Source: Candidatus Coatesbacteria bacterium (GTDB lineage Bacteria; RBG-13-66-14; B26-G2; WVWN01). Taken from it: a stretch of DNA of 54,709 bases. Shown here piece after piece: positions 1-54,709 of the stretch. The translations under genes and the position numbers were made by a program. How positions within the stretch are numbered: position 1 is the stretch's first letter; each line of letters begins with the position of its first letter. A model generated the notes under the pieces. It was not told where the DNA came from and searched no databases. It saw only the letters and a program-made list of their open reading frames with translations. The stretch is from NCBI GenBank assembly GCA_020356085.1, contig CP070633.1:1336863-1391571 (forward strand). Reading direction: 5' to 3'.

Positions 1-957
1 GCCATTCGCGAGGTCGTCGCCCGCGCCCACCGCTACACGCCGGTGGTCGAGATAACCTCCATCGACGAGCTGGCCCTCGACGTCACGACGACGTTCCCGC
101 GCTGGGGGACGCCGCGCGACTGCGCCGCCGCCTTCGCCGGCGAGGTCCGGGAGGAGCTGGGGCTGCCGTGCTCGCTGGGCGTGGCGCCCAACAAGATGCT
201 CGCCAAGCTGGCCGCCGGCCTGGAGAAGCCCAACGGCCTGACGGTCCTGCGCCCCTCCCAGCTGGAGGCTTTCCTGGAGGAACTGCCGACCACGGAGCTG
301 CCGGGCATCGGCGACAAGATGGGCGAGCATCTGCGGCGGCTGGGCGCGCGGACCTGCGGCGAGCTCGGCCGGCTGTCGCTCTCGCGCCTCAAGTCGCGCT
401 TCGGCGTCATCGGCGAAGTATTACAAAACATGGGCCGGGGAATCGACCGCCGGCCGCTCACGACCCACTACGACTACGAGGAGGCCAAGTCGGTCGGCAA
501 CACCATCACGCTCAACCGCGACCTCTACGACGCCGCGGAGCTGCGGCGGACGTTCCTGTGGCTGAGCGAGCGGGTGGGGCGGCGGCTGCGGGGGCAGGGG
601 TACTGCGGCCGCTGCCTCCACGCGGTGGCGCGCTACCCCGACTTCTACACCGTCGGCAAGTCCCACCGGCTGCGGCGGTACGTCGACGAGGGGCGGGACA
701 TCTTCGAGGCGGCGTGGCCGCTGCTCCCTCCCGACATGGGCGAGCGCGGCGTGCGGATGCTGGGGGTCTCGGTCTCCATGCTGCTGTACCACTGCAAGCC
801 GGCCAGCCTCTTCGAGATCCGGCGGGACCGCCTCACCTCCACCATCGACCGGTTGAACCGGAAGTACGGCCGGGAGGCGCTGAGGCGGGCGGAGCTGCTG
901 CCGGGCCTCCCCGGCGGCTACTCGGAGACCGTCCAGGCGGGTTGGCACCCGGGGTAA
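1..957 (+). CDS. dinB: DNA polymerase IV (Y-family, DinB), C-terminal part; 5' end lies outside the window
   Basis: Frame 1 is open from base 1 (AIREVVARAHRYTPVVEITSIDE...) to TAA at 955-957. DinB-like motifs are present: SLGVAPNKMLAKLA, ELPGIGDK (HhH), KSVGNTITL. The ORF-track start at 43 is internal. Confidence 0.85.
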   Translation, partial: AIREVVARAHRYTPVVEITSIDELALDVTTTFPRWGTPRDCAAAFAGEVREELGLPCSLGVAPNKMLAKLAAGLEKPNGLTVLRPSQLEAFLEELPTTELPGIGDKMGEHLRRLGARTCGELGRLSLSRLKSRFGVIGEVLQNMGRGIDRRPLTTHYDYEEAKSVGNTITLNRDLYDAAELRRTFLWLSERVGRRLRGQGYCGRCLHAVARYPDFYTVGKSHRLRRYVDEGRDIFEAAWPLLPPDMGERGVRMLGVSVSMLLYHCKPASLFEIRRDRLTSTIDRLNRKYGREALRRAELLPGLPGGYSETVQAGWHPG

Positions 958-970
958 ACCGTTCGGCTAT

Positions 971-1000
971 AAAAAAGCCGGGCCCCGCGGCCCGGCTTTT
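971..1000. terminator. Bidirectional intrinsic terminator between dinB (+) and the first small secreted-protein gene (-)
   Basis: A6 run, 8-bp GC stem GCCGGGCC (977-984) / GGCCCGGC (989-996) with a 4-nt loop, then a T4 run. Confidence 0.6.
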
Positions 1001-1022
1001 CCTTTCCTTATCGGATTTCGGC

Positions 1023-1589
1023 TCAGTAGTATAGCGCTTTCACGCGGCCCAGCGAGGTGGGCTCGACGGCCGTCTCGCACTCGCGAACGTGGAGGTTGTC
1101 CACGTACAGCCACACCGTTGCGATCGTCGACGCCGCGCCGGTGACCTTAAACTCTAGATTATAGTTGTCCCCCCTCCGGTACGGCCCGAGCGTTACTTTG
1201 AGCTTGGTCCAACTCCACGGCGCCGTCAATTCTGTTTTCCAGAGTTCGTTCGTTCCTCGCCGGAGCGTTACGGTACGCTTCCCTTCGCCGTCGCCCTGGA
1301 GGCCCGCTATGTAATGCAGCCGCAGCGTGATCTGCCCGGAGGTTTTTAGAGCGAAGTTGCGCGTAACGAGGCTGGCCCACGAGGTCCCCCGCTCCACGAC
1401 CAGGTTGCCGCGCGCGTAGTGGTTATTGGTGCCGGCGCCCCGCGTCCAGGCTGTCTCTTTCCCTTCCGTATGCCACCCCGGCGGCGGGAAATCGGCACGT
1501 TCGAAGTCTTCCCACAGGCGGGGCTCGACCCCCCGGACGCCGGCCGCCACCCCGAGCGTCGCCAACGCCAACGTTAGTACCTTCCTCAT
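1023..1589 (-). CDS. Small secreted protein, choice-of-anchor-J / cleaved-adhesin-like N-terminal motif, with family C-terminal tail VEPTSLGRVKALYY
   Basis: ATG at 1589 preceded by AAGGAGGGG. Signal peptide MRKVLTLALATLGVAAGVRG. Motif LWEDFERADFPPPGW. C-terminal tail shared with the two upstream genes. Confidence 0.7.
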   Translation of the reverse strand: MRKVLTLALATLGVAAGVRGVEPRLWEDFERADFPPPGWHTEGKETAWTRGAGTNNHYARGNLVVERGTSWASLVTRNFALKTSGQITLRLHYIAGLQGDGEGKRTVTLRRGTNELWKTELTAPWSWTKLKVTLGPYRRGDNYNLEFKVTGAASTIATVWLYVDNLHVRECETAVEPTSLGRVKALYY

Positions 1590-1686
1590 TGTGCACCCCT
1601 CCTTAGATATTTAAATCGACCGGCTTTCTGTAACGTGATTACCCGGTCCCGCGGCCCGGCTTTTTTATACGCGCAATAATCTCGGC

Positions 1687-2319
1687 TCAGCGATACAGCG
1701 TCCGCACCCGCCCCAGCGACGTCGGCTCGACGCCGCTGTCGTCGTACGTGAGGCGGAAGCGGCAAATCACCGTGAAGAGCTGGCCGGACTCGCCGCCGTA
1801 CTGTTTGGTAATCCAGCCCCAGTTCTTCCCGGCGTTCCAGCCCCAGGTGTCGCAGGCCGTCTCCACCGTGCCGTTGTTCCAGCGCGGCTCGATCAGGAGG
1901 TTGTCGCTGTTATTATAGTTGAAGGGGGTCGTGAGGTCGAAGCCGAACCACTCGTCCGGTCGGCCGGTGAGGAGGAGCGGGTTGGCGGAATGCACCAGTA
2001 CCGGCGTGTTGCCGCCGTAGTTCGTATTCAAGTTGGTCGTAAGCTCGGCAACCGAGGTGTGGCAGAACCGTAATTCGAACTGGCGGAAGGGAGCGTTGGC
2101 GAAAGTGCCGGCCGCCTGCCATTCGAGCTTGGTAATCGGCGCCTCGAAGTTTAGGCCGCTCTGCGGTACCAAGAACTGGTACCGATAGGAAATCCCTCAG
2201 GTCCCGCAGAACGGGAGTTTGACGGGTTGCTCCTTGGAGCCGGTCTCGACCTGGCCTGCGAACGCCGCGGCCGCCACCACTAGGCCGAGCGCCGTAACGA
2301 TCGCAAACGTCCTAAGCAT
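1687..2319 (-). CDS. Small secreted protein with family tail GVEPTSLGRVRTLYR, interrupted by an in-frame TGA at 2197-2199 (candidate selenocysteine codon, or a pseudogene)
   Basis: SD GGGAGG (2327-2332) lies 7 nt from ATG 2319. Forty codons give a signal peptide (MLRTFAIVTALGLVVAAAAFAGQVE...LPFCGT), then TGA, which is in frame (120 nt from the ATG) with the 161-codon ORF 1687..2172 from the track. Confidence 0.5.
2164..2184 (-). other. Perfect hairpin 12 nt 3' of the in-frame UGA (SECIS-like candidate)
   Basis: mRNA sense reads CGGUACCA-GUUCU-UGGUACCG: an 8-bp stem and a 5-nt loop starting with GU. It sits inside the coding sequence. Confidence 0.3.
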
Positions 2320-2346
2320 CTTCGTGCCTCCCGGAAGGTTACGCCG

Positions 2347-2940
2347 CTAGCGGTATAGCGCTTTAACGCGGCCAAGCGAGGTCGGCCCGACGGCGGGGAA
2401 ACGCCGCTCGACAACAACGACGTCGACGCTGGCGTTGATAAGGCCGCCCGGGCCGCTAGGGTTGGAGGAGGTCTTGAGTACCCACGCGAAGTAATAATCG
2501 TCGCGCGTGGCGGGTACCTCCGCCGTGGGGCCTCGGTAAGTTACCCAGGAGGCGTACGGCGGCAGAGCGGCCTCCCAGCAGGTGAGGTTCGGCGCATAGA
2601 GACCTACTATACGCGAGTAGTTTATCGGCGCGCCGCTCGTTACGCCTTTGTAGCGGAACGTAATAAATAATTGTTGACCCGATTCCAGGGAAAAGGTCTT
2701 ACTTCTTAGTTCCGACTCCGAGGAGGTGCCGTAGGCGGCGAAAGCGAAGCCGTAGGCGAAATGGTTCAATCCCTCGGTCTCGCGCGTCCAATCCCAAGCG
2801 CCCGTGCCAAGTTTTTGCCACCCGGGAGGCGGGAACGCCGTGCCCTCGAACCTCTCCTCCCACAGTTTCTCGCCGGAGGCTCCGGCTAAGAGGGGGAGGA
2901 GTACGGCCGCGGCCGTCGCGGTTAAGCTAAAACGTTTCAC
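2347..2940 (-). CDS. Small secreted protein, choice-of-anchor-J-like N-terminal motif, family tail VGPTSLGRVKALYR
   Basis: GTG at 2940 preceded by AAAGGAGG. Signal peptide MKRFSLTATAAAVLLPLLAGASG. Motif LWEERFEGTAFPPPGW. Conserved tail. Confidence 0.7.
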   Translation of the reverse strand: MKRFSLTATAAAVLLPLLAGASGEKLWEERFEGTAFPPPGWQKLGTGAWDWTRETEGLNHFAYGFAFAAYGTSSESELRSKTFSLESGQQLFITFRYKGVTSGAPINYSRIVGLYAPNLTCWEAALPPYASWVTYRGPTAEVPATRDDYYFAWVLKTSSNPSGPGGLINASVDVVVVERRFPAVGPTSLGRVKALYR

Positions 2941-2963
2941 GGTATCGCCTCCTTTCGTAATTT

Positions 2964-2991
2964 ATTATAACACCCCACGGCGTTTTGTCAA
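2964..2991 (-). promoter_or_regulatory. Near-consensus sigma70-type promoter for the small secreted-protein genes
   Basis: Minus strand reads TTGACA (2991-2986), a 16-nt spacer, then TATAAT (2969-2964). It is followed by AAAGGAGG and the GTG start at 2940. Confidence 0.6.
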
Positions 2992-3015
2992 ACAGTACAT
3001 GACCCTAAACCTAGG

Positions 3016-4278
3016 TTATTTTATGTGCCTGAGCTTTCGAAACCGCCACGCCACGAGCCCGGCCCAGAGCAGCGAGCCCGAGGCGCCTATAAAGAGTGCT
3101 GCCTGGGCGTCGACGTAGCGCGCGACGTATCCCGCCTGCAGCGCGCCGAGGCGCATCGCGCCCATGAAGACCAGGAAATATATGCTCATGATGCGGCCGC
3201 GCAGCCAGTCCGGTACGTTGAGCTGGATTAGCGTGTTGGCCAGCGAGTTCTGCATAACGAAGCAGAATCCCGAGGCCGCCATAATGGCCGCCGCCAGCCA
3301 GAACGTGCGTACGAACGTGAACGATAGGACGACGAGCGCGAACGCGACGTTAGCCAGCGTTAATAACAACCCGCGCGGGCTCCGGCGTCCGAGGCTGGCG
3401 ACCGTCAACGCGCCGACGAGCGCGCCCCCGCCGATGAAAGTCATCAAGTACCCGTAGACGTCGGCGTCGCCGCCGAACACCTCTTTGGTGAACACGGGCA
3501 AAAGAATCGCGTAGGGCATGACGAAGAACGCCGAGACGCCGACGAGCGAGATGATTACCCAAACGAGCGGATTGCGACCCGCGTAGCGGAAGCCGCGCGC
3601 GATCTGGCGGTGGGGCGGGCTTTTCGGTTCGCGCCGGACCGAAGAAGTCCGCATAAGGAGTAACGCGCCTATTACCGGCAAGAAAGTCGCGGCGTTGACC
3701 GTGAACGCCAACCCCTCCCCTACGGTAACGACCAGCAGGCCGGCGACGGCCGGCCCCGCCGTCCGCGCCACGTTGAATATGGTCGAATTGAGGGCAATCG
3801 CATTCGTCAGGTCTTCCTTGCCGACCAACTCCACGACGAAAGATTGCCGCGCCGGGACGTCCAGGGCATGGGCGCTCCCCATAATAAACGCCAGAAGGAT
3901 GACGTGCCATACTTGTACGAGGTCGGTGAGCGTGAGTACCGCCAGGACCGCGGCCTGGACAAACATCGTCGCCTGCGCGAGGAGGACGAGGCGGCGTTTG
4001 TCGAAGCGGTCGGCGAGCGAGCCCGCCCACAAACCTATCGGCAGCGCGGGGACGACCGCCACGAAGTTGACGATCCCCAGCATAGCCGCCGAACCCGTCA
4101 GGCGGTAGACGAGCCAGTTTTGCGCGACGAGTTGGACCCACGTTCCGGAGAGCGAGACCATCTGGCCGAACCACCACAGCCGGTAATCGCGGTGGCGGAG
4201 CGCCCGGAAAGTGCGCGGCAGCGGGACGCGCCTGCGGAGTTGTTCCTGTAGACGGTTGTTAGTGTTTTCGGAGGCCAC
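3016..4278 (-). CDS. MFS transporter (MFS_3 / EntS-like family)
   Basis: FRALRHRDYRLWWFGQMVSLSGTWVQLVAQNWLVYRLTGSA is typical of this family. About 12 predicted hydrophobic helices. Confidence 0.8.
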   Translation of the reverse strand: MASENTNNRLQEQLRRRVPLPRTFRALRHRDYRLWWFGQMVSLSGTWVQLVAQNWLVYRLTGSAAMLGIVNFVAVVPALPIGLWAGSLADRFDKRRLVLLAQATMFVQAAVLAVLTLTDLVQVWHVILLAFIMGSAHALDVPARQSFVVELVGKEDLTNAIALNSTIFNVARTAGPAVAGLLVVTVGEGLAFTVNAATFLPVIGALLLMRTSSVRREPKSPPHRQIARGFRYAGRNPLVWVIISLVGVSAFFVMPYAILLPVFTKEVFGGDADVYGYLMTFIGGGALVGALTVASLGRRSPRGLLLTLANVAFALVVLSFTFVRTFWLAAAIMAASGFCFVMQNSLANTLIQLNVPDWLRGRIMSIYFLVFMGAMRLGALQAGYVARYVDAQAALFIGASGSLLWAGLVAWRFRKLRHIK

Positions 4279-4280
4279 GG

Positions 4281-5444
4281 TTAATCGTTACCCGGCGTAG
4301 GGGTTTTGCGGAGGAAACCGTAAATTAAGATTCCCGCCGCGGCGAGGGCCGCGGTGGCCGCGCCGAACGTGAACGTGCCGGCGCCTTGCCACCGATCCCA
4401 GATCAAGCCCGCGACGACGGACCCCGGCAATACGGCCAGGCCGCTGGCCATATGGAGCAGGCCGAGAGCTGCCCCCCTTCTCTCGGCGGGAACCGCGTTA
4501 GCGACGAACGCCGGCGGCAGCGCCATGAACGCCTGGTAATAGAGGGCGTAGAGGGCGAACAGCGGCCAAACCGTCCACGGCGCGGGGAGGCGTCCCGCGA
4601 CGACGAGCACGGCGGCTTGGAAAAAATAGGCCGCCGCGAGGACCGGCAAAATCCGGAGGCGGTCGGCGAGCCACCCGATCGGGACTGGCCAGATGACCTG
4701 CGCCACCGTGAAGGTCAAATATACCAGCGGGATCGTCGTCAGCGGTAGGCCCAGTTCGTTCGCGCGGAGGATATAAAACGCGTACGATAGCATCCCGAAG
4801 GAGTAGACGGTGTGGCACACGAGGAACGGCCACCACGGCTTGACCGCCGCCCGGTCGAATATCCTGGGCGGCGCCTCGCGCGGCGTGCGTTTCGGCTGCC
4901 GGACTAATAGGATTATTACGAGGGCGACGGCCACGCCGGGGACGATCGTCCACTTGAATATCCCCCGCGTCGTTAAGTCGGTGTAGTGCAGGAGGGCGTA
5001 CAGGACCAACACGCCCGCGACGGCGCCGGCGGAGTCGAGCGCGCGGTGCAGGCCGAAGGCGCGGCCGCGCTGCCGTTCCGTAACGTACCCGGCCAGCAGG
5101 GCGTCGCGGGGCGAACGCCGTACGCCTTTGCCGACGCGGTCGGATACGCGCAGCGCCAGGACGGCGGGGCCGCCGTAGGCGAACGCCATCAACGGCTTGC
5201 TGAGGACCGATAGGCCGTACCCGGCCAGCATCAGCCACTTGTGCCGGCCCGCGCGGTCGGCGACGTATCCGGAAAGGTACTTTAACGTCGCCGCCACGGC
5301 GTCGGCCGCGCCCTCCACCAGGCCCAAGAAAACGGCGGAGAGGCCCAGCTCTTGCGTTATGAACAGGGGGAGGAGGGGGAATATTATTTCCGATTGCAGG
5401 TCGGCGAAGAACGAAACGAGGCCGAGCGCGAGTACGTTAAGCAT
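4281..5444 (-). CDS. MFS transporter
   Basis: Hydrophobic 387-aa protein with the MFS-like motif GYVADRAGRHKWL between TM2 and TM3. Separated by 2 nt from the downstream MFS gene. Confidence 0.75.
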   Translation of the reverse strand: MLNVLALGLVSFFADLQSEIIFPLLPLFITQELGLSAVFLGLVEGAADAVAATLKYLSGYVADRAGRHKWLMLAGYGLSVLSKPLMAFAYGGPAVLALRVSDRVGKGVRRSPRDALLAGYVTERQRGRAFGLHRALDSAGAVAGVLVLYALLHYTDLTTRGIFKWTIVPGVAVALVIILLVRQPKRTPREAPPRIFDRAAVKPWWPFLVCHTVYSFGMLSYAFYILRANELGLPLTTIPLVYLTFTVAQVIWPVPIGWLADRLRILPVLAAAYFFQAAVLVVAGRLPAPWTVWPLFALYALYYQAFMALPPAFVANAVPAERRGAALGLLHMASGLAVLPGSVVAGLIWDRWQGAGTFTFGAATAALAAAGILIYGFLRKTPTPGND

Positions 5445-5493
5445 ATCCTCCCATATTACTCGAACCGGGCGGTCGCCGCAAGGGCATTATTCC

Positions 5494-5522
5494 TTGCGGG
5501 TCGGCGGGAGCGCATTTATAAT
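5494..5522 (+). promoter_or_regulatory. Promoter-like element giving a very short leader for the polyferredoxin gene
   Basis: TTGCGG (5494-5499), 17-nt spacer, TATAAT (5517-5522). Only 11 nt separate it from ATG 5534 and there is no SD in between. Confidence 0.4.
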
Positions 5523-5533
5523 GTTCGCTAGCG

Positions 5534-6853
5534 ATGGAGGCGAACCCCGCTCGGACCCGGCGGAGGTGGCTTCGCCGGTTGATATTTATCGCGGTCGTTG
5601 GTGCGACGTTGACGGCCTCCCATTTCTGGGGCCGGCACGTCGACCCGCCACCCCGTTGGCTCGACGCCGACCGCGTCGCGGTACTGACCGGCGCCTCCGA
5701 ACTCCCGGAGCAGGTGGGCGGCAACGCCGGGTATTGGCGGATTAAACGGGGCGAGGAGACGCTGTACGCCGCGGAGAGCGCGGCGCTCGCCGCCGACGTC
5801 CAAGGGTACGGCGGCCCGTTCGACCTCTTGATCGTCGTCGACGAGGCCGGCGATTTCGACCGCCTCCTTATGGTCCGGCACAACGAGACGCCCTCGTACG
5901 TGACGGGCGCGCCGGCGTTTTTGGCCTCGTTCGTCGGCCTGTCCCCGACGGCCCCGCTCGAACCCGGTACGGACGTCGACGCCCTCACCCGCGCGACCGT
6001 GACGAGCGAGGCGTTTGCCGCTGCCGCCCGCCTTACGGGCCGTAAGATCCTCCGCGCGGCGCTGGGCCGGGAGGTAGAGCTGGAGGAGGAGCGCGAGCCG
6101 TGGGATTGGCCGTGGGCCGCCGTCGCGGCCGCGTTTTTCGGCGTCGCGGTATGGGCCCGGCGGCGGCCGCCGGAGGTGCTCCGGATCGTCGTGGCCGCGG
6201 CGGCCGTGGGGGTACTGGGCTTCTGGGCGGGGCGGTTTCTCTCGATTGGCGACGTCGGCCGCCTCGTGATGGCGAAATTCCCGCCCTTCGGCCCGCGGCT
6301 GTCGCTGTACGTACTCTTCGGCGGCGCGACGGTTATTGCCTTGGTTTTCGGAAACGTTTATTGCGGGTGGGTGTGCCCGTTCGGCGCCGTAGCCGAATTG
6401 CTGCATAAGGTACCGTTCCGCAAATTAACCGTCGCGCCGGCGTTCGCCCGCAAACTCAGTAACTTACGGTTTATCCTGTTAGCGGTCGTCGTCGCGGCGA
6501 TGGTCGCGAGGTGGGACTTGGGCGCCGCCTCCTACGAGCCGTTCGATGACCTCTTTGCGTACGCCGCCGCCGGGTTGTCGCTGCTTTTCCTCGTCGCGGT
6601 CTTGGCGGTCTCGGCGTTTCATTACCGCTTCTTCTGCCGGTACCTGTGCGCGGTGGGGGCTTTGTGGGGGGAGGTCGCGGCGGTAGGGCGGCAGCCGCGG
6701 CTGCCGCCGTGCGAGGATTGTCGCGAGTGCGCGCAGGTGTGTCCCACCGGGGCCGTCGTCGAGAACCGGGAGGTAGTGGACCGGGCGTTGTGTATCGAAT
6801 GCGGCCGCTGCGGCCGAGTGTGTGAGGCGGAGCGGAAGCGCCTCGCGGCGTGA
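5534..6853 (+). CDS. NosR/NapH-like membrane polyferredoxin with an N-terminal FMN-binding domain
   Basis: FMN_bind-like segment (VQGYGGPFDLLIVVD...RHNETPSY). CGWVCPFG and CRYLCAVG membrane Cys motifs. Two ferredoxin-type clusters: CEDCRECAQVCP and CIECGRCGRVCE. Confidence 0.75.
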   Translation: MEANPARTRRRWLRRLIFIAVVGATLTASHFWGRHVDPPPRWLDADRVAVLTGASELPEQVGGNAGYWRIKRGEETLYAAESAALAADVQGYGGPFDLLIVVDEAGDFDRLLMVRHNETPSYVTGAPAFLASFVGLSPTAPLEPGTDVDALTRATVTSEAFAAAARLTGRKILRAALGREVELEEEREPWDWPWAAVAAAFFGVAVWARRRPPEVLRIVVAAAAVGVLGFWAGRFLSIGDVGRLVMAKFPPFGPRLSLYVLFGGATVIALVFGNVYCGWVCPFGAVAELLHKVPFRKLTVAPAFARKLSNLRFILLAVVVAAMVARWDLGAASYEPFDDLFAYAAAGLSLLFLVAVLAVSAFHYRFFCRYLCAVGALWGEVAAVGRQPRLPPCEDCRECAQVCPTGAVVENREVVDRALCIECGRCGRVCEAERKRLAA

Positions 6854-6874
6854 CCGGGGCGCCGGATTTTTAAG

Positions 6875-6903
6875 TTGGTAGCGCGGGCGCGCTATGGTAT
6901 AAA
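6875..6903 (+). promoter_or_regulatory. Promoter-like element upstream of the AsmA-like gene
   Basis: TTGGTA (6875-6880), 17-nt spacer, TATAAA (6898-6903), 21 nt before ATG 6925. Confidence 0.3.
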
Positions 6904-6924
6904 AGGCCGTTTTTTGGCGGCATT

Positions 6925-9216
6925 ATGAAGAAACGGAAATTAATACTGGGCGTAGCCATTTTAACCTTGGTCGCGCTGGCGGTTTTGTACTACGCCGCCG
7001 TCGCCCCGGCCGTCGTCGGGACCGAACGCGTCGCGGAGGCTTTTCGCGCCTCGCTGCGTGAGGGGCCGGGGCTCGAAGCCCGCCACGGAAAAGCGACCTT
7101 CCGGCTCTTACCGCGCCCCGCCGTCGCCCTCGCCGAAGTCGTAGTCGTTAACGGCGTTGGGAAGGAACTCCTCCGCGCGGACGAAGTCCATTTGGGTTTA
7201 TCCTACTTCGGTTTCCTGGCGTTGAGGCCGAGCCTGGCCGCGGTCGAGTTCCGGCGGCCCCGCCTCGACCTGGCGCCCGGCGATATGAGTTTCGGCGAGG
7301 CGGGGAAGGGTAAGCCGTTCCGCGGGACGCTCGGCGTGCGGGAGGGTTTCGTACGCTACGCCGCCGCCCGCCGTACCGTCTTGTTGGACGGCGTGAACGG
7401 GAACGTTCGGTGCCGCGTCGCGTGGGGGGAGGAGCTGGACCTCCGCGGCAAGCTCCAGGCGGAGAAGCTGAACCTGGGCGCGGGGGCGGAGGAGGCCGTG
7501 GGCGGGATGGCTCTCGCGGCGGAGGGGAAGATATCGTACCGCCGGGAGGGGATGGGCGGGCGGTTGACGTTCGAGGAGCTGGATTTCTTGTTCGGCAAGG
7601 CGCGGTTGAGCGTTACGGGGGAACTCCAAACCGGCCCGGGGGAGAAAGATATCGACCTGACGCTGCGGGGCAAAAAAATGGCGGTAAGCCAGGTCCTGCC
7701 GGCGCTGGCGCCGCGTTTCGGCGAGGTGGAGCTGGAGGGCGAGATCGATCTGGCGTTGACGGTAAAAGGCTCCTGGGGGGAGGGGGAGCGGCCGTCCGTC
7801 CGCGGCGAGTTGGAGGTTCGGAAAGGCCGCCTTAAGCCCGACGACGGCGAACCCATAAAGAACGTCGCGGCGACCGTCAGCTTTCAGGGCGAGAAGTACG
7901 TTATAGAGAACTTCCGCGGCGAAACGAAGCGCGGGAGCTTCAAAGGGTACGGGACGGTGCGGCCGGAGGAGGGGTGGCCGTTTGCGCTGAAAATAGAGGG
8001 CGCGCTCCCGCTGGAGGTCGCCGCGGTCCTGCTCGGCCTCCCGGAGCCCTACGAGCTGGCCGGACCCGTGCAGCTCAACGTCGACGTCGACGGCGAGCTG
8101 TCGTCGGCGGGCCGGACCTCCGTCGACGGCACGGTCGAGCTGGTAGATTGCCAGGTGCGGCTCAAGCCGTTCGCCGTGCCGTTCCGCAACCTGAAGGGGA
8201 CGGCGTATTGCGACGGTTATAGAGTGAAGGCCGGGAAAATTAAGGGCACCTTGGTCGACCGGGAGTTCGAGGTGGGCGGGAGTTGGCAGGGCTTCGAAAC
8301 GCCGCGCCTCGACTTCGTCGTCGTCGCCGACGATTTGGATTTGGACGCGGCGTTGCCCAACGAGGAGGTCCGCCGCCGCGAGCAGGAACGGGGGACCGCG
8401 CCGCGCGGTCTCCCCGGAAGGGATTTGACCGTTACCGGGAAGGCCCGCTTTAAAAAATTCCGACTGTTATCCGTCGCCGGAAAAAAGTTGGAGGCCGAGT
8501 TCCAATACGGCGCCGGCATCCTCAACCTTACGAGGCTGGACTTCGACGCTTACGAGGGGAAGGTGCGGGCGCAGATGACGATCCACCCGGGCGCGCGGCC
8601 GAAGTATACGTGTTCGGCGACGATCCGCGACGCCCGGCTGGGCGTGTTCCTCACCGAGAATAAATATCTGGAGAACGTCCTCACCGGCCGGTTCTCCGCC
8701 GACGTTACTTTCTCCGCGGAGGGGACCGCCGCGGAGGAGGTTAAGCGGTCGCTGGGAGGCCGCGGGTCGCTGGAGTGGAAGGGCGGCCGCGCCGCCGAGC
8801 TGCCGTTGCTTACGGAGTTGAAGAAATGGTCGCGGATCGATCTGTACGAGCCGCTGCAGATCTCTAAGTTATGGGTGATGTGCGACGCCCGCGACGGTAC
8901 TATTCGGTCGGCCGACTTCCGCCTGGAGAACGCCGATCTGACTATCGAAGCCGCCGGCGAGGTCGACCTCGAGACGAAGCTTAACGTTACGGTCCATACG
9001 ACCTTCAGCAAGAAGGCGGCGGAACGGCTGGCGCGGGAGGGCCGCGCGCTCGCGCTCGTCCGCGACGAAGACGGCCGCGCCCATTTCAATTTCCTCGTAA
9101 CCGGCGAGGCGGCTAAACCGGCCTTTCAGCTCGACGCCGGATCGATGTTGGGAGCGGCGGGGGAGGCGCCGGGAGGCGAACCGGCGGAAACCGGCGACTT
9201 GGGCGACTTGTTCTAA
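6925..9216 (+). CDS. AsmA-family outer-membrane assembly / lipid-transfer-like protein
   Basis: N-terminal membrane anchor (KLILGVAILTLVALAVLYYAA) followed by a long repetitive beta-rich periplasmic region typical of AsmA/DUF748-like proteins. Confidence 0.6.
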   Translation: MKKRKLILGVAILTLVALAVLYYAAVAPAVVGTERVAEAFRASLREGPGLEARHGKATFRLLPRPAVALAEVVVVNGVGKELLRADEVHLGLSYFGFLALRPSLAAVEFRRPRLDLAPGDMSFGEAGKGKPFRGTLGVREGFVRYAAARRTVLLDGVNGNVRCRVAWGEELDLRGKLQAEKLNLGAGAEEAVGGMALAAEGKISYRREGMGGRLTFEELDFLFGKARLSVTGELQTGPGEKDIDLTLRGKKMAVSQVLPALAPRFGEVELEGEIDLALTVKGSWGEGERPSVRGELEVRKGRLKPDDGEPIKNVAATVSFQGEKYVIENFRGETKRGSFKGYGTVRPEEGWPFALKIEGALPLEVAAVLLGLPEPYELAGPVQLNVDVDGELSSAGRTSVDGTVELVDCQVRLKPFAVPFRNLKGTAYCDGYRVKAGKIKGTLVDREFEVGGSWQGFETPRLDFVVVADDLDLDAALPNEEVRRREQERGTAPRGLPGRDLTVTGKARFKKFRLLSVAGKKLEAEFQYGAGILNLTRLDFDAYEGKVRAQMTIHPGARPKYTCSATIRDARLGVFLTENKYLENVLTGRFSADVTFSAEGTAAEEVKRSLGGRGSLEWKGGRAAELPLLTELKKWSRIDLYEPLQISKLWVMCDARDGTIRSADFRLENADLTIEAAGEVDLETKLNVTVHTTFSKKAAERLAREGRALALVRDEDGRAHFNFLVTGEAAKPAFQLDAGSMLGAAGEAPGGEPAETGDLGDLF

Positions 9217-9240
9217 CCGGCGGCGGGGGAGGTTTTTTCG

Positions 9241-9594
9241 ATGAAGCTGTTAATCTTAGTTTATCACGATCCGTACGACGGCGGCGACGTCGTGTGGAAC
9301 GCGATGCGCGTCGCGGCGTTCCACCAGGAACTCGGCGACGAGGTATTCGTTTTTCTGATGTCGGACGCCGTTACGCTCCCGCACGCCGACACGCCGCAGC
9401 CCGATAACGCCGCCTACGACGTCGACATGGAGTTCGAGGTCGCGGGCGCCGCGGGGGCGGCGTTCAAGACGTGCGGAACGTGCCTCAAGAACCGCGCGCT
9501 CCCGCCCGACCGGTTGGCGGAGTACGCGCCGGCGGCGACGCTCAAGGACCTCGCCGACTGGGTTCACCTCGCCGATAGGATATTGACCTTCTAG
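9241..9594 (+). CDS. DsrE/DsrF-like sulfur-relay family protein
   Basis: 117 aa. MKLLILVYHDPYDG... start and the CGTCLKNR motif, characteristic of DsrE-family proteins. Confidence 0.6.
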   Translation: MKLLILVYHDPYDGGDVVWNAMRVAAFHQELGDEVFVFLMSDAVTLPHADTPQPDNAAYDVDMEFEVAGAAGAAFKTCGTCLKNRALPPDRLAEYAPAATLKDLADWVHLADRILTF

Positions 9595-9620
9595 CTACGG
9601 AAAGGCCGAGGACGACGCCG

Positions 9621-10286
9621 ATGATAAAAATGCGAGGCGTAACCAAGATCTACGACAACGGCGTCGTCGCGCTGCACGACGTCTCCGTCGACGTCGCGAA
9701 GGGCGAGCTCGCGTTTCTGACCGGGCCCTCCGGCGCGGGGAAGTCCACGCTGTTGAAGCTCATCACGGCCGAGGAACCGCCGACGGAGGGGCTGGTCGAG
9801 ATAGCCGGGCACGACGTGGGGGCGCTGCGGCGGCGCGAAGTCCCGTACCTCCGGCGGCGGATCGGCGTCGTCTTCCAGGACTTCCGCCTCCTAAACGAGC
9901 GGACGGTGCTGGAGAACGTGATGCTCCCCCTTACGATCCTGGGGCTCGCCCCCGCCGAACAGCGACGGCGGGCGCTCCAGGTGCTCACGGTCGTAGGTTT
10001 GGCCCAGCGGAAAGACGCGCGGCCGATGGAGCTCTCGGGCGGCGAGCAACAACGCGTCGCCATTGCCCGGGCGATAGCGCTCGACCCCGCGATCCTGCTC
10101 GCGGACGAACCGACCGGCAACCTCGACCCCGACATAACCTGGCACATTATGAAGCTCTTCCGCCTGATTAACGCGCGGGGAACGGCCGTCGTCATCGCAA
10201 CCCACAACTACGACGTGGTCAAAAAAATGGACGCGCGCGTGATAAAGATAATTAGGGGCGAGCTCCCGGAGGAGGCGGTCGCGTGA
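9621..10286 (+). CDS. ftsE: Cell-division ABC transporter ATP-binding protein FtsE
   Basis: Walker A GPSGAGKST, signature LSGGEQQRVAIARA, Walker B ILLADEPTGNLD. Its stop overlaps the FtsX start (GTGA). Confidence 0.9.
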   Translation: MIKMRGVTKIYDNGVVALHDVSVDVAKGELAFLTGPSGAGKSTLLKLITAEEPPTEGLVEIAGHDVGALRRREVPYLRRRIGVVFQDFRLLNERTVLENVMLPLTILGLAPAEQRRRALQVLTVVGLAQRKDARPMELSGGEQQRVAIARAIALDPAILLADEPTGNLDPDITWHIMKLFRLINARGTAVVIATHNYDVVKKMDARVIKIIRGELPEEAVA

Positions 10287-11146
10287 AGCACCTCGGCTTT
10301 TTCGCGCGGGAGGCCCTAAAAAACGTTGGCCGGGGCGGCATCCTGACGGCGGCCGCAATCCTGGCGGTTACGTTCGCGGCGCTCATCGGCGGCATTTTCG
10401 CCACCGCCTACGTCAACCTCCGCACGATTTACGAGGAGTTGCGGAGCGAGCTGTACGTCGACGTCTATTTGGCCTACGAGACGGACGAGGCCCAAGCCCA
10501 GGTAATCGGCGACCATCTCGGGCGGCTTGCCGGCGTGAGCCGAGCCGACTATATATCGCGGGAGGCGGCGGCCGAAGAGTTCGTCGGCCTGTTCCCGGAA
10601 GATAAAGAGTTGTTGGAGGCGTTGAGCGAGAATCCGCTCCCGGCGTCGTACCGGCTTTACCTCCGGCCCGAATACGATACGCCGGAGGAGGTGGCGGCGA
10701 TTGTCGAACAGGTCGTCGCCGTGGAGGGCGTGGACGACGCGGTTTACGCCCAGGAGTGGCTCGCCAACCTCGAGCGGGCGGCGAAGGTGGTGGGTGTAGT
10801 CGGCGCCGCGGTGGGGGGCGTATTGGGCGCGGCGGCGATCCTGGTCGTAATGAGCACTATAGGCCTCGCGGTGTACGCCCGCCGCGACACGATCGAGGTC
10901 ATGAAGATCGTGGGGGCGACGGACGGTTTCGTGCGGGCGCCGTTCATCGGCGAGGGTTTGATAATCGGCCTCCTCGGCGGCCTGGTCGCGTTGGCGGCGC
11001 TGTACGGCGGCGTCGAGTTCCTGCGAACGTACCACGTAGAGGTCCATTTCCTCCCGGCGTCGTATTGGGCCGGCGGGTTGGCTTTGGCGGGATTGGCGGG
11101 GGCAATCGGCTCGGCCGCGGCCGTGCGCCGTTTCTTGAAGGTCTAA
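10283..11146 (+). CDS. ftsX: Cell-division permease-like protein FtsX
   Basis: FAREALKNVGRGG start motif, a large extracytoplasmic loop, three C-terminal TM helices, and coupling to ftsE. Confidence 0.85.
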   Translation: MKHLGFFAREALKNVGRGGILTAAAILAVTFAALIGGIFATAYVNLRTIYEELRSELYVDVYLAYETDEAQAQVIGDHLGRLAGVSRADYISREAAAEEFVGLFPEDKELLEALSENPLPASYRLYLRPEYDTPEEVAAIVEQVVAVEGVDDAVYAQEWLANLERAAKVVGVVGAAVGGVLGAAAILVVMSTIGLAVYARRDTIEVMKIVGATDGFVRAPFIGEGLIIGLLGGLVALAALYGGVEFLRTYHVEVHFLPASYWAGGLALAGLAGAIGSAAAVRRFLKV

Positions 11147-11174
11147 CCCGTCCCAACGAAATTCGCTACCGGCG

Positions 11175-11198
11175 CGGCCGCAACGGGCGGCCGTTTTT
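11175..11198 (+). terminator. Intrinsic terminator after ftsX
   Basis: CGGCCGC (11175-11181) / GCGGCCG (11187-11193) stem, 5-nt loop, T5 run. Confidence 0.55.
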
Positions 11199-11231
11199 CG
11201 CCCCGTTTTATCGTTGGACGGTAGAACCACG

Positions 11232-13343
11232 ATGAAAAGGGCTAAATTATGGGCGCTGGCGTTCCTTCCCCTCGCCGGCGGCGCCGCGGCCGAGGAGCCG
11301 TGGGTCATACGCGCGAGCCGCGCAGAAGTCCCTCCGGTTATAGACGGCGTGTGGGAGGAGGCGTGGGGCGGCGTGCAGCCGGCGAGGGGGTTCCGCCAAT
11401 ATCGGCCGGCCTTGAACGCCCCGGCCTTCCGGGATACCGAGGTGTACGTGCTGTACGACGAGGAGGCGTTGTACGTCGGGTGGATCTGCTACGAGGACGC
11501 CGCCGACCGCTTGGCGGCCTCCGCGACCGTCCGCGACATGTACATGAACGACGACGACGCCGTAAACGTCATGTTGGACGCCAACAACGACCGCCAATCC
11601 GCGTACGACTTCATCGTCAACTGGCGCGGCGTGCGATACGACGGCGCTTTCGCGAAAGACGGTTCCATCGGCGGCCCGGCGTGGGATGGATTCTGGGAAG
11701 CGGCTACCTCGGTGGGCGAGGGTGCGTGGTACTGCGAGATGGCGATACCATGGTCGACGCTCCGCTACGACCGGAACTCGGGCCATTTCGGGATTCAATT
11801 CCTCCGCTTCCGCCGCGCGGCGTACGAGGATACGTATTGGGCGGGCGACGGCGAGTTTTTAAACCGCGTCTCGACGTTCGGGCGCGTCGAGGGATTCGAG
11901 GGTTTACCGCGGCCGCGGCCGTTTAAACTGACGCCGTACGTTACGGGGCGGGCGGAGGAGAAGTTCGATACGCCAGCGTACGGGTACGAGGCGACCGAGG
12001 GATGGGAGTTCGAGCCGCGGGCCGGCCTCGATTTCGAATACCGCGCCGGGGCGGCGGTGGCGGCGCTCCTGACGGTTCTTCCCGACTACGCCTATATCGA
12101 GGCGGACCCCGCTCAGATCAGTCTTGAGCCGACGGAAATCTACCTGGAGGAGAAGCGGCCGTTTTTCACGGAGGGGTATGAGCTGTTCGATACTTATAGC
12201 GACACCGTTTACACGCGGCGGTTAACGGAAATCGCGGCGGGCGCGAAAGTCGCCGGGCGAGTAGGGCCGGTAAATTATAGCGCGTTGGACGTCGTGTTAA
12301 AGGACGACGATCCGTTGTACCCCCAGGATAATTTCGCCTTTGCGCGCGCGACGTACGATTTTCCCGTGGGCTCCACGTTCGGCGTTATGGGGATCGGCCG
12401 TCAGGAGCGGGGAGGCGAGGTCCCGCTGGAAGAGGGGCCGGGCGACGACCGCGCGCGGTACAACAACGTCGGCTTGGTCGACGGCCGGTTGGTTTTCCCG
12501 GCGGGTATGGCTTTGGGCTTCGAGGGGATAAAGTCGCAAACCGCGGGCGAAGGCGGGGATGGCTACCGGTATACGCTCGGCTTAGGCCGGTACGGCCTGA
12601 CGGAGAACGTCGAAGGGTATTATTTCGAAATCAGCGACGATTTCCGGGCCGATACGGCTTTCCTCCAACCGGAGGACTTCGGCCGGCGGGGGGCGGGGCT
12701 TAGCGCGCTCAAGGAATTTCAAATCAACCGCGGCGGCGTACGGATGATTCGGCCCAGCGTCGGGTACGAACACAATTGGAACGCGGACAGCGAGACGACG
12801 CTTAATTTCGTGTCGCCGGTCCTCCAAGTGACGGCCGAAAACGATCTGTTCGTCACGTTGAACTACCGCGGCGGCCGCGACTTACGGTACGTCCCGTACG
12901 GGTATCCCGATTTCCACAACGACGTCTACGATATAGCTTTCGGCCACCGGCCTGCTTCCTGGGGCCGCTTCCGCTTGGGCTACTGGCGCGGAATGTGGTA
13001 CGCCGACTTCTACCATTATTATACGGCCGAGGGCGACTATATACCGGTCCCGGCCGTGGTTCTGAACGGCAACGCGGAGGTGGGAAACCCGCGCGGCGCC
13101 GACCGCTTCGTAGTCGGCAACGTCAAGGTAACCCATTCGGTGACGGACGACCTGTACTGGCGAATTATCGTCCAGGGCAACTCCGCGGGTCGGACGAGTT
13201 CGGCCAGCCTCCTGTGGGGGTGGGATTTCCTGCCGGGCAGCACGGCGTACCTGGCTTACGAGCAGCGCCGCGATTCGAACGGTCACTTCCTGGTCGCGGA
13301 ACAATTGGCTTTCCTTAAGGTATCTTATATGATAACGTTCTAA
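11232..13343 (+). CDS. DUF5916-type large secreted/outer-membrane protein with CBM9-like N-terminal domain (paralog 1)
   Basis: ATG 11232 (MKRAKLWALAFLPLAGGAAA signal peptide). IDGVWEEAW...EVYVLYDEEALYVGW CBM9-like region. Long beta-rich C-terminal part ending LAFLKVSYMITF. Confidence 0.7.
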   Translation: MKRAKLWALAFLPLAGGAAAEEPWVIRASRAEVPPVIDGVWEEAWGGVQPARGFRQYRPALNAPAFRDTEVYVLYDEEALYVGWICYEDAADRLAASATVRDMYMNDDDAVNVMLDANNDRQSAYDFIVNWRGVRYDGAFAKDGSIGGPAWDGFWEAATSVGEGAWYCEMAIPWSTLRYDRNSGHFGIQFLRFRRAAYEDTYWAGDGEFLNRVSTFGRVEGFEGLPRPRPFKLTPYVTGRAEEKFDTPAYGYEATEGWEFEPRAGLDFEYRAGAAVAALLTVLPDYAYIEADPAQISLEPTEIYLEEKRPFFTEGYELFDTYSDTVYTRRLTEIAAGAKVAGRVGPVNYSALDVVLKDDDPLYPQDNFAFARATYDFPVGSTFGVMGIGRQERGGEVPLEEGPGDDRARYNNVGLVDGRLVFPAGMALGFEGIKSQTAGEGGDGYRYTLGLGRYGLTENVEGYYFEISDDFRADTAFLQPEDFGRRGAGLSALKEFQINRGGVRMIRPSVGYEHNWNADSETTLNFVSPVLQVTAENDLFVTLNYRGGRDLRYVPYGYPDFHNDVYDIAFGHRPASWGRFRLGYWRGMWYADFYHYYTAEGDYIPVPAVVLNGNAEVGNPRGADRFVVGNVKVTHSVTDDLYWRIIVQGNSAGRTSSASLLWGWDFLPGSTAYLAYEQRRDSNGHFLVAEQLAFLKVSYMITF

Positions 13344-13369
13344 CCGGGCTTATCGTTCGGAACCCGACG

Positions 13370-13396
13370 AAAAAGCCCGCGTGAGCGGGTTTTTTC
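13370..13396 (+). terminator. Intrinsic terminator between the two DUF5916 paralogs
   Basis: A-run, GCCCGC (13375-13380) / GCGGGT (13385-13390) stem, GTGA loop, T6 run. Confidence 0.55.
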
Positions 13397-13427
13397 GTTT
13401 AAATATATACGCGAACCGGAGGTTCTT

Positions 13428-15542
13428 ATGAGACGTGTAATTAAGTACGGTGGGGTATGGTTGGCACTGGCGGCCGGCACGTTGGCCGCCGGGGAGGAAG
13501 TATGGTCGCTCGCGGCCGTCCGCGTGGAGCAACCGCCGATCATCGACGGCGTGATGGAGGAGGTGTGGTTCCGCGCGGAACCGGCGCGGCTCGAGCGCCA
13601 ATACCGGCCCGCCCAGGGTGAGCCCGCGCTCGCGGCGACGGAGGTGTACGTTCTCTACGACGACGAGGCGTTGTATTTCGGCTGGGTATGTCACGAGGAC
13701 GATCCCGCGGGTTTGGTAGCCTGCGCTACGGTCCGCGATATGTTCTTAAACGACGACGACGCGATCGACGTCATGCTCGACGCCAACAACGATCTTCAAT
13801 CGGCGTACGATTTCATGGTTAACTGGCGGGGCGTTAAGTACGACGGCACGTTTGCGCAGGATAGTACGGTGGGGGGGCCGGCGTGGGACGGCTACTGGGA
13901 GGCCGCGACGTCGGTGGCGGCGGAGGCGTGGTACTGCGAAATGGCGATCCCGTGGGCGACGCTCCGCTACGACCGCGACGCCTCCTCGCTGGGCGTCCAG
14001 TTCCTCCGGATGCGGAAACCGACGTATGAGGAGACGTTTTGGGCCAGCGACGGGCAACTTCTCAATCGCGTTTCTACGTTCGGGCGCATCGAGGGACTGG
14101 AGAACCTGCCGCGGCCGCGGCCGTTTAAACTGACGCCGTACGTTACGGGCCGGGCGGAGGAGGCGTTCGACACTCCCGCCTACGGCTTCGAGCCGACGGA
14201 GGGGTGGGAATTCAAACCCCGCTACGGCCTGGATTTCGAATATCGCGCCGGCGCCGCGGTGAGCGTTTTGGCGACGGTTCTCCCCGACTACGCTTATATC
14301 GAGGCCGATCCCGCCGAGATTACGATCGAACCGACGGAAATCTGGCTGGAGGAAAAGCGGCCCTTTTTCACGGAGGGGTTCGAGTTTTTCGACAACCACT
14401 TCCTCTACACCCGCCGGTTTACGGAGATCGCCGGCGGCACTAAAGTGACTGGCCGGGCTAGCCGGTTCAATTACGGCGCGTTGGACGTAGTGCTCCTCGG
14501 CGACGACCCGCGGTTCCCGGAGGACAACTTCGCTTTAGTCCGGACGTCGTACGATACTCCGGACGGACACACGTTCGGCGTCACGGGGATGGGCCGGCGA
14601 CAGTTGGGAGGCACGGTCCCGCCGGAGGGTACGTATTACGGGGGCGACCAGGCGCGGTACAACAACGTCGCCGCGGTCGACGGACGGATCATACTGCCGT
14701 GGCGGTTAGCGCTTAAGTTGGAGGGTTACAAGTCCCAAACCGGGGGAGAGGGAGGGGACGGCTACGATTATTTCGCGCACTTCGGACGGCCCGGCGTCAC
14801 GGATAACTGGGGAACGTGGTACTACGAGCTGAGCGAGGACTTCCGCGCCGACATGAGTTTTCTCCAACCCGAAAGTTTGAACTCCCGGGGCGTGGGGTTC
14901 TACGGGCTCCGGGAGGTACAAGTTAACCGCGCCGGCGTGCGCTTCTTGCGGGGCGACCTTTTCTACGAGCATGAATGGAACTTGGACAACGAGACGAAAT
15001 ACAACGTCTTCGTCCCGAACGCCATGGTCGTACTCGAAAACGATTTCTTCGGAGGGGTCACCTATCGCGGCGGCCGGAACGCGAGTTACGTCCCGTACGG
15101 GTACCCCGACTATCATAACGACGTCGTCGAATTCGCCGTCGGCCATCGGCCGGCCTCGTGGGGGCAAGCGCGGCTAGCCTATTGGCAGGGGATGTGGTTC
15201 GGCGACTACTATCACTACTACGCGGGGGAATTCACGGCCATCCCGACGCCGCCGTTGGTGCTGGAGGCGGACGTCGAGTTCGGCAACCCGCGGGGCGGCG
15301 ACCGGTTCGTCGTCGGCAACTTGAAGAGCACCCACAGCCTGAGCGAATACCTCTTCTGGCGCCTTATTCTCCAAGGCAACTCCGCCGACCGGACGAGCTC
15401 GGCGAGCGTGCTCTGGGGATGGGATTTCCGCCCGGGTAGTACGGCCTACCTCGCTTACGAGCAGCGCCGCGATTCGACGGGCCACTTCTTGCTCGCCGAG
15501 CAGGTGGCGTTCCTGAAGGTTTCCTATATGATCGCGTTTTAG
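13428..15542 (+). CDS. DUF5916-type large secreted/outer-membrane protein with CBM9-like N-terminal domain (paralog 2)
   Basis: GGAGG SD before ATG 13428. Collinear with paralog 1 along its full length (about two-thirds identical by eye). Ends VAFLKVSYMIAF. Confidence 0.7.
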   Translation: MRRVIKYGGVWLALAAGTLAAGEEVWSLAAVRVEQPPIIDGVMEEVWFRAEPARLERQYRPAQGEPALAATEVYVLYDDEALYFGWVCHEDDPAGLVACATVRDMFLNDDDAIDVMLDANNDLQSAYDFMVNWRGVKYDGTFAQDSTVGGPAWDGYWEAATSVAAEAWYCEMAIPWATLRYDRDASSLGVQFLRMRKPTYEETFWASDGQLLNRVSTFGRIEGLENLPRPRPFKLTPYVTGRAEEAFDTPAYGFEPTEGWEFKPRYGLDFEYRAGAAVSVLATVLPDYAYIEADPAEITIEPTEIWLEEKRPFFTEGFEFFDNHFLYTRRFTEIAGGTKVTGRASRFNYGALDVVLLGDDPRFPEDNFALVRTSYDTPDGHTFGVTGMGRRQLGGTVPPEGTYYGGDQARYNNVAAVDGRIILPWRLALKLEGYKSQTGGEGGDGYDYFAHFGRPGVTDNWGTWYYELSEDFRADMSFLQPESLNSRGVGFYGLREVQVNRAGVRFLRGDLFYEHEWNLDNETKYNVFVPNAMVVLENDFFGGVTYRGGRNASYVPYGYPDYHNDVVEFAVGHRPASWGQARLAYWQGMWFGDYYHYYAGEFTAIPTPPLVLEADVEFGNPRGGDRFVVGNLKSTHSLSEYLFWRLILQGNSADRTSSASVLWGWDFRPGSTAYLAYEQRRDSTGHFLLAEQVAFLKVSYMIAF

Positions 15543-15579
15543 GGGAAGCGGGGAGGGACGAGAGCCCGGCAACGCCGAA

Positions 15580-18500
15580 CTAACGCTTATCCGCCGGGTA
15601 TTCTTCGCGGATCGGGATCACAAGTTGGAACGTGGACCCCTCGCCGACGGCGGAGGAGACGATTATGCGGCCGCCGTGGGATTCGACGGCCCGCTTCGCG
15701 ATGGCCAAGCCCAAACCGGTCCCGCCGACGGCGCGAGTGGTGGAACTGTCGACTTGGTAGAACGTGGAGAAGATACTCTCCAATTGGTCGTCGGGGATGC
15801 CGGGACCGTCGTCGGCGACGGCGAACGTTATCTCCCCGTCCGCCAGGCGCGTCGACACTCGGACGTTCCCGCCGGCGGCGTTGAATTGGACGGCGTTTTT
15901 AATTAAGTTCCCGAGCGCACTGACGAGTAGGTTCGGGTCGGCGTACGTAATGGGGATCCCCTCCCCGGGTTCGTATTCCAAATAGATCTCGTTGTCCCGG
16001 GCCATGTCCCGATACGTCTCGACGGTGCCCTCTGCCAGTTCGCTGGCGTCGACTGGTTCCAGCCGAAGTTCCAACTCACGCGATTCGAGTAGGGAGAAGT
16101 CCAAGATGCTGTCGACGAGTTCGCGCAGGCGCCGGGCCTCTTTGTCGATGATACTCACGAACTGGAAATACGGGTACTGGGCGGCGTCGCCGTCGGCCAT
16201 GATGAGTTCGGAACTCCCGATAATGGAAGTCAACGGCGTGCGGAGTTCGTGGCTGACGTTAGCGATGAAATTCTCTTTTAAAAAAGCTAGTTCTTTAGCC
16301 TCCGTGACGTCGCGGAACGTGGCGACGTAGCCGACTTTTTCGCCGGCCGGGCTGGTGACGGCGTTGACTAGTACGCGGTAATAACTGACCGGCCCCTCGG
16401 CGCCGCGCGGGTTGACCGCGAATTCGAATTCGGCGACCTCCTGTTCGCGCAGGAGCCGCATCGCGTGCTCGAACGTTTCGTGGAGGGTCGGCGTTTCGAT
16501 AATCGAGCGGACGTGTCGGTTGGCGACGTCGCGCGCCTCCCGCCCCAACATCTTCTCGGCGGCCGGGTTAACCTCGATTACGCGCAGGCCGGGGTCGGTG
16601 ACGATGATGGCGTCCGTGATGCTGGCGAACGTCGCGTCCAATTTCCGGCGGTGTTCCTCGGCGATGGACATCGACGAGAGGACGCGGTCGAAGAGCCGCG
16701 CGTTCTCGATCGAGCCCGCGACCTGGCCGGCGAAGAGGGTGAGGAGTTGCAGGTCGCGGTCCGTGAAGATATCGCCTCCCAGCCGCCCCAACGTCATTAC
16801 GCCGATCGTCTCCTCCCGAGATACCAGCGGTACGCACAACAGCGACTCGCGGTCTTCGGACGGCGTGCCCGGCACGACCATCGAGCGCTGGTCGGCGCGG
16901 GCGTCGTTGACGTATTCCCCCAGGCCTGTTAAGGCGACGTGCCCCGTGATGCCTTCCCCCAATTTCAACCGGATTTTCATTACCTCTTCGGGATAGGCCG
17001 TAAGGCTGACGATGGGCTCCAGTACGCCGGCGTCGCGGTCGAGCAAGAAAACCGTACACTCGTCGGCGCCGATAAGGTCTTTTACTTTCTGGGCGATGTC
17101 GTAGATTATCTCCTCGGTATCGAGGGAGGAGGATACCGTCTTGGAGGTCTCGAGCAGCGTGACCAATTCCTCCATGCGGCTCGCGTTTTGGGAGAAGAGC
17201 TGCATGTTCTCGATGAATACCGAGATCTGGTCGCAGATCGTACGCAGTAATTCGGTATCCTCGACCTTGAATTTCGCGGCGTGCCAAGAGAACAACGTAA
17301 GCCGGCCGAGGACCTCCTTGAGGGCGACCAGCGGTACCGACAGGTACCCCGTCGGCCCGCCTTCCGCCGCGGGCGGCAAGCCGAACGGGTCGTCGTCTTC
17401 TTCGCTCTCGACCACGAAGATCCGCTGGGATAACAACGGCGCCGTACGCGCCTCGTCGATGGTGACGAGCGCCTCCCACGTTTCCTTCGAGCGGTCTTCC
17501 ACCCCGACGCTCGCCGTCAGCGAGAGCCGGTGGCGTTTGGCGTCGTACAGGTGGATGGCGCCGCCGGCGAGGCCGGCGAAAGCCGTGATCTTGTGCAAGC
17601 CGTTGGAGAGTAATTCCTCCAGCGGGGGGAGGCGGCTGGCTTCCGCCGCGATCGAACTGATTATCGACAGGTAATCGGTTTGACGGCGCACGTTTTCCAA
17701 ATACAAGAGATTCTCGACGCCGATCGCGGCCTGAAACGCGATCCCCTCGAAGAGCGAGAGTTCGGACTCCGAAACGGCCGGTGACCGGGCCTCCCACACC
17801 GCTAGTAAATACCCCAATAACCGTTCCGTTTTGCGCAACGGCGCGACGACCGCGGCCTGAGTATTGAAATGGGGGAGAAATTCCGCGAGCGACGGGTCGC
17901 CTTCCCCGACTTGGTCCCCGGCAACAAAGACTGGCTTGCTGCTGTTCGCCGCGCGGGCGAAGAGCGCGGCGGGGCCCAAGTCGAATTCGCCGGACCGCAG
18001 GGCCTTTTCGATCGGCTCCGGGAGACCCGCGGCCGATTTCAGGATTCGGGGTTTTTCCTCCCGATCGAGGAGAATCAAGGCCGCGGCGTCGGCGTCCATA
18101 ACGGTGGTCGTTTCCTCCGTAAGGAACTCCAAGGATTTGTCCAAGTCGACCGTTTGACTAATAATGTGGCTGATGTGGAGGAGCGTTTCGGCTTCTTGCG
18201 TAGATCGCTGCGCTTTTCCCAGGAGCTGGACGTTGTGAATCGCTACGGCCAATTGGCCGGCGAAGGTCCGGAGGATTTCGACGTCCTGGTTCGTAAGCGC
18301 GTCGCGGGCGTTCTCCTGGACGTCGAGTACGCCGACTACGTGGTCGCCGATTTTTATCGGGATGGCGACCTCCGACCGGGCCTCCCCGGGGATGGGGTCG
18401 GCCGCGTATCGAGGATCTTGGGTCGCGTCGTTCGTGAAAGCTACCTCCCCTTTCTCCCCGCACCACCCGACCAATCCCTGGCCGAACGGGATGGTGGGCG

Positions 18501-20256
18501 ACTTTCGCAAAGCCCGCTCGTAGGCCCCTTCCACGACGCTCGCCGTCAGCGTCCGCGGTTGTTCCGCGTCTACCAGGAATACGGCGACGTTGAAGTATTT
18601 AAAATGTTTGCGGATTGCGACGGCGGTGGTTCGGAGCAGACCGGGGAGGTCGTGGGCGGCCAGGATCTCTTTGCCGATCTCGCCGACCAACGCTAACTCG
18701 TTGGTGCGCTGTCGTTCCTCGCGGAGCAAGGCCGTGTTTTCGAGCGTAACGCCGATTTGGTCCGCCAACGTTTCCAACACCAACGCGTCGCTTTCTTCGA
18801 ACGCGTCCGTCCGGAGGCTTTGGAGGTCGAGGACCGCGGCCACCTCGCCGCGGCAGAGGATGGGAACGCACAACTCCGATTTGGTTTCCATCGTGGCCGG
18901 CGTAGCGTCGCGGAAGCGTTCCTCTTTCGATACGTCGTTGACCAGGACGGGGCGCTTTTGCGTGGCCGCGACGCCGAGTAAACCCTCGCCGAGGCGCTGG
19001 CGGTAGCCTACCGGGAGATGGTCGGCGTAACCGCCGACGATAGTCTCCAGGAACAGCTCGCCCCGTCGCGTGTCGACGGAGTATACGGCCACGTTGTAGT
19101 AGTTGAATTTATTTTTCAGGGCCGTCGCGATTTCACTGTAGAGCTCTTGAGTGGAGGTCGCGCGGAGCGCGCGCTTCCCGATGGCGTTGATTAAGCTCAG
19201 CTGGAGCGCGCGTTTTTTTTCGGTTTCCAAATGGCGCGCCGTCTCGACCGCTACGCCCGCGTAGGCCGCCAACGATTTGACGAACGCCACGTCCTCGGGT
19301 TCGAAAGCGTTCCGGCGTTCGTGGGCTAAGCTGACGGCGCCGACGATTTTTTCCCCGGCGGCTATCGGTACGGCCAGCAGCGAACCGCTCCGGGCCTCCC
19401 CGGATATACGCGTATCGGTTTGGGCGGCAGCATCGGAAACGTGAAACGGTTTTCCCGTGCGGAGCACGCGGTAGGCTAGCGTTTCGCGGACCGTCTCGGC
19501 GGCCAGTTGGGCCTCTTCGGCGGAGTACCCCCGGGCGGCGATTTGCCGAACGACGTCCTGGGCGGAGTCGTAGTAATAGACGGCGCCGCGTTCGAAGGCT
19601 ACGCCTTTTTCAATTTCCTCCAACAAGCGCTGGAGAGGCGTAGCCACGTCCTCGGCGGCGATGAGTTCGGGCGCGGCGTTGATGACGCGGCGGAGTTGTT
19701 TGTTCTGCCACAAAAGGCGTTCGAACTCCGCGCTGGAACTTTCCCGCGCGGCGATCTCCGCCAGCGCTACGGCGATATCCTCCGCGAACGAGCGGCAAAT
19801 ACTCTCGTCTTCGGGCGAGAACCCCCCGGCCGCGGCGTTTTTTATTACGACGGTGGCCCCCGTCACGACGCCGTCCGTCTTGAGGGGTACGGCCAACAAC
19901 GGCTGGCCCGCGTAACTTTCGAGGAGGGGGATCCCCGCGAGATCCTCCGCCGAGGCCGCGGGGTAATTGAGTACGCGGCCGGTTTCGAGAGTTTTACCGA
20001 CGGTGTTGTCGTTGGCCAGGGGGAGCGTCAGTTGGCGAAATTTCCCCGATTTCCGGGTCGTAAGGGCGACGTCAACCTCGCCCTTCCCTTCCCGCGTGAA
20101 TACCGCGCACACGTCGGCCTCGAAGAAATCGAGTAAGCCGTTGGTTACGAGGGGGAAAAGCTCAGCGCGTGTACCGGCTTGGCGGAGGCGCTTCCTTAAG
20201 CGCCGGCCGTCTTCCGATATTTCGGAGGGTTGATTATTGTCGTGGCCGTTAGGCAT
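15580..20256 (-). CDS. Soluble multi-GAF / PAS sensor histidine kinase (1558 aa)
   Basis: No TM segment. A string of GAF-like modules, one PAS (FASITDAIIVTD...). H-box FIANVSHELRTPL, N-box NLIKNAVQFN, G1 DDGPGIP, G2 GGTGLGLAIAK. Confidence 0.85.
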   Translation of the reverse strand: MPNGHDNNQPSEISEDGRRLRKRLRQAGTRAELFPLVTNGLLDFFEADVCAVFTREGKGEVDVALTTRKSGKFRQLTLPLANDNTVGKTLETGRVLNYPAASAEDLAGIPLLESYAGQPLLAVPLKTDGVVTGATVVIKNAAAGGFSPEDESICRSFAEDIAVALAEIAARESSSAEFERLLWQNKQLRRVINAAPELIAAEDVATPLQRLLEEIEKGVAFERGAVYYYDSAQDVVRQIAARGYSAEEAQLAAETVRETLAYRVLRTGKPFHVSDAAAQTDTRISGEARSGSLLAVPIAAGEKIVGAVSLAHERRNAFEPEDVAFVKSLAAYAGVAVETARHLETEKKRALQLSLINAIGKRALRATSTQELYSEIATALKNKFNYYNVAVYSVDTRRGELFLETIVGGYADHLPVGYRQRLGEGLLGVAATQKRPVLVNDVSKEERFRDATPATMETKSELCVPILCRGEVAAVLDLQSLRTDAFEESDALVLETLADQIGVTLENTALLREERQRTNELALVGEIGKEILAAHDLPGLLRTTAVAIRKHFKYFNVAVFLVDAEQPRTLTASVVEGAYERALRKSPTIPFGQGLVGWCGEKGEVAFTNDATQDPRYAADPIPGEARSEVAIPIKIGDHVVGVLDVQENARDALTNQDVEILRTFAGQLAVAIHNVQLLGKAQRSTQEAETLLHISHIISQTVDLDKSLEFLTEETTTVMDADAAALILLDREEKPRILKSAAGLPEPIEKALRSGEFDLGPAALFARAANSSKPVFVAGDQVGEGDPSLAEFLPHFNTQAAVVAPLRKTERLLGYLLAVWEARSPAVSESELSLFEGIAFQAAIGVENLLYLENVRRQTDYLSIISSIAAEASRLPPLEELLSNGLHKITAFAGLAGGAIHLYDAKRHRLSLTASVGVEDRSKETWEALVTIDEARTAPLLSQRIFVVESEEDDDPFGLPPAAEGGPTGYLSVPLVALKEVLGRLTLFSWHAAKFKVEDTELLRTICDQISVFIENMQLFSQNASRMEELVTLLETSKTVSSSLDTEEIIYDIAQKVKDLIGADECTVFLLDRDAGVLEPIVSLTAYPEEVMKIRLKLGEGITGHVALTGLGEYVNDARADQRSMVVPGTPSEDRESLLCVPLVSREETIGVMTLGRLGGDIFTDRDLQLLTLFAGQVAGSIENARLFDRVLSSMSIAEEHRRKLDATFASITDAIIVTDPGLRVIEVNPAAEKMLGREARDVANRHVRSIIETPTLHETFEHAMRLLREQEVAEFEFAVNPRGAEGPVSYYRVLVNAVTSPAGEKVGYVATFRDVTEAKELAFLKENFIANVSHELRTPLTSIIGSSELIMADGDAAQYPYFQFVSIIDKEARRLRELVDSILDFSLLESRELELRLEPVDASELAEGTVETYRDMARDNEIYLEYEPGEGIPITYADPNLLVSALGNLIKNAVQFNAAGGNVRVSTRLADGEITFAVADDGPGIPDDQLESIFSTFYQVDSSTTRAVGGTGLGLAIAKRAVESHGGRIIVSSAVGEGSTFQLVIPIREEYPADKR

Positions 20257-20281
20257 ACCAAATATAGACCCTCACTTGTAT

Positions 20282-20309
20282 ATTTTACCTCCGTCGCCGA
20301 AAATATCAA
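20282..20309 (-). promoter_or_regulatory. Promoter-like element for the histidine kinase gene
   Basis: Minus strand reads TTGATA (20309-20304), 16-nt spacer, TAAAAT (20287-20282), about 25 nt upstream of ATG 20256. Confidence 0.4.
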
Positions 20310-20514
20310 GTTTTAATTTTAAAGTCGGCGCCTCCGGCCGCCGGCCGGAAGGTGCCCCCTCCTCGGCGCGGCTTGCTCGCCGCCGCCTCCTTCGGCGTTG
20401 TAGCCGGTCGGCCGCGGCGTAAAAGCGAAATGACTTGATTTCCGTACATTTAAAGTATAACATAGGCGTTCCTTGTGCAATCGGATTCGTTCTTTTCGGC
20501 TAGGAGGCGCGAGC

Positions 20515-22005
20515 GTGTCGCATCATTTTAATAACTATATTGCGGGCGAGTGGAGAGCGGCGAAGTCCGGCCAAACCGTCGAGAACCGAAACCCGGCCGA
20601 CGCCGACGACGCAATCGGCGCGTTCCCGGATTCGTCGGCGGAGGATTTAAACGAGGCGGTCGCGGCGGCACGAGAGGCTTTCGAGGCGTGGAGGAAAGTG
20701 CCGGCTCCCCTCCGCGCGTTGAAAGTCCAACGGGCGGGCGAGCTAATGCGCGAGCGGAAAGAAGACATCTCCCGCCAGATGACGCGCGAGATGGGCAAGG
20801 TTATCGCGGAAACGCGCGGCGATACTCAGGAGGGAATCGACACTGCGTTTTATATGGCGGGCGAGGGCCGGCGTCTCTTCGGCGTTACGACGCCGGTGGA
20901 ACTGCCCAATAAGTTCGGCATGGCCGTCCGGCGGCCCGTAGGCGTGGCCGGGCTCATAACGCCGTGGAACTTCCCGATGGCCATCCCAACCTGGAAAGTT
21001 TTCCCGGCACTCGTCGCGGGAAATACGGTTATAATCAAACCGGCGACCTATACGCCGGCGACGGTTTGCGAGTTGGGATCGATCCTGGAAGAGGCCGGTG
21101 TACCCTCCGGCGTTTTCAATATCGTATGCGGTCGGGGGTCTACGGTGGGCGAGGCCATGCTCCACCACAACGAGATCAACGTCCTTTCGTTTACGGGCTC
21201 GAGCGCGGTGGGGAGGCGGATCAACGAAGTCGGCGGAAAAACGCTCAAGCGCGTGTCGTTGGAGCTGGGCGGCAAAAACGCGCAAATCGTCCTGGCCGAC
21301 GCGGACCTCGACCTCGCGCTGGAGGGCGTACTCTGGGGCGCCTACGGGACCACCGGCCAGCGGTGCACCGCGACCAGCCGGCTTATTTTAGAGGAAACGA
21401 TCCACGATCGGATGGTCCAAATGCTCGTCGACGCCGCCGCGAAACTGAAACTCGGCAACGGCCTGGACGAATCCGTGCAGGTCGGGCCGCTGGTGAGCGC
21501 CGAGCAGCGCGAGACCGTACACTCTTACGTCGAAATCGGCCGAGAAGAGGGCGCGGAGCTCGCGCTGGGGGGCGAGTATTACGAGGAGGGCGACTGCGCC
21601 CGCGGGTATTTTTACCGCCCCACTGTTTTCGTCGGCGTAACGCCGACGATGCGGATCGCGCAGGAAGAGATCTTCGGCCCCGTCCTGTCGGTGTTCAAGG
21701 TGAAGGATGCCGAGGAGGCGATGCGGGTCCTCAACGACTCCTCTTACGGCCTGTCCAGCTCCATCTATACGCGCGACGTTAACCTCGCGTTCAAGGCCAT
21801 CGAAGACCTGGACGCCGGCATAACGTACGTCAACGGTCCGACTATCGGCGCGGAGGTTCACCTCCCGTTCGGGGGCGTCAAAGATACCGGGAACGGCCAC
21901 CGCGAGGGCTCGTTCACCGTCTTCGACGTCTTCACCGAGTGGAAATCGGTGTACGTCGATTATTCGGGCCGATTGCAGCGGGCGCAGATCGACGTGGAGG
22001 AATGA
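20515..22005 (+). CDS. NAD(P)-dependent aldehyde dehydrogenase family protein
   Basis: AGGAGG (20502-20507) precedes GTG 20515 ([13 protein letters not shown]...). Catalytic motifs [10 protein letters not shown] and [10 protein letters not shown]. The ORF-track TTG start at 20473 is probably too early. Confidence 0.85.
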
Positions 22006-22037
22006 TACCTTCCGTCGAGGCCGCAAGCTATCCGAAC

Positions 22038-22056
22038 GGGGCGGCCGAACCGCCCC
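22038..22056 (+). terminator. Hairpin downstream of the aldehyde dehydrogenase gene (weak terminator candidate)
   Basis: GGGGCGG / CCGCCCC 7-bp stem with a 5-nt loop. Only a poor U-tract follows (GTCTCGTT). Confidence 0.3.
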
Positions 22057-22081
22057 GTCTCGTTAGCGGGGGAACGCCGTC

Positions 22082-23344
22082 GTGGACGTATTCATATTTC
22101 TAACGGATCTTCGGGGCCGACGGGTGCACGACGCCGCGGGCCGGAAGCTGGGCCGCGTCGTCGACTTCGCGGCCTCCGTCGGCGAGATGTATCCCCGGGT
22201 GGGCCATTTCGTGTATCGCCGCCGCGGTTCGCGGAGGCGGGTCCGGTTCCCGTGGGAGGCGATAGCGAGGCTGGAGTCCGCGGGGGTTTTTCTACAAGCC
22301 GGCGGCGAAGATAGTCTGACGCCGTTCGAGCGGGGGGCGGAGGAGGTACTGCTGGTCGCCGACCTGTTGGACAAACAGGTGGTTGACGTCAACGGCGCCA
22401 AGGTCGAACGCGTCAACGACATCCACTTGTTGAATACGGAACGCGATTTGCGCGTGGTCCACGTCGACGTCGGCCTACGCGGTGTCTTCCGTCGCCTCGG
22501 CCTGCTGGCGGCATTCGACGCCGTGACGCGTTGGCTGTTCGACTACACGATCAAGGAACGGTTCGTCAACTGGCGGTTCGTCCAACCGGTGGGCGAGCGG
22601 CTCGCTCACCCCTCGTTGCAGTTGACGGTCGCGGGCCGCGGCCTGAGTTCGCTCCACCCGGCGGACTTGGCGGACATCATCGAGGATTTGCCGCAACCGG
22701 AGCGGGCGGCGGTATTCGCGGCGCTCGACGACGAAACGGCCGCGGTAATCCTGGAGGAGGTGGACGAGCCGGAGATGGCCGTCGATTTGCTCGAAACGGT
22801 TGGGGAGGAGCGCGCCGGCGATATCATCGAGGAGATGGACCCGGACGAGGCCGCCGACGTACTAGCGGAGTTTGATACGGAGCAGGCGGGCGAGTTGATC
22901 GACGCGATGGAGGATCCGGAGTTGGCGGAGGATTTACGGGAACTTCTAGCCCAGGAGGAAGGCACGGCCGGCGGCCTGATGACCACCGAGTACTTGGCGC
23001 TCGCGCCGGAGGAGCCGGTGGGGCAGGTTCTTAAGACCTTAAAGGTCGAGGAGGACCTGGAGGCGTATTATTACGTTTACGTCGTCGACGCGGAGGAGAA
23101 ACTAGTCGGCGTATTTTCGCTTCGGGACGCGTTACTCGCGAAGCGGGCGACGCCGGCGGCGGCGTTGATGAGCGAACGGGTGGTCGCGGCGCACCTCGAC
23201 GACCGGCCGGAGCGCATATTCGAGTTGTTCGGCAAGTACGGGTTCGCGGCGCTGCCCGTCGTCGACGAGGGCCAACGGCTCAAGGGCGTAATCATGTTGT
23301 ACGACGCGGTAGCGGCGAAGTACCCGGAGTTCGAGAGGGAATAG
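22082..23344 (+). CDS. Cytosolic PRC-barrel + MgtE_N + CBS-pair protein (MgtE soluble part without the membrane domain)
   Basis: Acidic MgtE_N-like helices (HPADLADIIEDLPQPERAAVFAALDDETAAVILEEVDEPE...), then a CBS pair (MTTEYLALAPEE..., VVAAHLDD...ALPVVDEGQRLKGVI). No TM helices. Confidence 0.75.
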   Translation: MDVFIFLTDLRGRRVHDAAGRKLGRVVDFAASVGEMYPRVGHFVYRRRGSRRRVRFPWEAIARLESAGVFLQAGGEDSLTPFERGAEEVLLVADLLDKQVVDVNGAKVERVNDIHLLNTERDLRVVHVDVGLRGVFRRLGLLAAFDAVTRWLFDYTIKERFVNWRFVQPVGERLAHPSLQLTVAGRGLSSLHPADLADIIEDLPQPERAAVFAALDDETAAVILEEVDEPEMAVDLLETVGEERAGDIIEEMDPDEAADVLAEFDTEQAGELIDAMEDPELAEDLRELLAQEEGTAGGLMTTEYLALAPEEPVGQVLKTLKVEEDLEAYYYVYVVDAEEKLVGVFSLRDALLAKRATPAAALMSERVVAAHLDDRPERIFELFGKYGFAALPVVDEGQRLKGVIMLYDAVAAKYPEFERE

Positions 23345-23345
23345 C

Positions 23346-24602
23346 GTGGCGTTGAATTTTAAACCCCGGAGTTGGCTCATTCCCCGCGTTAAGGGGTTGG
23401 CGTTGTTCTTGGCGGTGTTAGGGCCGGGAATCATAACGTCCAACGTCGACAACGACGCCGGCGGGATCGCGACGTATTCGATTTGCGGCGCCCAGTACGG
23501 GTACGCGATGTTGTGGGCCTTCATCCCGATAACCCTCTTCCTGATCGTCGTCCAGGAGATGGGGCTCCGGATGGGCGTCGTTACCGGCAAGGGGCTGTCG
23601 GACCTAATCCGAGAGCGGTTCGGCGTTCGCGTTACGTTCTATTTGATGTTCGCGATGCTCATCATCAACCTGGGCAATACGGTGGCCGAGTTCGCCGGGG
23701 TGGCGGCCAGCCTCGGCCTGGTCGGCGTGAGCAAGTATATCGCCGTACCGGCGGCCGCGGCCGCGATCTGGCTGCTGGTCGTAAAGTGGAATTATAAGCG
23801 CGTCGAGAAGCTGTTCCTAACCGCCTGCCTAGTTTACGTTTCGTACATCGTCGCGGGATTTATTGCGCGGCCTGATTGGGGCGAGGTGGGAGCCGGACTC
23901 GCCTTCCCGGAGGTCGCGTGGGAGGGCTCGTATTTCGCTATGCTCGTTGCGCTCGTCGGGACGACGGTCACGCCGTGGATGCAGTTCTACCTGCAGGCCG
24001 CAGTGGTCGAAAAGGGCGTTAAGATCTCCGAATATCGGCTCTCGCGGTGGGACGTCACCATCGGCTCGATCGTCGTGAGCGCCGTCGCCTTTTTCATCGT
24101 CGTAGTATGCGGCGCGACGTTGTTCCCGGGGGGGATAGAGGTAACCGACGCCGCCGACGCCGCCCAAGCGCTGCGGCCGCTGGCGGGGCAATACGCCTCG
24201 TTCCTCTTCGGCTTCGGCTTACTCAATGCCTCCCTCTTCGCCGCCTCTATCTTGCCGCTCTCGACGGCGTTCTTCATCTCGGAGGCTTTTGGGTGGGAGG
24301 CGGGCGTCGATAAGAAGTTCTCCGAGGCGCCGGGTTTTTATTCGTTGTTCACGGTAATTATAGTGGTCGGCGCGCTCGCCGTATTGTGGCCCGGGGCGCC
24401 GCTGTTCGCGATAATGTACTGGTCGCAGGTCGTTAACGGCGTCGCGCTCCCCGTCGTCATCCTCTGCATGTTGGTTTTGATAAACGACCGGCGGCTAATG
24501 GGCAACTACGTCAATACGCCGCTCCAAAACATATTTTCCGGGGCGACGGCGTTCGTCCTTACGGCGCTGTCGCTGCTCTTGATCGGCATCGCCGTTTTCT
24601 AG
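23346..24602 (+). CDS. Nramp-family transporter with a non-canonical metal site (NRMT-like; possible Mg2+ transporter)
   Basis: GPGIITSNVDNDAGGIATY replaces the canonical ...DPGN... TM1 motif. GTTVTPWMQFYL replaces the GAxIMPHxxYL TM6 motif. GTG start lies 1 nt after the stop of the preceding gene. Confidence 0.75.
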   Translation: MALNFKPRSWLIPRVKGLALFLAVLGPGIITSNVDNDAGGIATYSICGAQYGYAMLWAFIPITLFLIVVQEMGLRMGVVTGKGLSDLIRERFGVRVTFYLMFAMLIINLGNTVAEFAGVAASLGLVGVSKYIAVPAAAAAIWLLVVKWNYKRVEKLFLTACLVYVSYIVAGFIARPDWGEVGAGLAFPEVAWEGSYFAMLVALVGTTVTPWMQFYLQAAVVEKGVKISEYRLSRWDVTIGSIVVSAVAFFIVVVCGATLFPGGIEVTDAADAAQALRPLAGQYASFLFGFGLLNASLFAASILPLSTAFFISEAFGWEAGVDKKFSEAPGFYSLFTVIIVVGALAVLWPGAPLFAIMYWSQVVNGVALPVVILCMLVLINDRRLMGNYVNTPLQNIFSGATAFVLTALSLLLIGIAVF

Positions 24603-24604
24603 CC

Positions 24605-25597
24605 GTGGCCGAGCTGCCGCACACCCTCCCGCGGGAATGGGCGGAGAAGTTTACCGCCGACCCGGCGCGGTGGCTCATGCGGGCGCGGTCGCCGGTGGTC
24701 CGGTACCGGGCGGCGGTGGACTTGCTGGGGTGGCCGGCGGAAGCGCCAAAGGCCGCCGCGCTCTGGGAGGTCCGACACACCGACGCCGACGTCGCCGCCG
24801 TAACCGCCGCCCAGGGCGACGACGGCTTGTGGCGCGCGCCGGCGGCGTTTTACCTCCGGCAGGAGTCCGTGTTTACGCCGCGCTACCTCGCCTCCGTCTG
24901 GCAGTTGCCGTTGTGGGCCGATTTCGGCTTTACGCTGGCCGAGCCGGCCGTAGCCCGCGCGGCGGAGGCGTTCCTGGCGTGCCGGACGGCCGACGGGTCG
25001 TTCGAAATGCCGCCGCCTCGGTTGTCCGTTGCGGGTACCGCGTTCGCCGTAAGCGCGCTCGCGGCGCTGGGCGTGCCCCGGGCGGAACTGGCGGGCGCGT
25101 GCGCCTGGCTCGCCGCCCGCCAGCGTCCCGACGGCGGGTGGGCGGAGCCGCTCGAAATCGCCGGGGAGGGGGCGCCGAGCCCGGTCGGCACGACGGCGGA
25201 GGTAGTGCGGGCGTTGGCTGGAGAGGAGCAGACGGCGGCCGCCGGGAGGCGCTACCTTCTCGGGTGCCTCTTTACCGATTACAACGGAAGATTTGCCGCT
25301 TCCGATCGGCCGTGGTACCGCCTCAGTTGGCCGCAGTATCGGTACGACGCGCTGAGCGTGGCGACGGCGCTGGTCGCGGCCGGGGCTTCGCGGGAGGAAG
25401 TCGCGCCGTTGGCGGAGGCGGTGCGGGCGCTCCAAACGCGGCGAGGCTTTTGGCGGCAGCAGGTCCCTTTCGGCGAGCAGTGCTGGATAACGCCGGTGCG
25501 GGCGGGGCGCGCCTCCCGGTGGGTGACGTACAAGGCGACGTCGTTCCTTCTGTGGTATTACGGCCGGGAGCGCGAAAGGGATTGCGAGGTTAAGTAA
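24605..25597 (+). CDS. Prenyltransferase / terpene-cyclase-like alpha-alpha toroid repeat protein
   Basis: Repeated motifs AAQGDDGLWRA, CRTADGSFEM, ARQRPDGGWAEP. This frame was chosen over two fully overlapping ORFs because of its G/C-rich third codon positions and these motifs. Confidence 0.5.
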   Translation: MAELPHTLPREWAEKFTADPARWLMRARSPVVRYRAAVDLLGWPAEAPKAAALWEVRHTDADVAAVTAAQGDDGLWRAPAAFYLRQESVFTPRYLASVWQLPLWADFGFTLAEPAVARAAEAFLACRTADGSFEMPPPRLSVAGTAFAVSALAALGVPRAELAGACAWLAARQRPDGGWAEPLEIAGEGAPSPVGTTAEVVRALAGEEQTAAAGRRYLLGCLFTDYNGRFAASDRPWYRLSWPQYRYDALSVATALVAAGASREEVAPLAEAVRALQTRRGFWRQQVPFGEQCWITPVRAGRASRWVTYKATSFLLWYYGRERERDCEVK

Positions 25598-25633
25598 TAT
25601 CAATTATAATCGGCGTTTGTAGCGGAGCGTATT

Positions 25634-26521
25634 ATGATAGCGGCGGTTTTGAAATTGATGCGGCCCCGGCAGTGGACGAAGAACCTAATCCTCTTCGTCG
25701 CCGTCGTTTTCGCCGGGCGTGCCCTGGTCCTGACAGACGCGTTGAACTCGGTACTCGGATTCGTCCTCTTTTGCTTCCTCTCCAGCAGCGTTTACGTGCT
25801 CAACGACGTCGTCGACGCGCCGTACGACCGGCGCCACCCGGTAAAAAAAGACCGGCCGATTGCCTCCGGCCGGATCTCACGGGGCGCCGGCGCGGTCCTA
25901 TTCGCCGTCTTCGCCGCCGGTTCGTTGGGCCTATCGTTCTGGATGTTGGGCTGGAAATTCGGCGCGTGCGCGGTAACTTATTTCGTACTCAATCTCGGGT
26001 ATTCGTTCGGTCTGAAGCGCGTCGTCATCGTCGACGTCGTAGTCATCGCGATGGGCTTCGTCGCCCGCGCCGTAGCCGGTATATACGCCATCGTCGCCGA
26101 GCCCGGCCAGATCTCGGAATGGCTCCTTATCTGCACTTTCTTCCTCGCGCTTTTTCTGGGGTTTTCGAAACGGCGGGGGGAGATAACGGACCTCTCGGAA
26201 AACGCCGTCGCCCACCGGCCGATCCTGGCCTCCTACTCGCCGAAGCTCATCGACGAAATGGTGGGGATAACCACCGCCTCCTCCGTGATGTCGTATTCGC
26301 TGTACACCATTTGGCCCGGGACGGTAGCGCGGCTCGGGACCAAGAATATGATCTACACCATCCCGTTCGTCGTATACGGCATTTTCCGATACTTGTATTT
26401 AATCCACAAGAAAGGGAAGGGCGCCAGTCCCTCGGCCATTCTAATCGAGGACCGGCCGCTGCAGGGGAATATCCTCCTGTACGTGGCGGCCGTGTTTCTT
26501 ATCCTGTACGTCTTTAAGTAG
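25634..26521 (+). CDS. UbiA-family polyprenyl-phosphate phosphoribosyltransferase (decaprenyl-phosphate 5-phosphoribosyltransferase-like)
   Basis: MRPRQWTKNLILF..., Asp-rich motif LNDVVDAPYDRRHPVKKDRPIASG, about 8-9 TM helices. Confidence 0.75.
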   Translation: MIAAVLKLMRPRQWTKNLILFVAVVFAGRALVLTDALNSVLGFVLFCFLSSSVYVLNDVVDAPYDRRHPVKKDRPIASGRISRGAGAVLFAVFAAGSLGLSFWMLGWKFGACAVTYFVLNLGYSFGLKRVVIVDVVVIAMGFVARAVAGIYAIVAEPGQISEWLLICTFFLALFLGFSKRRGEITDLSENAVAHRPILASYSPKLIDEMVGITTASSVMSYSLYTIWPGTVARLGTKNMIYTIPFVVYGIFRYLYLIHKKGKGASPSAILIEDRPLQGNILLYVAAVFLILYVFK

Positions 26522-26535
26522 GCGCGACTTTACCG

Positions 26536-27546
26536 ATGGCGAAATTTTCCCGCAAAGCGCGGATCCTAGTAGGCCTGGCCGTCAGCTTGGTCTCGGCGGT
26601 GGTCCTCGCGTTCATTATAGATTGGCGGGAGTTCGCCGCCTCGCTCGCGCGCGTTAATTACGTTTACTTGATCCCGGCCACGGCCTGCATCTTGGGGTCC
26701 TACTACTGTCGGGCCCTCCAGTGGCGTTACGTTTTGGGCAACGTGCGGCGGCTGCCGTCCTACCCGCTATTCCGGATAACGATGATCGGCTTTTTCGCCA
26801 ACGCGATCTTGCCGGCCCGGCTCGGCGAGGTCGTCCGGGCCTATATTCTGGCCCGCAAAAACCACTTATCGAAGGGGACGGCGTTCGGGTCGGTAATCGT
26901 AACGCGCCTGTTGGACGGCGCGATTCTGTTTTTAATCCTGGGCGGGTTGGCGATCCTGATCCCCGCTAAGATCGCGGGCGTAAAGGCCGGCGGCACGACG
27001 GGGTTTCTGATCTATTTCGCCCTTGTCAGCTTTTTCGTTTTATTTTATTTTAATCGGGAGGCGGCGACCTCCATCTTGAAGTTCCTGTTCGCCCGCTTCT
27101 CGAAACGGCTAACGGTGAAAATCGTCCGGTCGTTGGACAAGTTTATCCGGGGTTTCAGCTGCTTCCGGAGTCCGGCGGACCTCGGTAAGGCGTTTTTATA
27201 TTCCGGCGCGATATGGTTGCTCGTAGCCCTCTCGTACTACTTCGTCAACCTCGGATTCAAGTTCACGGCGGCGCTGCCGCTGTACGCGCCGTTAATGCTG
27301 GTCGCGATCGTTAGTCTGGCGATATCCATACCGTCTTCGCCCGGGTTTATCGGAACCATGGAACTCGGCATTATAGCGGCCCTACACCTGATCGAGCCGG
27401 ACCTAACGCGGAACGAGGCGTTGTCGTACGCGATCGTCGTCCACGTCGTCCAGGTCTTGCCCGCGATCATTATCGGCTTATTCTACTCGTGGACCGAGCA
27501 CCTTACGATCGCCGACTTCACCAAAGCGGAGGAAATAAAGACGTAG
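26536..27546 (+). CDS. Flippase-like membrane protein (LPG_synthase_TM / UPF0104 family)
   Basis: Polytopic membrane protein with FFANAILPARLGEVVRAYILARKN, characteristic of the family. Confidence 0.65.
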   Translation: MAKFSRKARILVGLAVSLVSAVVLAFIIDWREFAASLARVNYVYLIPATACILGSYYCRALQWRYVLGNVRRLPSYPLFRITMIGFFANAILPARLGEVVRAYILARKNHLSKGTAFGSVIVTRLLDGAILFLILGGLAILIPAKIAGVKAGGTTGFLIYFALVSFFVLFYFNREAATSILKFLFARFSKRLTVKIVRSLDKFIRGFSCFRSPADLGKAFLYSGAIWLLVALSYYFVNLGFKFTAALPLYAPLMLVAIVSLAISIPSSPGFIGTMELGIIAALHLIEPDLTRNEALSYAIVVHVVQVLPAIIIGLFYSWTEHLTIADFTKAEEIKT

Positions 27547-27573
27547 GCCGCGCCATTTCGTAGGGAGAAAGCT

Positions 27574-27981
27574 ATGGCCATGAGTTACGCCGAACGCCGC
27601 ACGTACCCGCGCGCCGCCATCGACTACCGGGGCGTTTTGGAAACGGCGCATGGCGACAAGATCAACCTGCGCGCGCGCAACATATCGGGCTCCGGGATTT
27701 ATTTCGATACCGAGAAACGCCTTACCGAGTTTATCGAGGTATCGCTTACGGTCGTGCTGCCGCCGGTGGGAGGCGAGCCGGAACTCACCTTCCGCTGCGA
27801 CGGTATAATCGTCCGCGTTATCGACAACGCCGGCGAGGGGGACTGGCCGTTCGGCGCCGCGGTCCACTTCACCGACATCCGCGATTACCATCGCCATGCG
27901 GTTTGCGGGTACGTCGCCGCCGTCTTGGCCGAGAAGACGAAGCAATGGGAGGAGCGGAACGGCCGTCTCCCGAAATGTTAA
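27574..27981 (+). CDS. PilZ-domain protein (c-di-GMP receptor candidate)
   Basis: RxxxR (RRTYPR) followed by (D/N)xSxxG (NISGSG) at the expected spacing. 135 aa. Confidence 0.75.
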
Positions 27982-28021
27982 CGGCGCCGGCGGCGAAAAG
28001 GCGAGCGGGCGGCGAGCTGGA

Positions 28022-28423
28022 GTGAGTACGATCCTCCGATACGGTCGGTGGGTAGCGACGGCTGCGGCGCTGGCCGGTTTAGCTTGTAGTTTCACACGCC
28101 GCTACCCCGATACTACTAAGCGGCCCGGCGGATACCGGGAAGTGGGGGCGGCCTCCTACTACGGCCGGGAATTCCACGGCCGCGCGACCGCCTCCGGCGA
28201 AAAGTTTGACATGAACGCGCTCACGGCGGCGCATAAAACGCTGCCGTTCGGTACGCGGGTGCGCGTTACCAATTTGGCGAATGACAAGAGCGTCGTCGTG
28301 CGGGTAAACGACCGCGGGCCGTTCGTCGAGGGGAGAATAATCGATCTCTCGTACGCGGCCGCCAAGAAGATCGGCATGGTGGAGGCGGGGGTCGTCCGCG
28401 TCGAGATCGTCGTCGTAAAATAA
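28022..28423 (+). CDS. rlpA: RlpA-like lytic transglycosylase (DPBB domain) lipoprotein
   Basis: [61 protein letters not shown] 28022 gives a lipoprotein-like leader (...ALAGLACSF) and avoids overlap with the PilZ gene. The start position is uncertain. Confidence 0.75.
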
Positions 28424-28426
28424 ACT

Positions 28427-29533
28427 CTAGGGCGTGGTGACCAACGCCGTCGCCAGCTCGGCCAATTTCCCGAGCGCAGCGACGGCGATTCGTTCTTCGG
28501 TCGTGTGGGGTTTTTCCATACCGCACCCCATCACGAGGGAGGGGATGCCGCGGGCGTTGAAGACGTTGGCGTCCGAGCCGCCGCCTCCGGCTACGTGGTG
28601 CGGCTCCAAGCCTACGGCCTGCGACGCTCGGTCGAACAGCGCTACCGGCTCCGAGTCCTCGGCGAGGCGGTACGAGCGGTACGCCTCCTCCCACGCCAGG
28701 TCCACCTCGCCGCCGAAATCGGCGGCGGCTTTTTTTATAGCGGCGGTAAGGTGTTCTTTGTGCGCGACCAGTTTGGAGGCGTCGTGCGAACGGATCTCGC
28801 CGCTAATTTCCGCGCTTTCGGGAACGACGTTTATGGCGCGGCCGCCGGAGATCAGGCCGACGTTGGCGGTCGTTTCATGGTCCACGCGGCCCAGCCGCAT
28901 CCCGGCGATAGCCGCCGAGGCCATCTGGATGGCGTTGACGCCCTTTTCCGGCTCGATGCCGGCGTGGGCGGCGCGGCCCCGGAAGGTGGCCCGTACGATT
29001 TCGGAGGCGGGCGCCGCGGTGACCGCGTACCCCGGAGGTTCGGAGGCGTCGAGTACGAAACCCCGCCGGGCCGAGATCGCCCCGTAATCGGCGTGCTTGG
29101 CGCCCTGCAAGCCGATCTCTTCCGCGACGGTGAGGAGAATCTCTAGCGGCCGGGCTTGCGGGAGGCGGGGCGCTAGCAGCGCAAGCTCGATCAAAACCGC
29201 CGTCGCCGCCCGGTCGTCCGCTCCCAGAATGGTGTCGCCGCGGCTCGTTACGTAGCCGTTCTTTACGCGGGGTTTGACGCCGGCGCACGGCTCTACCGTG
29301 TCCAGGTGCGCGCTGAGAAGAAGAGGGTCGCCGGTACCTTCCGTCCGGATGAGGAGGTTCCCCGCGTCGCCGTCGATCAGGTCGGCGGCGTTATCCTCCA
29401 CGACGGTAGCCGCGCCGGCGAGGCGGTCGCAGACGTAATCGGCCACGTCCCGCTCCCGCTTGCCCGGGCCGTAGATGACGACGAGTTCCTTGAACGTCCG
29501 GAGTAGTTTCCGGGGGTTGATTTTGGCCGCCAC
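28427..29533 (-). CDS. M20-family metallopeptidase (peptidase T-like)
   Basis: LLLSAHLDTVEP, GADDRAA, EEIGLQGA and GGGGSDAN motifs typical of the M20/M42 clan. Confidence 0.75.
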   Translation of the reverse strand: MAAKINPRKLLRTFKELVVIYGPGKRERDVADYVCDRLAGAATVVEDNAADLIDGDAGNLLIRTEGTGDPLLLSAHLDTVEPCAGVKPRVKNGYVTSRGDTILGADDRAATAVLIELALLAPRLPQARPLEILLTVAEEIGLQGAKHADYGAISARRGFVLDASEPPGYAVTAAPASEIVRATFRGRAAHAGIEPEKGVNAIQMASAAIAGMRLGRVDHETTANVGLISGGRAINVVPESAEISGEIRSHDASKLVAHKEHLTAAIKKAAADFGGEVDLAWEEAYRSYRLAEDSEPVALFDRASQAVGLEPHHVAGGGGSDANVFNARGIPSLVMGCGMEKPHTTEERIAVAALGKLAELATALVTTP

Positions 29534-29542
29534 GGGAAGCCG

Positions 29543-30586
29543 TTAATCCTCGTCCCACGCGGCGACGACCGCCGGCCCCGCGAACCCGCCGAGGGTCTGA
29601 ACGAGCTGACCCGAGGTATCGTAGATACGGACGTTGCCGCCGCCCATTTCGGCTACGTAAACCCGGCCGTTTTTCTCGTCCGCGAAGACGTCCTCCGGCC
29701 GGGCCAAGCCGGGAACGACGAACTTCGCGACGGCGCGGTAATTACCGTGCGTCCCCGTTAGTGCTCGAGGGAGAGCGACCAGAACGCCGCTCGCCGTATC
29801 GACGACGTAGACTGAGCCCGCCGTGTCGTCCACGGCCACCGCTACCGGTTCGTCGAACCCGCCCACGGCGGCGACTTCCGCGGCATCGGAAGAGAGTTTC
29901 ACGACGCGCCCCTCGAGGCGGCTGGAAACCCACGCCCGGCCGTTAGCTTCGGCGGCCACGGCCCACGGGTTCTCCATCCCCGTATACCGACCGACCTCGA
30001 CGTTGCGGACCGCGACGGTGCCTCTCGCGGTGGAGGCGATTTTAACGACGGCGTCGTTTCCCTCGTCGGCTACCCAAACGTCGCCGGCGGTCGGGCCTAC
30101 GGCGAGGCCCCGCGGGTATTGAAATCCCGTAACCCGAGCGAGGACGGAACCGTCGGGGCCGAGGCGGAGGACGCGATTATTCCCTCGATCCGAGACCCAA
30201 CATTCCCCGGAGGCCTGACCGACCGCCAACGCCGCCGGATTAAGCACTAAAAATCCTTGTTCCGATCCCGGCGTCGCGAATATCGGGTCGCCGTTCGCGT
30301 TGAACTTCCGGATCCGATTGGTGTAGAAGTCGCACACCCACGTGTCGCCGTTGGCGAGGTAGATGCCGATGGCGTTCGGTTTGCTGAACATCGGCGGCCC
30401 GCCGACGTGTTTAAGACGGGCCCCCGCCATGTCGTATATTTCCACTTCCTTGTCCGGTTGGTCGGCCACCCATATGCGCATGCCGGTTATGGGGGGGCCG
30501 TTTCCTTCCGTGTCCGAGTCGCAAGCCGCCAACGCCAACGCGACGGCCGCGGCGGCGATTAACAAAAAATACTTCCTCATTGCCAT
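29543..30586 (-). CDS. NHL-repeat beta-propeller lipoprotein
   Basis: Lipoprotein signal MAMRKYFLLIAAAAVALALAAC. Repeated ...VWVADxGNNRV... type blades (for example CWVSDRGNNRVLRLGPDGS). Confidence 0.7.
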   Translation of the reverse strand: MAMRKYFLLIAAAAVALALAACDSDTEGNGPPITGMRIWVADQPDKEVEIYDMAGARLKHVGGPPMFSKPNAIGIYLANGDTWVCDFYTNRIRKFNANGDPIFATPGSEQGFLVLNPAALAVGQASGECWVSDRGNNRVLRLGPDGSVLARVTGFQYPRGLAVGPTAGDVWVADEGNDAVVKIASTARGTVAVRNVEVGRYTGMENPWAVAAEANGRAWVSSRLEGRVVKLSSDAAEVAAVGGFDEPVAVAVDDTAGSVYVVDTASGVLVALPRALTGTHGNYRAVAKFVVPGLARPEDVFADEKNGRVYVAEMGGGNVRIYDTSGQLVQTLGGFAGPAVVAAWDED

Positions 30587-30711
30587 GTCTTCTCACCCTT
30601 TGCGCGAGGAGGTCCCCCCGCCAGTTCCAGGTTTCAAGTGCGTCTCGTTACGGCGCCGACCGTAACCGTAAGTAGGATACTATATTTAACGTCGTTTTAC
30701 AATAACGGCCC

Positions 30712-31995
30712 TCAGCGGCGCTCGGCGCCCGGCACCCGGACGCCCGCGAAGATAATCGCCGCGACGACCTCCAACGCCGCCAACGAGGCCACGGCCAAGC
30801 GGTATTTGCCGACCGGCCAAGCGGCGGCGAGGTAAATTATCCCCCCCCACAGGAGCGGCCCGACGGTAGCCGCTACGCGGCTTGAGAGCGAGTACAGGCC
30901 AAAGAATTCCCCCTGTTCTTCCTCTGCCACCAGGCTGGCCAGGAACGGCCGGGCGGCGGTCCAAGTAAACCCCAGGCCCACGCCGACGAGACATCCCCCC
31001 ACCCAGAAGAGCGCGGGATGTTGGGCGACGGCGATTAGGACGAACGTCCCGGCCCACCCCAGCGCCGTAACGACCGTCGTCCGCCGGGGCCCCCAGCGGT
31101 CCGTAACGAACCCCGCCGCGGCGGCGCCGACGACGGCGAACGTGGTAGCGACCAGGAAGAGCGGGATTTTGGCCGAGTCCGGCATGCCGAAGACGACGTG
31201 GGCGTAGACCGCCATAAACACGATGGCCGTAGCGACCGGGTCCTGCAGGAACAGGTTGCCTATCAGGAATCGGAAGACGTGGGGGCGCCGCCTCGCCTCC
31301 CGGAACGTACGAGCGATTTTCCGCAGCCCCCACCACGGCGACCTCGCCTCCGCTCCCTCCCGCGATTCCTTCAACGCCAGGAACGTCGGGAGCGAGAACG
31401 CCAGGAAGAACAGCGCCGTGGGGATAAAAGCGGAGGCGCGGCCGGCCGGGAATCCGGGCACCCATCCCTGGACAAAGGGCCATACTAACAGGAGCCCGGC
31501 GATCGCGCCGACGTAACCCAGGGCCGTTCCCAGGCCGGATACGCGGCCGGTTTGCCCGGGAGGGGAGGCGGTCCGGAGTAGCGCGTTGTAGAAGGTCTGG
31601 CCGCCGATGTAGAAATAGTTGGCGAGGCCGAACGCCGCCAACGCTATGATGCCCGGAAGGTAATCGCCGCGGACCCAGAAGGCGACGTTGCCCAGCGCGA
31701 GCGTAAACGCCACGCACGCTGCGGTGTAAACCAGCAAGCAGCGGAGGCGGTTCTTGCGCGCGTCGGCCAGCGCGCCCAGGGCGGGCATCGTTAGGCCGAC
31801 GGCGATCATGGAGGCGGAGTAGGCGACGCTGTACGAGATGTCTTCGAAGCCCAGGTCGACGATGATCCACTGCGCGAAGTACATCGTAATGATATTCATC
31901 GAGAAGATGGTATTCGCGAAGTCGTACGCCGCCCACGCCCACGCCCGCCCGGGGAGGGTGAGATATAGCCCGGCTTTGATGCGTCGTCCGATCAT
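30712..31995 (-). CDS. MFS transporter (UMF1 / Atg22-like family)
   Basis: WAWAAYDFANTIFSMNIITMYF motif and 12 hydrophobic segments. ATG 31995 (MIGRRIK...) is preferred because the longer track ORF overlaps hutI. Confidence 0.7.
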   Translation of the reverse strand: MIGRRIKAGLYLTLPGRAWAWAAYDFANTIFSMNIITMYFAQWIIVDLGFEDISYSVAYSASMIAVGLTMPALGALADARKNRLRCLLVYTAACVAFTLALGNVAFWVRGDYLPGIIALAAFGLANYFYIGGQTFYNALLRTASPPGQTGRVSGLGTALGYVGAIAGLLLVWPFVQGWVPGFPAGRASAFIPTALFFLAFSLPTFLALKESREGAEARSPWWGLRKIARTFREARRRPHVFRFLIGNLFLQDPVATAIVFMAVYAHVVFGMPDSAKIPLFLVATTFAVVGAAAAGFVTDRWGPRRTTVVTALGWAGTFVLIAVAQHPALFWVGGCLVGVGLGFTWTAARPFLASLVAEEEQGEFFGLYSLSSRVAATVGPLLWGGIIYLAAAWPVGKYRLAVASLAALEVVAAIIFAGVRVPGAERR

Positions 31996-32018
31996 TTCGA
32001 TTTGAAATCGAGGCCCGC

Positions 32019-33272
32019 CTAAACCGGCGGATCGCGGAAAACGACCTCGCCTCCGGCCACCGTGAGCCACGCCCGCGCCGGCCCCCAGTCGTAGAAGAGC
32101 TCGTTTACGTCGCCGACGTCAAAGACGGCGACGTCCGCGGCCTTGCCCGCCTCCAGCGAACCGACGTGGTCCGCCAGCCCCAACGAGTACGCGGCGTTAA
32201 TCGTAACCGCGTGGAGCATCTCCGCCGGCCGGAGCCGAAGGTACGTCGCCGCCGGCGTTAGAATCGTGCGAAGCGAGGCCGCGTGGCACGACCCGGGGTT
32301 GTGGTCGCTCCCGACCGCTATCAGCGCGCCGGCCTCCACGAGTTTCCGCGCCGGCGCGAAGTGTCCCGACCCCAAGAATATCGTCGTTCCGGGGAGGAGC
32401 CCGGCCACCGTATTCGACGCCGCCAGCGCGCGGACGCCGGCGTCGGTGACGACGGCGAGGTGGTCGACCGCGGCCGCTCCCAGCTCGACCGCCAGCTCCG
32501 TACCGCCCAGCGCCTCGAACTCGTCGGCGTGGAGCCGGAGTTCCAGGCCGGCCTCCCGGGAGGCGCGAAGGAGAGTTTCCGTTTCCTCGCGGGAGAAGGC
32601 GCCGCGGTCGCAGAAAACGTCGGCGTAGCGGGCCAGGCCGGAGGCGGCCACGGCCGGCGTCATCTCCTCCGCCACGAGGCGGACGAACTCCTCGCGGCGT
32701 GAGGCATACTCCGGCGGAAGGGCGTGCGCCCCCAAGAACGTGGGTACTACCCGAAGCGGCGTCTCCTTATCCAAGCGCGCGGCCACGCGAAGCATTTTGA
32801 GTTCGGCCTCGGTCGTCAGGCCGTAGCCGCTCTTAACCTCCGCCGTCGTTGTGCCGTGACGCAGCATCACCTTCGCCCTCCGGCGCGCGGAGGCGAATAG
32901 GTCCTCCTCGGTAGCTTGCTGCGTATGCCGGACGGAGGTGTGGATCCCGCCCCCGGCCTCGAAGATCTCGAGGTAGGAGGCGCCGCCGAGCCGTTGCTCG
33001 TATTCGTCGGCCCGCGAGCCGCCGTAGACGAGGTGGGTGTGGCAATCTACCAAGCCGGGAGTGACGAGCCGGCCGCCGCAATCGACGGCGTCGCAGTCGT
33101 CGCCGGCGAGCCCGGCGAGATCGGCGCGCGCTCCCACGGCGATAATTAACCCCTCTCGCATTAATACGGCGTCGCCGTCGGCTACGGTTTTTTCGGCCAG
33201 CGCGGCGCGGCGCCGCGGCCCTCCGGCGGCGGTGAAGATCTGGCCGGCGTTATAAAGTAGTAATTCGGCCAT
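32019..33272 (-). CDS. hutI: Imidazolonepropionase
   Basis: GLVDCHTHLVYGGSRADEYEQRLGGASYLEI, HADE and GSDHNPGS motifs. ATG 33272 (MAELLLYNAGQI...) is preferred. Confidence 0.85.
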   Translation of the reverse strand: MAELLLYNAGQIFTAAGGPRRRAALAEKTVADGDAVLMREGLIIAVGARADLAGLAGDDCDAVDCGGRLVTPGLVDCHTHLVYGGSRADEYEQRLGGASYLEIFEAGGGIHTSVRHTQQATEEDLFASARRRAKVMLRHGTTTAEVKSGYGLTTEAELKMLRVAARLDKETPLRVVPTFLGAHALPPEYASRREEFVRLVAEEMTPAVAASGLARYADVFCDRGAFSREETETLLRASREAGLELRLHADEFEALGGTELAVELGAAAVDHLAVVTDAGVRALAASNTVAGLLPGTTIFLGSGHFAPARKLVEAGALIAVGSDHNPGSCHAASLRTILTPAATYLRLRPAEMLHAVTINAAYSLGLADHVGSLEAGKAADVAVFDVGDVNELFYDWGPARAWLTVAGGEVVFRDPPV

Positions 33273-33282
33273 ATTCGTTCCG

Positions 33283-34245
33283 CTAAAAGTGGGGATTCCC
33301 ATTCTCGATCAGGAGGTCGCCGCCGTCCGTCACCAGCGTGGGGGCCCGGATGACGCCGTCGACGTGGATCGCGACGTCGTTGTCGCCGCCGAAGCCGACG
33401 TTATTTCCGAACGCGAGGTGGACCGTTCCGAGAACCTTTTCGTCTTCCAGGACGACGCCCCGGACTTCCGCCTCCGGGTGCGTCCCCACCCCGAGCTCGG
33501 CGAGCACTTTTCCGCCGTCCCCGAACGGCTCTAGCATCCGGGACAGCGCCTCCGCCTCCGCCCCTCCCGCAATAGAGGTGGCGAGGCCGTCTTCGAATTC
33601 AACCGTTATGGGGGCCGACAGCAGGCCGACGCCCGCGAAAGAGCCGTCGAAGACGGCGACCCCCGTACTACCCGCCAGGACCGGGCCACCGCAAGCCTCG
33701 CCGGCGGGGAGATTGCCGAAGTCGCCCGGTTGGTGGTACAGGCCCGTGTCGGCGGAGAACTCGACGCCGGCGGCGTTAATCGTCATGTCGGTTCCGCTCT
33801 CGGAGGTAAGTCGGAATGAATCCACCTCCCGAAGCCGCTCCGCCAGTACCCGCGTGCGCGCGGCAACGTCGCGGTAATCGACGGCCATGGTCCGCACCAT
33901 TATGTCTTCCGTAATCCCGGGGAGGGAGGCGGCTCGCGCGCCGGCCCGGCTCGCGGCCTTACGGGCGCGCGTATGGGAGAGCGAAAAATGCGTGGCGAGG
34001 AGGAGCAGGGCGCTGTCGCGCATAAGCGCCGCGACCGGCGCCGGCGGTTCCTCGCCGTTTACCTCTCGCGGGCGCATAACGGCCAGCACCGGTTCGGCGT
34101 CCAGCTCGTGGGCCGCGTGAGCGAGGGCCTCTCCCACGGCGCGCGTTAGGTCGTCGGTCACTACCGCGACGACCTCGCCGGATCGGACGTTCATGCAATC
34201 GGCCAGCGTATGGCGCGCGGCCGTTTGCAAATCTTCGTGGGGCAT
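33283..34245 (-). CDS. M29-family (aminopeptidase T / NicX-like) protein
   Basis: From MPHEDLQTAARHTLADCMNVRSGEVVAVVTD... to ...HVDGVIRAPTLVTDGGDLLIENG. ATG 34245 avoids the Pro/Ser-rich extension that overlaps the upstream gene. Confidence 0.6.
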   Translation of the reverse strand: MPHEDLQTAARHTLADCMNVRSGEVVAVVTDDLTRAVGEALAHAAHELDAEPVLAVMRPREVNGEEPPAPVAALMRDSALLLLATHFSLSHTRARKAASRAGARAASLPGITEDIMVRTMAVDYRDVAARTRVLAERLREVDSFRLTSESGTDMTINAAGVEFSADTGLYHQPGDFGNLPAGEACGGPVLAGSTGVAVFDGSFAGVGLLSAPITVEFEDGLATSIAGGAEAEALSRMLEPFGDGGKVLAELGVGTHPEAEVRGVVLEDEKVLGTVHLAFGNNVGFGGDNDVAIHVDGVIRAPTLVTDGGDLLIENGNPHF

Positions 34246-34264
34246 AACGGTACTCCTCCCGCGG

Positions 34265-36052
34265 CTACATATATCCCAGGCTGCGCAATTTCTCTTTGGT
34301 TTCGGCGTCGGCGGCGTCGGCGGAGGCGAGGGGCGGTTGGGCGGCGAAATAGGCGACGAGGCGCCGGCGGAGGTCGTCGACGATTCGGGGTTGGGAAGAG
34401 GCAAGGTTTTCGGTTTCGGCCGGGTCGGCGAGGAGGTCGTATAACTCAACGTCGCCCGTCCGCGGCTCGAGTATGAGTTTGAACAACCGCTTCTCCTCGC
34501 CGCCGGCCGCGACGATCATCTGATAATGGAGGTCGCCTTCCCACGATTCGCCGTAGACCTCGTTTCGCTCTAACTTCGAGTAATCCGGCCGTTTGGCGTT
34601 TGAGCCTAGAGTCCGTAGTATAAACCCGTGGAGCGCCCCCAGGGGGAGCGGTTTCGTCACGTCGACTGCCGGTTCGCCGAAGAGGGACCTCATGCACGGG
34701 CACGGCGCGGAAGGCGGGGCGGCGACGATCAACGGGAGGCGCATAGACGGTTCGTATACGTACCGGCCGTGGTCGTAGTAGTAGTCGTGTTCGCCCAGAC
34801 TCTCGCCGTGGTCCGCGACGGCGACGACGAAGGTGTTATCGCGGAGCCCCGCTTGGTCCAGCGCCCCCAGCAGGCGGCCGATCTCGGCGTCCATAAACGC
34901 CACCTCGCCCTCGTACCGGCGGACGTGCGGGTCGGCCGCGTTCGAAACGTCGCGGAAGGCGGGAGGGGGATCGTACGGCGTATGGGGGTCGAAGTAGTGG
35001 ACCCACAGGAAGAACGGCCGGTTCTCCTCGGCGGCGAGCCAGGCGACGGCGCGGTCCGTAACCTCGTCGGCGGGACGCTGGAGGCGCGCTTTGACGTCGA
35101 CGAGACCCAACGAGCCGGCGAGGCGGGCCCAAGTCAAGCGGGTGGCAGCGCCGGCCACCGCGAAATCGTCGTCGAAGTACTCGAACCCGCGCCCGAAGCC
35201 GAGCTTGGAGGAGACGGGGAACGCGGCGACGACGGCGCCGGTCCGGTAACCCTGCGCTCGCAGCGTTTCCGCCAGCGTCGGTGCCTTGGCCTGAAGCGGC
35301 ATCCCGTTTTGGACGACGCCCAGTTCGCGGGGCGTCCGGCCGGTGAGGAGCGTGGCGTGGCTCGGGCCCGTAAGCGGCATGGGGCAGTAGGCGTGGCGGA
35401 AAACGCGGCTGCGGGCGGCGAGCGCGTCGAGGTGGGGCGTAAGGCCGGGCGGCCCGCCGTACGCGCCCAGGCGGTCGGCGCGCGTCGTGTCCATAGTTAT
35501 TAGGAGCAGATTGGCGGCGCCGGGGGGCGGTTCGGCCGCGGGGGGCTCGAGGCGGCGGCTCCCGCCCGCGGCGCCTATGGCGGCGGCGACGGCACCGACG
35601 GCCAGCGACAGCGATATCACGGCTGCAGCCCCGAATCCGAAGCGTAGTCGCGGCCCGAAACGGACGAACGCCCAGGCGAGTACAAGTAGCGCGACGTCGA
35701 CGGCCAGGCTAAGCGGGTGCAGCTTTCCCGGGAGTACGTTTACGTTGAGGTAATAACCCGCGTAGAAAACGAGAGCGGCCGCGACGGCGATAACCGGGCC
35801 GACGGTCCGCTCGCCGCAGAGGAAGCGGCCCGGCCGCGTTCGACGGAATAACGCGAACGCCGTAGCGGCGAGTCCCGCCGCCGCGGCGCCGAGGCCTAAA
35901 CCGAGGAGGACGAGGAGGGCGGCGCCCCGGGCGGAGGTCGTAAGTTCGGCGTCGAACGCGACCAACGCGGCCGCCTCCCACGCGCCGATAAGGCCCCCTG
36001 TTAAGGAGGCCCCGGTCAAGAAACCTACGATCGGAATTTTCCGTCCGGTCAA
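34265..36052 (-). CDS. Membrane-anchored sulfatase-fold (alkaline-phosphatase superfamily) transferase/hydrolase
   Basis: About 5 N-terminal TM helices, then NLLLITMDTTRADRLG. The nucleophile motif reads LTGPSHATLLTGR, with Thr where true sulfatases have the Cys/Ser of CxPxR. This suggests an LtaS/EptA-like phosphotransferase rather than a sulfatase. The TTG start is uncertain. Confidence 0.7.
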   Translation of the reverse strand: MTGRKIPIVGFLTGASLTGGLIGAWEAAALVAFDAELTTSARGAALLVLLGLGLGAAAAGLAATAFALFRRTRPGRFLCGERTVGPVIAVAAALVFYAGYYLNVNVLPGKLHPLSLAVDVALLVLAWAFVRFGPRLRFGFGAAAVISLSLAVGAVAAAIGAAGGSRRLEPPAAEPPPGAANLLLITMDTTRADRLGAYGGPPGLTPHLDALAARSRVFRHAYCPMPLTGPSHATLLTGRTPRELGVVQNGMPLQAKAPTLAETLRAQGYRTGAVVAAFPVSSKLGFGRGFEYFDDDFAVAGAATRLTWARLAGSLGLVDVKARLQRPADEVTDRAVAWLAAEENRPFFLWVHYFDPHTPYDPPPAFRDVSNAADPHVRRYEGEVAFMDAEIGRLLGALDQAGLRDNTFVVAVADHGESLGEHDYYYDHGRYVYEPSMRLPLIVAAPPSAPCPCMRSLFGEPAVDVTKPLPLGALHGFILRTLGSNAKRPDYSKLERNEVYGESWEGDLHYQMIVAAGGEEKRLFKLILEPRTGDVELYDLLADPAETENLASSQPRIVDDLRRRLVAYFAAQPPLASADAADAETKEKLRSLGYM

Positions 36053-36059
36053 AGTCTCG

Positions 36060-36794
36060 TTACCCGAACTCGACGTAGAACTCCGTGGTCGTTTTGATGA
36101 GGGCGTCGAGCGAGGCTTGCCGCGTTTGGGGATCCGGCGCCTCGGCGAACTCCTCGACGCTGTCGTATACTTTGTCCTTCAGGTCGTCGAACTCGTCTTC
36201 GCGGCCGGCCGCCGACGGCGGCATCATCGACCCGAAGAAGTTTTTCTGGGCCTCGCGCATATTCGGCATGATGTGCTTCATATCGTTGAAGCGTTTTTCC
36301 CGGAACGCGAGGGCCATCTCGTCGGAGATAATGAGCAACCGCACGGCCTCGTCGCCGGCGGTATTAATGTCGTTTTTCTCGTGGAGGTCCAGGAAGGATT
36401 TCTGCGCCTCCAGGATGCTGGCCTGGGCGGCGGCGAAGTCCTCGCCCTCGGCCTGGCTTTTAATGTCGCCCATCAGCTTCGTGAGCGTCGTTATCCGGTT
36501 GGGCCAATCGTTGTCGCCCGCGAAGCGCTCCGGCGGTTCGTCGGGCCAGGCGCTTTTAACCTCTTCGAAGGCCGCCTCCGCCTCCGCCGCGGTTTCCGCG
36601 GCTTTCGCCGAAACCGGCGTCAGCGATACGAACCGAATCGCCTCCCGGAAAGCGTCGTAACCCTCGTCGAATTTGGCGATGTCGCCTTCGGCCGGCGTCT
36701 CGCCCGTTTCCGGCCCGTCCGTCGGTTTTTTCTTGCACCCGAAGCAAACCGCCATTAAGGCCACCAGGCCGAGGCAAAGTATAAGCCTTTTCAT
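36060..36794 (-). CDS. Helical, acidic lipoprotein of unknown function
   Basis: AGGAGGA SD. Lipoprotein signal MKRLILCLGLVALMAVCFGC. No motif I recognise. Confidence 0.6.
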   Translation of the reverse strand: MKRLILCLGLVALMAVCFGCKKKPTDGPETGETPAEGDIAKFDEGYDAFREAIRFVSLTPVSAKAAETAAEAEAAFEEVKSAWPDEPPERFAGDNDWPNRITTLTKLMGDIKSQAEGEDFAAAQASILEAQKSFLDLHEKNDINTAGDEAVRLLIISDEMALAFREKRFNDMKHIMPNMREAQKNFFGSMMPPSAAGREDEFDDLKDKVYDSVEEFAEAPDPQTRQASLDALIKTTTEFYVEFG

Positions 36795-36859
36795 TTCTTC
36801 CTCCTGCTCGGCTTTGCGTAGGATGAATAAAGCCGTTGGTTTTTGCGGAAATTTAACAC

Positions 36860-37999
36860 TTAACCCGTTTGACTGTCAAGGAAATCGTAGAGGCGAGTGG
36901 CCGCCTCCGCCGGCGCAATCTCGGCCAGGCACCGGCGATGGTCGCAGCGCGGGAAGTAGCCGTCTTTGTAGCACGGCGCGCACTCTATTTCTCGGGATAG
37001 GACGAGAGCGGGGGTCTTCCACGGGCCGTTTAGTTTCGGGTCCGTGGGGCCGAAGAAAGCTACGGTGGGAACGCCGGCCGCGGCGGCGAGGTGCATCGGC
37101 GCGGAGTCGTTGCCGACGAACGCCGCGGCGCGCTGCAACAACAGATAGAGCGCGCCGAGCGAGGTCTTGCCGGTAAGGTCCCACGCGCCGACGGCGGCGG
37201 CCAGGCGAGCGTTGGCCTCCCCTTCCGAGGGGCCGCCAACGACGAGGAGGTCGAAGTCCGCCTTTAACCGCGTGCACAGTTCGCGGTAATGTTCCTCCGG
37301 CCACCGCTTAATCTCCATCCTCGTCTTGGGATTGATCCCCCCGCCCGGCGCGACCACTATAACCGGCCGGCCGTCGAACGGCGGCTGCGTCAGGAAATGC
37401 GCGGCCTCGGCTTGCGCCTCTGCGCCCGGCGTAACGAGCAACGGCCCCGGCTCGCCGGCGGCGCCGCAGGCCCGGGCGAGCTCGAAATATTCCTCAACCT
37501 GGTGGGCCTCCGGCGGCAGCGGCACCTTTACCGTATGGGCGAAGCCGTCGCCGTTGCGGTCGAAGCCGAGGCAGTGCGGGATTTTCGTCCACGCGACGAA
37601 CGCGGAAAATTCCCACGCGTGGTGGAAGACGACGGCGAGGTCGAACGATTCCTCGGCCAAGCGCCGCCGGAGCCGCCGCAGTTTACCAGGGCGGGGGCGT
37701 ACGAAAATCCCCTCCGGTACGGTCAGGACGTCGTCGAAGAAGGGGGCGGAGGAGGCGAGAGGCGAGAGAGCTACGCCCGTCAGGAGGGTGAGGTGGGCGT
37801 CCCGGTACAACTCCCGGAGAGCGGCGAACGCCGGCGTCGCCATCACGTACTCGCCGATCGCCCACATTTTGACGATTACAATTTTCCGGATCGCCTCGGG
37901 CGGAGGGAGGGGCGCGGCGCGCGGCTGCAAGATTACCCGGGCCGCGGCGCGGGCTACGGCGCGGTACGCCCTCTTGAATATGTTCTTCCTTTTGGCCAC
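36860..37999 (-). CDS. Glycosyltransferase family 9 (heptosyltransferase-like)
   Basis: KIVIVKMWAIGEYVMATPAFAAL and the C-terminal VGNDSAPMHLAAAAGVPTVAFFGPTDP motif. Confidence 0.8.
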   Translation of the reverse strand: MAKRKNIFKRAYRAVARAAARVILQPRAAPLPPPEAIRKIVIVKMWAIGEYVMATPAFAALRELYRDAHLTLLTGVALSPLASSAPFFDDVLTVPEGIFVRPRPGKLRRLRRRLAEESFDLAVVFHHAWEFSAFVAWTKIPHCLGFDRNGDGFAHTVKVPLPPEAHQVEEYFELARACGAAGEPGPLLVTPGAEAQAEAAHFLTQPPFDGRPVIVVAPGGGINPKTRMEIKRWPEEHYRELCTRLKADFDLLVVGGPSEGEANARLAAAVGAWDLTGKTSLGALYLLLQRAAAFVGNDSAPMHLAAAAGVPTVAFFGPTDPKLNGPWKTPALVLSREIECAPCYKDGYFPRCDHRRCLAEIAPAEAATRLYDFLDSQTG

Positions 38000-38018
38000 T
38001 CGTTTTCGCCGCGCAGGG

Positions 38019-39440
38019 TTACGGGTTTTTATAGCGCCATACGGTCACGCCTCGCCGGCTTTCGACCGCCTCGAAATGCCGGTCGATAACGGGGCGCAAT
38101 TCCTGCGGCGTATCCACCCCGTCCAATACGGTTCTTACCTCGCCGGCGGCGAGGCGCGCGGCCGTCTCCTCGTACGTCGCGAGGTGGTACCGGCGCCGCT
38201 CGGCGGCCGAGAGCCGCTCGCCGATACGGTGCGTGAAGTAGCCGAGTTCCCAGTCGGCCATCAGGCGGCGCTGCGCGAGGGCGGCGTAGCCGGGCCAGGC
38301 AGTAAAGACAGTTTCATCGGCGGCGGAATTCTCGGCCAACAGCCGCGAGGCGGCGTAGACCTCCGCCGGGCCTACCAGCTTTTTGTGCGCGCGGTCGAAT
38401 GCGACTTTGGCCGCCGGCCGTGCCGCGCCGAGGAGGGCGGCGACGGCAACCAAGAATACCGCTATCCATTTGCGTTTCCGGTACAACGCCGCGGCGCCCG
38501 CGCCCGCGGCCGGCGCGAAGGCCGCCACCGCCGGGACGAAGTATTGTTGCTGGCTCGTCCCGGGAGCGAAATTCGCGAGGAGGATTAGCGCCCCGGCCGC
38601 CACCGGGAATACCCAGATCCGACCGTTTCCGGCCGCTAACGCGACTACGGCAAGCCCGGCCAGTATCGCCGGATCCGGCGGCAGCAGGAGGCTGAGGGCC
38701 GCGGCGCCCCGCCCGGCGGCCGGCGCCTCCAGGAATAGGCGGTGGATTCCCCACACGTTGAAGGCGAACGCCTCGCCGGCGGCGGCGCGAAAATACAAGA
38801 GGAGAGGCATAACGGCCAGGAAACCTAAGCACGTGGCGACTTCGAGGCGGAGGCGTTTTCCCGGCCGGCCGGGTACGGCGAACCAGACCCCGAGTATCGT
38901 TGCGCCGAGCGTTACCGCTACCGTCAGCCGCGCCATCGTTGCGACGCCGAGAAGGGCGCCGACGGCCGCGGCGCGGACCCACCCGATCGTCTCTGCTCGC
39001 CCCGGCCAGATCCAGACGGCCACTGCCGCCGCCAGCGGCGCGACGGCCGGCGCGTACGCCTTCGCCGGAACGAGCCACGTCAACGCGAGCGAGGAGGAGG
39101 TGAACAGGACGGCCGTAGCTATCCCGGCTTCGCGGCCGGAGCGCCTCGCCGCCGCGACGCCCAATAACGCGGCGGCGCCGAGGAATAGCGCGACGTTCAA
39201 TGCGCGCGCGCCGTACAGCGACGGCCCGAATAACTTCACGCTGGCGGCGTAGTACAGCGGCGCGAGCGGCAAATGGGGCAGTGCGAAGTCGCGATAGGGA
39301 AGTTCGCCGGAGGCGAGGCGCCACGCCGTATAGAGCCAAAACCCCTCGTCGCGGTCAATCGGCCGGTACCAAATTTGGAGAACGGCCAACGCGGCGAGGA
39401 CGGCCAATACGAATACTACCGCTATCTTTTTTAGCGTCAA
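38019..39440 (-). CDS. GT-C fold membrane glycosyltransferase (GT39 / ArnT / PMT_2-like)
   Basis: Polytopic membrane protein with the first-loop motif DRDEGFWLYTAWRLASGELPYRDF. TTG start. Confidence 0.65.
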   Translation of the reverse strand: MTLKKIAVVFVLAVLAALAVLQIWYRPIDRDEGFWLYTAWRLASGELPYRDFALPHLPLAPLYYAASVKLFGPSLYGARALNVALFLGAAALLGVAAARRSGREAGIATAVLFTSSSLALTWLVPAKAYAPAVAPLAAAVAVWIWPGRAETIGWVRAAAVGALLGVATMARLTVAVTLGATILGVWFAVPGRPGKRLRLEVATCLGFLAVMPLLLYFRAAAGEAFAFNVWGIHRLFLEAPAAGRGAAALSLLLPPDPAILAGLAVVALAAGNGRIWVFPVAAGALILLANFAPGTSQQQYFVPAVAAFAPAAGAGAAALYRKRKWIAVFLVAVAALLGAARPAAKVAFDRAHKKLVGPAEVYAASRLLAENSAADETVFTAWPGYAALAQRRLMADWELGYFTHRIGERLSAAERRRYHLATYEETAARLAAGEVRTVLDGVDTPQELRPVIDRHFEAVESRRGVTVWRYKNP

Positions 39441-39518
39441 AGGTTTACGGTCTCCGTTGCGGGATAATAATATAGCCGCGAGGCGGGGTCAAGGGCGGCG
39501 GCGCGGTCTTGAAATCGT

Positions 39519-39547
39519 TTGCGCGGCCGGCCCGGATTTGGTATATT
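39519..39547 (+). promoter_or_regulatory. Extended -10 promoter-like element for the purine permease gene
   Basis: TTGCGC (39519-39524), 17-nt spacer ending in TGG, TATATT (39542-39547), 21 nt before ATG 39569. Confidence 0.4.
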
Positions 39548-39568
39548 GGCCGCGGGGCGAAAGTCGCG

Positions 39569-41011
39569 ATGGTCGAGAGGTTTTTCCATATAAAAGAACG
39601 CGGCTCTACCGTCCGCCGCGAGGTATTGGGCGGCGTCGTCACTTTCATGACGATGTCGTATATTATTTTCGTCAACCCCGCCATTCTGAGCGCGGCGGGA
39701 TTGGACTTCGGCGGCGCGCTCGTCGCGACTTGTATAGCGGCGGCGACGGGGACACTCCTCCTAGGCCTGCTCGCCAACTATCCCATCGCCCAGGCGCCGG
39801 GGATGGGGCTCAACGCGTACTTCGCCTACACAGTCGTGCTGATGATGGGCGTCCCGTGGCGCACCGCGCTCGGCGCCGTCTTCATCTCCGGCCTCCTGTT
39901 TATAATTTTGACGTTATGCCGCGTTCGTTCGCTTATCGTCGACGCGTTACCGCCGTCGGTGCGGAAGGCGATCGCCGCCGGCATCGGCCTCTTCATCGCC
40001 TTCATCGGCTTAGAGAAAGCCGGGTTCGTAGCTTTAAACCAGGCGACCTTCGTAACCCTCGGCGACGTAACGCACCCGGCGGCGCTGCTGGCCGTCTTCG
40101 GCCTGCTCGTCACGGTTGTCATGCTGGTCCTCCGGTGGCGGGGGGCGCTGTTGTGGGGAATGCTGCTGACGGCCGTCGCGGCGGTCGTCTTCGGCCACGT
40201 AAAATATACGGGTATAATTTCTGCGCCGGAAAGTATAGCTCCGGTTTTCGTGGGGCCGCTCCGCCACCTCGTCGAGGTCGGGCCGCTTCCCACGCCGAAT
40301 CTCTTCCTCGAGATGGACGTCGCCGCCGCGTTCCGCCTCGGCATCTTGAACGTCATTTTCGTCTTCCTCTTCATCGACATGTTCGACACGTTGGGGACGT
40401 TCCTGGGCGTCGCGCAGCACGGCAAATTCCTCGACGCGAAAGGCAACATGCCCCGTATCAACCGCGCGCTTATATCGGACGGCGTCGCGACGTCAGTGGG
40501 CGCGGCGTTCGGAACCTCCACGACTACCTCCTACATCGAGTCGGCGGCGGGGATCGCCGCCGGCGCCCGGACCGGCCTGGCCAACGTCGTCACGGCGGTT
40601 TTGTTCCTGGTCGCGCCGCTATTCCTCCCGCTGGCGAAGATGATCGGCGGCGGGGTCATGGTGACGCAGGCGATGCCGGTGGAGGGCATCCTCGGCGGCG
40701 AGGCTGTCGGCGGCCTGCTGGAGATGACGCGGTTCCTCCAGCCTATCACCGCGCCGGCCCTCATAATCGTCGGTTCGTTTATGCTTACGGGGCTCCGCGA
40801 TATCAAATGGTCCGAGCCGGTGGAGTCGATCCCGGCGTTCTTGACGTTAATCGCGATCCCGCTGACCTTCTCGATCGCTAACGGAATTACGCTCGGCTTC
40901 ATCTCGTACCCGATCGTAATGATTTTCGCGCGGCGGTGGCGGGAGGTAAGCCCGCTCGCGTACATACTCGCCGTATTGTTCGTCGTGCGGTTAATCTTCC
41001 TCGCGGCCTGA
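39569..41011 (+). CDS. NCS2/AzgA-family purine (adenine/guanine/hypoxanthine) permease
   Basis: MVERFFHIKERGSTVRREVLGGVVTFMTMSYIIFVNPAILS is a hallmark N-terminus for this family. Chosen over the overlapping 39457..40881 frame. Confidence 0.85.
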   Translation: MVERFFHIKERGSTVRREVLGGVVTFMTMSYIIFVNPAILSAAGLDFGGALVATCIAAATGTLLLGLLANYPIAQAPGMGLNAYFAYTVVLMMGVPWRTALGAVFISGLLFIILTLCRVRSLIVDALPPSVRKAIAAGIGLFIAFIGLEKAGFVALNQATFVTLGDVTHPAALLAVFGLLVTVVMLVLRWRGALLWGMLLTAVAAVVFGHVKYTGIISAPESIAPVFVGPLRHLVEVGPLPTPNLFLEMDVAAAFRLGILNVIFVFLFIDMFDTLGTFLGVAQHGKFLDAKGNMPRINRALISDGVATSVGAAFGTSTTTSYIESAAGIAAGARTGLANVVTAVLFLVAPLFLPLAKMIGGGVMVTQAMPVEGILGGEAVGGLLEMTRFLQPITAPALIIVGSFMLTGLRDIKWSEPVESIPAFLTLIAIPLTFSIANGITLGFISYPIVMIFARRWREVSPLAYILAVLFVVRLIFLAA

Positions 41012-41030
41012 GTCCCGCGGGGCCGCCCTT

Positions 41031-42998
41031 ATGACTAATAATAATTCGAGACCTCGTGAACGGTATTACGTCGCCGCGGCCGTCGCGCTCGCGGCGTTCG
41101 TCATCTACGCCAAGACGCTGTGCGGCGACATCTTCTGGCAAGACTCGGGCCTATTCAACCGTTCGGTGGGTATGCTCGGGAGCGGCGTACCGCCGGGGTT
41201 CCCGGGGTGGCATCTGGCCTGTTACCTCTTCACGATGTTGCCCGGGATAACGCCGCTCGTGGGGATGAACTTGTTCTCGGCTTTGCCCGGCGCGGCGACG
41301 GCATTTCTGATCGTCCTCTTGGTGTATGAGTTGGCGGGAGAGGGCGTCGCGACGGCGGCCGGCGGCGCCGTGGCCGCGCTTGCGTACTCGGTCGGGCCGA
41401 CGGTATGGCTCCAGTCGACGACGTGCGAGGTATATACGCTGAACATGGCGCTTACGGCCGCGACCATGCTGGCGCTGTTCGCGTGGCGGCGACGGGCCGA
41501 GACGCGGTGGTTTTACCTGGCGGCGTTCTTGTACGGTCTGGCGTGCACCAACCATCCCCAGCAAGCGGTGCTGTTGATCCCGTACGTCGCGTTCGTCCTG
41601 TGGTACCGCCGGCAGGCCGGCCTGGCCCCGCGCGACTTTTTCCTGGGGGCTGCGCTCTGGTTGGGGGCGATGTCGGTTTACCTGTATTTACCGCTGCGGT
41701 CGGCGGCCGGCGTGGAGCAAAACTGGGGGAACCCGCGGACGTTGTACGGTTTGTATTTCCATTTGACGTGCAAGGAATTCCAACACCAGATGTTCAGCGC
41801 GCCGGCGGCGGTCGTAGCCTGGCGGACTAAGACCGCGGCGTGGCTGTACTTGGACCAATTCTGGTGGGTTGGGCTCGGCGCCGCGGCGGTGGGGGCCGTC
41901 CGGCTGGCGTGGCGGCGGCGGCTCGATTTCTTATATCTCGTACTCATCGCCTTCTTCACGCTTATCCTGACGGTCAACTACCCCTCGTTCGGCTTCCGGG
42001 CGTGGTATTTCCCGTTCTACATGTTGACGGCCATATGTGCCGGCGTGGCGGTCGCGTGGGTGGGCGGCCTTCTAGCGCGGTGGCGTTCCGCGGCGGCGTA
42101 CCTCTTGGCGCTCGCGGCCGTCGCGACCGTAATCTTCCCGGTAGTCTCACGCTTCTACCAAGCGGACCGTACCTATTACCCTTACGTCCGCGACCTCGGG
42201 GCCAATTACCTCCGCCCGGTCGGTTACCGCGACTACCTCTTCCTGGGTCAGGAGAACTCCTCCCCCACCACCGGCATCGAGGCGATTACGACGTTGGAGT
42301 ACGCCCGGCCGGACATCTTCTACGTCGACATTACCGGCAACGCCAACTACTTCGACGTCTTCGATTTCGGCAGCGAAGACATGACGCACGCTCCGACCGA
42401 GGCTATTGGCGTTTACTACTATAGAATTATTTCCGCGGTGATATCCAACCCGCGGTACGACTATTACTTTTTATACCCCCACGAGTATATCGAGGCGTGG
42501 GGGTACCGCATGGTCCGCGACGGGACCGTCTACCGTGTGGTCCGCGGGTGGGGAGGCGTTCCCCGCGCGGACGTCGTCGCGCGGTTCGAATTGCGGGGCG
42601 TCGAACCGACGCGGGAGTATTGGGACCATTGGACGCGAGGTACCGTTGGAACGTTCTTATACGAGCTACAACAATTCTACGAACCGTGGGATTCGGGGCG
42701 GGCGGAAGAGTATTTCGCCTCGGCCGAGCGGATAGGGCGGCGGGCTCATTCAGTACAGCATAATTTGGGCACCGTGTTCTACTTGCGGCGGGAGTACGAG
42801 CAGGCCGTCCCGTATTTCGAACGGGCCGTGGTTCTAGACCCAACTTCCTCCTTCACGCGGTATCTACTGGCGGATTGCTACGAGCAGACCGGGCGGCGGG
42901 AGGAATCGCGGGTCGAGCTGGAGGAGGCGCTCCGCTACCAGCCCGATTATAAGCCCGCGCTCGTCGCCTTCGATACCGGCAGTTTCGTGACGTGGTGA
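41031..42998 (+). CDS. DUF2723 (TMEM260-like GT-C) membrane protein with C-terminal TPR repeats
   Basis: FWQDSGLFNRSVGMLGSGVPPGFPGWHL first-loop motif, about 11 TM helices, and a C-terminal TPR region (NLGTVFYLRREYEQAVPYFERAVVLDP...). Confidence 0.65.
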   Translation: MTNNNSRPRERYYVAAAVALAAFVIYAKTLCGDIFWQDSGLFNRSVGMLGSGVPPGFPGWHLACYLFTMLPGITPLVGMNLFSALPGAATAFLIVLLVYELAGEGVATAAGGAVAALAYSVGPTVWLQSTTCEVYTLNMALTAATMLALFAWRRRAETRWFYLAAFLYGLACTNHPQQAVLLIPYVAFVLWYRRQAGLAPRDFFLGAALWLGAMSVYLYLPLRSAAGVEQNWGNPRTLYGLYFHLTCKEFQHQMFSAPAAVVAWRTKTAAWLYLDQFWWVGLGAAAVGAVRLAWRRRLDFLYLVLIAFFTLILTVNYPSFGFRAWYFPFYMLTAICAGVAVAWVGGLLARWRSAAAYLLALAAVATVIFPVVSRFYQADRTYYPYVRDLGANYLRPVGYRDYLFLGQENSSPTTGIEAITTLEYARPDIFYVDITGNANYFDVFDFGSEDMTHAPTEAIGVYYYRIISAVISNPRYDYYFLYPHEYIEAWGYRMVRDGTVYRVVRGWGGVPRADVVARFELRGVEPTREYWDHWTRGTVGTFLYELQQFYEPWDSGRAEEYFASAERIGRRAHSVQHNLGTVFYLRREYEQAVPYFERAVVLDPTSSFTRYLLADCYEQTGRREESRVELEEALRYQPDYKPALVAFDTGSFVTW

Positions 42999-43816
42999 GG
43001 CGGGCTCACAAAGGGCAGGTATTTTTAGTCGATAACGAATACCTGCGGCGAGTGGCGGAGACGGCCCAGATCGCGCCGACCGAGGTCGTGCTCGAGATAG
43101 GGATGGGGCGGGGGGAGCTAACCCAGCACCTCGTCCGCCGCGCCCACGAGGTCGTCGCGGTCGAGGTGGAGGAGCGGTTCGTCGACGCCGCCGCGCGCGA
43201 TTTCGTCTCCTACGACAACTTGACGGTCGTGCACGCCGATATCCTGGAGGTAGCGTGGGAGGATCTGGTCCCCGCGCGTAGCCCTCTCGTCGTCGTGGGC
43301 AACCTCCCGTTCTATATCACCGGCCCGATCCTGAGGCTCTTAACCGAACATCGCGCCCAGATCCTCCGGTGGTCGCTCCTGCTGCAGCGGGAGGTCGCCG
43401 TACGGATCTGCGCCTCTCCCGGGGGCCGCGAGTACGGCGCGCTCTCCGTGAAAATGCAAATCTGGGGCGAGCCCTACCTCGCGTTCGTCGTCCCGGCGGA
43501 GGCGTTCGATCCGCGGCCGGGAGTCGACGCCGCGCTGGTTACCTATCGTTACGCCGAAGCGCCTCCCGTGAGTTGGGATTCGGCTGGGTTGTTCGATAAT
43601 TTCGTAGATTTTATCTTCGGGGCGCGGCGCAAGAAAATTGGGAACCGGGTAGCCACCCTACTCGGCGGCGCCCTCTCGGCCCGGGAAATACAGGCCCGGC
43701 TGGAGGAGGTCGGCGGGGAGGCGGGGGCGCGGCCGGAACGTTTCTCGCCGGCCCAATTCGCGACTTTATTCCAACTCCTGCGGCCGTACTTGGAGGCCGA
43801 CGTCCAGGGGGTATAA
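42992..43816 (+). CDS. rsmA: 16S rRNA (adenine1518/1519-N6)-dimethyltransferase
   Basis: GQVFLVDNEYLRRV, SAM motif VLEIGMGRGELT, and GNLPFYITGPIL. Overlaps the previous gene by 7 nt. Confidence 0.85.
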   Translation: MVRRAHKGQVFLVDNEYLRRVAETAQIAPTEVVLEIGMGRGELTQHLVRRAHEVVAVEVEERFVDAAARDFVSYDNLTVVHADILEVAWEDLVPARSPLVVVGNLPFYITGPILRLLTEHRAQILRWSLLLQREVAVRICASPGGREYGALSVKMQIWGEPYLAFVVPAEAFDPRPGVDAALVTYRYAEAPPVSWDSAGLFDNFVDFIFGARRKKIGNRVATLLGGALSAREIQARLEEVGGEAGARPERFSPAQFATLFQLLRPYLEADVQGV

Positions 43817-43817
43817 G

Positions 43818-44897
43818 ATGGTTCGTCCACGCCGCGCGATCCTGATTATGGCCGGCGGCCGAGGTACGAGGCTCTGGCCGTTGTCCCGCCGCGACCGCCC
43901 CAAGCAGTTCCTCTCGCTGGTTACGGACCGTACGTTGATCGAGGATACGTACGAGCGCGTAGCGCCGCTGGTGGAGGCCTCGCGGGTCTACGTCGTCGCG
44001 GAGGAGGACCTGCTGCTGCGAGCTCGGCCGCTTTTAGCTTCGGTACCCTTCGGGAACTTCCTCGCGGAACCGGCCGCCCGCAATACGTGGCCGTGCTGCG
44101 TGCTGGGGACGTTGGAAATCGCCGACCGCCTGGGCGCGAAGGCGACGGTACTGGTTCTCCCTGCGGACCACGCCGTCGGCAACGAGGAGGCTTTTCGGGA
44201 GGCGCTGGAGGTCGGATTCCAGCGGGCGGAGGAGGGGGCCGTCGTTACGTTCGGCTTGCGGCCCGACCGGCCGGAGACCGGTTACGGGTACGTAAAATGC
44301 GGGTCCGTCTTGCGGGAGGCGCCGCCCCGTCTCCGGGAGGGACTTGCTTTTAAAGAGAAGCCGGACGAGGCCGCCGCCCGCGCCTACGTCGATTCCGGCG
44401 ATTACCTGTGGAATAGCGGCATGTTCGTCTGGCGGGCGGACCGATTTTTGGCACTGGCCGAGGAGTGCCGGCCCGACCAGTCAGAAATCGCGCGGCGGCT
44501 CCGAAAGCCGCTGGCCGCCGGCGACGGCGCCAAAGTGGCGGCGCTGTACGACGAACTGGACGCCACCTCCGTCGACTACGCCTTCATGGAGCAGCTCCCG
44601 GCGTTTGACGTCGTCGAAACGGACTGCGCGTGGGATGACATCGGGTCCTTTGACGCGCTCGAGCGCGTGTTGGCCCGGGACGAACGCGGCAACGTCCGGC
44701 GGGGCGAGGTGTATCAGTTGGAGGGAGTGGGGAACGTCGTCTTGGCTGCGGGCGGCCGGCCGGTGGTATTGTTCGGCGTGGACAATAACGTCGTCGTCGA
44801 CGCGGGAGACGTCGTGCTCGTCTATCCCAAGGGCGCCGGCCAGCGCGTCCGGGAGGTCGTAGAGTTGTTCGAGGCCGAGAAGCCGGATTTGACCTAA
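43818..44897 (+). CDS. Mannose-1-phosphate guanylyltransferase (nucleotidyltransferase domain only)
   Basis: ILIMAGGRGTRLWPLSRRDRPKQFL and GYGYV motifs. 359 aa, with no C-terminal isomerase domain. Confidence 0.8.
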   Translation: MVRPRRAILIMAGGRGTRLWPLSRRDRPKQFLSLVTDRTLIEDTYERVAPLVEASRVYVVAEEDLLLRARPLLASVPFGNFLAEPAARNTWPCCVLGTLEIADRLGAKATVLVLPADHAVGNEEAFREALEVGFQRAEEGAVVTFGLRPDRPETGYGYVKCGSVLREAPPRLREGLAFKEKPDEAAARAYVDSGDYLWNSGMFVWRADRFLALAEECRPDQSEIARRLRKPLAAGDGAKVAALYDELDATSVDYAFMEQLPAFDVVETDCAWDDIGSFDALERVLARDERGNVRRGEVYQLEGVGNVVLAAGGRPVVLFGVDNNVVVDAGDVVLVYPKGAGQRVREVVELFEAEKPDLT

Positions 44898-44914
44898 GGA
44901 AGGTTACCGCGCGG

Positions 44915-44939
44915 AGCGGGCCGCCGGGCCCGCTTTTTT
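44915..44939 (+). terminator. Intrinsic terminator after the guanylyltransferase gene
   Basis: AGCGGGCC / GGCCCGCT 8-bp stem, 4-nt loop, T6 run. The T-run overlaps the stop codon of the convergent cytochrome gene. Confidence 0.55.
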
Positions 44940-46266
44940 AGTGGGCAACGCGCCCGCGGTAAGTCGCGAAGTCGAAAGCGGGGCTGCGTTCGTTGTCGTG
45001 GCACCGGAGGCAGGTGTCCTCGGGAACAGAAAGGAGCGCGAGCGTCGGCGAGGAGGCGTGGCCCTCGCCCGGGCCGTGGCACTCCTCGCAGCCGACGTCG
45101 ACCTGCACCTCCTCCTTCGCCTCCGCGTCGAAGCCGCCGCGGTAGCCGTAGCCCGTGACGTGGCACGCTACGCACTCCGGGTCTCGTTCGCGGCCGGCGG
45201 CGGCGAGCGAGGCGTAGGCGGAGGCGTGGCCGGTACCACGCCACTGCTCGTTTTGGGAGGGGTGGCAGCCGGCGCACGCCGCCGCGCCGACGTAGACGAA
45301 GCCCCCCGCCGGGACCTCCTCCGGCGGCCGCAAGAGCTTTTTCTCGGCCACCAAGACCCGTAGCCCCTCGTAGTATTTCTCGACCAGCAGTTGAGCGTGC
45401 TCCTCTTTCGCGGTTTCCCTAGTAACGGGTATGACTTGATTCTCCGCGGCGACGACGTCGCCCTCGTCGTCCACCGCAAGTTTTAACACGCCCACGTAGC
45501 GGTTGCGGCTGCGGGTATAGACCATCCAGCGGCCTTTGATCGACTCCGCTTGCGGCGTGCGGCCGCCCCGGTGGCCCGCGACGACGACGTCGATTTCCTT
45601 GGGGGAGCGGGAGGCAAATTCGCGCGCCTTGTCGACGTTGCCGATATGCGCCAGGCACACAATGACGTCGACCTGGGTCGCCAATTCTTTCATCGCCCGC
45701 TTCAATTCCGGGCCATACGGTTTTATTTCGGCGCCGCCCAGGTCCTTACCGGCCGCGAGTTCCGGGTTGACGAAGCCGACGAGCCCCACGGCGACGCCTC
45801 CCCGTTCCACGATTACAAAGGGAGGTGCCAGCGGCGCGCCGCCCTCGTCGACGACGTTGGCCGAGATGACGGGGAGGTCGTACGCCTCGGCGAGGGAGGT
45901 GAAGAAGTCGAGGCCGAAAATGAATTCGTCCTCTCCCAGGTTGACGGCGTCGTAGCCGAACGTCCCGTACGCCTCCGCCGAGATCTCGCTTTTAAGGCGG
46001 GCCTGTTCGCCGGCGACGGGGCTGAAGAAGTCGCCGACGTCAACGAAGATCGCCTCCGGGTATTTGCCTCGGAAGAGGTCGACGAGCGTGGCGCGCCGGG
46101 CCAGGCCGCCGTACGCCAGGAGGTTGCAGCCGCACGATTCGATCTCGGCGCCGCTGTCGCCGGTATAGAGGAGGATCAGCTCGCGGGAGGCGGGGACGTC
46201 GCCGGCGCCGCACACCGCAAACGCGGCCGCGCCGCAGGCGAGCGCTGTTTTGAGAAGCCGGGTCAC
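44938..46266 (-). CDS. Secreted fusion: degenerate metallophosphoesterase/5'-nucleotidase-like domain + C-terminal tetraheme cytochrome c (c554-like)
   Basis: Signal peptide. LLYTGDSGAEIESCGC and VDVGDFF stand in place of the DxH/GDxxD motifs. Four CxxCH sites: CAGCH, CVACH, CEECH, CLRCH. Confidence 0.65.
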   Translation of the reverse strand: MTRLLKTALACGAAAFAVCGAGDVPASRELILLYTGDSGAEIESCGCNLLAYGGLARRATLVDLFRGKYPEAIFVDVGDFFSPVAGEQARLKSEISAEAYGTFGYDAVNLGEDEFIFGLDFFTSLAEAYDLPVISANVVDEGGAPLAPPFVIVERGGVAVGLVGFVNPELAAGKDLGGAEIKPYGPELKRAMKELATQVDVIVCLAHIGNVDKAREFASRSPKEIDVVVAGHRGGRTPQAESIKGRWMVYTRSRNRYVGVLKLAVDDEGDVVAAENQVIPVTRETAKEEHAQLLVEKYYEGLRVLVAEKKLLRPPEEVPAGGFVYVGAAACAGCHPSQNEQWRGTGHASAYASLAAAGRERDPECVACHVTGYGYRGGFDAEAKEEVQVDVGCEECHGPGEGHASSPTLALLSVPEDTCLRCHDNERSPAFDFATYRGRVAH

Positions 46267-46267
46267 C

Positions 46268-47677
46268 TTAATATCCTAGTTCGGCGAGGTGGCGCCGAAG
46301 GGCCGCGGCCTCGCCGCGGTCGTCGAACGCGCCGGCGTAAACGCGGTACCGCGGCCCCTCCGCGGCTTTGATGAAGACGCGGGCGCCGGAGCGCGAGGCA
46401 ACCTCTTTGGCCAGGAGGTAAGCGTGTCGGCGCGGAACGCTATCCTTCAACCGAACGGCGAACTTCGACTCGCCCCGAAGGTATACGGGCACGACCTCGG
46501 CGGCGGTCGCGACGACGACCTCCTCCCGCCAGGGCATTTCCGGCGGGAGGGCCGGTTCGGAGAAGGCGTACTCGCGGAGCGCCTGTGCGACGAGCGCCTC
46601 CTCCAGCAGTAACCCTTTGGAGGAGAATACTACGATACCGTCGGCGCCGGCCTCGCGGGCCGCGCTCGCTTTCGCGGCCATCTCGACGCCGATAGTCTCG
46701 TCGAAGTTTTGCGCGCCGACCTCCGGAACCATAATCCCGGCGTATATGTGGCGGCCGGAGGCGACGCTCACCGCGTCCTCCACTTGTCGCCGTACGACGG
46801 CGGCGTCGCGGCTGTACGCCATCGGCAGGATCGCGTCGACGGACCCCTCCTCCAACCACTCCGTCCAGTCCTGGAGGCAGGAGTTGTACGCCGTGCCGGT
46901 CCGGGAGGCGAAGACGGCCGCGGTCAGGCGGCAGGAGGGGCGGACGGCGGCCACGCGCTCGTACAGGCGCCGCACGAACTCGCCGATCCGGCGGCGGCGC
47001 CAGGAGGCGAAGGCGGCGGCGTCGGCGAGGGTGTGACCCGTTTCCTTTTGGTAAAGCTCTATCGCGCGCGGGTGGCGGCCGAAGTCGGGGGAGGGATATC
47101 GCACGTAGTCGAGGTGCAGGCCGTCGACGTCGTAATTCGCGACGATATCCGAGAAGACGTCGGCGAGGTAGACGTGAACTTCCGGCAGCGCGGGCTCGAG
47201 CCACGCCATCCCCCACGGGTCCCACTGCTCGCCGCGGCCGTTCTGGCTGAGCCACTCCGGATGTTCGACGGCCGGGTGGCCGGGAGGCGTGGGCGTTTTG
47301 CGATTTTGGACGACGAACGTAGTGACCCAGGCGTGGACTTGGAGATCGGCGGCGTGTCCCCGGGCGACTAGCTCCTCCAGCGGGTCGAAGTCGGCCGGCG
47401 TACCGGCCAGGTGGGGCGAGCGGGGCTCGGGATTCGGGAACTCGGTGGTGCGTTTGTTGGGTACGTAGAGGGCGTCGCCGCGGTAACGGACCTCGAAGAA
47501 CAGCGCGTTGAAGTTGTACTGCTTGGCCGCGGCGACGACGCGTTCGACCGCCGCCGGCGAGTTCATCTCCCACGGGCAGACCCACATCCCCCGTAATTCC
47601 TCGGCGGCCTGGCCGCCCGCGGGCAGCAACGCGCCCAAGGCAACGACGACGAGAACTGGTAACCGTACCGTCATCAT
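46268..47677 (-). CDS. Glycoside-hydrolase-like family 10 (GHL10/DUF187) protein with a C-terminal SPOR-like domain
   Basis: Signal peptide, LRGMWVCPWEMNS...NFNALFFEVRYRGDALY. C-terminal FAVRLKDS...YRVYAGAFDDRGEAAALRRHL is SPOR-like. Confidence 0.7.
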   Translation of the reverse strand: MMTVRLPVLVVVALGALLPAGGQAAEELRGMWVCPWEMNSPAAVERVVAAAKQYNFNALFFEVRYRGDALYVPNKRTTEFPNPEPRSPHLAGTPADFDPLEELVARGHAADLQVHAWVTTFVVQNRKTPTPPGHPAVEHPEWLSQNGRGEQWDPWGMAWLEPALPEVHVYLADVFSDIVANYDVDGLHLDYVRYPSPDFGRHPRAIELYQKETGHTLADAAAFASWRRRRIGEFVRRLYERVAAVRPSCRLTAAVFASRTGTAYNSCLQDWTEWLEEGSVDAILPMAYSRDAAVVRRQVEDAVSVASGRHIYAGIMVPEVGAQNFDETIGVEMAAKASAAREAGADGIVVFSSKGLLLEEALVAQALREYAFSEPALPPEMPWREEVVVATAAEVVPVYLRGESKFAVRLKDSVPRRHAYLLAKEVASRSGARVFIKAAEGPRYRVYAGAFDDRGEAAALRRHLAELGY

Positions 47678-47725
47678 CCTCCCATGATACTTTAAACGGC
47701 GAGGCGACGCAATTTTTAATTGGTA

Positions 47726-47755
47726 TTGCGGGCGGCGGGGAGGGGGTGTTATATT
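47726..47755 (+). promoter_or_regulatory. Promoter-like element placed for a leaderless transcript of the GT-C/TPR gene
   Basis: TTGCGG (47726-47731), 18-nt spacer, TATATT (47750-47755), then exactly 6 nt before ATG 47762. No SD. Confidence 0.4.
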
Positions 47756-47761
47756 GCCTCG

Positions 47762-49942
47762 ATGGAGCGCGACGAGCGAGCGCAGCCTTGGACGCGGGCC
47801 GACTGGATCTGTTTGGCCGGCGTGGCCCTCTGGGCCGCGGCGTTGCGGGTCCTACTGGTAATCACAGCCGGCGATCACGCCTATTTCCAAATCCCGGTCA
47901 TGGATATGGCGTATCACGACACGTGGGCGCGGCGGATTGCCGGGGGCGACTTTTGGGGCACCGAGGCTTTCTTTCGCGCGCCGCTCTACCCATATTTTCT
48001 GGCGCTCCTGTACAAAATAGTCCACGGGTCGACGTTCGGCGCCCGCCTCCTCCAGGCCGGCGTCGGCGGCGGCAGTGCTGCGCTGTGTTTTCTAGCGGGG
48101 CGGGAGTTTTTCGACCGCCGCGTCGGCGCCGCGGCCGCGGCGGCGTTAGCGACGCTGTGGACGGCCGTCTATTTCGACGTGGAGCTGCTCCTCGTCGTCT
48201 TGGAAATCCCGCTGGGTTTGGCGTTTATCTACGCCGTCGGACGCGCTCTCCGGCAAGCGAGCGTCGGTTGGGCGGCGGCTGCGGGGGCGGCGCTGGGGCT
48301 GGGCGCAATTACGCGGCCCAACGTCCTCGTCGTCGGCGCCGTTATCTGGCTCGCGTTCGTCGCCGCCCGGCGGCTTCGCCGTCTCTCGGGTCGGCGTATT
48401 CTGGGAATGCTCGCCGTTCTGTACGCGGTGGCGGGGGCGTTCGTCGCCGCGACGGGCGTGCGCAACTACCTCGTCGCGCGGGAGCCGGTACTGATTTCGT
48501 GGCAGGGGGGCGTCAACCTGTGGATCGGCAACAACCCCGAAGCTGACGGCATGACGGCGATCGCGCCGGGGACGTACGGCGACTGGTGGCGCGGCCACTA
48601 CGAGACGATCCGCATGGCGGAGGAGGCTCAGGGAAGGCCGCTGTCGCGGGCGGAGATCGACCGTTACTACGTGCGGCGCACCGTCGAATTCTTCCGGAGA
48701 GACACGGCCCGTGCGCTAAAGCTCCTCGGCCGCAAGGCCTACATCTATACCAACGCGTACGAGGTCGCGAACAATTTCGACCTTTATTATTTGAAAAACG
48801 AGTTCAAGGTGCTCCGTTACAACCCGCTGAGCCTGTACGTAATTCTCCCGCTGGCGTTCTTCGGCGTCGGCGCGTGTCTCCGCGAGTGGCGCCGCCTCGC
48901 CTCGCTCTATCTCTTCGTCGCCGCGTACTCCGTCTCGGTGATACTCTTTTTCGTCAACGCCCGCTTCCGGATGCCGGTGGTGCCGTATCTGTGCATTTTC
49001 GCGGCCGCGGCCTTTTTCTACTTGTGGGACCGCCTCCGCCGGTGGCGCCGGCGCCAGATCCTCTGGCGGGTGGGGGCGCTCGGCGCGCTGTTCCTCTTCT
49101 GCGACGCCGACCCGTTCGGCATCGGGAACCGCTCCGGCTACGAGTCCCAGGCTCACTATACGATGGGCAGCATCTACCTGGCGCGAGGGGATCTGGAGGC
49201 GGCGGAGGCCGAATACCTGGCGGCGCTGGAAATCCGCGGCGGCCTTGCCACCGCGGACGCGCTCAACGACCTCGGCATCGTCTCGGCCCGGCGGGGCGAC
49301 TACAAGCGGGCGGAGTATTATTTCCGCCGCGCCGTCGAATACCAACCCGACTACGCCAAAGGCTGGAACAACCTCGGCAACCTCGCCGCCGAACGGGGCG
49401 ATGCGGAGACCGCGCGGGAACATTACGAACACGCGCTGACGGTAGATCCCGAGGACAGCCGTGCTTACTACTTCCTGGGGAAGCTTTTGCTGGCGGAGGG
49501 CGACGCCTCCGGCGCCCGCGAAAACTTCGAACGCGCGGTGTACTTTCAACCGAACTTCGCCGCGGCTTGGTACGAGCTCGGTGGCTTGGCCCGCGCCGAC
49601 GGCGACCACGACGCTGCGGCCCGCTGCTACGCCGAGGTCCTTCGATTCTTACCGGAATCGGCGGAGGCCCGGCTGGCACTGGCCGGTGCGCTGCACCAAA
49701 AGGGCGATTACGCCGGCGCGGCGCGGGAGTACCGCGCGTTGTTGGCGCGAGGCGAAGACGCGCGTGCCCGCTACAACCTCGCGTGTGCGCTGGCTCGCCA
49801 GGGCCGGCCGGAGGAGGCCATGGCGGAGCTGGGTCGCGCGGTGGCGCTGGCGCCGGAGCGGTATCGGGAAATGGCCGCGGCGGACGGGGATTTAGCGTCG
49901 TTGCGCGGCCGGCCCGACTTCGAGCGGCTGGTAAGTCCGTAA
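47762..49942 (+). CDS. GT-C fold membrane glycosyltransferase (GT39/ArnT-like) fused to about 7-8 TPR repeats
   Basis: FFRAPLYPYFLALLY-type GT39-like membrane domain followed by TPRs (GWNNLGNLAAERGDAETAREHYEHALTVDPEDSRAYYFLG...). ATG 47762 is preferred over the track start. Confidence 0.7.
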   Translation: MERDERAQPWTRADWICLAGVALWAAALRVLLVITAGDHAYFQIPVMDMAYHDTWARRIAGGDFWGTEAFFRAPLYPYFLALLYKIVHGSTFGARLLQAGVGGGSAALCFLAGREFFDRRVGAAAAAALATLWTAVYFDVELLLVVLEIPLGLAFIYAVGRALRQASVGWAAAAGAALGLGAITRPNVLVVGAVIWLAFVAARRLRRLSGRRILGMLAVLYAVAGAFVAATGVRNYLVAREPVLISWQGGVNLWIGNNPEADGMTAIAPGTYGDWWRGHYETIRMAEEAQGRPLSRAEIDRYYVRRTVEFFRRDTARALKLLGRKAYIYTNAYEVANNFDLYYLKNEFKVLRYNPLSLYVILPLAFFGVGACLREWRRLASLYLFVAAYSVSVILFFVNARFRMPVVPYLCIFAAAAFFYLWDRLRRWRRRQILWRVGALGALFLFCDADPFGIGNRSGYESQAHYTMGSIYLARGDLEAAEAEYLAALEIRGGLATADALNDLGIVSARRGDYKRAEYYFRRAVEYQPDYAKGWNNLGNLAAERGDAETAREHYEHALTVDPEDSRAYYFLGKLLLAEGDASGARENFERAVYFQPNFAAAWYELGGLARADGDHDAAARCYAEVLRFLPESAEARLALAGALHQKGDYAGAAREYRALLARGEDARARYNLACALARQGRPEEAMAELGRAVALAPERYREMAAADGDLASLRGRPDFERLVSP

Positions 49943-49954
49943 GAGGTGAGCGGT

Positions 49955-50443
49955 ATGTTGGAGTGGAATCCCGAGGTATCGATGGGCAACGTCATCCTGG
50001 GGTCTTTGTTGCTCTTGACGTTCGTCGGTCTGATTTTTAATTACGTCCAAATGCGAAAGAGTTGGCGGCAGAAGCGCGCGGAGTTTTTAATCACGCTCGC
50101 GCGGGAATACGTTTTGGACCGGGACCTGGCCGAGTTGTATTATCAAATCGACTACGAGAAATTCCAATTCGACGAGAGCATTCTGGATAGCGATCAGGAG
50201 AGGAAGCTCGACAAGCTGCTCTACATGTACGAGAACATCGCGCGGGTTTACGTCATGGACAACCTCAATAAAGCGGATATTAAATACTTCGCCTTCCGCT
50301 TCATCCGCGTTTACCAGAGCGCCGAGGTGAAGAAATACCTCGCCTTCCTCAACAGCGCGTACGGCGAAAAGTTGACCGTCAAGCCGTTCGAGGCCTTCCA
50401 GAAGGTCGGGCCGATACTCGAAAAGGAATTCTCGCGGCGGTAA
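49955..50443 (+). CDS. Small N-terminally anchored protein of unknown function; markedly lower GC than its neighbours
   Basis: GAGGTG 5 nt before ATG 49955. One TM helix (VILGSLLLLTFVGLIFNYV), then a helical Lys/Glu/Tyr-rich domain. A/T-ending codons are common, unlike flanking genes. Confidence 0.55.
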   Translation: MLEWNPEVSMGNVILGSLLLLTFVGLIFNYVQMRKSWRQKRAEFLITLAREYVLDRDLAELYYQIDYEKFQFDESILDSDQERKLDKLLYMYENIARVYVMDNLNKADIKYFAFRFIRVYQSAEVKKYLAFLNSAYGEKLTVKPFEAFQKVGPILEKEFSRR

Positions 50444-50463
50444 CGGTAAGCAGGTAGAGGCGT

Positions 50464-50493
50464 AAAAAAACCGCCGGCGGGGCCGGCGGTTTT
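50464..50493. terminator. Bidirectional intrinsic terminator shared by the convergent genes
   Basis: A7 run, CCGCCGG (50471-50477) / CCGGCGG (50483-50489) stem, 5-nt loop, T4 run. Confidence 0.65.
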
Positions 50494-50514
50494 CTTATTG
50501 TGATCCGCTCGCGT

Positions 50515-51615
50515 TTAAACCAGGGCCCGCGCGCCCTCCAGGATGTCGTTTAGGAGCATGGAGGAGGTCGCGAAATAGCCGCCGCCGAAAACGCACGCGA
50601 GGATTACGATGATGATTATGACGATTAAGACGAGGACTATCGCGATTACGACCTTGGCCTTGCTTATCGGTTTCTTGCCGGTCACGGCGCCCGTAACGCC
50701 GTCCATCAGGCAGTTGTAGGGTTTGGCCTTGTAGGAGTACGTCACCCACCAGACCGGGTGGTAGGAGAGGCGGGCCGTAAGGTCGGAGAGTTGCGTACTG
50801 CAAGTGCCGAGGCGTTCCACCTCGCCCTCACAGGCCGTGCGCTCGAGTTCCTCCACTCTCATCTTGGCGCGGCGCTGTGCCTCCGCCGCGTCGAAGGTGG
50901 GCCGCTCCAGCGGGTAGTCGTCGTCCTTGGCCGCCTGGCTCAGCGGCAGCGCGCCCTCGTCGTTCGTGAAGTTGCCGGGGTCGCCGGTGAGTTGGTCGAA
51001 GTCCCCCTGCGTCACGCTGCCGGAGCCGACGATCGCGAGGCGGTAGTGGCCGGTCCGCGTCCCGGAGGTGGGGTGCCACTCCTTGTACGGTTCCTGGGCC
51101 TGGTAAGTTTCGCGGCGGCCCTGGGCGTTAGTGCGCGTCCGCGTTACGGTGCGGTGGTGGGTGGTGCTGTATTGGCCGCTCCAGTTCGAGGAGGCCTCGC
51201 ACGCGCAGATATATAGCGGGATATATTTCGCGTCGATTTTCGTGACCGCGGCGGCCGTGTCGGCGTCGGAGGCGGTGAAGACGCCCTCGTTGAGCCACTT
51301 GTTCAGGTGCTCCAGCATGTTGCTTTGGAAGACCCTGATCGGCGCGAGGTATTCCGCCACCTCCGGTTTGGGGCCCGCGGCCACGGTCGGCGGCAGGAGA
51401 TAGCGCGCGCCGCAGTAGTCGCACACCGCCTCCGCCATCCCAGCCTGCAGGTCGATGGTGCCGCCGCACCCGGCGCATTTCAGGCTAATGAGTTTTTCGG
51501 CCGCTTTAAGGGCGAGGACGTCGGCGCCGCAGCTCGAACATTTGACGGCCTTCCCCTCTTCGGTCTCCGGGTACGTTATCGGCGCGTCGCACTTGGGGCA
51601 ATTTACCTCGGGCAT
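50515..51615 (-). CDS. Double zinc-ribbon protein with a C-terminal transmembrane anchor, unknown function
   Basis: AAGGAGG SD. CPKC...CSSC and CAGC...CDYC ribbons, a central beta-rich region, and a C-terminal TM helix (VVIAIVLVLIVIIIIVILACVF). Confidence 0.6.
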   Translation of the reverse strand: MPEVNCPKCDAPITYPETEEGKAVKCSSCGADVLALKAAEKLISLKCAGCGGTIDLQAGMAEAVCDYCGARYLLPPTVAAGPKPEVAEYLAPIRVFQSNMLEHLNKWLNEGVFTASDADTAAAVTKIDAKYIPLYICACEASSNWSGQYSTTHHRTVTRTRTNAQGRRETYQAQEPYKEWHPTSGTRTGHYRLAIVGSGSVTQGDFDQLTGDPGNFTNDEGALPLSQAAKDDDYPLERPTFDAAEAQRRAKMRVEELERTACEGEVERLGTCSTQLSDLTARLSYHPVWWVTYSYKAKPYNCLMDGVTGAVTGKKPISKAKVVIAIVLVLIVIIIIVILACVFGGGYFATSSMLLNDILEGARALV

Positions 51616-51725
51616 CGCGGGACCTCCTTAACGTTAACGCCGGAAACTATCATATCGGCCCTGCCAAGTCAAAGCGAAAAACGGCGGGCTGGAAGGTCGG
51701 CGATTGCGGCGCCCGGAAAACGGCC

Positions 51726-51755
51726 TTGACGTGCCGCCCCCTCCGGGTTTATATT
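51726..51755 (+). promoter_or_regulatory. Promoter-like element about 100 nt upstream of the octaheme cytochrome gene
   Basis: TTGACG (51726-51731), 18-nt spacer, TATATT (51750-51755). Confidence 0.45.
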
Positions 51756-51858
51756 GTACATAATTAAATACGTTAACTTCGCCGGCGGTAAGGCCTTCGC
51801 AACTCGGGAGGCAAAACAGGGCGCGGACGGCGGAGGCGCGGCGGCTGGAGGAGGCCCC

Positions 51859-53205
51859 ATGAAATTTATATCAAAAAAAGTGGTATTGGTTGCGGTTCTC
51901 GTGTCGGTTGCCGGGGCCGTCGTGCTCCTCGGTTCTATGAAGAGCGCGCACGCGGGGCCGGAGGCGGCCGCCGAACCGCGCCTCGACGCGAAGACGAAAG
52001 AGTGCGTCGATTGCCACCTGGAGAGGCGCGTCGCCGTAGACTGGATCCGGCAGTGGTCGGTTTCGGCGCACGGCGCGAAGGGCGTCGGCTGCCCGGCCTG
52101 CCACACGGCCCGGGCGGAGGATGTCGACGCGTGGGAACACGAGGGGTTCACGCTGACCCACGTACCGTCGCCGCGCGATTGCGCCAAGTGTCACAAGAGG
52201 GAGGCGGCCGAATTCGAGGCCTCCCACCACGCCAAAGCCGCGCAATTCATCGGTTCCTTGGATAACTTCCTGGGCGAGGTTGTCGAAGGCGGGCCGGCGG
52301 CGAATCTCGGTTGTAAGCAGTGCCACGGCTCCCAAGTAAAACTCGACGCCGCGGGTGTACCGGTTGCGGGGACCTGGCCTAATACCGGCATCGGCCGCGT
52401 AAACCCCGACGGCTCGTGGGGAACGTGTACGGCGTGCCATACCAAACACATGTTCCGTAAAATACAGGCCCGCGAGCCCGCGACCTGCGGCCGGTGCCAC
52501 ATGGGGCCCGACCATCCCCAACTCGAAATATTCGAGGAGTCCAAACACGGCATCAACTTCGCCGCGTACCGGCAGGAGATGGCGTTGGAGGCCGACGAGT
52601 GGATAGTCGGCGAGACGTACACCGCCGCGCCTACGTGCGCGACCTGCCACGTAAGCGCTACGCCGACGATGAACGTAACCCACGACGTCGGCGCCCGCAT
52701 CGCCTGGACCTTGCGTCCCATCGTCTCTAAAAAGCTGGAGAACTGGGAGGCGAAACGCGGACAGATGAGGGCGGTCTGCCTGGAGTGCCACGGGAAGACG
52801 TGGGTCGATAACTATTTCTTGATGTACGACGACGCCGTCGAATTGTATAACGACAAGTTCGGCGCGCCCTCGAAAGCCGTCATGGACGAGCTAAAAGCGG
52901 CCGGCGCCATAACGGCCACGCCGTTCGACGATAAGATCGAATGGACGTTCTTCGAGCTTTGGCATCACGAAGGCCGGCGCGCCCGGATGGGCGCCTCCAT
53001 GATGGGCCCCGACTTCACGCAGTGGCACGGCTTCTACGAGGTCGCGAATCATTTCTATAACCGGTTCGTCCCGGAGGCGGAGGCGCTTCGCCCAGGTATT
53101 ACGGCCGAGGTGCTGGGGATGCCCGAACACGGCTGGCGGAGGGGCCTATCCGCGGAAGAGATCGAGGAGATGTTGAAGTACTACGAGAAGAGGTACGGGG
53201 ACTAG
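51859..53205 (+). CDS. HAO-family (hydroxylamine oxidoreductase-like) octaheme cytochrome c, short form
   Basis: GGAGGAGG SD before ATG 51859. N-terminal signal/anchor. Eight CxxCH sites: CVDCH, CPACH, CAKCH, CKQCH, CTACH, CGRCH, CATCH, CLECH. Also the HAO-type motif ELWHHEGRRARMGASMMGPDFTQWHG. Confidence 0.75.
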   Translation: MKFISKKVVLVAVLVSVAGAVVLLGSMKSAHAGPEAAAEPRLDAKTKECVDCHLERRVAVDWIRQWSVSAHGAKGVGCPACHTARAEDVDAWEHEGFTLTHVPSPRDCAKCHKREAAEFEASHHAKAAQFIGSLDNFLGEVVEGGPAANLGCKQCHGSQVKLDAAGVPVAGTWPNTGIGRVNPDGSWGTCTACHTKHMFRKIQAREPATCGRCHMGPDHPQLEIFEESKHGINFAAYRQEMALEADEWIVGETYTAAPTCATCHVSATPTMNVTHDVGARIAWTLRPIVSKKLENWEAKRGQMRAVCLECHGKTWVDNYFLMYDDAVELYNDKFGAPSKAVMDELKAAGAITATPFDDKIEWTFFELWHHEGRRARMGASMMGPDFTQWHGFYEVANHFYNRFVPEAEALRPGITAEVLGMPEHGWRRGLSAEEIEEMLKYYEKRYGD

Positions 53206-53236
53206 CGCTCCGGCCTTCGCTCGAATGATTATTCGA

Positions 53237-53260
53237 AGCCGCGCCTCGGCGCGGCTTTTT
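53237..53260 (+). terminator. Intrinsic terminator after the octaheme cytochrome gene
   Basis: AGCCGCGC / GCGCGGCT 8-bp stem, CTCG loop, T5 run. Confidence 0.6.
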
Positions 53261-53368
53261 GATGAGGCTACGGTTCGGTAAAGAAAAGGTTTCGCCCGGC
53301 CCCTGGCCGTGATAGTATTTGCCCCCGTAAAACACGCTTCCGAAACTACCCTTTCCGGGAGGTTTGTG

Positions 53369-54106
53369 ATGCTAAGGCTAACTTCAGCTGCGGTCGTGCT
53401 GTTGGCGGCCGCTGCGGCGGCGACGACGTGGTTTCCCGTGGAAGTTACTTGCCCGCTCTGCGAGACGACAAACGAATTCAACACGGTGGGAAGTTGGGGA
53501 ACGTACATCTACGATTGGCCGTCGAAATATGAGTTGGTTTACTGGCCGTACACGGACGGTAACGTCCTATATTCGTGCTGGAATTGCAAACTCACTTGTT
53601 TTATGAGCGATTTCGACGACGTGCCTCCGGAAAAATCCGAGGCGTTCCGCGCGGCGCTGGCGGAGGTGGACTTCGGCGGCGAGTACGCGAGTTACGCCGA
53701 GATCCCGATGTCGGCGCGCCTCGCCGCGGCCGAGAAGGTGTACGCGGAATGGGATCGCGGCGACGACTTCTGGTGCCATTTCTACCGCCTCCTCGGGTAC
53801 CACTGCGCGGCGGAGGGCCTCGAGGTAGAGGCCGCGGCGGCCCGCGGTAAAGCCCTGGCGCTCGCGGAGGGGTTTATGGAGGACGAAGGCCGCGCCGGCG
53901 AGCGCAAGGAGTTCCTGATGATAACCGGCGCGATGCGCTACCTGCGAGGCGACGTCGCCTCCGCCCGCGACGATTTCGAGGAGGCGCTAACGTTGACCTA
54001 TGAGAACGCGGAGTTGGAGGCTAAACGCAACGAGAACTACGACGAGTACCTGACCTCCTTGCTCCAGGCGTACGTAGAGAAAATCGACACCGGCGGCGAG
54101 GGGTAG
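53369..54106 (+). CDS. Secreted zinc-ribbon plus helical-repeat protein (tentatively DUF2225-like)
   Basis: GGGAGG SD before ATG 53369. Signal peptide MLRLTSAAVVLLAAAAAATT. CPLC...CWNC pair followed by a TPR-like helical region. The family assignment is tentative. Confidence 0.45.
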   Translation: MLRLTSAAVVLLAAAAAATTWFPVEVTCPLCETTNEFNTVGSWGTYIYDWPSKYELVYWPYTDGNVLYSCWNCKLTCFMSDFDDVPPEKSEAFRAALAEVDFGGEYASYAEIPMSARLAAAEKVYAEWDRGDDFWCHFYRLLGYHCAAEGLEVEAAAARGKALALAEGFMEDEGRAGERKEFLMITGAMRYLRGDVASARDDFEEALTLTYENAELEAKRNENYDEYLTSLLQAYVEKIDTGGEG

Positions 54107-54125
54107 CGTTGGAGGAGGCGCGGAC

Positions 54126-54709
54126 ATGACGTTAGCGAAGACGGTACGCGCGATCATTCTAAGTATAGCCACGGCAGCCGCAGCCCCGGCGGCCAATCCG
54201 CAGGTTACGGCCACCTTCTCCATCGTCGCCTACGACGCCGAGACGCAGGAGTGGGGGATCGGCGTGGCCTCCCGCGTCCTGGCCGTGGGCTACATCGTCC
54301 CGTGGGCGGAGGCGGGCGTCGGCGCGATTGCGACGCAGGCGCTGGCCAAGATCGACTACGGCCCGGACGGCCTCGCGCTGCTCAGGGAGGGACTCTCGGC
54401 GGAGGAGGTCCTCGCGCAACTCCTGGCGGCGGACGAGGGCCGCGAACAGCGGCAGGTCGCCGTCGTGGACGCCGCGGGCAACGTGGTTGCCTTCACCGGC
54501 GCGGAGACGTTTGCCTGGTCCGGCCACCGGACCGGCCCGGCCTATTCGGTGCAGGGGAACATCCTCGTCGGCGAGGAAGTCTTGTCCGAGATGGAGCGGG
54601 CTTACGTCCAGACGGAGGGGCCGCTGGCGCGCCGGCTCGTGGAGGCGCTCAAAGCGGGAGAGGCCGCCGGCGGCGACAAGCGCGGCAAGGAGTCGGCGGC
54701 GCTGCTCGT
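54126..54709 (+). CDS. DUF1028-family (Ntn-hydrolase fold) protein with a signal peptide; 3' end lies outside the window
   Basis: GGAGGAGG SD before ATG 54126. The frame stays open to the window end, so it is absent from the ORF track. TFSIVAYDAETQEWGIGVASRVLAVGYIVPWAEAGVGAIATQA is typical of DUF1028. Confidence 0.7.
   Translation, partial: MTLAKTVRAIILSIATAAAAPAANPQVTATFSIVAYDAETQEWGIGVASRVLAVGYIVPWAEAGVGAIATQALAKIDYGPDGLALLREGLSAEEVLAQLLAADEGREQRQVAVVDAAGNVVAFTGAETFAWSGHRTGPAYSVQGNILVGEEVLSEMERAYVQTEGPLARRLVEALKAGEAAGGDKRGKESAALL

Follow-up and report, generated by a model that had tools for sequence, protein, structure and literature searches.

Results

A single reading frame with an in-frame TGA

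The window analysed here, a 54.7-kb stretch of DNA, carries on its minus strand a predicted complete selenoprotein gene at 2319-1687, comprising 210 codons and a stop, and orthologs of this gene have the same architecture. The ATG start (2319-2317) is preceded, 7 nt upstream, by a Shine-Dalgarno-like GGGAGG element (2327-2332) that presumably functions as such. The 40 codons ahead of the TGA specify the segment MLRTFAIVTALGLVVAAAAFAGQVETGSKEQPVKLPFCGT, of which residues 1-21 (MLRTFAIVTALGLVVAAAAFA, 2257-2319) have the features of a typical signal peptide. Cleavage is predicted by eye at AFA|GQ, and a lipobox is absent. An equivalent N-terminus is present in every full-length member of the family. 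Codon 41 is an in-frame TGA (2199-2197), the predicted selenocysteine, and forms a C-G-T-U motif with Cys38 (TGC, 2206-2208), its putative partner. A further 169 in-frame codons follow, ending in the tail GVEPTSLGRVRTLYR (1690-1734) and a terminal TGA stop (1689-1687). The initial annotation of this DNA had described the Shine-Dalgarno element, ATG and signal peptide, the TGA as codon 41 in frame with a downstream ORF bearing the family tail, and a hairpin beyond it; upon re-reading, all of these coordinates match base for base.

The C-terminal tail is common to unrelated neighbouring secreted proteins, and is found in the products of two nearby minus-strand genes (1023-1589 and 2347-2940), neither of which is a selenoprotein gene. 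The tail is probably a sorting or anchoring signal. The body of the 1023-1589 product weakly resembles choice-of-anchor J domains, scoring 22.3 bits with model NF038128, under the curated cut-off of 30 bits; the 2319-1687 product has no match to this model.

Conservation of the TGA codon

A protein search with the read-through product returned 30 relatives. The close relatives (39-83% identity) are annotated as proteins of ~128-172 aa, mostly ~160 aa, and nearly all start just past the TGA position; more distant ones run uninterrupted for ~212 aa and include a signal peptide. In public gene calls all close homologs are split at the TGA, with the upstream part left as orphan ORFs of 34-39 aa. 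When the homolog DNA was translated through the site, a TGA was found at the same codon in syntenic orthologs as well as in many diverged paralogs, and the sequence upstream of it is conserved and in frame. Scanning the GTDB species representatives brought in 54 further loci from ~10 MAGs, assigned mostly to Candidatus Zixiibacteriota, with one Coatesbacteria and several labelled "uncultured bacterium". Overall, 35 genes from the window, JGI/Logan metagenome contigs and these ~10 MAGs possess a TGA at the aligned site, with pairwise identities down to ~30-45%. Individual genomes contain 3-5 such paralogs on different contigs, as exemplified by JAUWLW01 (L021, L026, L030, L031 and L044).

The initial annotation had left room for a fresh pseudogene; under this reading, or under that of an assembly or sequencing error, a sense codon such as TGG or TGC would recently have turned into TGA, leaving a dead or misread gene. 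A single base change from TGC, TGT or TGG is indeed sufficient to create TGA, and the ORF track shows the gene as two pieces. However, the same aligned TGA recurs in 35 genes obtained from separate samples and independent assemblies, with both flanks in frame and conserved at the protein level, which refutes a fresh pseudogene and leaves recent mutation or error with a negligible probability.

We also considered that the locus contains two cistrons, one for a 40-residue secreted peptide and the other for a separate protein of ~161-170 residues, with the hairpin serving translational coupling or regulation. Gene callers do place GTG or TTG starts soon after the TGA in many members, but this downstream 'start' varies in both position and type, and amino-acid conservation is unbroken from the codon following the TGA onwards. 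Furthermore, the downstream product alone would have no signal peptide, while all TGA-less homologs have both parts on one chain, and in one member (L017) a single ORF spans the site, where the codon is TGT. Two cistrons are consequently quite improbable, and a single gene continuing through the TGA is the preferred reading.

A cysteine partner and a Cys ortholog

The TGA members contain the motifs PFCG[TSAI]U, PWCG[TS]U, PFCAG-U, PF[RYN]GCU and PFRCCU, such that a Cys occurs at either -3 (CxxU) or -1 (CU) in 35 out of 35, extending the CxxU motif noted initially for the local C-G-T-U. Members that lack the TGA have no Cys at either position, with the exceptions of L011 and L017. In L017, a TGT (Cys) codon replaces the TGA and the gene is read as PFCAG-C-GTAYRVQVL, compared with PFCAG-U-GTAYRVQVL in its relative L005d and PFCSG-U-GTSYRVQVL in its relative L015, and thereby provides the classical Sec/Cys pair. 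L017 is the only Cys-for-Sec homolog found; at the aligned site, the remaining TGA-less homologs show Ala, Arg, Gly or Ser. The presence of Ala, Arg or Gly at this site in distant homologs is unusual for selenoproteins.

In a neighbour-joining tree all TGA members fall into one clade, within which two nested losses are apparent: U to C in L017, and C-U to N-A or N-S in the L041/L045/L053/L060 group. Ala, Arg or Gly occupies the site throughout the other half of the tree, which suggests that the Cys-Sec pair was gained within the wider family. On the basis of this tree the predicted pair is a clade-specific gain in a wider domain family, as opposed to an ancestral catalytic residue. The initial annotation had proposed aligning the homologs at this site and had regarded an unrelated residue there as grounds for rejecting a selenoprotein. 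The alignment bears out the proposal in the 35 UGA genes and in the Cys of L017, but not in the distant members with Ala, Arg or Gly; given these members, the exclusion of unrelated residues was too strict.

A hairpin downstream of the TGA

A stem-loop resembling a bacterial SECIS (bSECIS) element is located at 2164-2184 on the minus strand, with the 5' arm at 2184-2177, the loop GUUCU at 2176-2172 and the 3' arm at 2171-2164. This hairpin, CGGUACCA-GUUCU-UGGUACCG, has a perfect 8 bp stem, begins 12 nt past the TGA and overlaps the codons for R-Y-Q-F-L-V-P. The bSECIS consensus specifies 3-9 nt for the loop, which has G within its first two positions, 4-16 bp for the stem, 16-37 nt between the UGA and the loop and an MFE <= -7.5 kcal/mol (PMC13188914). 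With a spacing of 20 nt, the loop GUUCU, 8 bp and -11.6 kcal/mol, the window hairpin lies within all four constraints. The initial description of a SECIS-like hairpin, based on spacing and loop content and accompanied by the suggestion of a bSECIS check, is thus borne out by the published consensus. The fold of the 81-nt region as a whole is not better than that of shuffled sequences (z = -1.0). For sequence such as the window, a perfect hairpin of at least 8 bp whose loop falls within the bSECIS distance range is expected by chance at ~0.01 per TGA, and here the arrangement of TGA plus hairpin is repeated in dozens of diverged homologs.

A stem-loop is present downstream of every TGA. In most members it has the form CGGNNCCA-G[G/U]NNN-UGGNNCUG and starts 12 or 15 nt past the TGA. 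In a subfamily comprising L037, L044 and L048 the hairpin is shifted and bulged with an earlier start, and in L010 and L018 it occurs in a different register. The family hairpin overlaps the conserved codons R-x-Q-x-L-V-L, and part of its conservation is therefore protein-driven. TGA-less homologs keep R-x-Q, with the hairpin mostly absent. The motifs of 34 TGA-less genes (6 + 28) were read; among these genes are single-domain forms as well as at least a few that encode larger proteins. The bSECIS constraints are satisfied by 26 out of 35 TGA members, compared with only one of the 28 TGA-less genes to which the filter was applied. The filter used is a simple one that does not model shifted or bulged stems, which accounts for the nine TGA members that fail it. 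Measured at a common anchor, the hairpins of TGA members have a mean MFE of -11.6 kcal/mol, versus -5.6 kcal/mol in TGA-less genes (Mann-Whitney p = 1e-8).

An ungapped alignment of 32 hairpin sequences has 86% of cells paired, a value equalled in 0 of 500 shuffles, and sliding the partner columns reduces pairing to 57% or less. Columns 7 and 21 pair as AU (12), GC (8), UG (4), UA (3) and CG (1); the former column holds base 1 of codon x and the latter base 3, a synonymous position, of the Val codon. As all TGA members form one clade, these covariation counts are phylogenetically non-independent. The same helix was recovered by RNAalifold, run independently, which found no conserved lower stem around the UGA. 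An outer stem enclosing the UGA (UCUGCGG/CCGCAGA), present in the MFE fold of the window sequence, is not conserved in homologs and was dropped.

Where the UGA has been lost, the hairpin has mostly decayed. That of L017 has an MFE of -5.5 kcal/mol, versus -12.2 kcal/mol in its TGA relative L005d, and weak hairpins are found in L041, L045 and L060 of the N-A/N-S subclade (-3.4 to -5.4 kcal/mol). L053 is the exception in this subclade, with a strong but different hairpin (-13.5 kcal/mol). The covariation and this decay support selection on the RNA structure.

TGA as a stop codon

UGA has been reassigned in some uncultured bacterial lineages, and this is the sole point in favour of a lineage-wide reassignment to Trp or Gly (genetic code 4 or 25) as the origin of the in-frame codon. 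TGA is, however, the terminator of 7 out of 35 Pfam-supported window genes, the 2319-1687 gene included, and one of the seven encodes a full-length aldehyde dehydrogenase (461/461 profile positions). All three sites at which the initial annotation had described TGA as an ordinary stop belong to these seven genes. In addition, two family genes of L005 contain a TGA internally as well as at their end, and the genome has a GC content of 65%, which also argues against reassignment. UGA reassignment is therefore refuted for the window, and the TGA conserved in 35 genes together with the internal and terminal TGA in L005 excludes both a reassigned code and a pseudogene or error, with scarcely any probability left to either.

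Selenocysteine use in the lineage

Genes for selenocysteine incorporation (selA, selB, selD and tRNA-Sec) are absent from the window and the ~375 kb of homolog loci. ARAGORN detected no tRNA-Sec in the window or in the 54 loci, an Rfam search of the window gave no match, Pfam scans of ~30 window proteins revealed no sel genes, and tblastn with approximate E. coli SelD and SelB queries produced no match in 430 kb.

We scanned the window and the homolog loci for TGA codons accompanied by a Cys close by and by a bSECIS-like hairpin. This identified an unannotated gene on the minus strand of L001 (20329-20108), a Zixibacteria contig that carries an ortholog of the 2319-1687 gene ~10 kb away. The product, MKLVIRYCGE-U-GFEGRAARL..., has the TGA at the canonical CxxU position and matches the Rdx/SelW-like family PF10262 end to end (56 bits versus a cut-off of 22.6). 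The hairpin of this gene is GGCUGCCA-GGU-UGGCGGCC, and its apex (CCA-GGU-UGG) resembles that of the family studied here. The presence of an Rdx/SelW-like gene with an in-frame TGA on an ortholog contig indicates that a recognised selenoprotein exists in the lineage. Scanning the window for TGA codons in general yielded no useful information in this 65% GC sequence. One candidate, a TGA at 51727 that might have encoded selenocysteine in a multihaem cytochrome, was rejected as it lies outside the gene, the real start (MKFISKK plus signal peptide) being located after it.

These data bear on a further possibility, namely SECIS-independent programmed read-through, in which a near-cognate tRNA (Trp, Cys, Arg) would decode the UGA with the aid of the hairpin and without selenium. 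Such read-through would be consistent with the lack of Sec machinery in the window and ~375 kb of loci, and with the non-Cys residues tolerated at the site in distant homologs. It would not be expected to come with a Cys that is always present at -3 or -1, with a Cys ortholog, with a hairpin whose geometry and G[G/U] loop fit the SelB-type consensus, or with an Rdx selenoprotein family with a similar hairpin in the lineage. To our knowledge, hairpin-driven UGA read-through of this kind has no bacterial precedent. We regard it as having only a slight chance of being correct, and insertion of selenocysteine as the better explanation.

Protein fold and wider domain family

No Pfam or NCBIfam model matches the 2319-1687 protein. 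AlphaFold2 was used to model P0014, a close TGA-less homolog, and yielded an all-beta sandwich (pLDDT 84.8, pTM 0.80) with an ordered loop in the place of the Sec loop and a disordered C-terminal tail. Foldseek comparison of this model returned weak jelly-roll or CBM-like matches only (TM <= 0.44). The protein does not belong to the thioredoxin-fold or Rdx proteins, as there is no HMM match and the P0014 model is all-beta. A profile search of 1.84 billion representatives revealed that the domain is widespread, with 5,213 matches at E<=1e-3. Proteins often have 2-8 copies of it in tandem, frequently three in a chain of ~570 aa, or contain it within giant surface proteins, where it is accompanied by CBM96/DNRLRE, FG-GAP, Ig-like, Kelch and T9SS-tail domains. 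The domain is an extracellular module. Across the family Cys86-His87-Thr88, Asn100-Tyr101 and Glu144 are invariant or nearly so.

Discussion

We conclude that the UGA at codon 41 very probably encodes selenocysteine and that 2319-1687 forms a single gene encoding an exported selenoprotein of 210 residues, a reading drawn from comparative sequence data. The secreted selenoprotein put forward in the initial annotation has withstood comparison on conservation, the Cys partner, the Cys ortholog, the bSECIS consensus and the use of TGA as a stop. Translation would start at ATG 2319 and read the codon-41 UGA as Sec, with the hairpin 12 nt downstream recruiting SelB loaded with Sec-tRNA(Sec). The N-terminal signal peptide would direct export via the Sec translocon, with cleavage likely to occur after AFA. 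The mature protein is predicted to be a single beta-sandwich, in which Cys38-x-x-Sec41 would be presented on a loop ~17-20 residues from the new N-terminus. There, the Cys-Sec pair may constitute an extracytoplasmic selenylsulfide redox centre or a soft-metal/chalcogen site, while the tail, PTSLGRV(K/R)xLY(R), would sort or anchor the protein.

A fuller reading joins several of these elements: an undescribed, exported and lineage-expanded selenoprotein family with 3-5 or more paralogs per Zixibacteria genome, in which a Cys-Sec pair has been grafted onto a surface loop of an adhesin/CBM-like beta-sandwich for extracellular selenium chemistry, for example to capture or reduce soft metals, metalloids, polysulfide or mineral surfaces, and which is delivered by means of an undescribed short C-terminal sorting tail that also occurs in large tandem arrays of secreted proteins. 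As a whole we put this forward tentatively, with doubt slightly outweighing confidence. Decoding would proceed by the mechanism already known from bacteria. The family itself seems to be new; it is set apart from named families only, and may be identical to one of the unnamed "hypothetical" metagenomic selenoprotein families. Homologs named by any source are called "hypothetical protein", the family is absent from the selenoprotein family lists in reviews, and the literature searched yielded no report of a Zixibacteria selenoprotein or of this family.

Every member is currently annotated as a signal-peptide stub and a headless "hypothetical protein", which means that a whole exported family is mis-annotated in Zixibacteria and relatives; a model combining motif and hairpin would repair the annotation. 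The bacterial selenoproteome would gain a non-thioredoxin-fold, extracytoplasmic and multi-paralog family. As most TGA-less homologs do not have Cys at the site, selenoprotein finders that rely on Cys/Sec homology could miss families of this type. The family may also be viewed as a natural experiment in which UGA and SECIS were apparently gained once and lost twice, with the hairpin mostly decaying after loss.

Comparison with known selenoprotein systems places the predicted decoding signal close to the E. coli fdhF element and the bSECISearch model. In both cases an in-frame UGA is followed by a stem-loop inside the coding region; the UGA-to-apical-loop spacing of the family is 20-24 nt (16-37 allowed), the loop is small with G followed by G or U, the upper stem has 8-12 bp, and the MFE is <= -7.5 kcal/mol. 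The hairpin described here, a predicted SelB site, is unrelated in sequence to the fdhF SECIS and has no conserved lower stem enclosing the UGA. The CxxU near the N-terminus is shared with SelW-like/Rdx (PF10262) and other CxxU redox selenoproteins, and the Rdx member ~10 kb from an ortholog in a Zixibacteria MAG has a similar apical hairpin. In contrast to Rdx and thioredoxin-like proteins, the product is an exported all-beta sandwich, as predicted, with no Pfam match.

Predicted export is a property in common with extracytoplasmic selenoproteins such as DsbA/DsbG-like proteins, MtrB/PioB, TonB-dependent receptors and multihaem MccSep. Those are named families, whereas the protein described here is a small single-domain one, covered by no model and with several paralogs per genome. 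The same beta-sandwich domain is found as a module of large surface proteins, but none of the 34 TGA-less genes read has a CxxU or CU motif. A further parallel exists with the CU-dipeptide selenoproteins, including MerB-like SaoL, described by Haft and Gwadz (bioRxiv 10.1101/2022.07.06.499078), who linked CU dipeptides in other new selenoproteins to metal chemistry. These are unrelated in fold, neighbourhood and taxa, and the family described here has its predicted Sec near the N-terminus. Nevertheless, a Cys-Sec dipeptide (PFRGCU, PFYGCU) occurs in half of the family, its database entries are likewise truncated at that Cys, and a role in metal binding is plausible.

Genomic context and placement of the window

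Positions 1-15542 of the window are syntenic with contigs of Zixibacteria metagenome-assembled genomes (MAGs), as seen by comparison with two homologous loci, L001 and L003. The gene order common to all three runs through a DinB-like polymerase, an array of tail-bearing genes, MFS transporters, an FMN_bind/Fer4_5 protein, a YhdP-like protein, FtsE/FtsX and two CBM9/DUF5916 proteins; in L001 a DsrE gene is also seen in the YhdP-FtsE interval. This synteny places the organism from which the window derives in or near Ca. Zixiibacteriota. Elsewhere in the window, a minus-strand gene (15580-20256) encodes a 1,558-residue sensor histidine kinase with seven GAF domains in addition to PAS, HisKA and HATPase domains, and two genes (44938-46266, minus strand; 51754-53205, plus strand) encode multihaem c-type cytochromes of the Cytochrome_C554 and Multi-haem_cyto families. 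An in-frame TGA that precedes the latter cytochrome gene, at 51727-51729, was rejected as a Sec candidate: it lies outside the gene, the true start and signal peptide being located downstream of it.

A SelW-like selenoprotein gene and loss of the Cys-Sec pair

An unannotated gene for a SelW-like (Rdx, PF10262) selenoprotein was found on the minus strand of L001 (20108-20329; Zixibacteria MAG contig JASFLY010000005.1), with an in-frame TGA at the CxxU motif and a hairpin of the form GGCUGCCA-GGU-UGGCGGCC. The gene adjoins a radical SAM gene and is wholly absent from the output of the gene caller.

Within the Sec clade, the branch that holds all homologs with an in-frame TGA, four loci (L041, L045, L053 and L060) form a nested subclade with Asn-Ala or Asn-Ser in place of Cys-Sec, so that both residues can evidently be lost in this family. 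The hairpin at the same place in L053 is still strong (-13.5 kcal/mol) but different.

Distribution of the beta-sandwich domain

The family's beta-sandwich domain is widely distributed, with 5,213 representatives recovered by profile search, and despite this lacks a Pfam or NCBIfam model. Among the protein representatives P0031-P0179, it occurs as triple repeats in proteins of approximately 570 residues, as well as within giant surface proteins, the longest of 6,536 residues, where it is accompanied by CBM96/DNRLRE, FG-GAP, Kelch, Ig-like and T9SS sorting domains. A copy without the in-frame TGA is present on a 109-kb contig labelled as a Thermoplasmata archaeon (L062, JAOAJK010000005.1), which could be explained by horizontal transfer or a binning error, or by nothing more than the broad distribution of the domain.

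A conserved C-terminal tail

A short C-terminal tail of consensus [AV]xPTSLGRV[KR]xLY[RKQH], directly followed by the stop codon, is common to many small secreted proteins whose bodies are unrelated. Copies are encoded on the minus strand of the window at 1690-1734, 1026-1067 and 2350-2391, with about 150 further cases among the homologous loci L001-L065; tail-bearing genes form tandem arrays, with 3-7 genes per 6 kb. No Pfam or NCBIfam model matches the tail, which contains no transmembrane segment and is disordered in the AF2 model. It seems to be an undescribed sorting or anchoring signal of Zixibacteria-type genomes.
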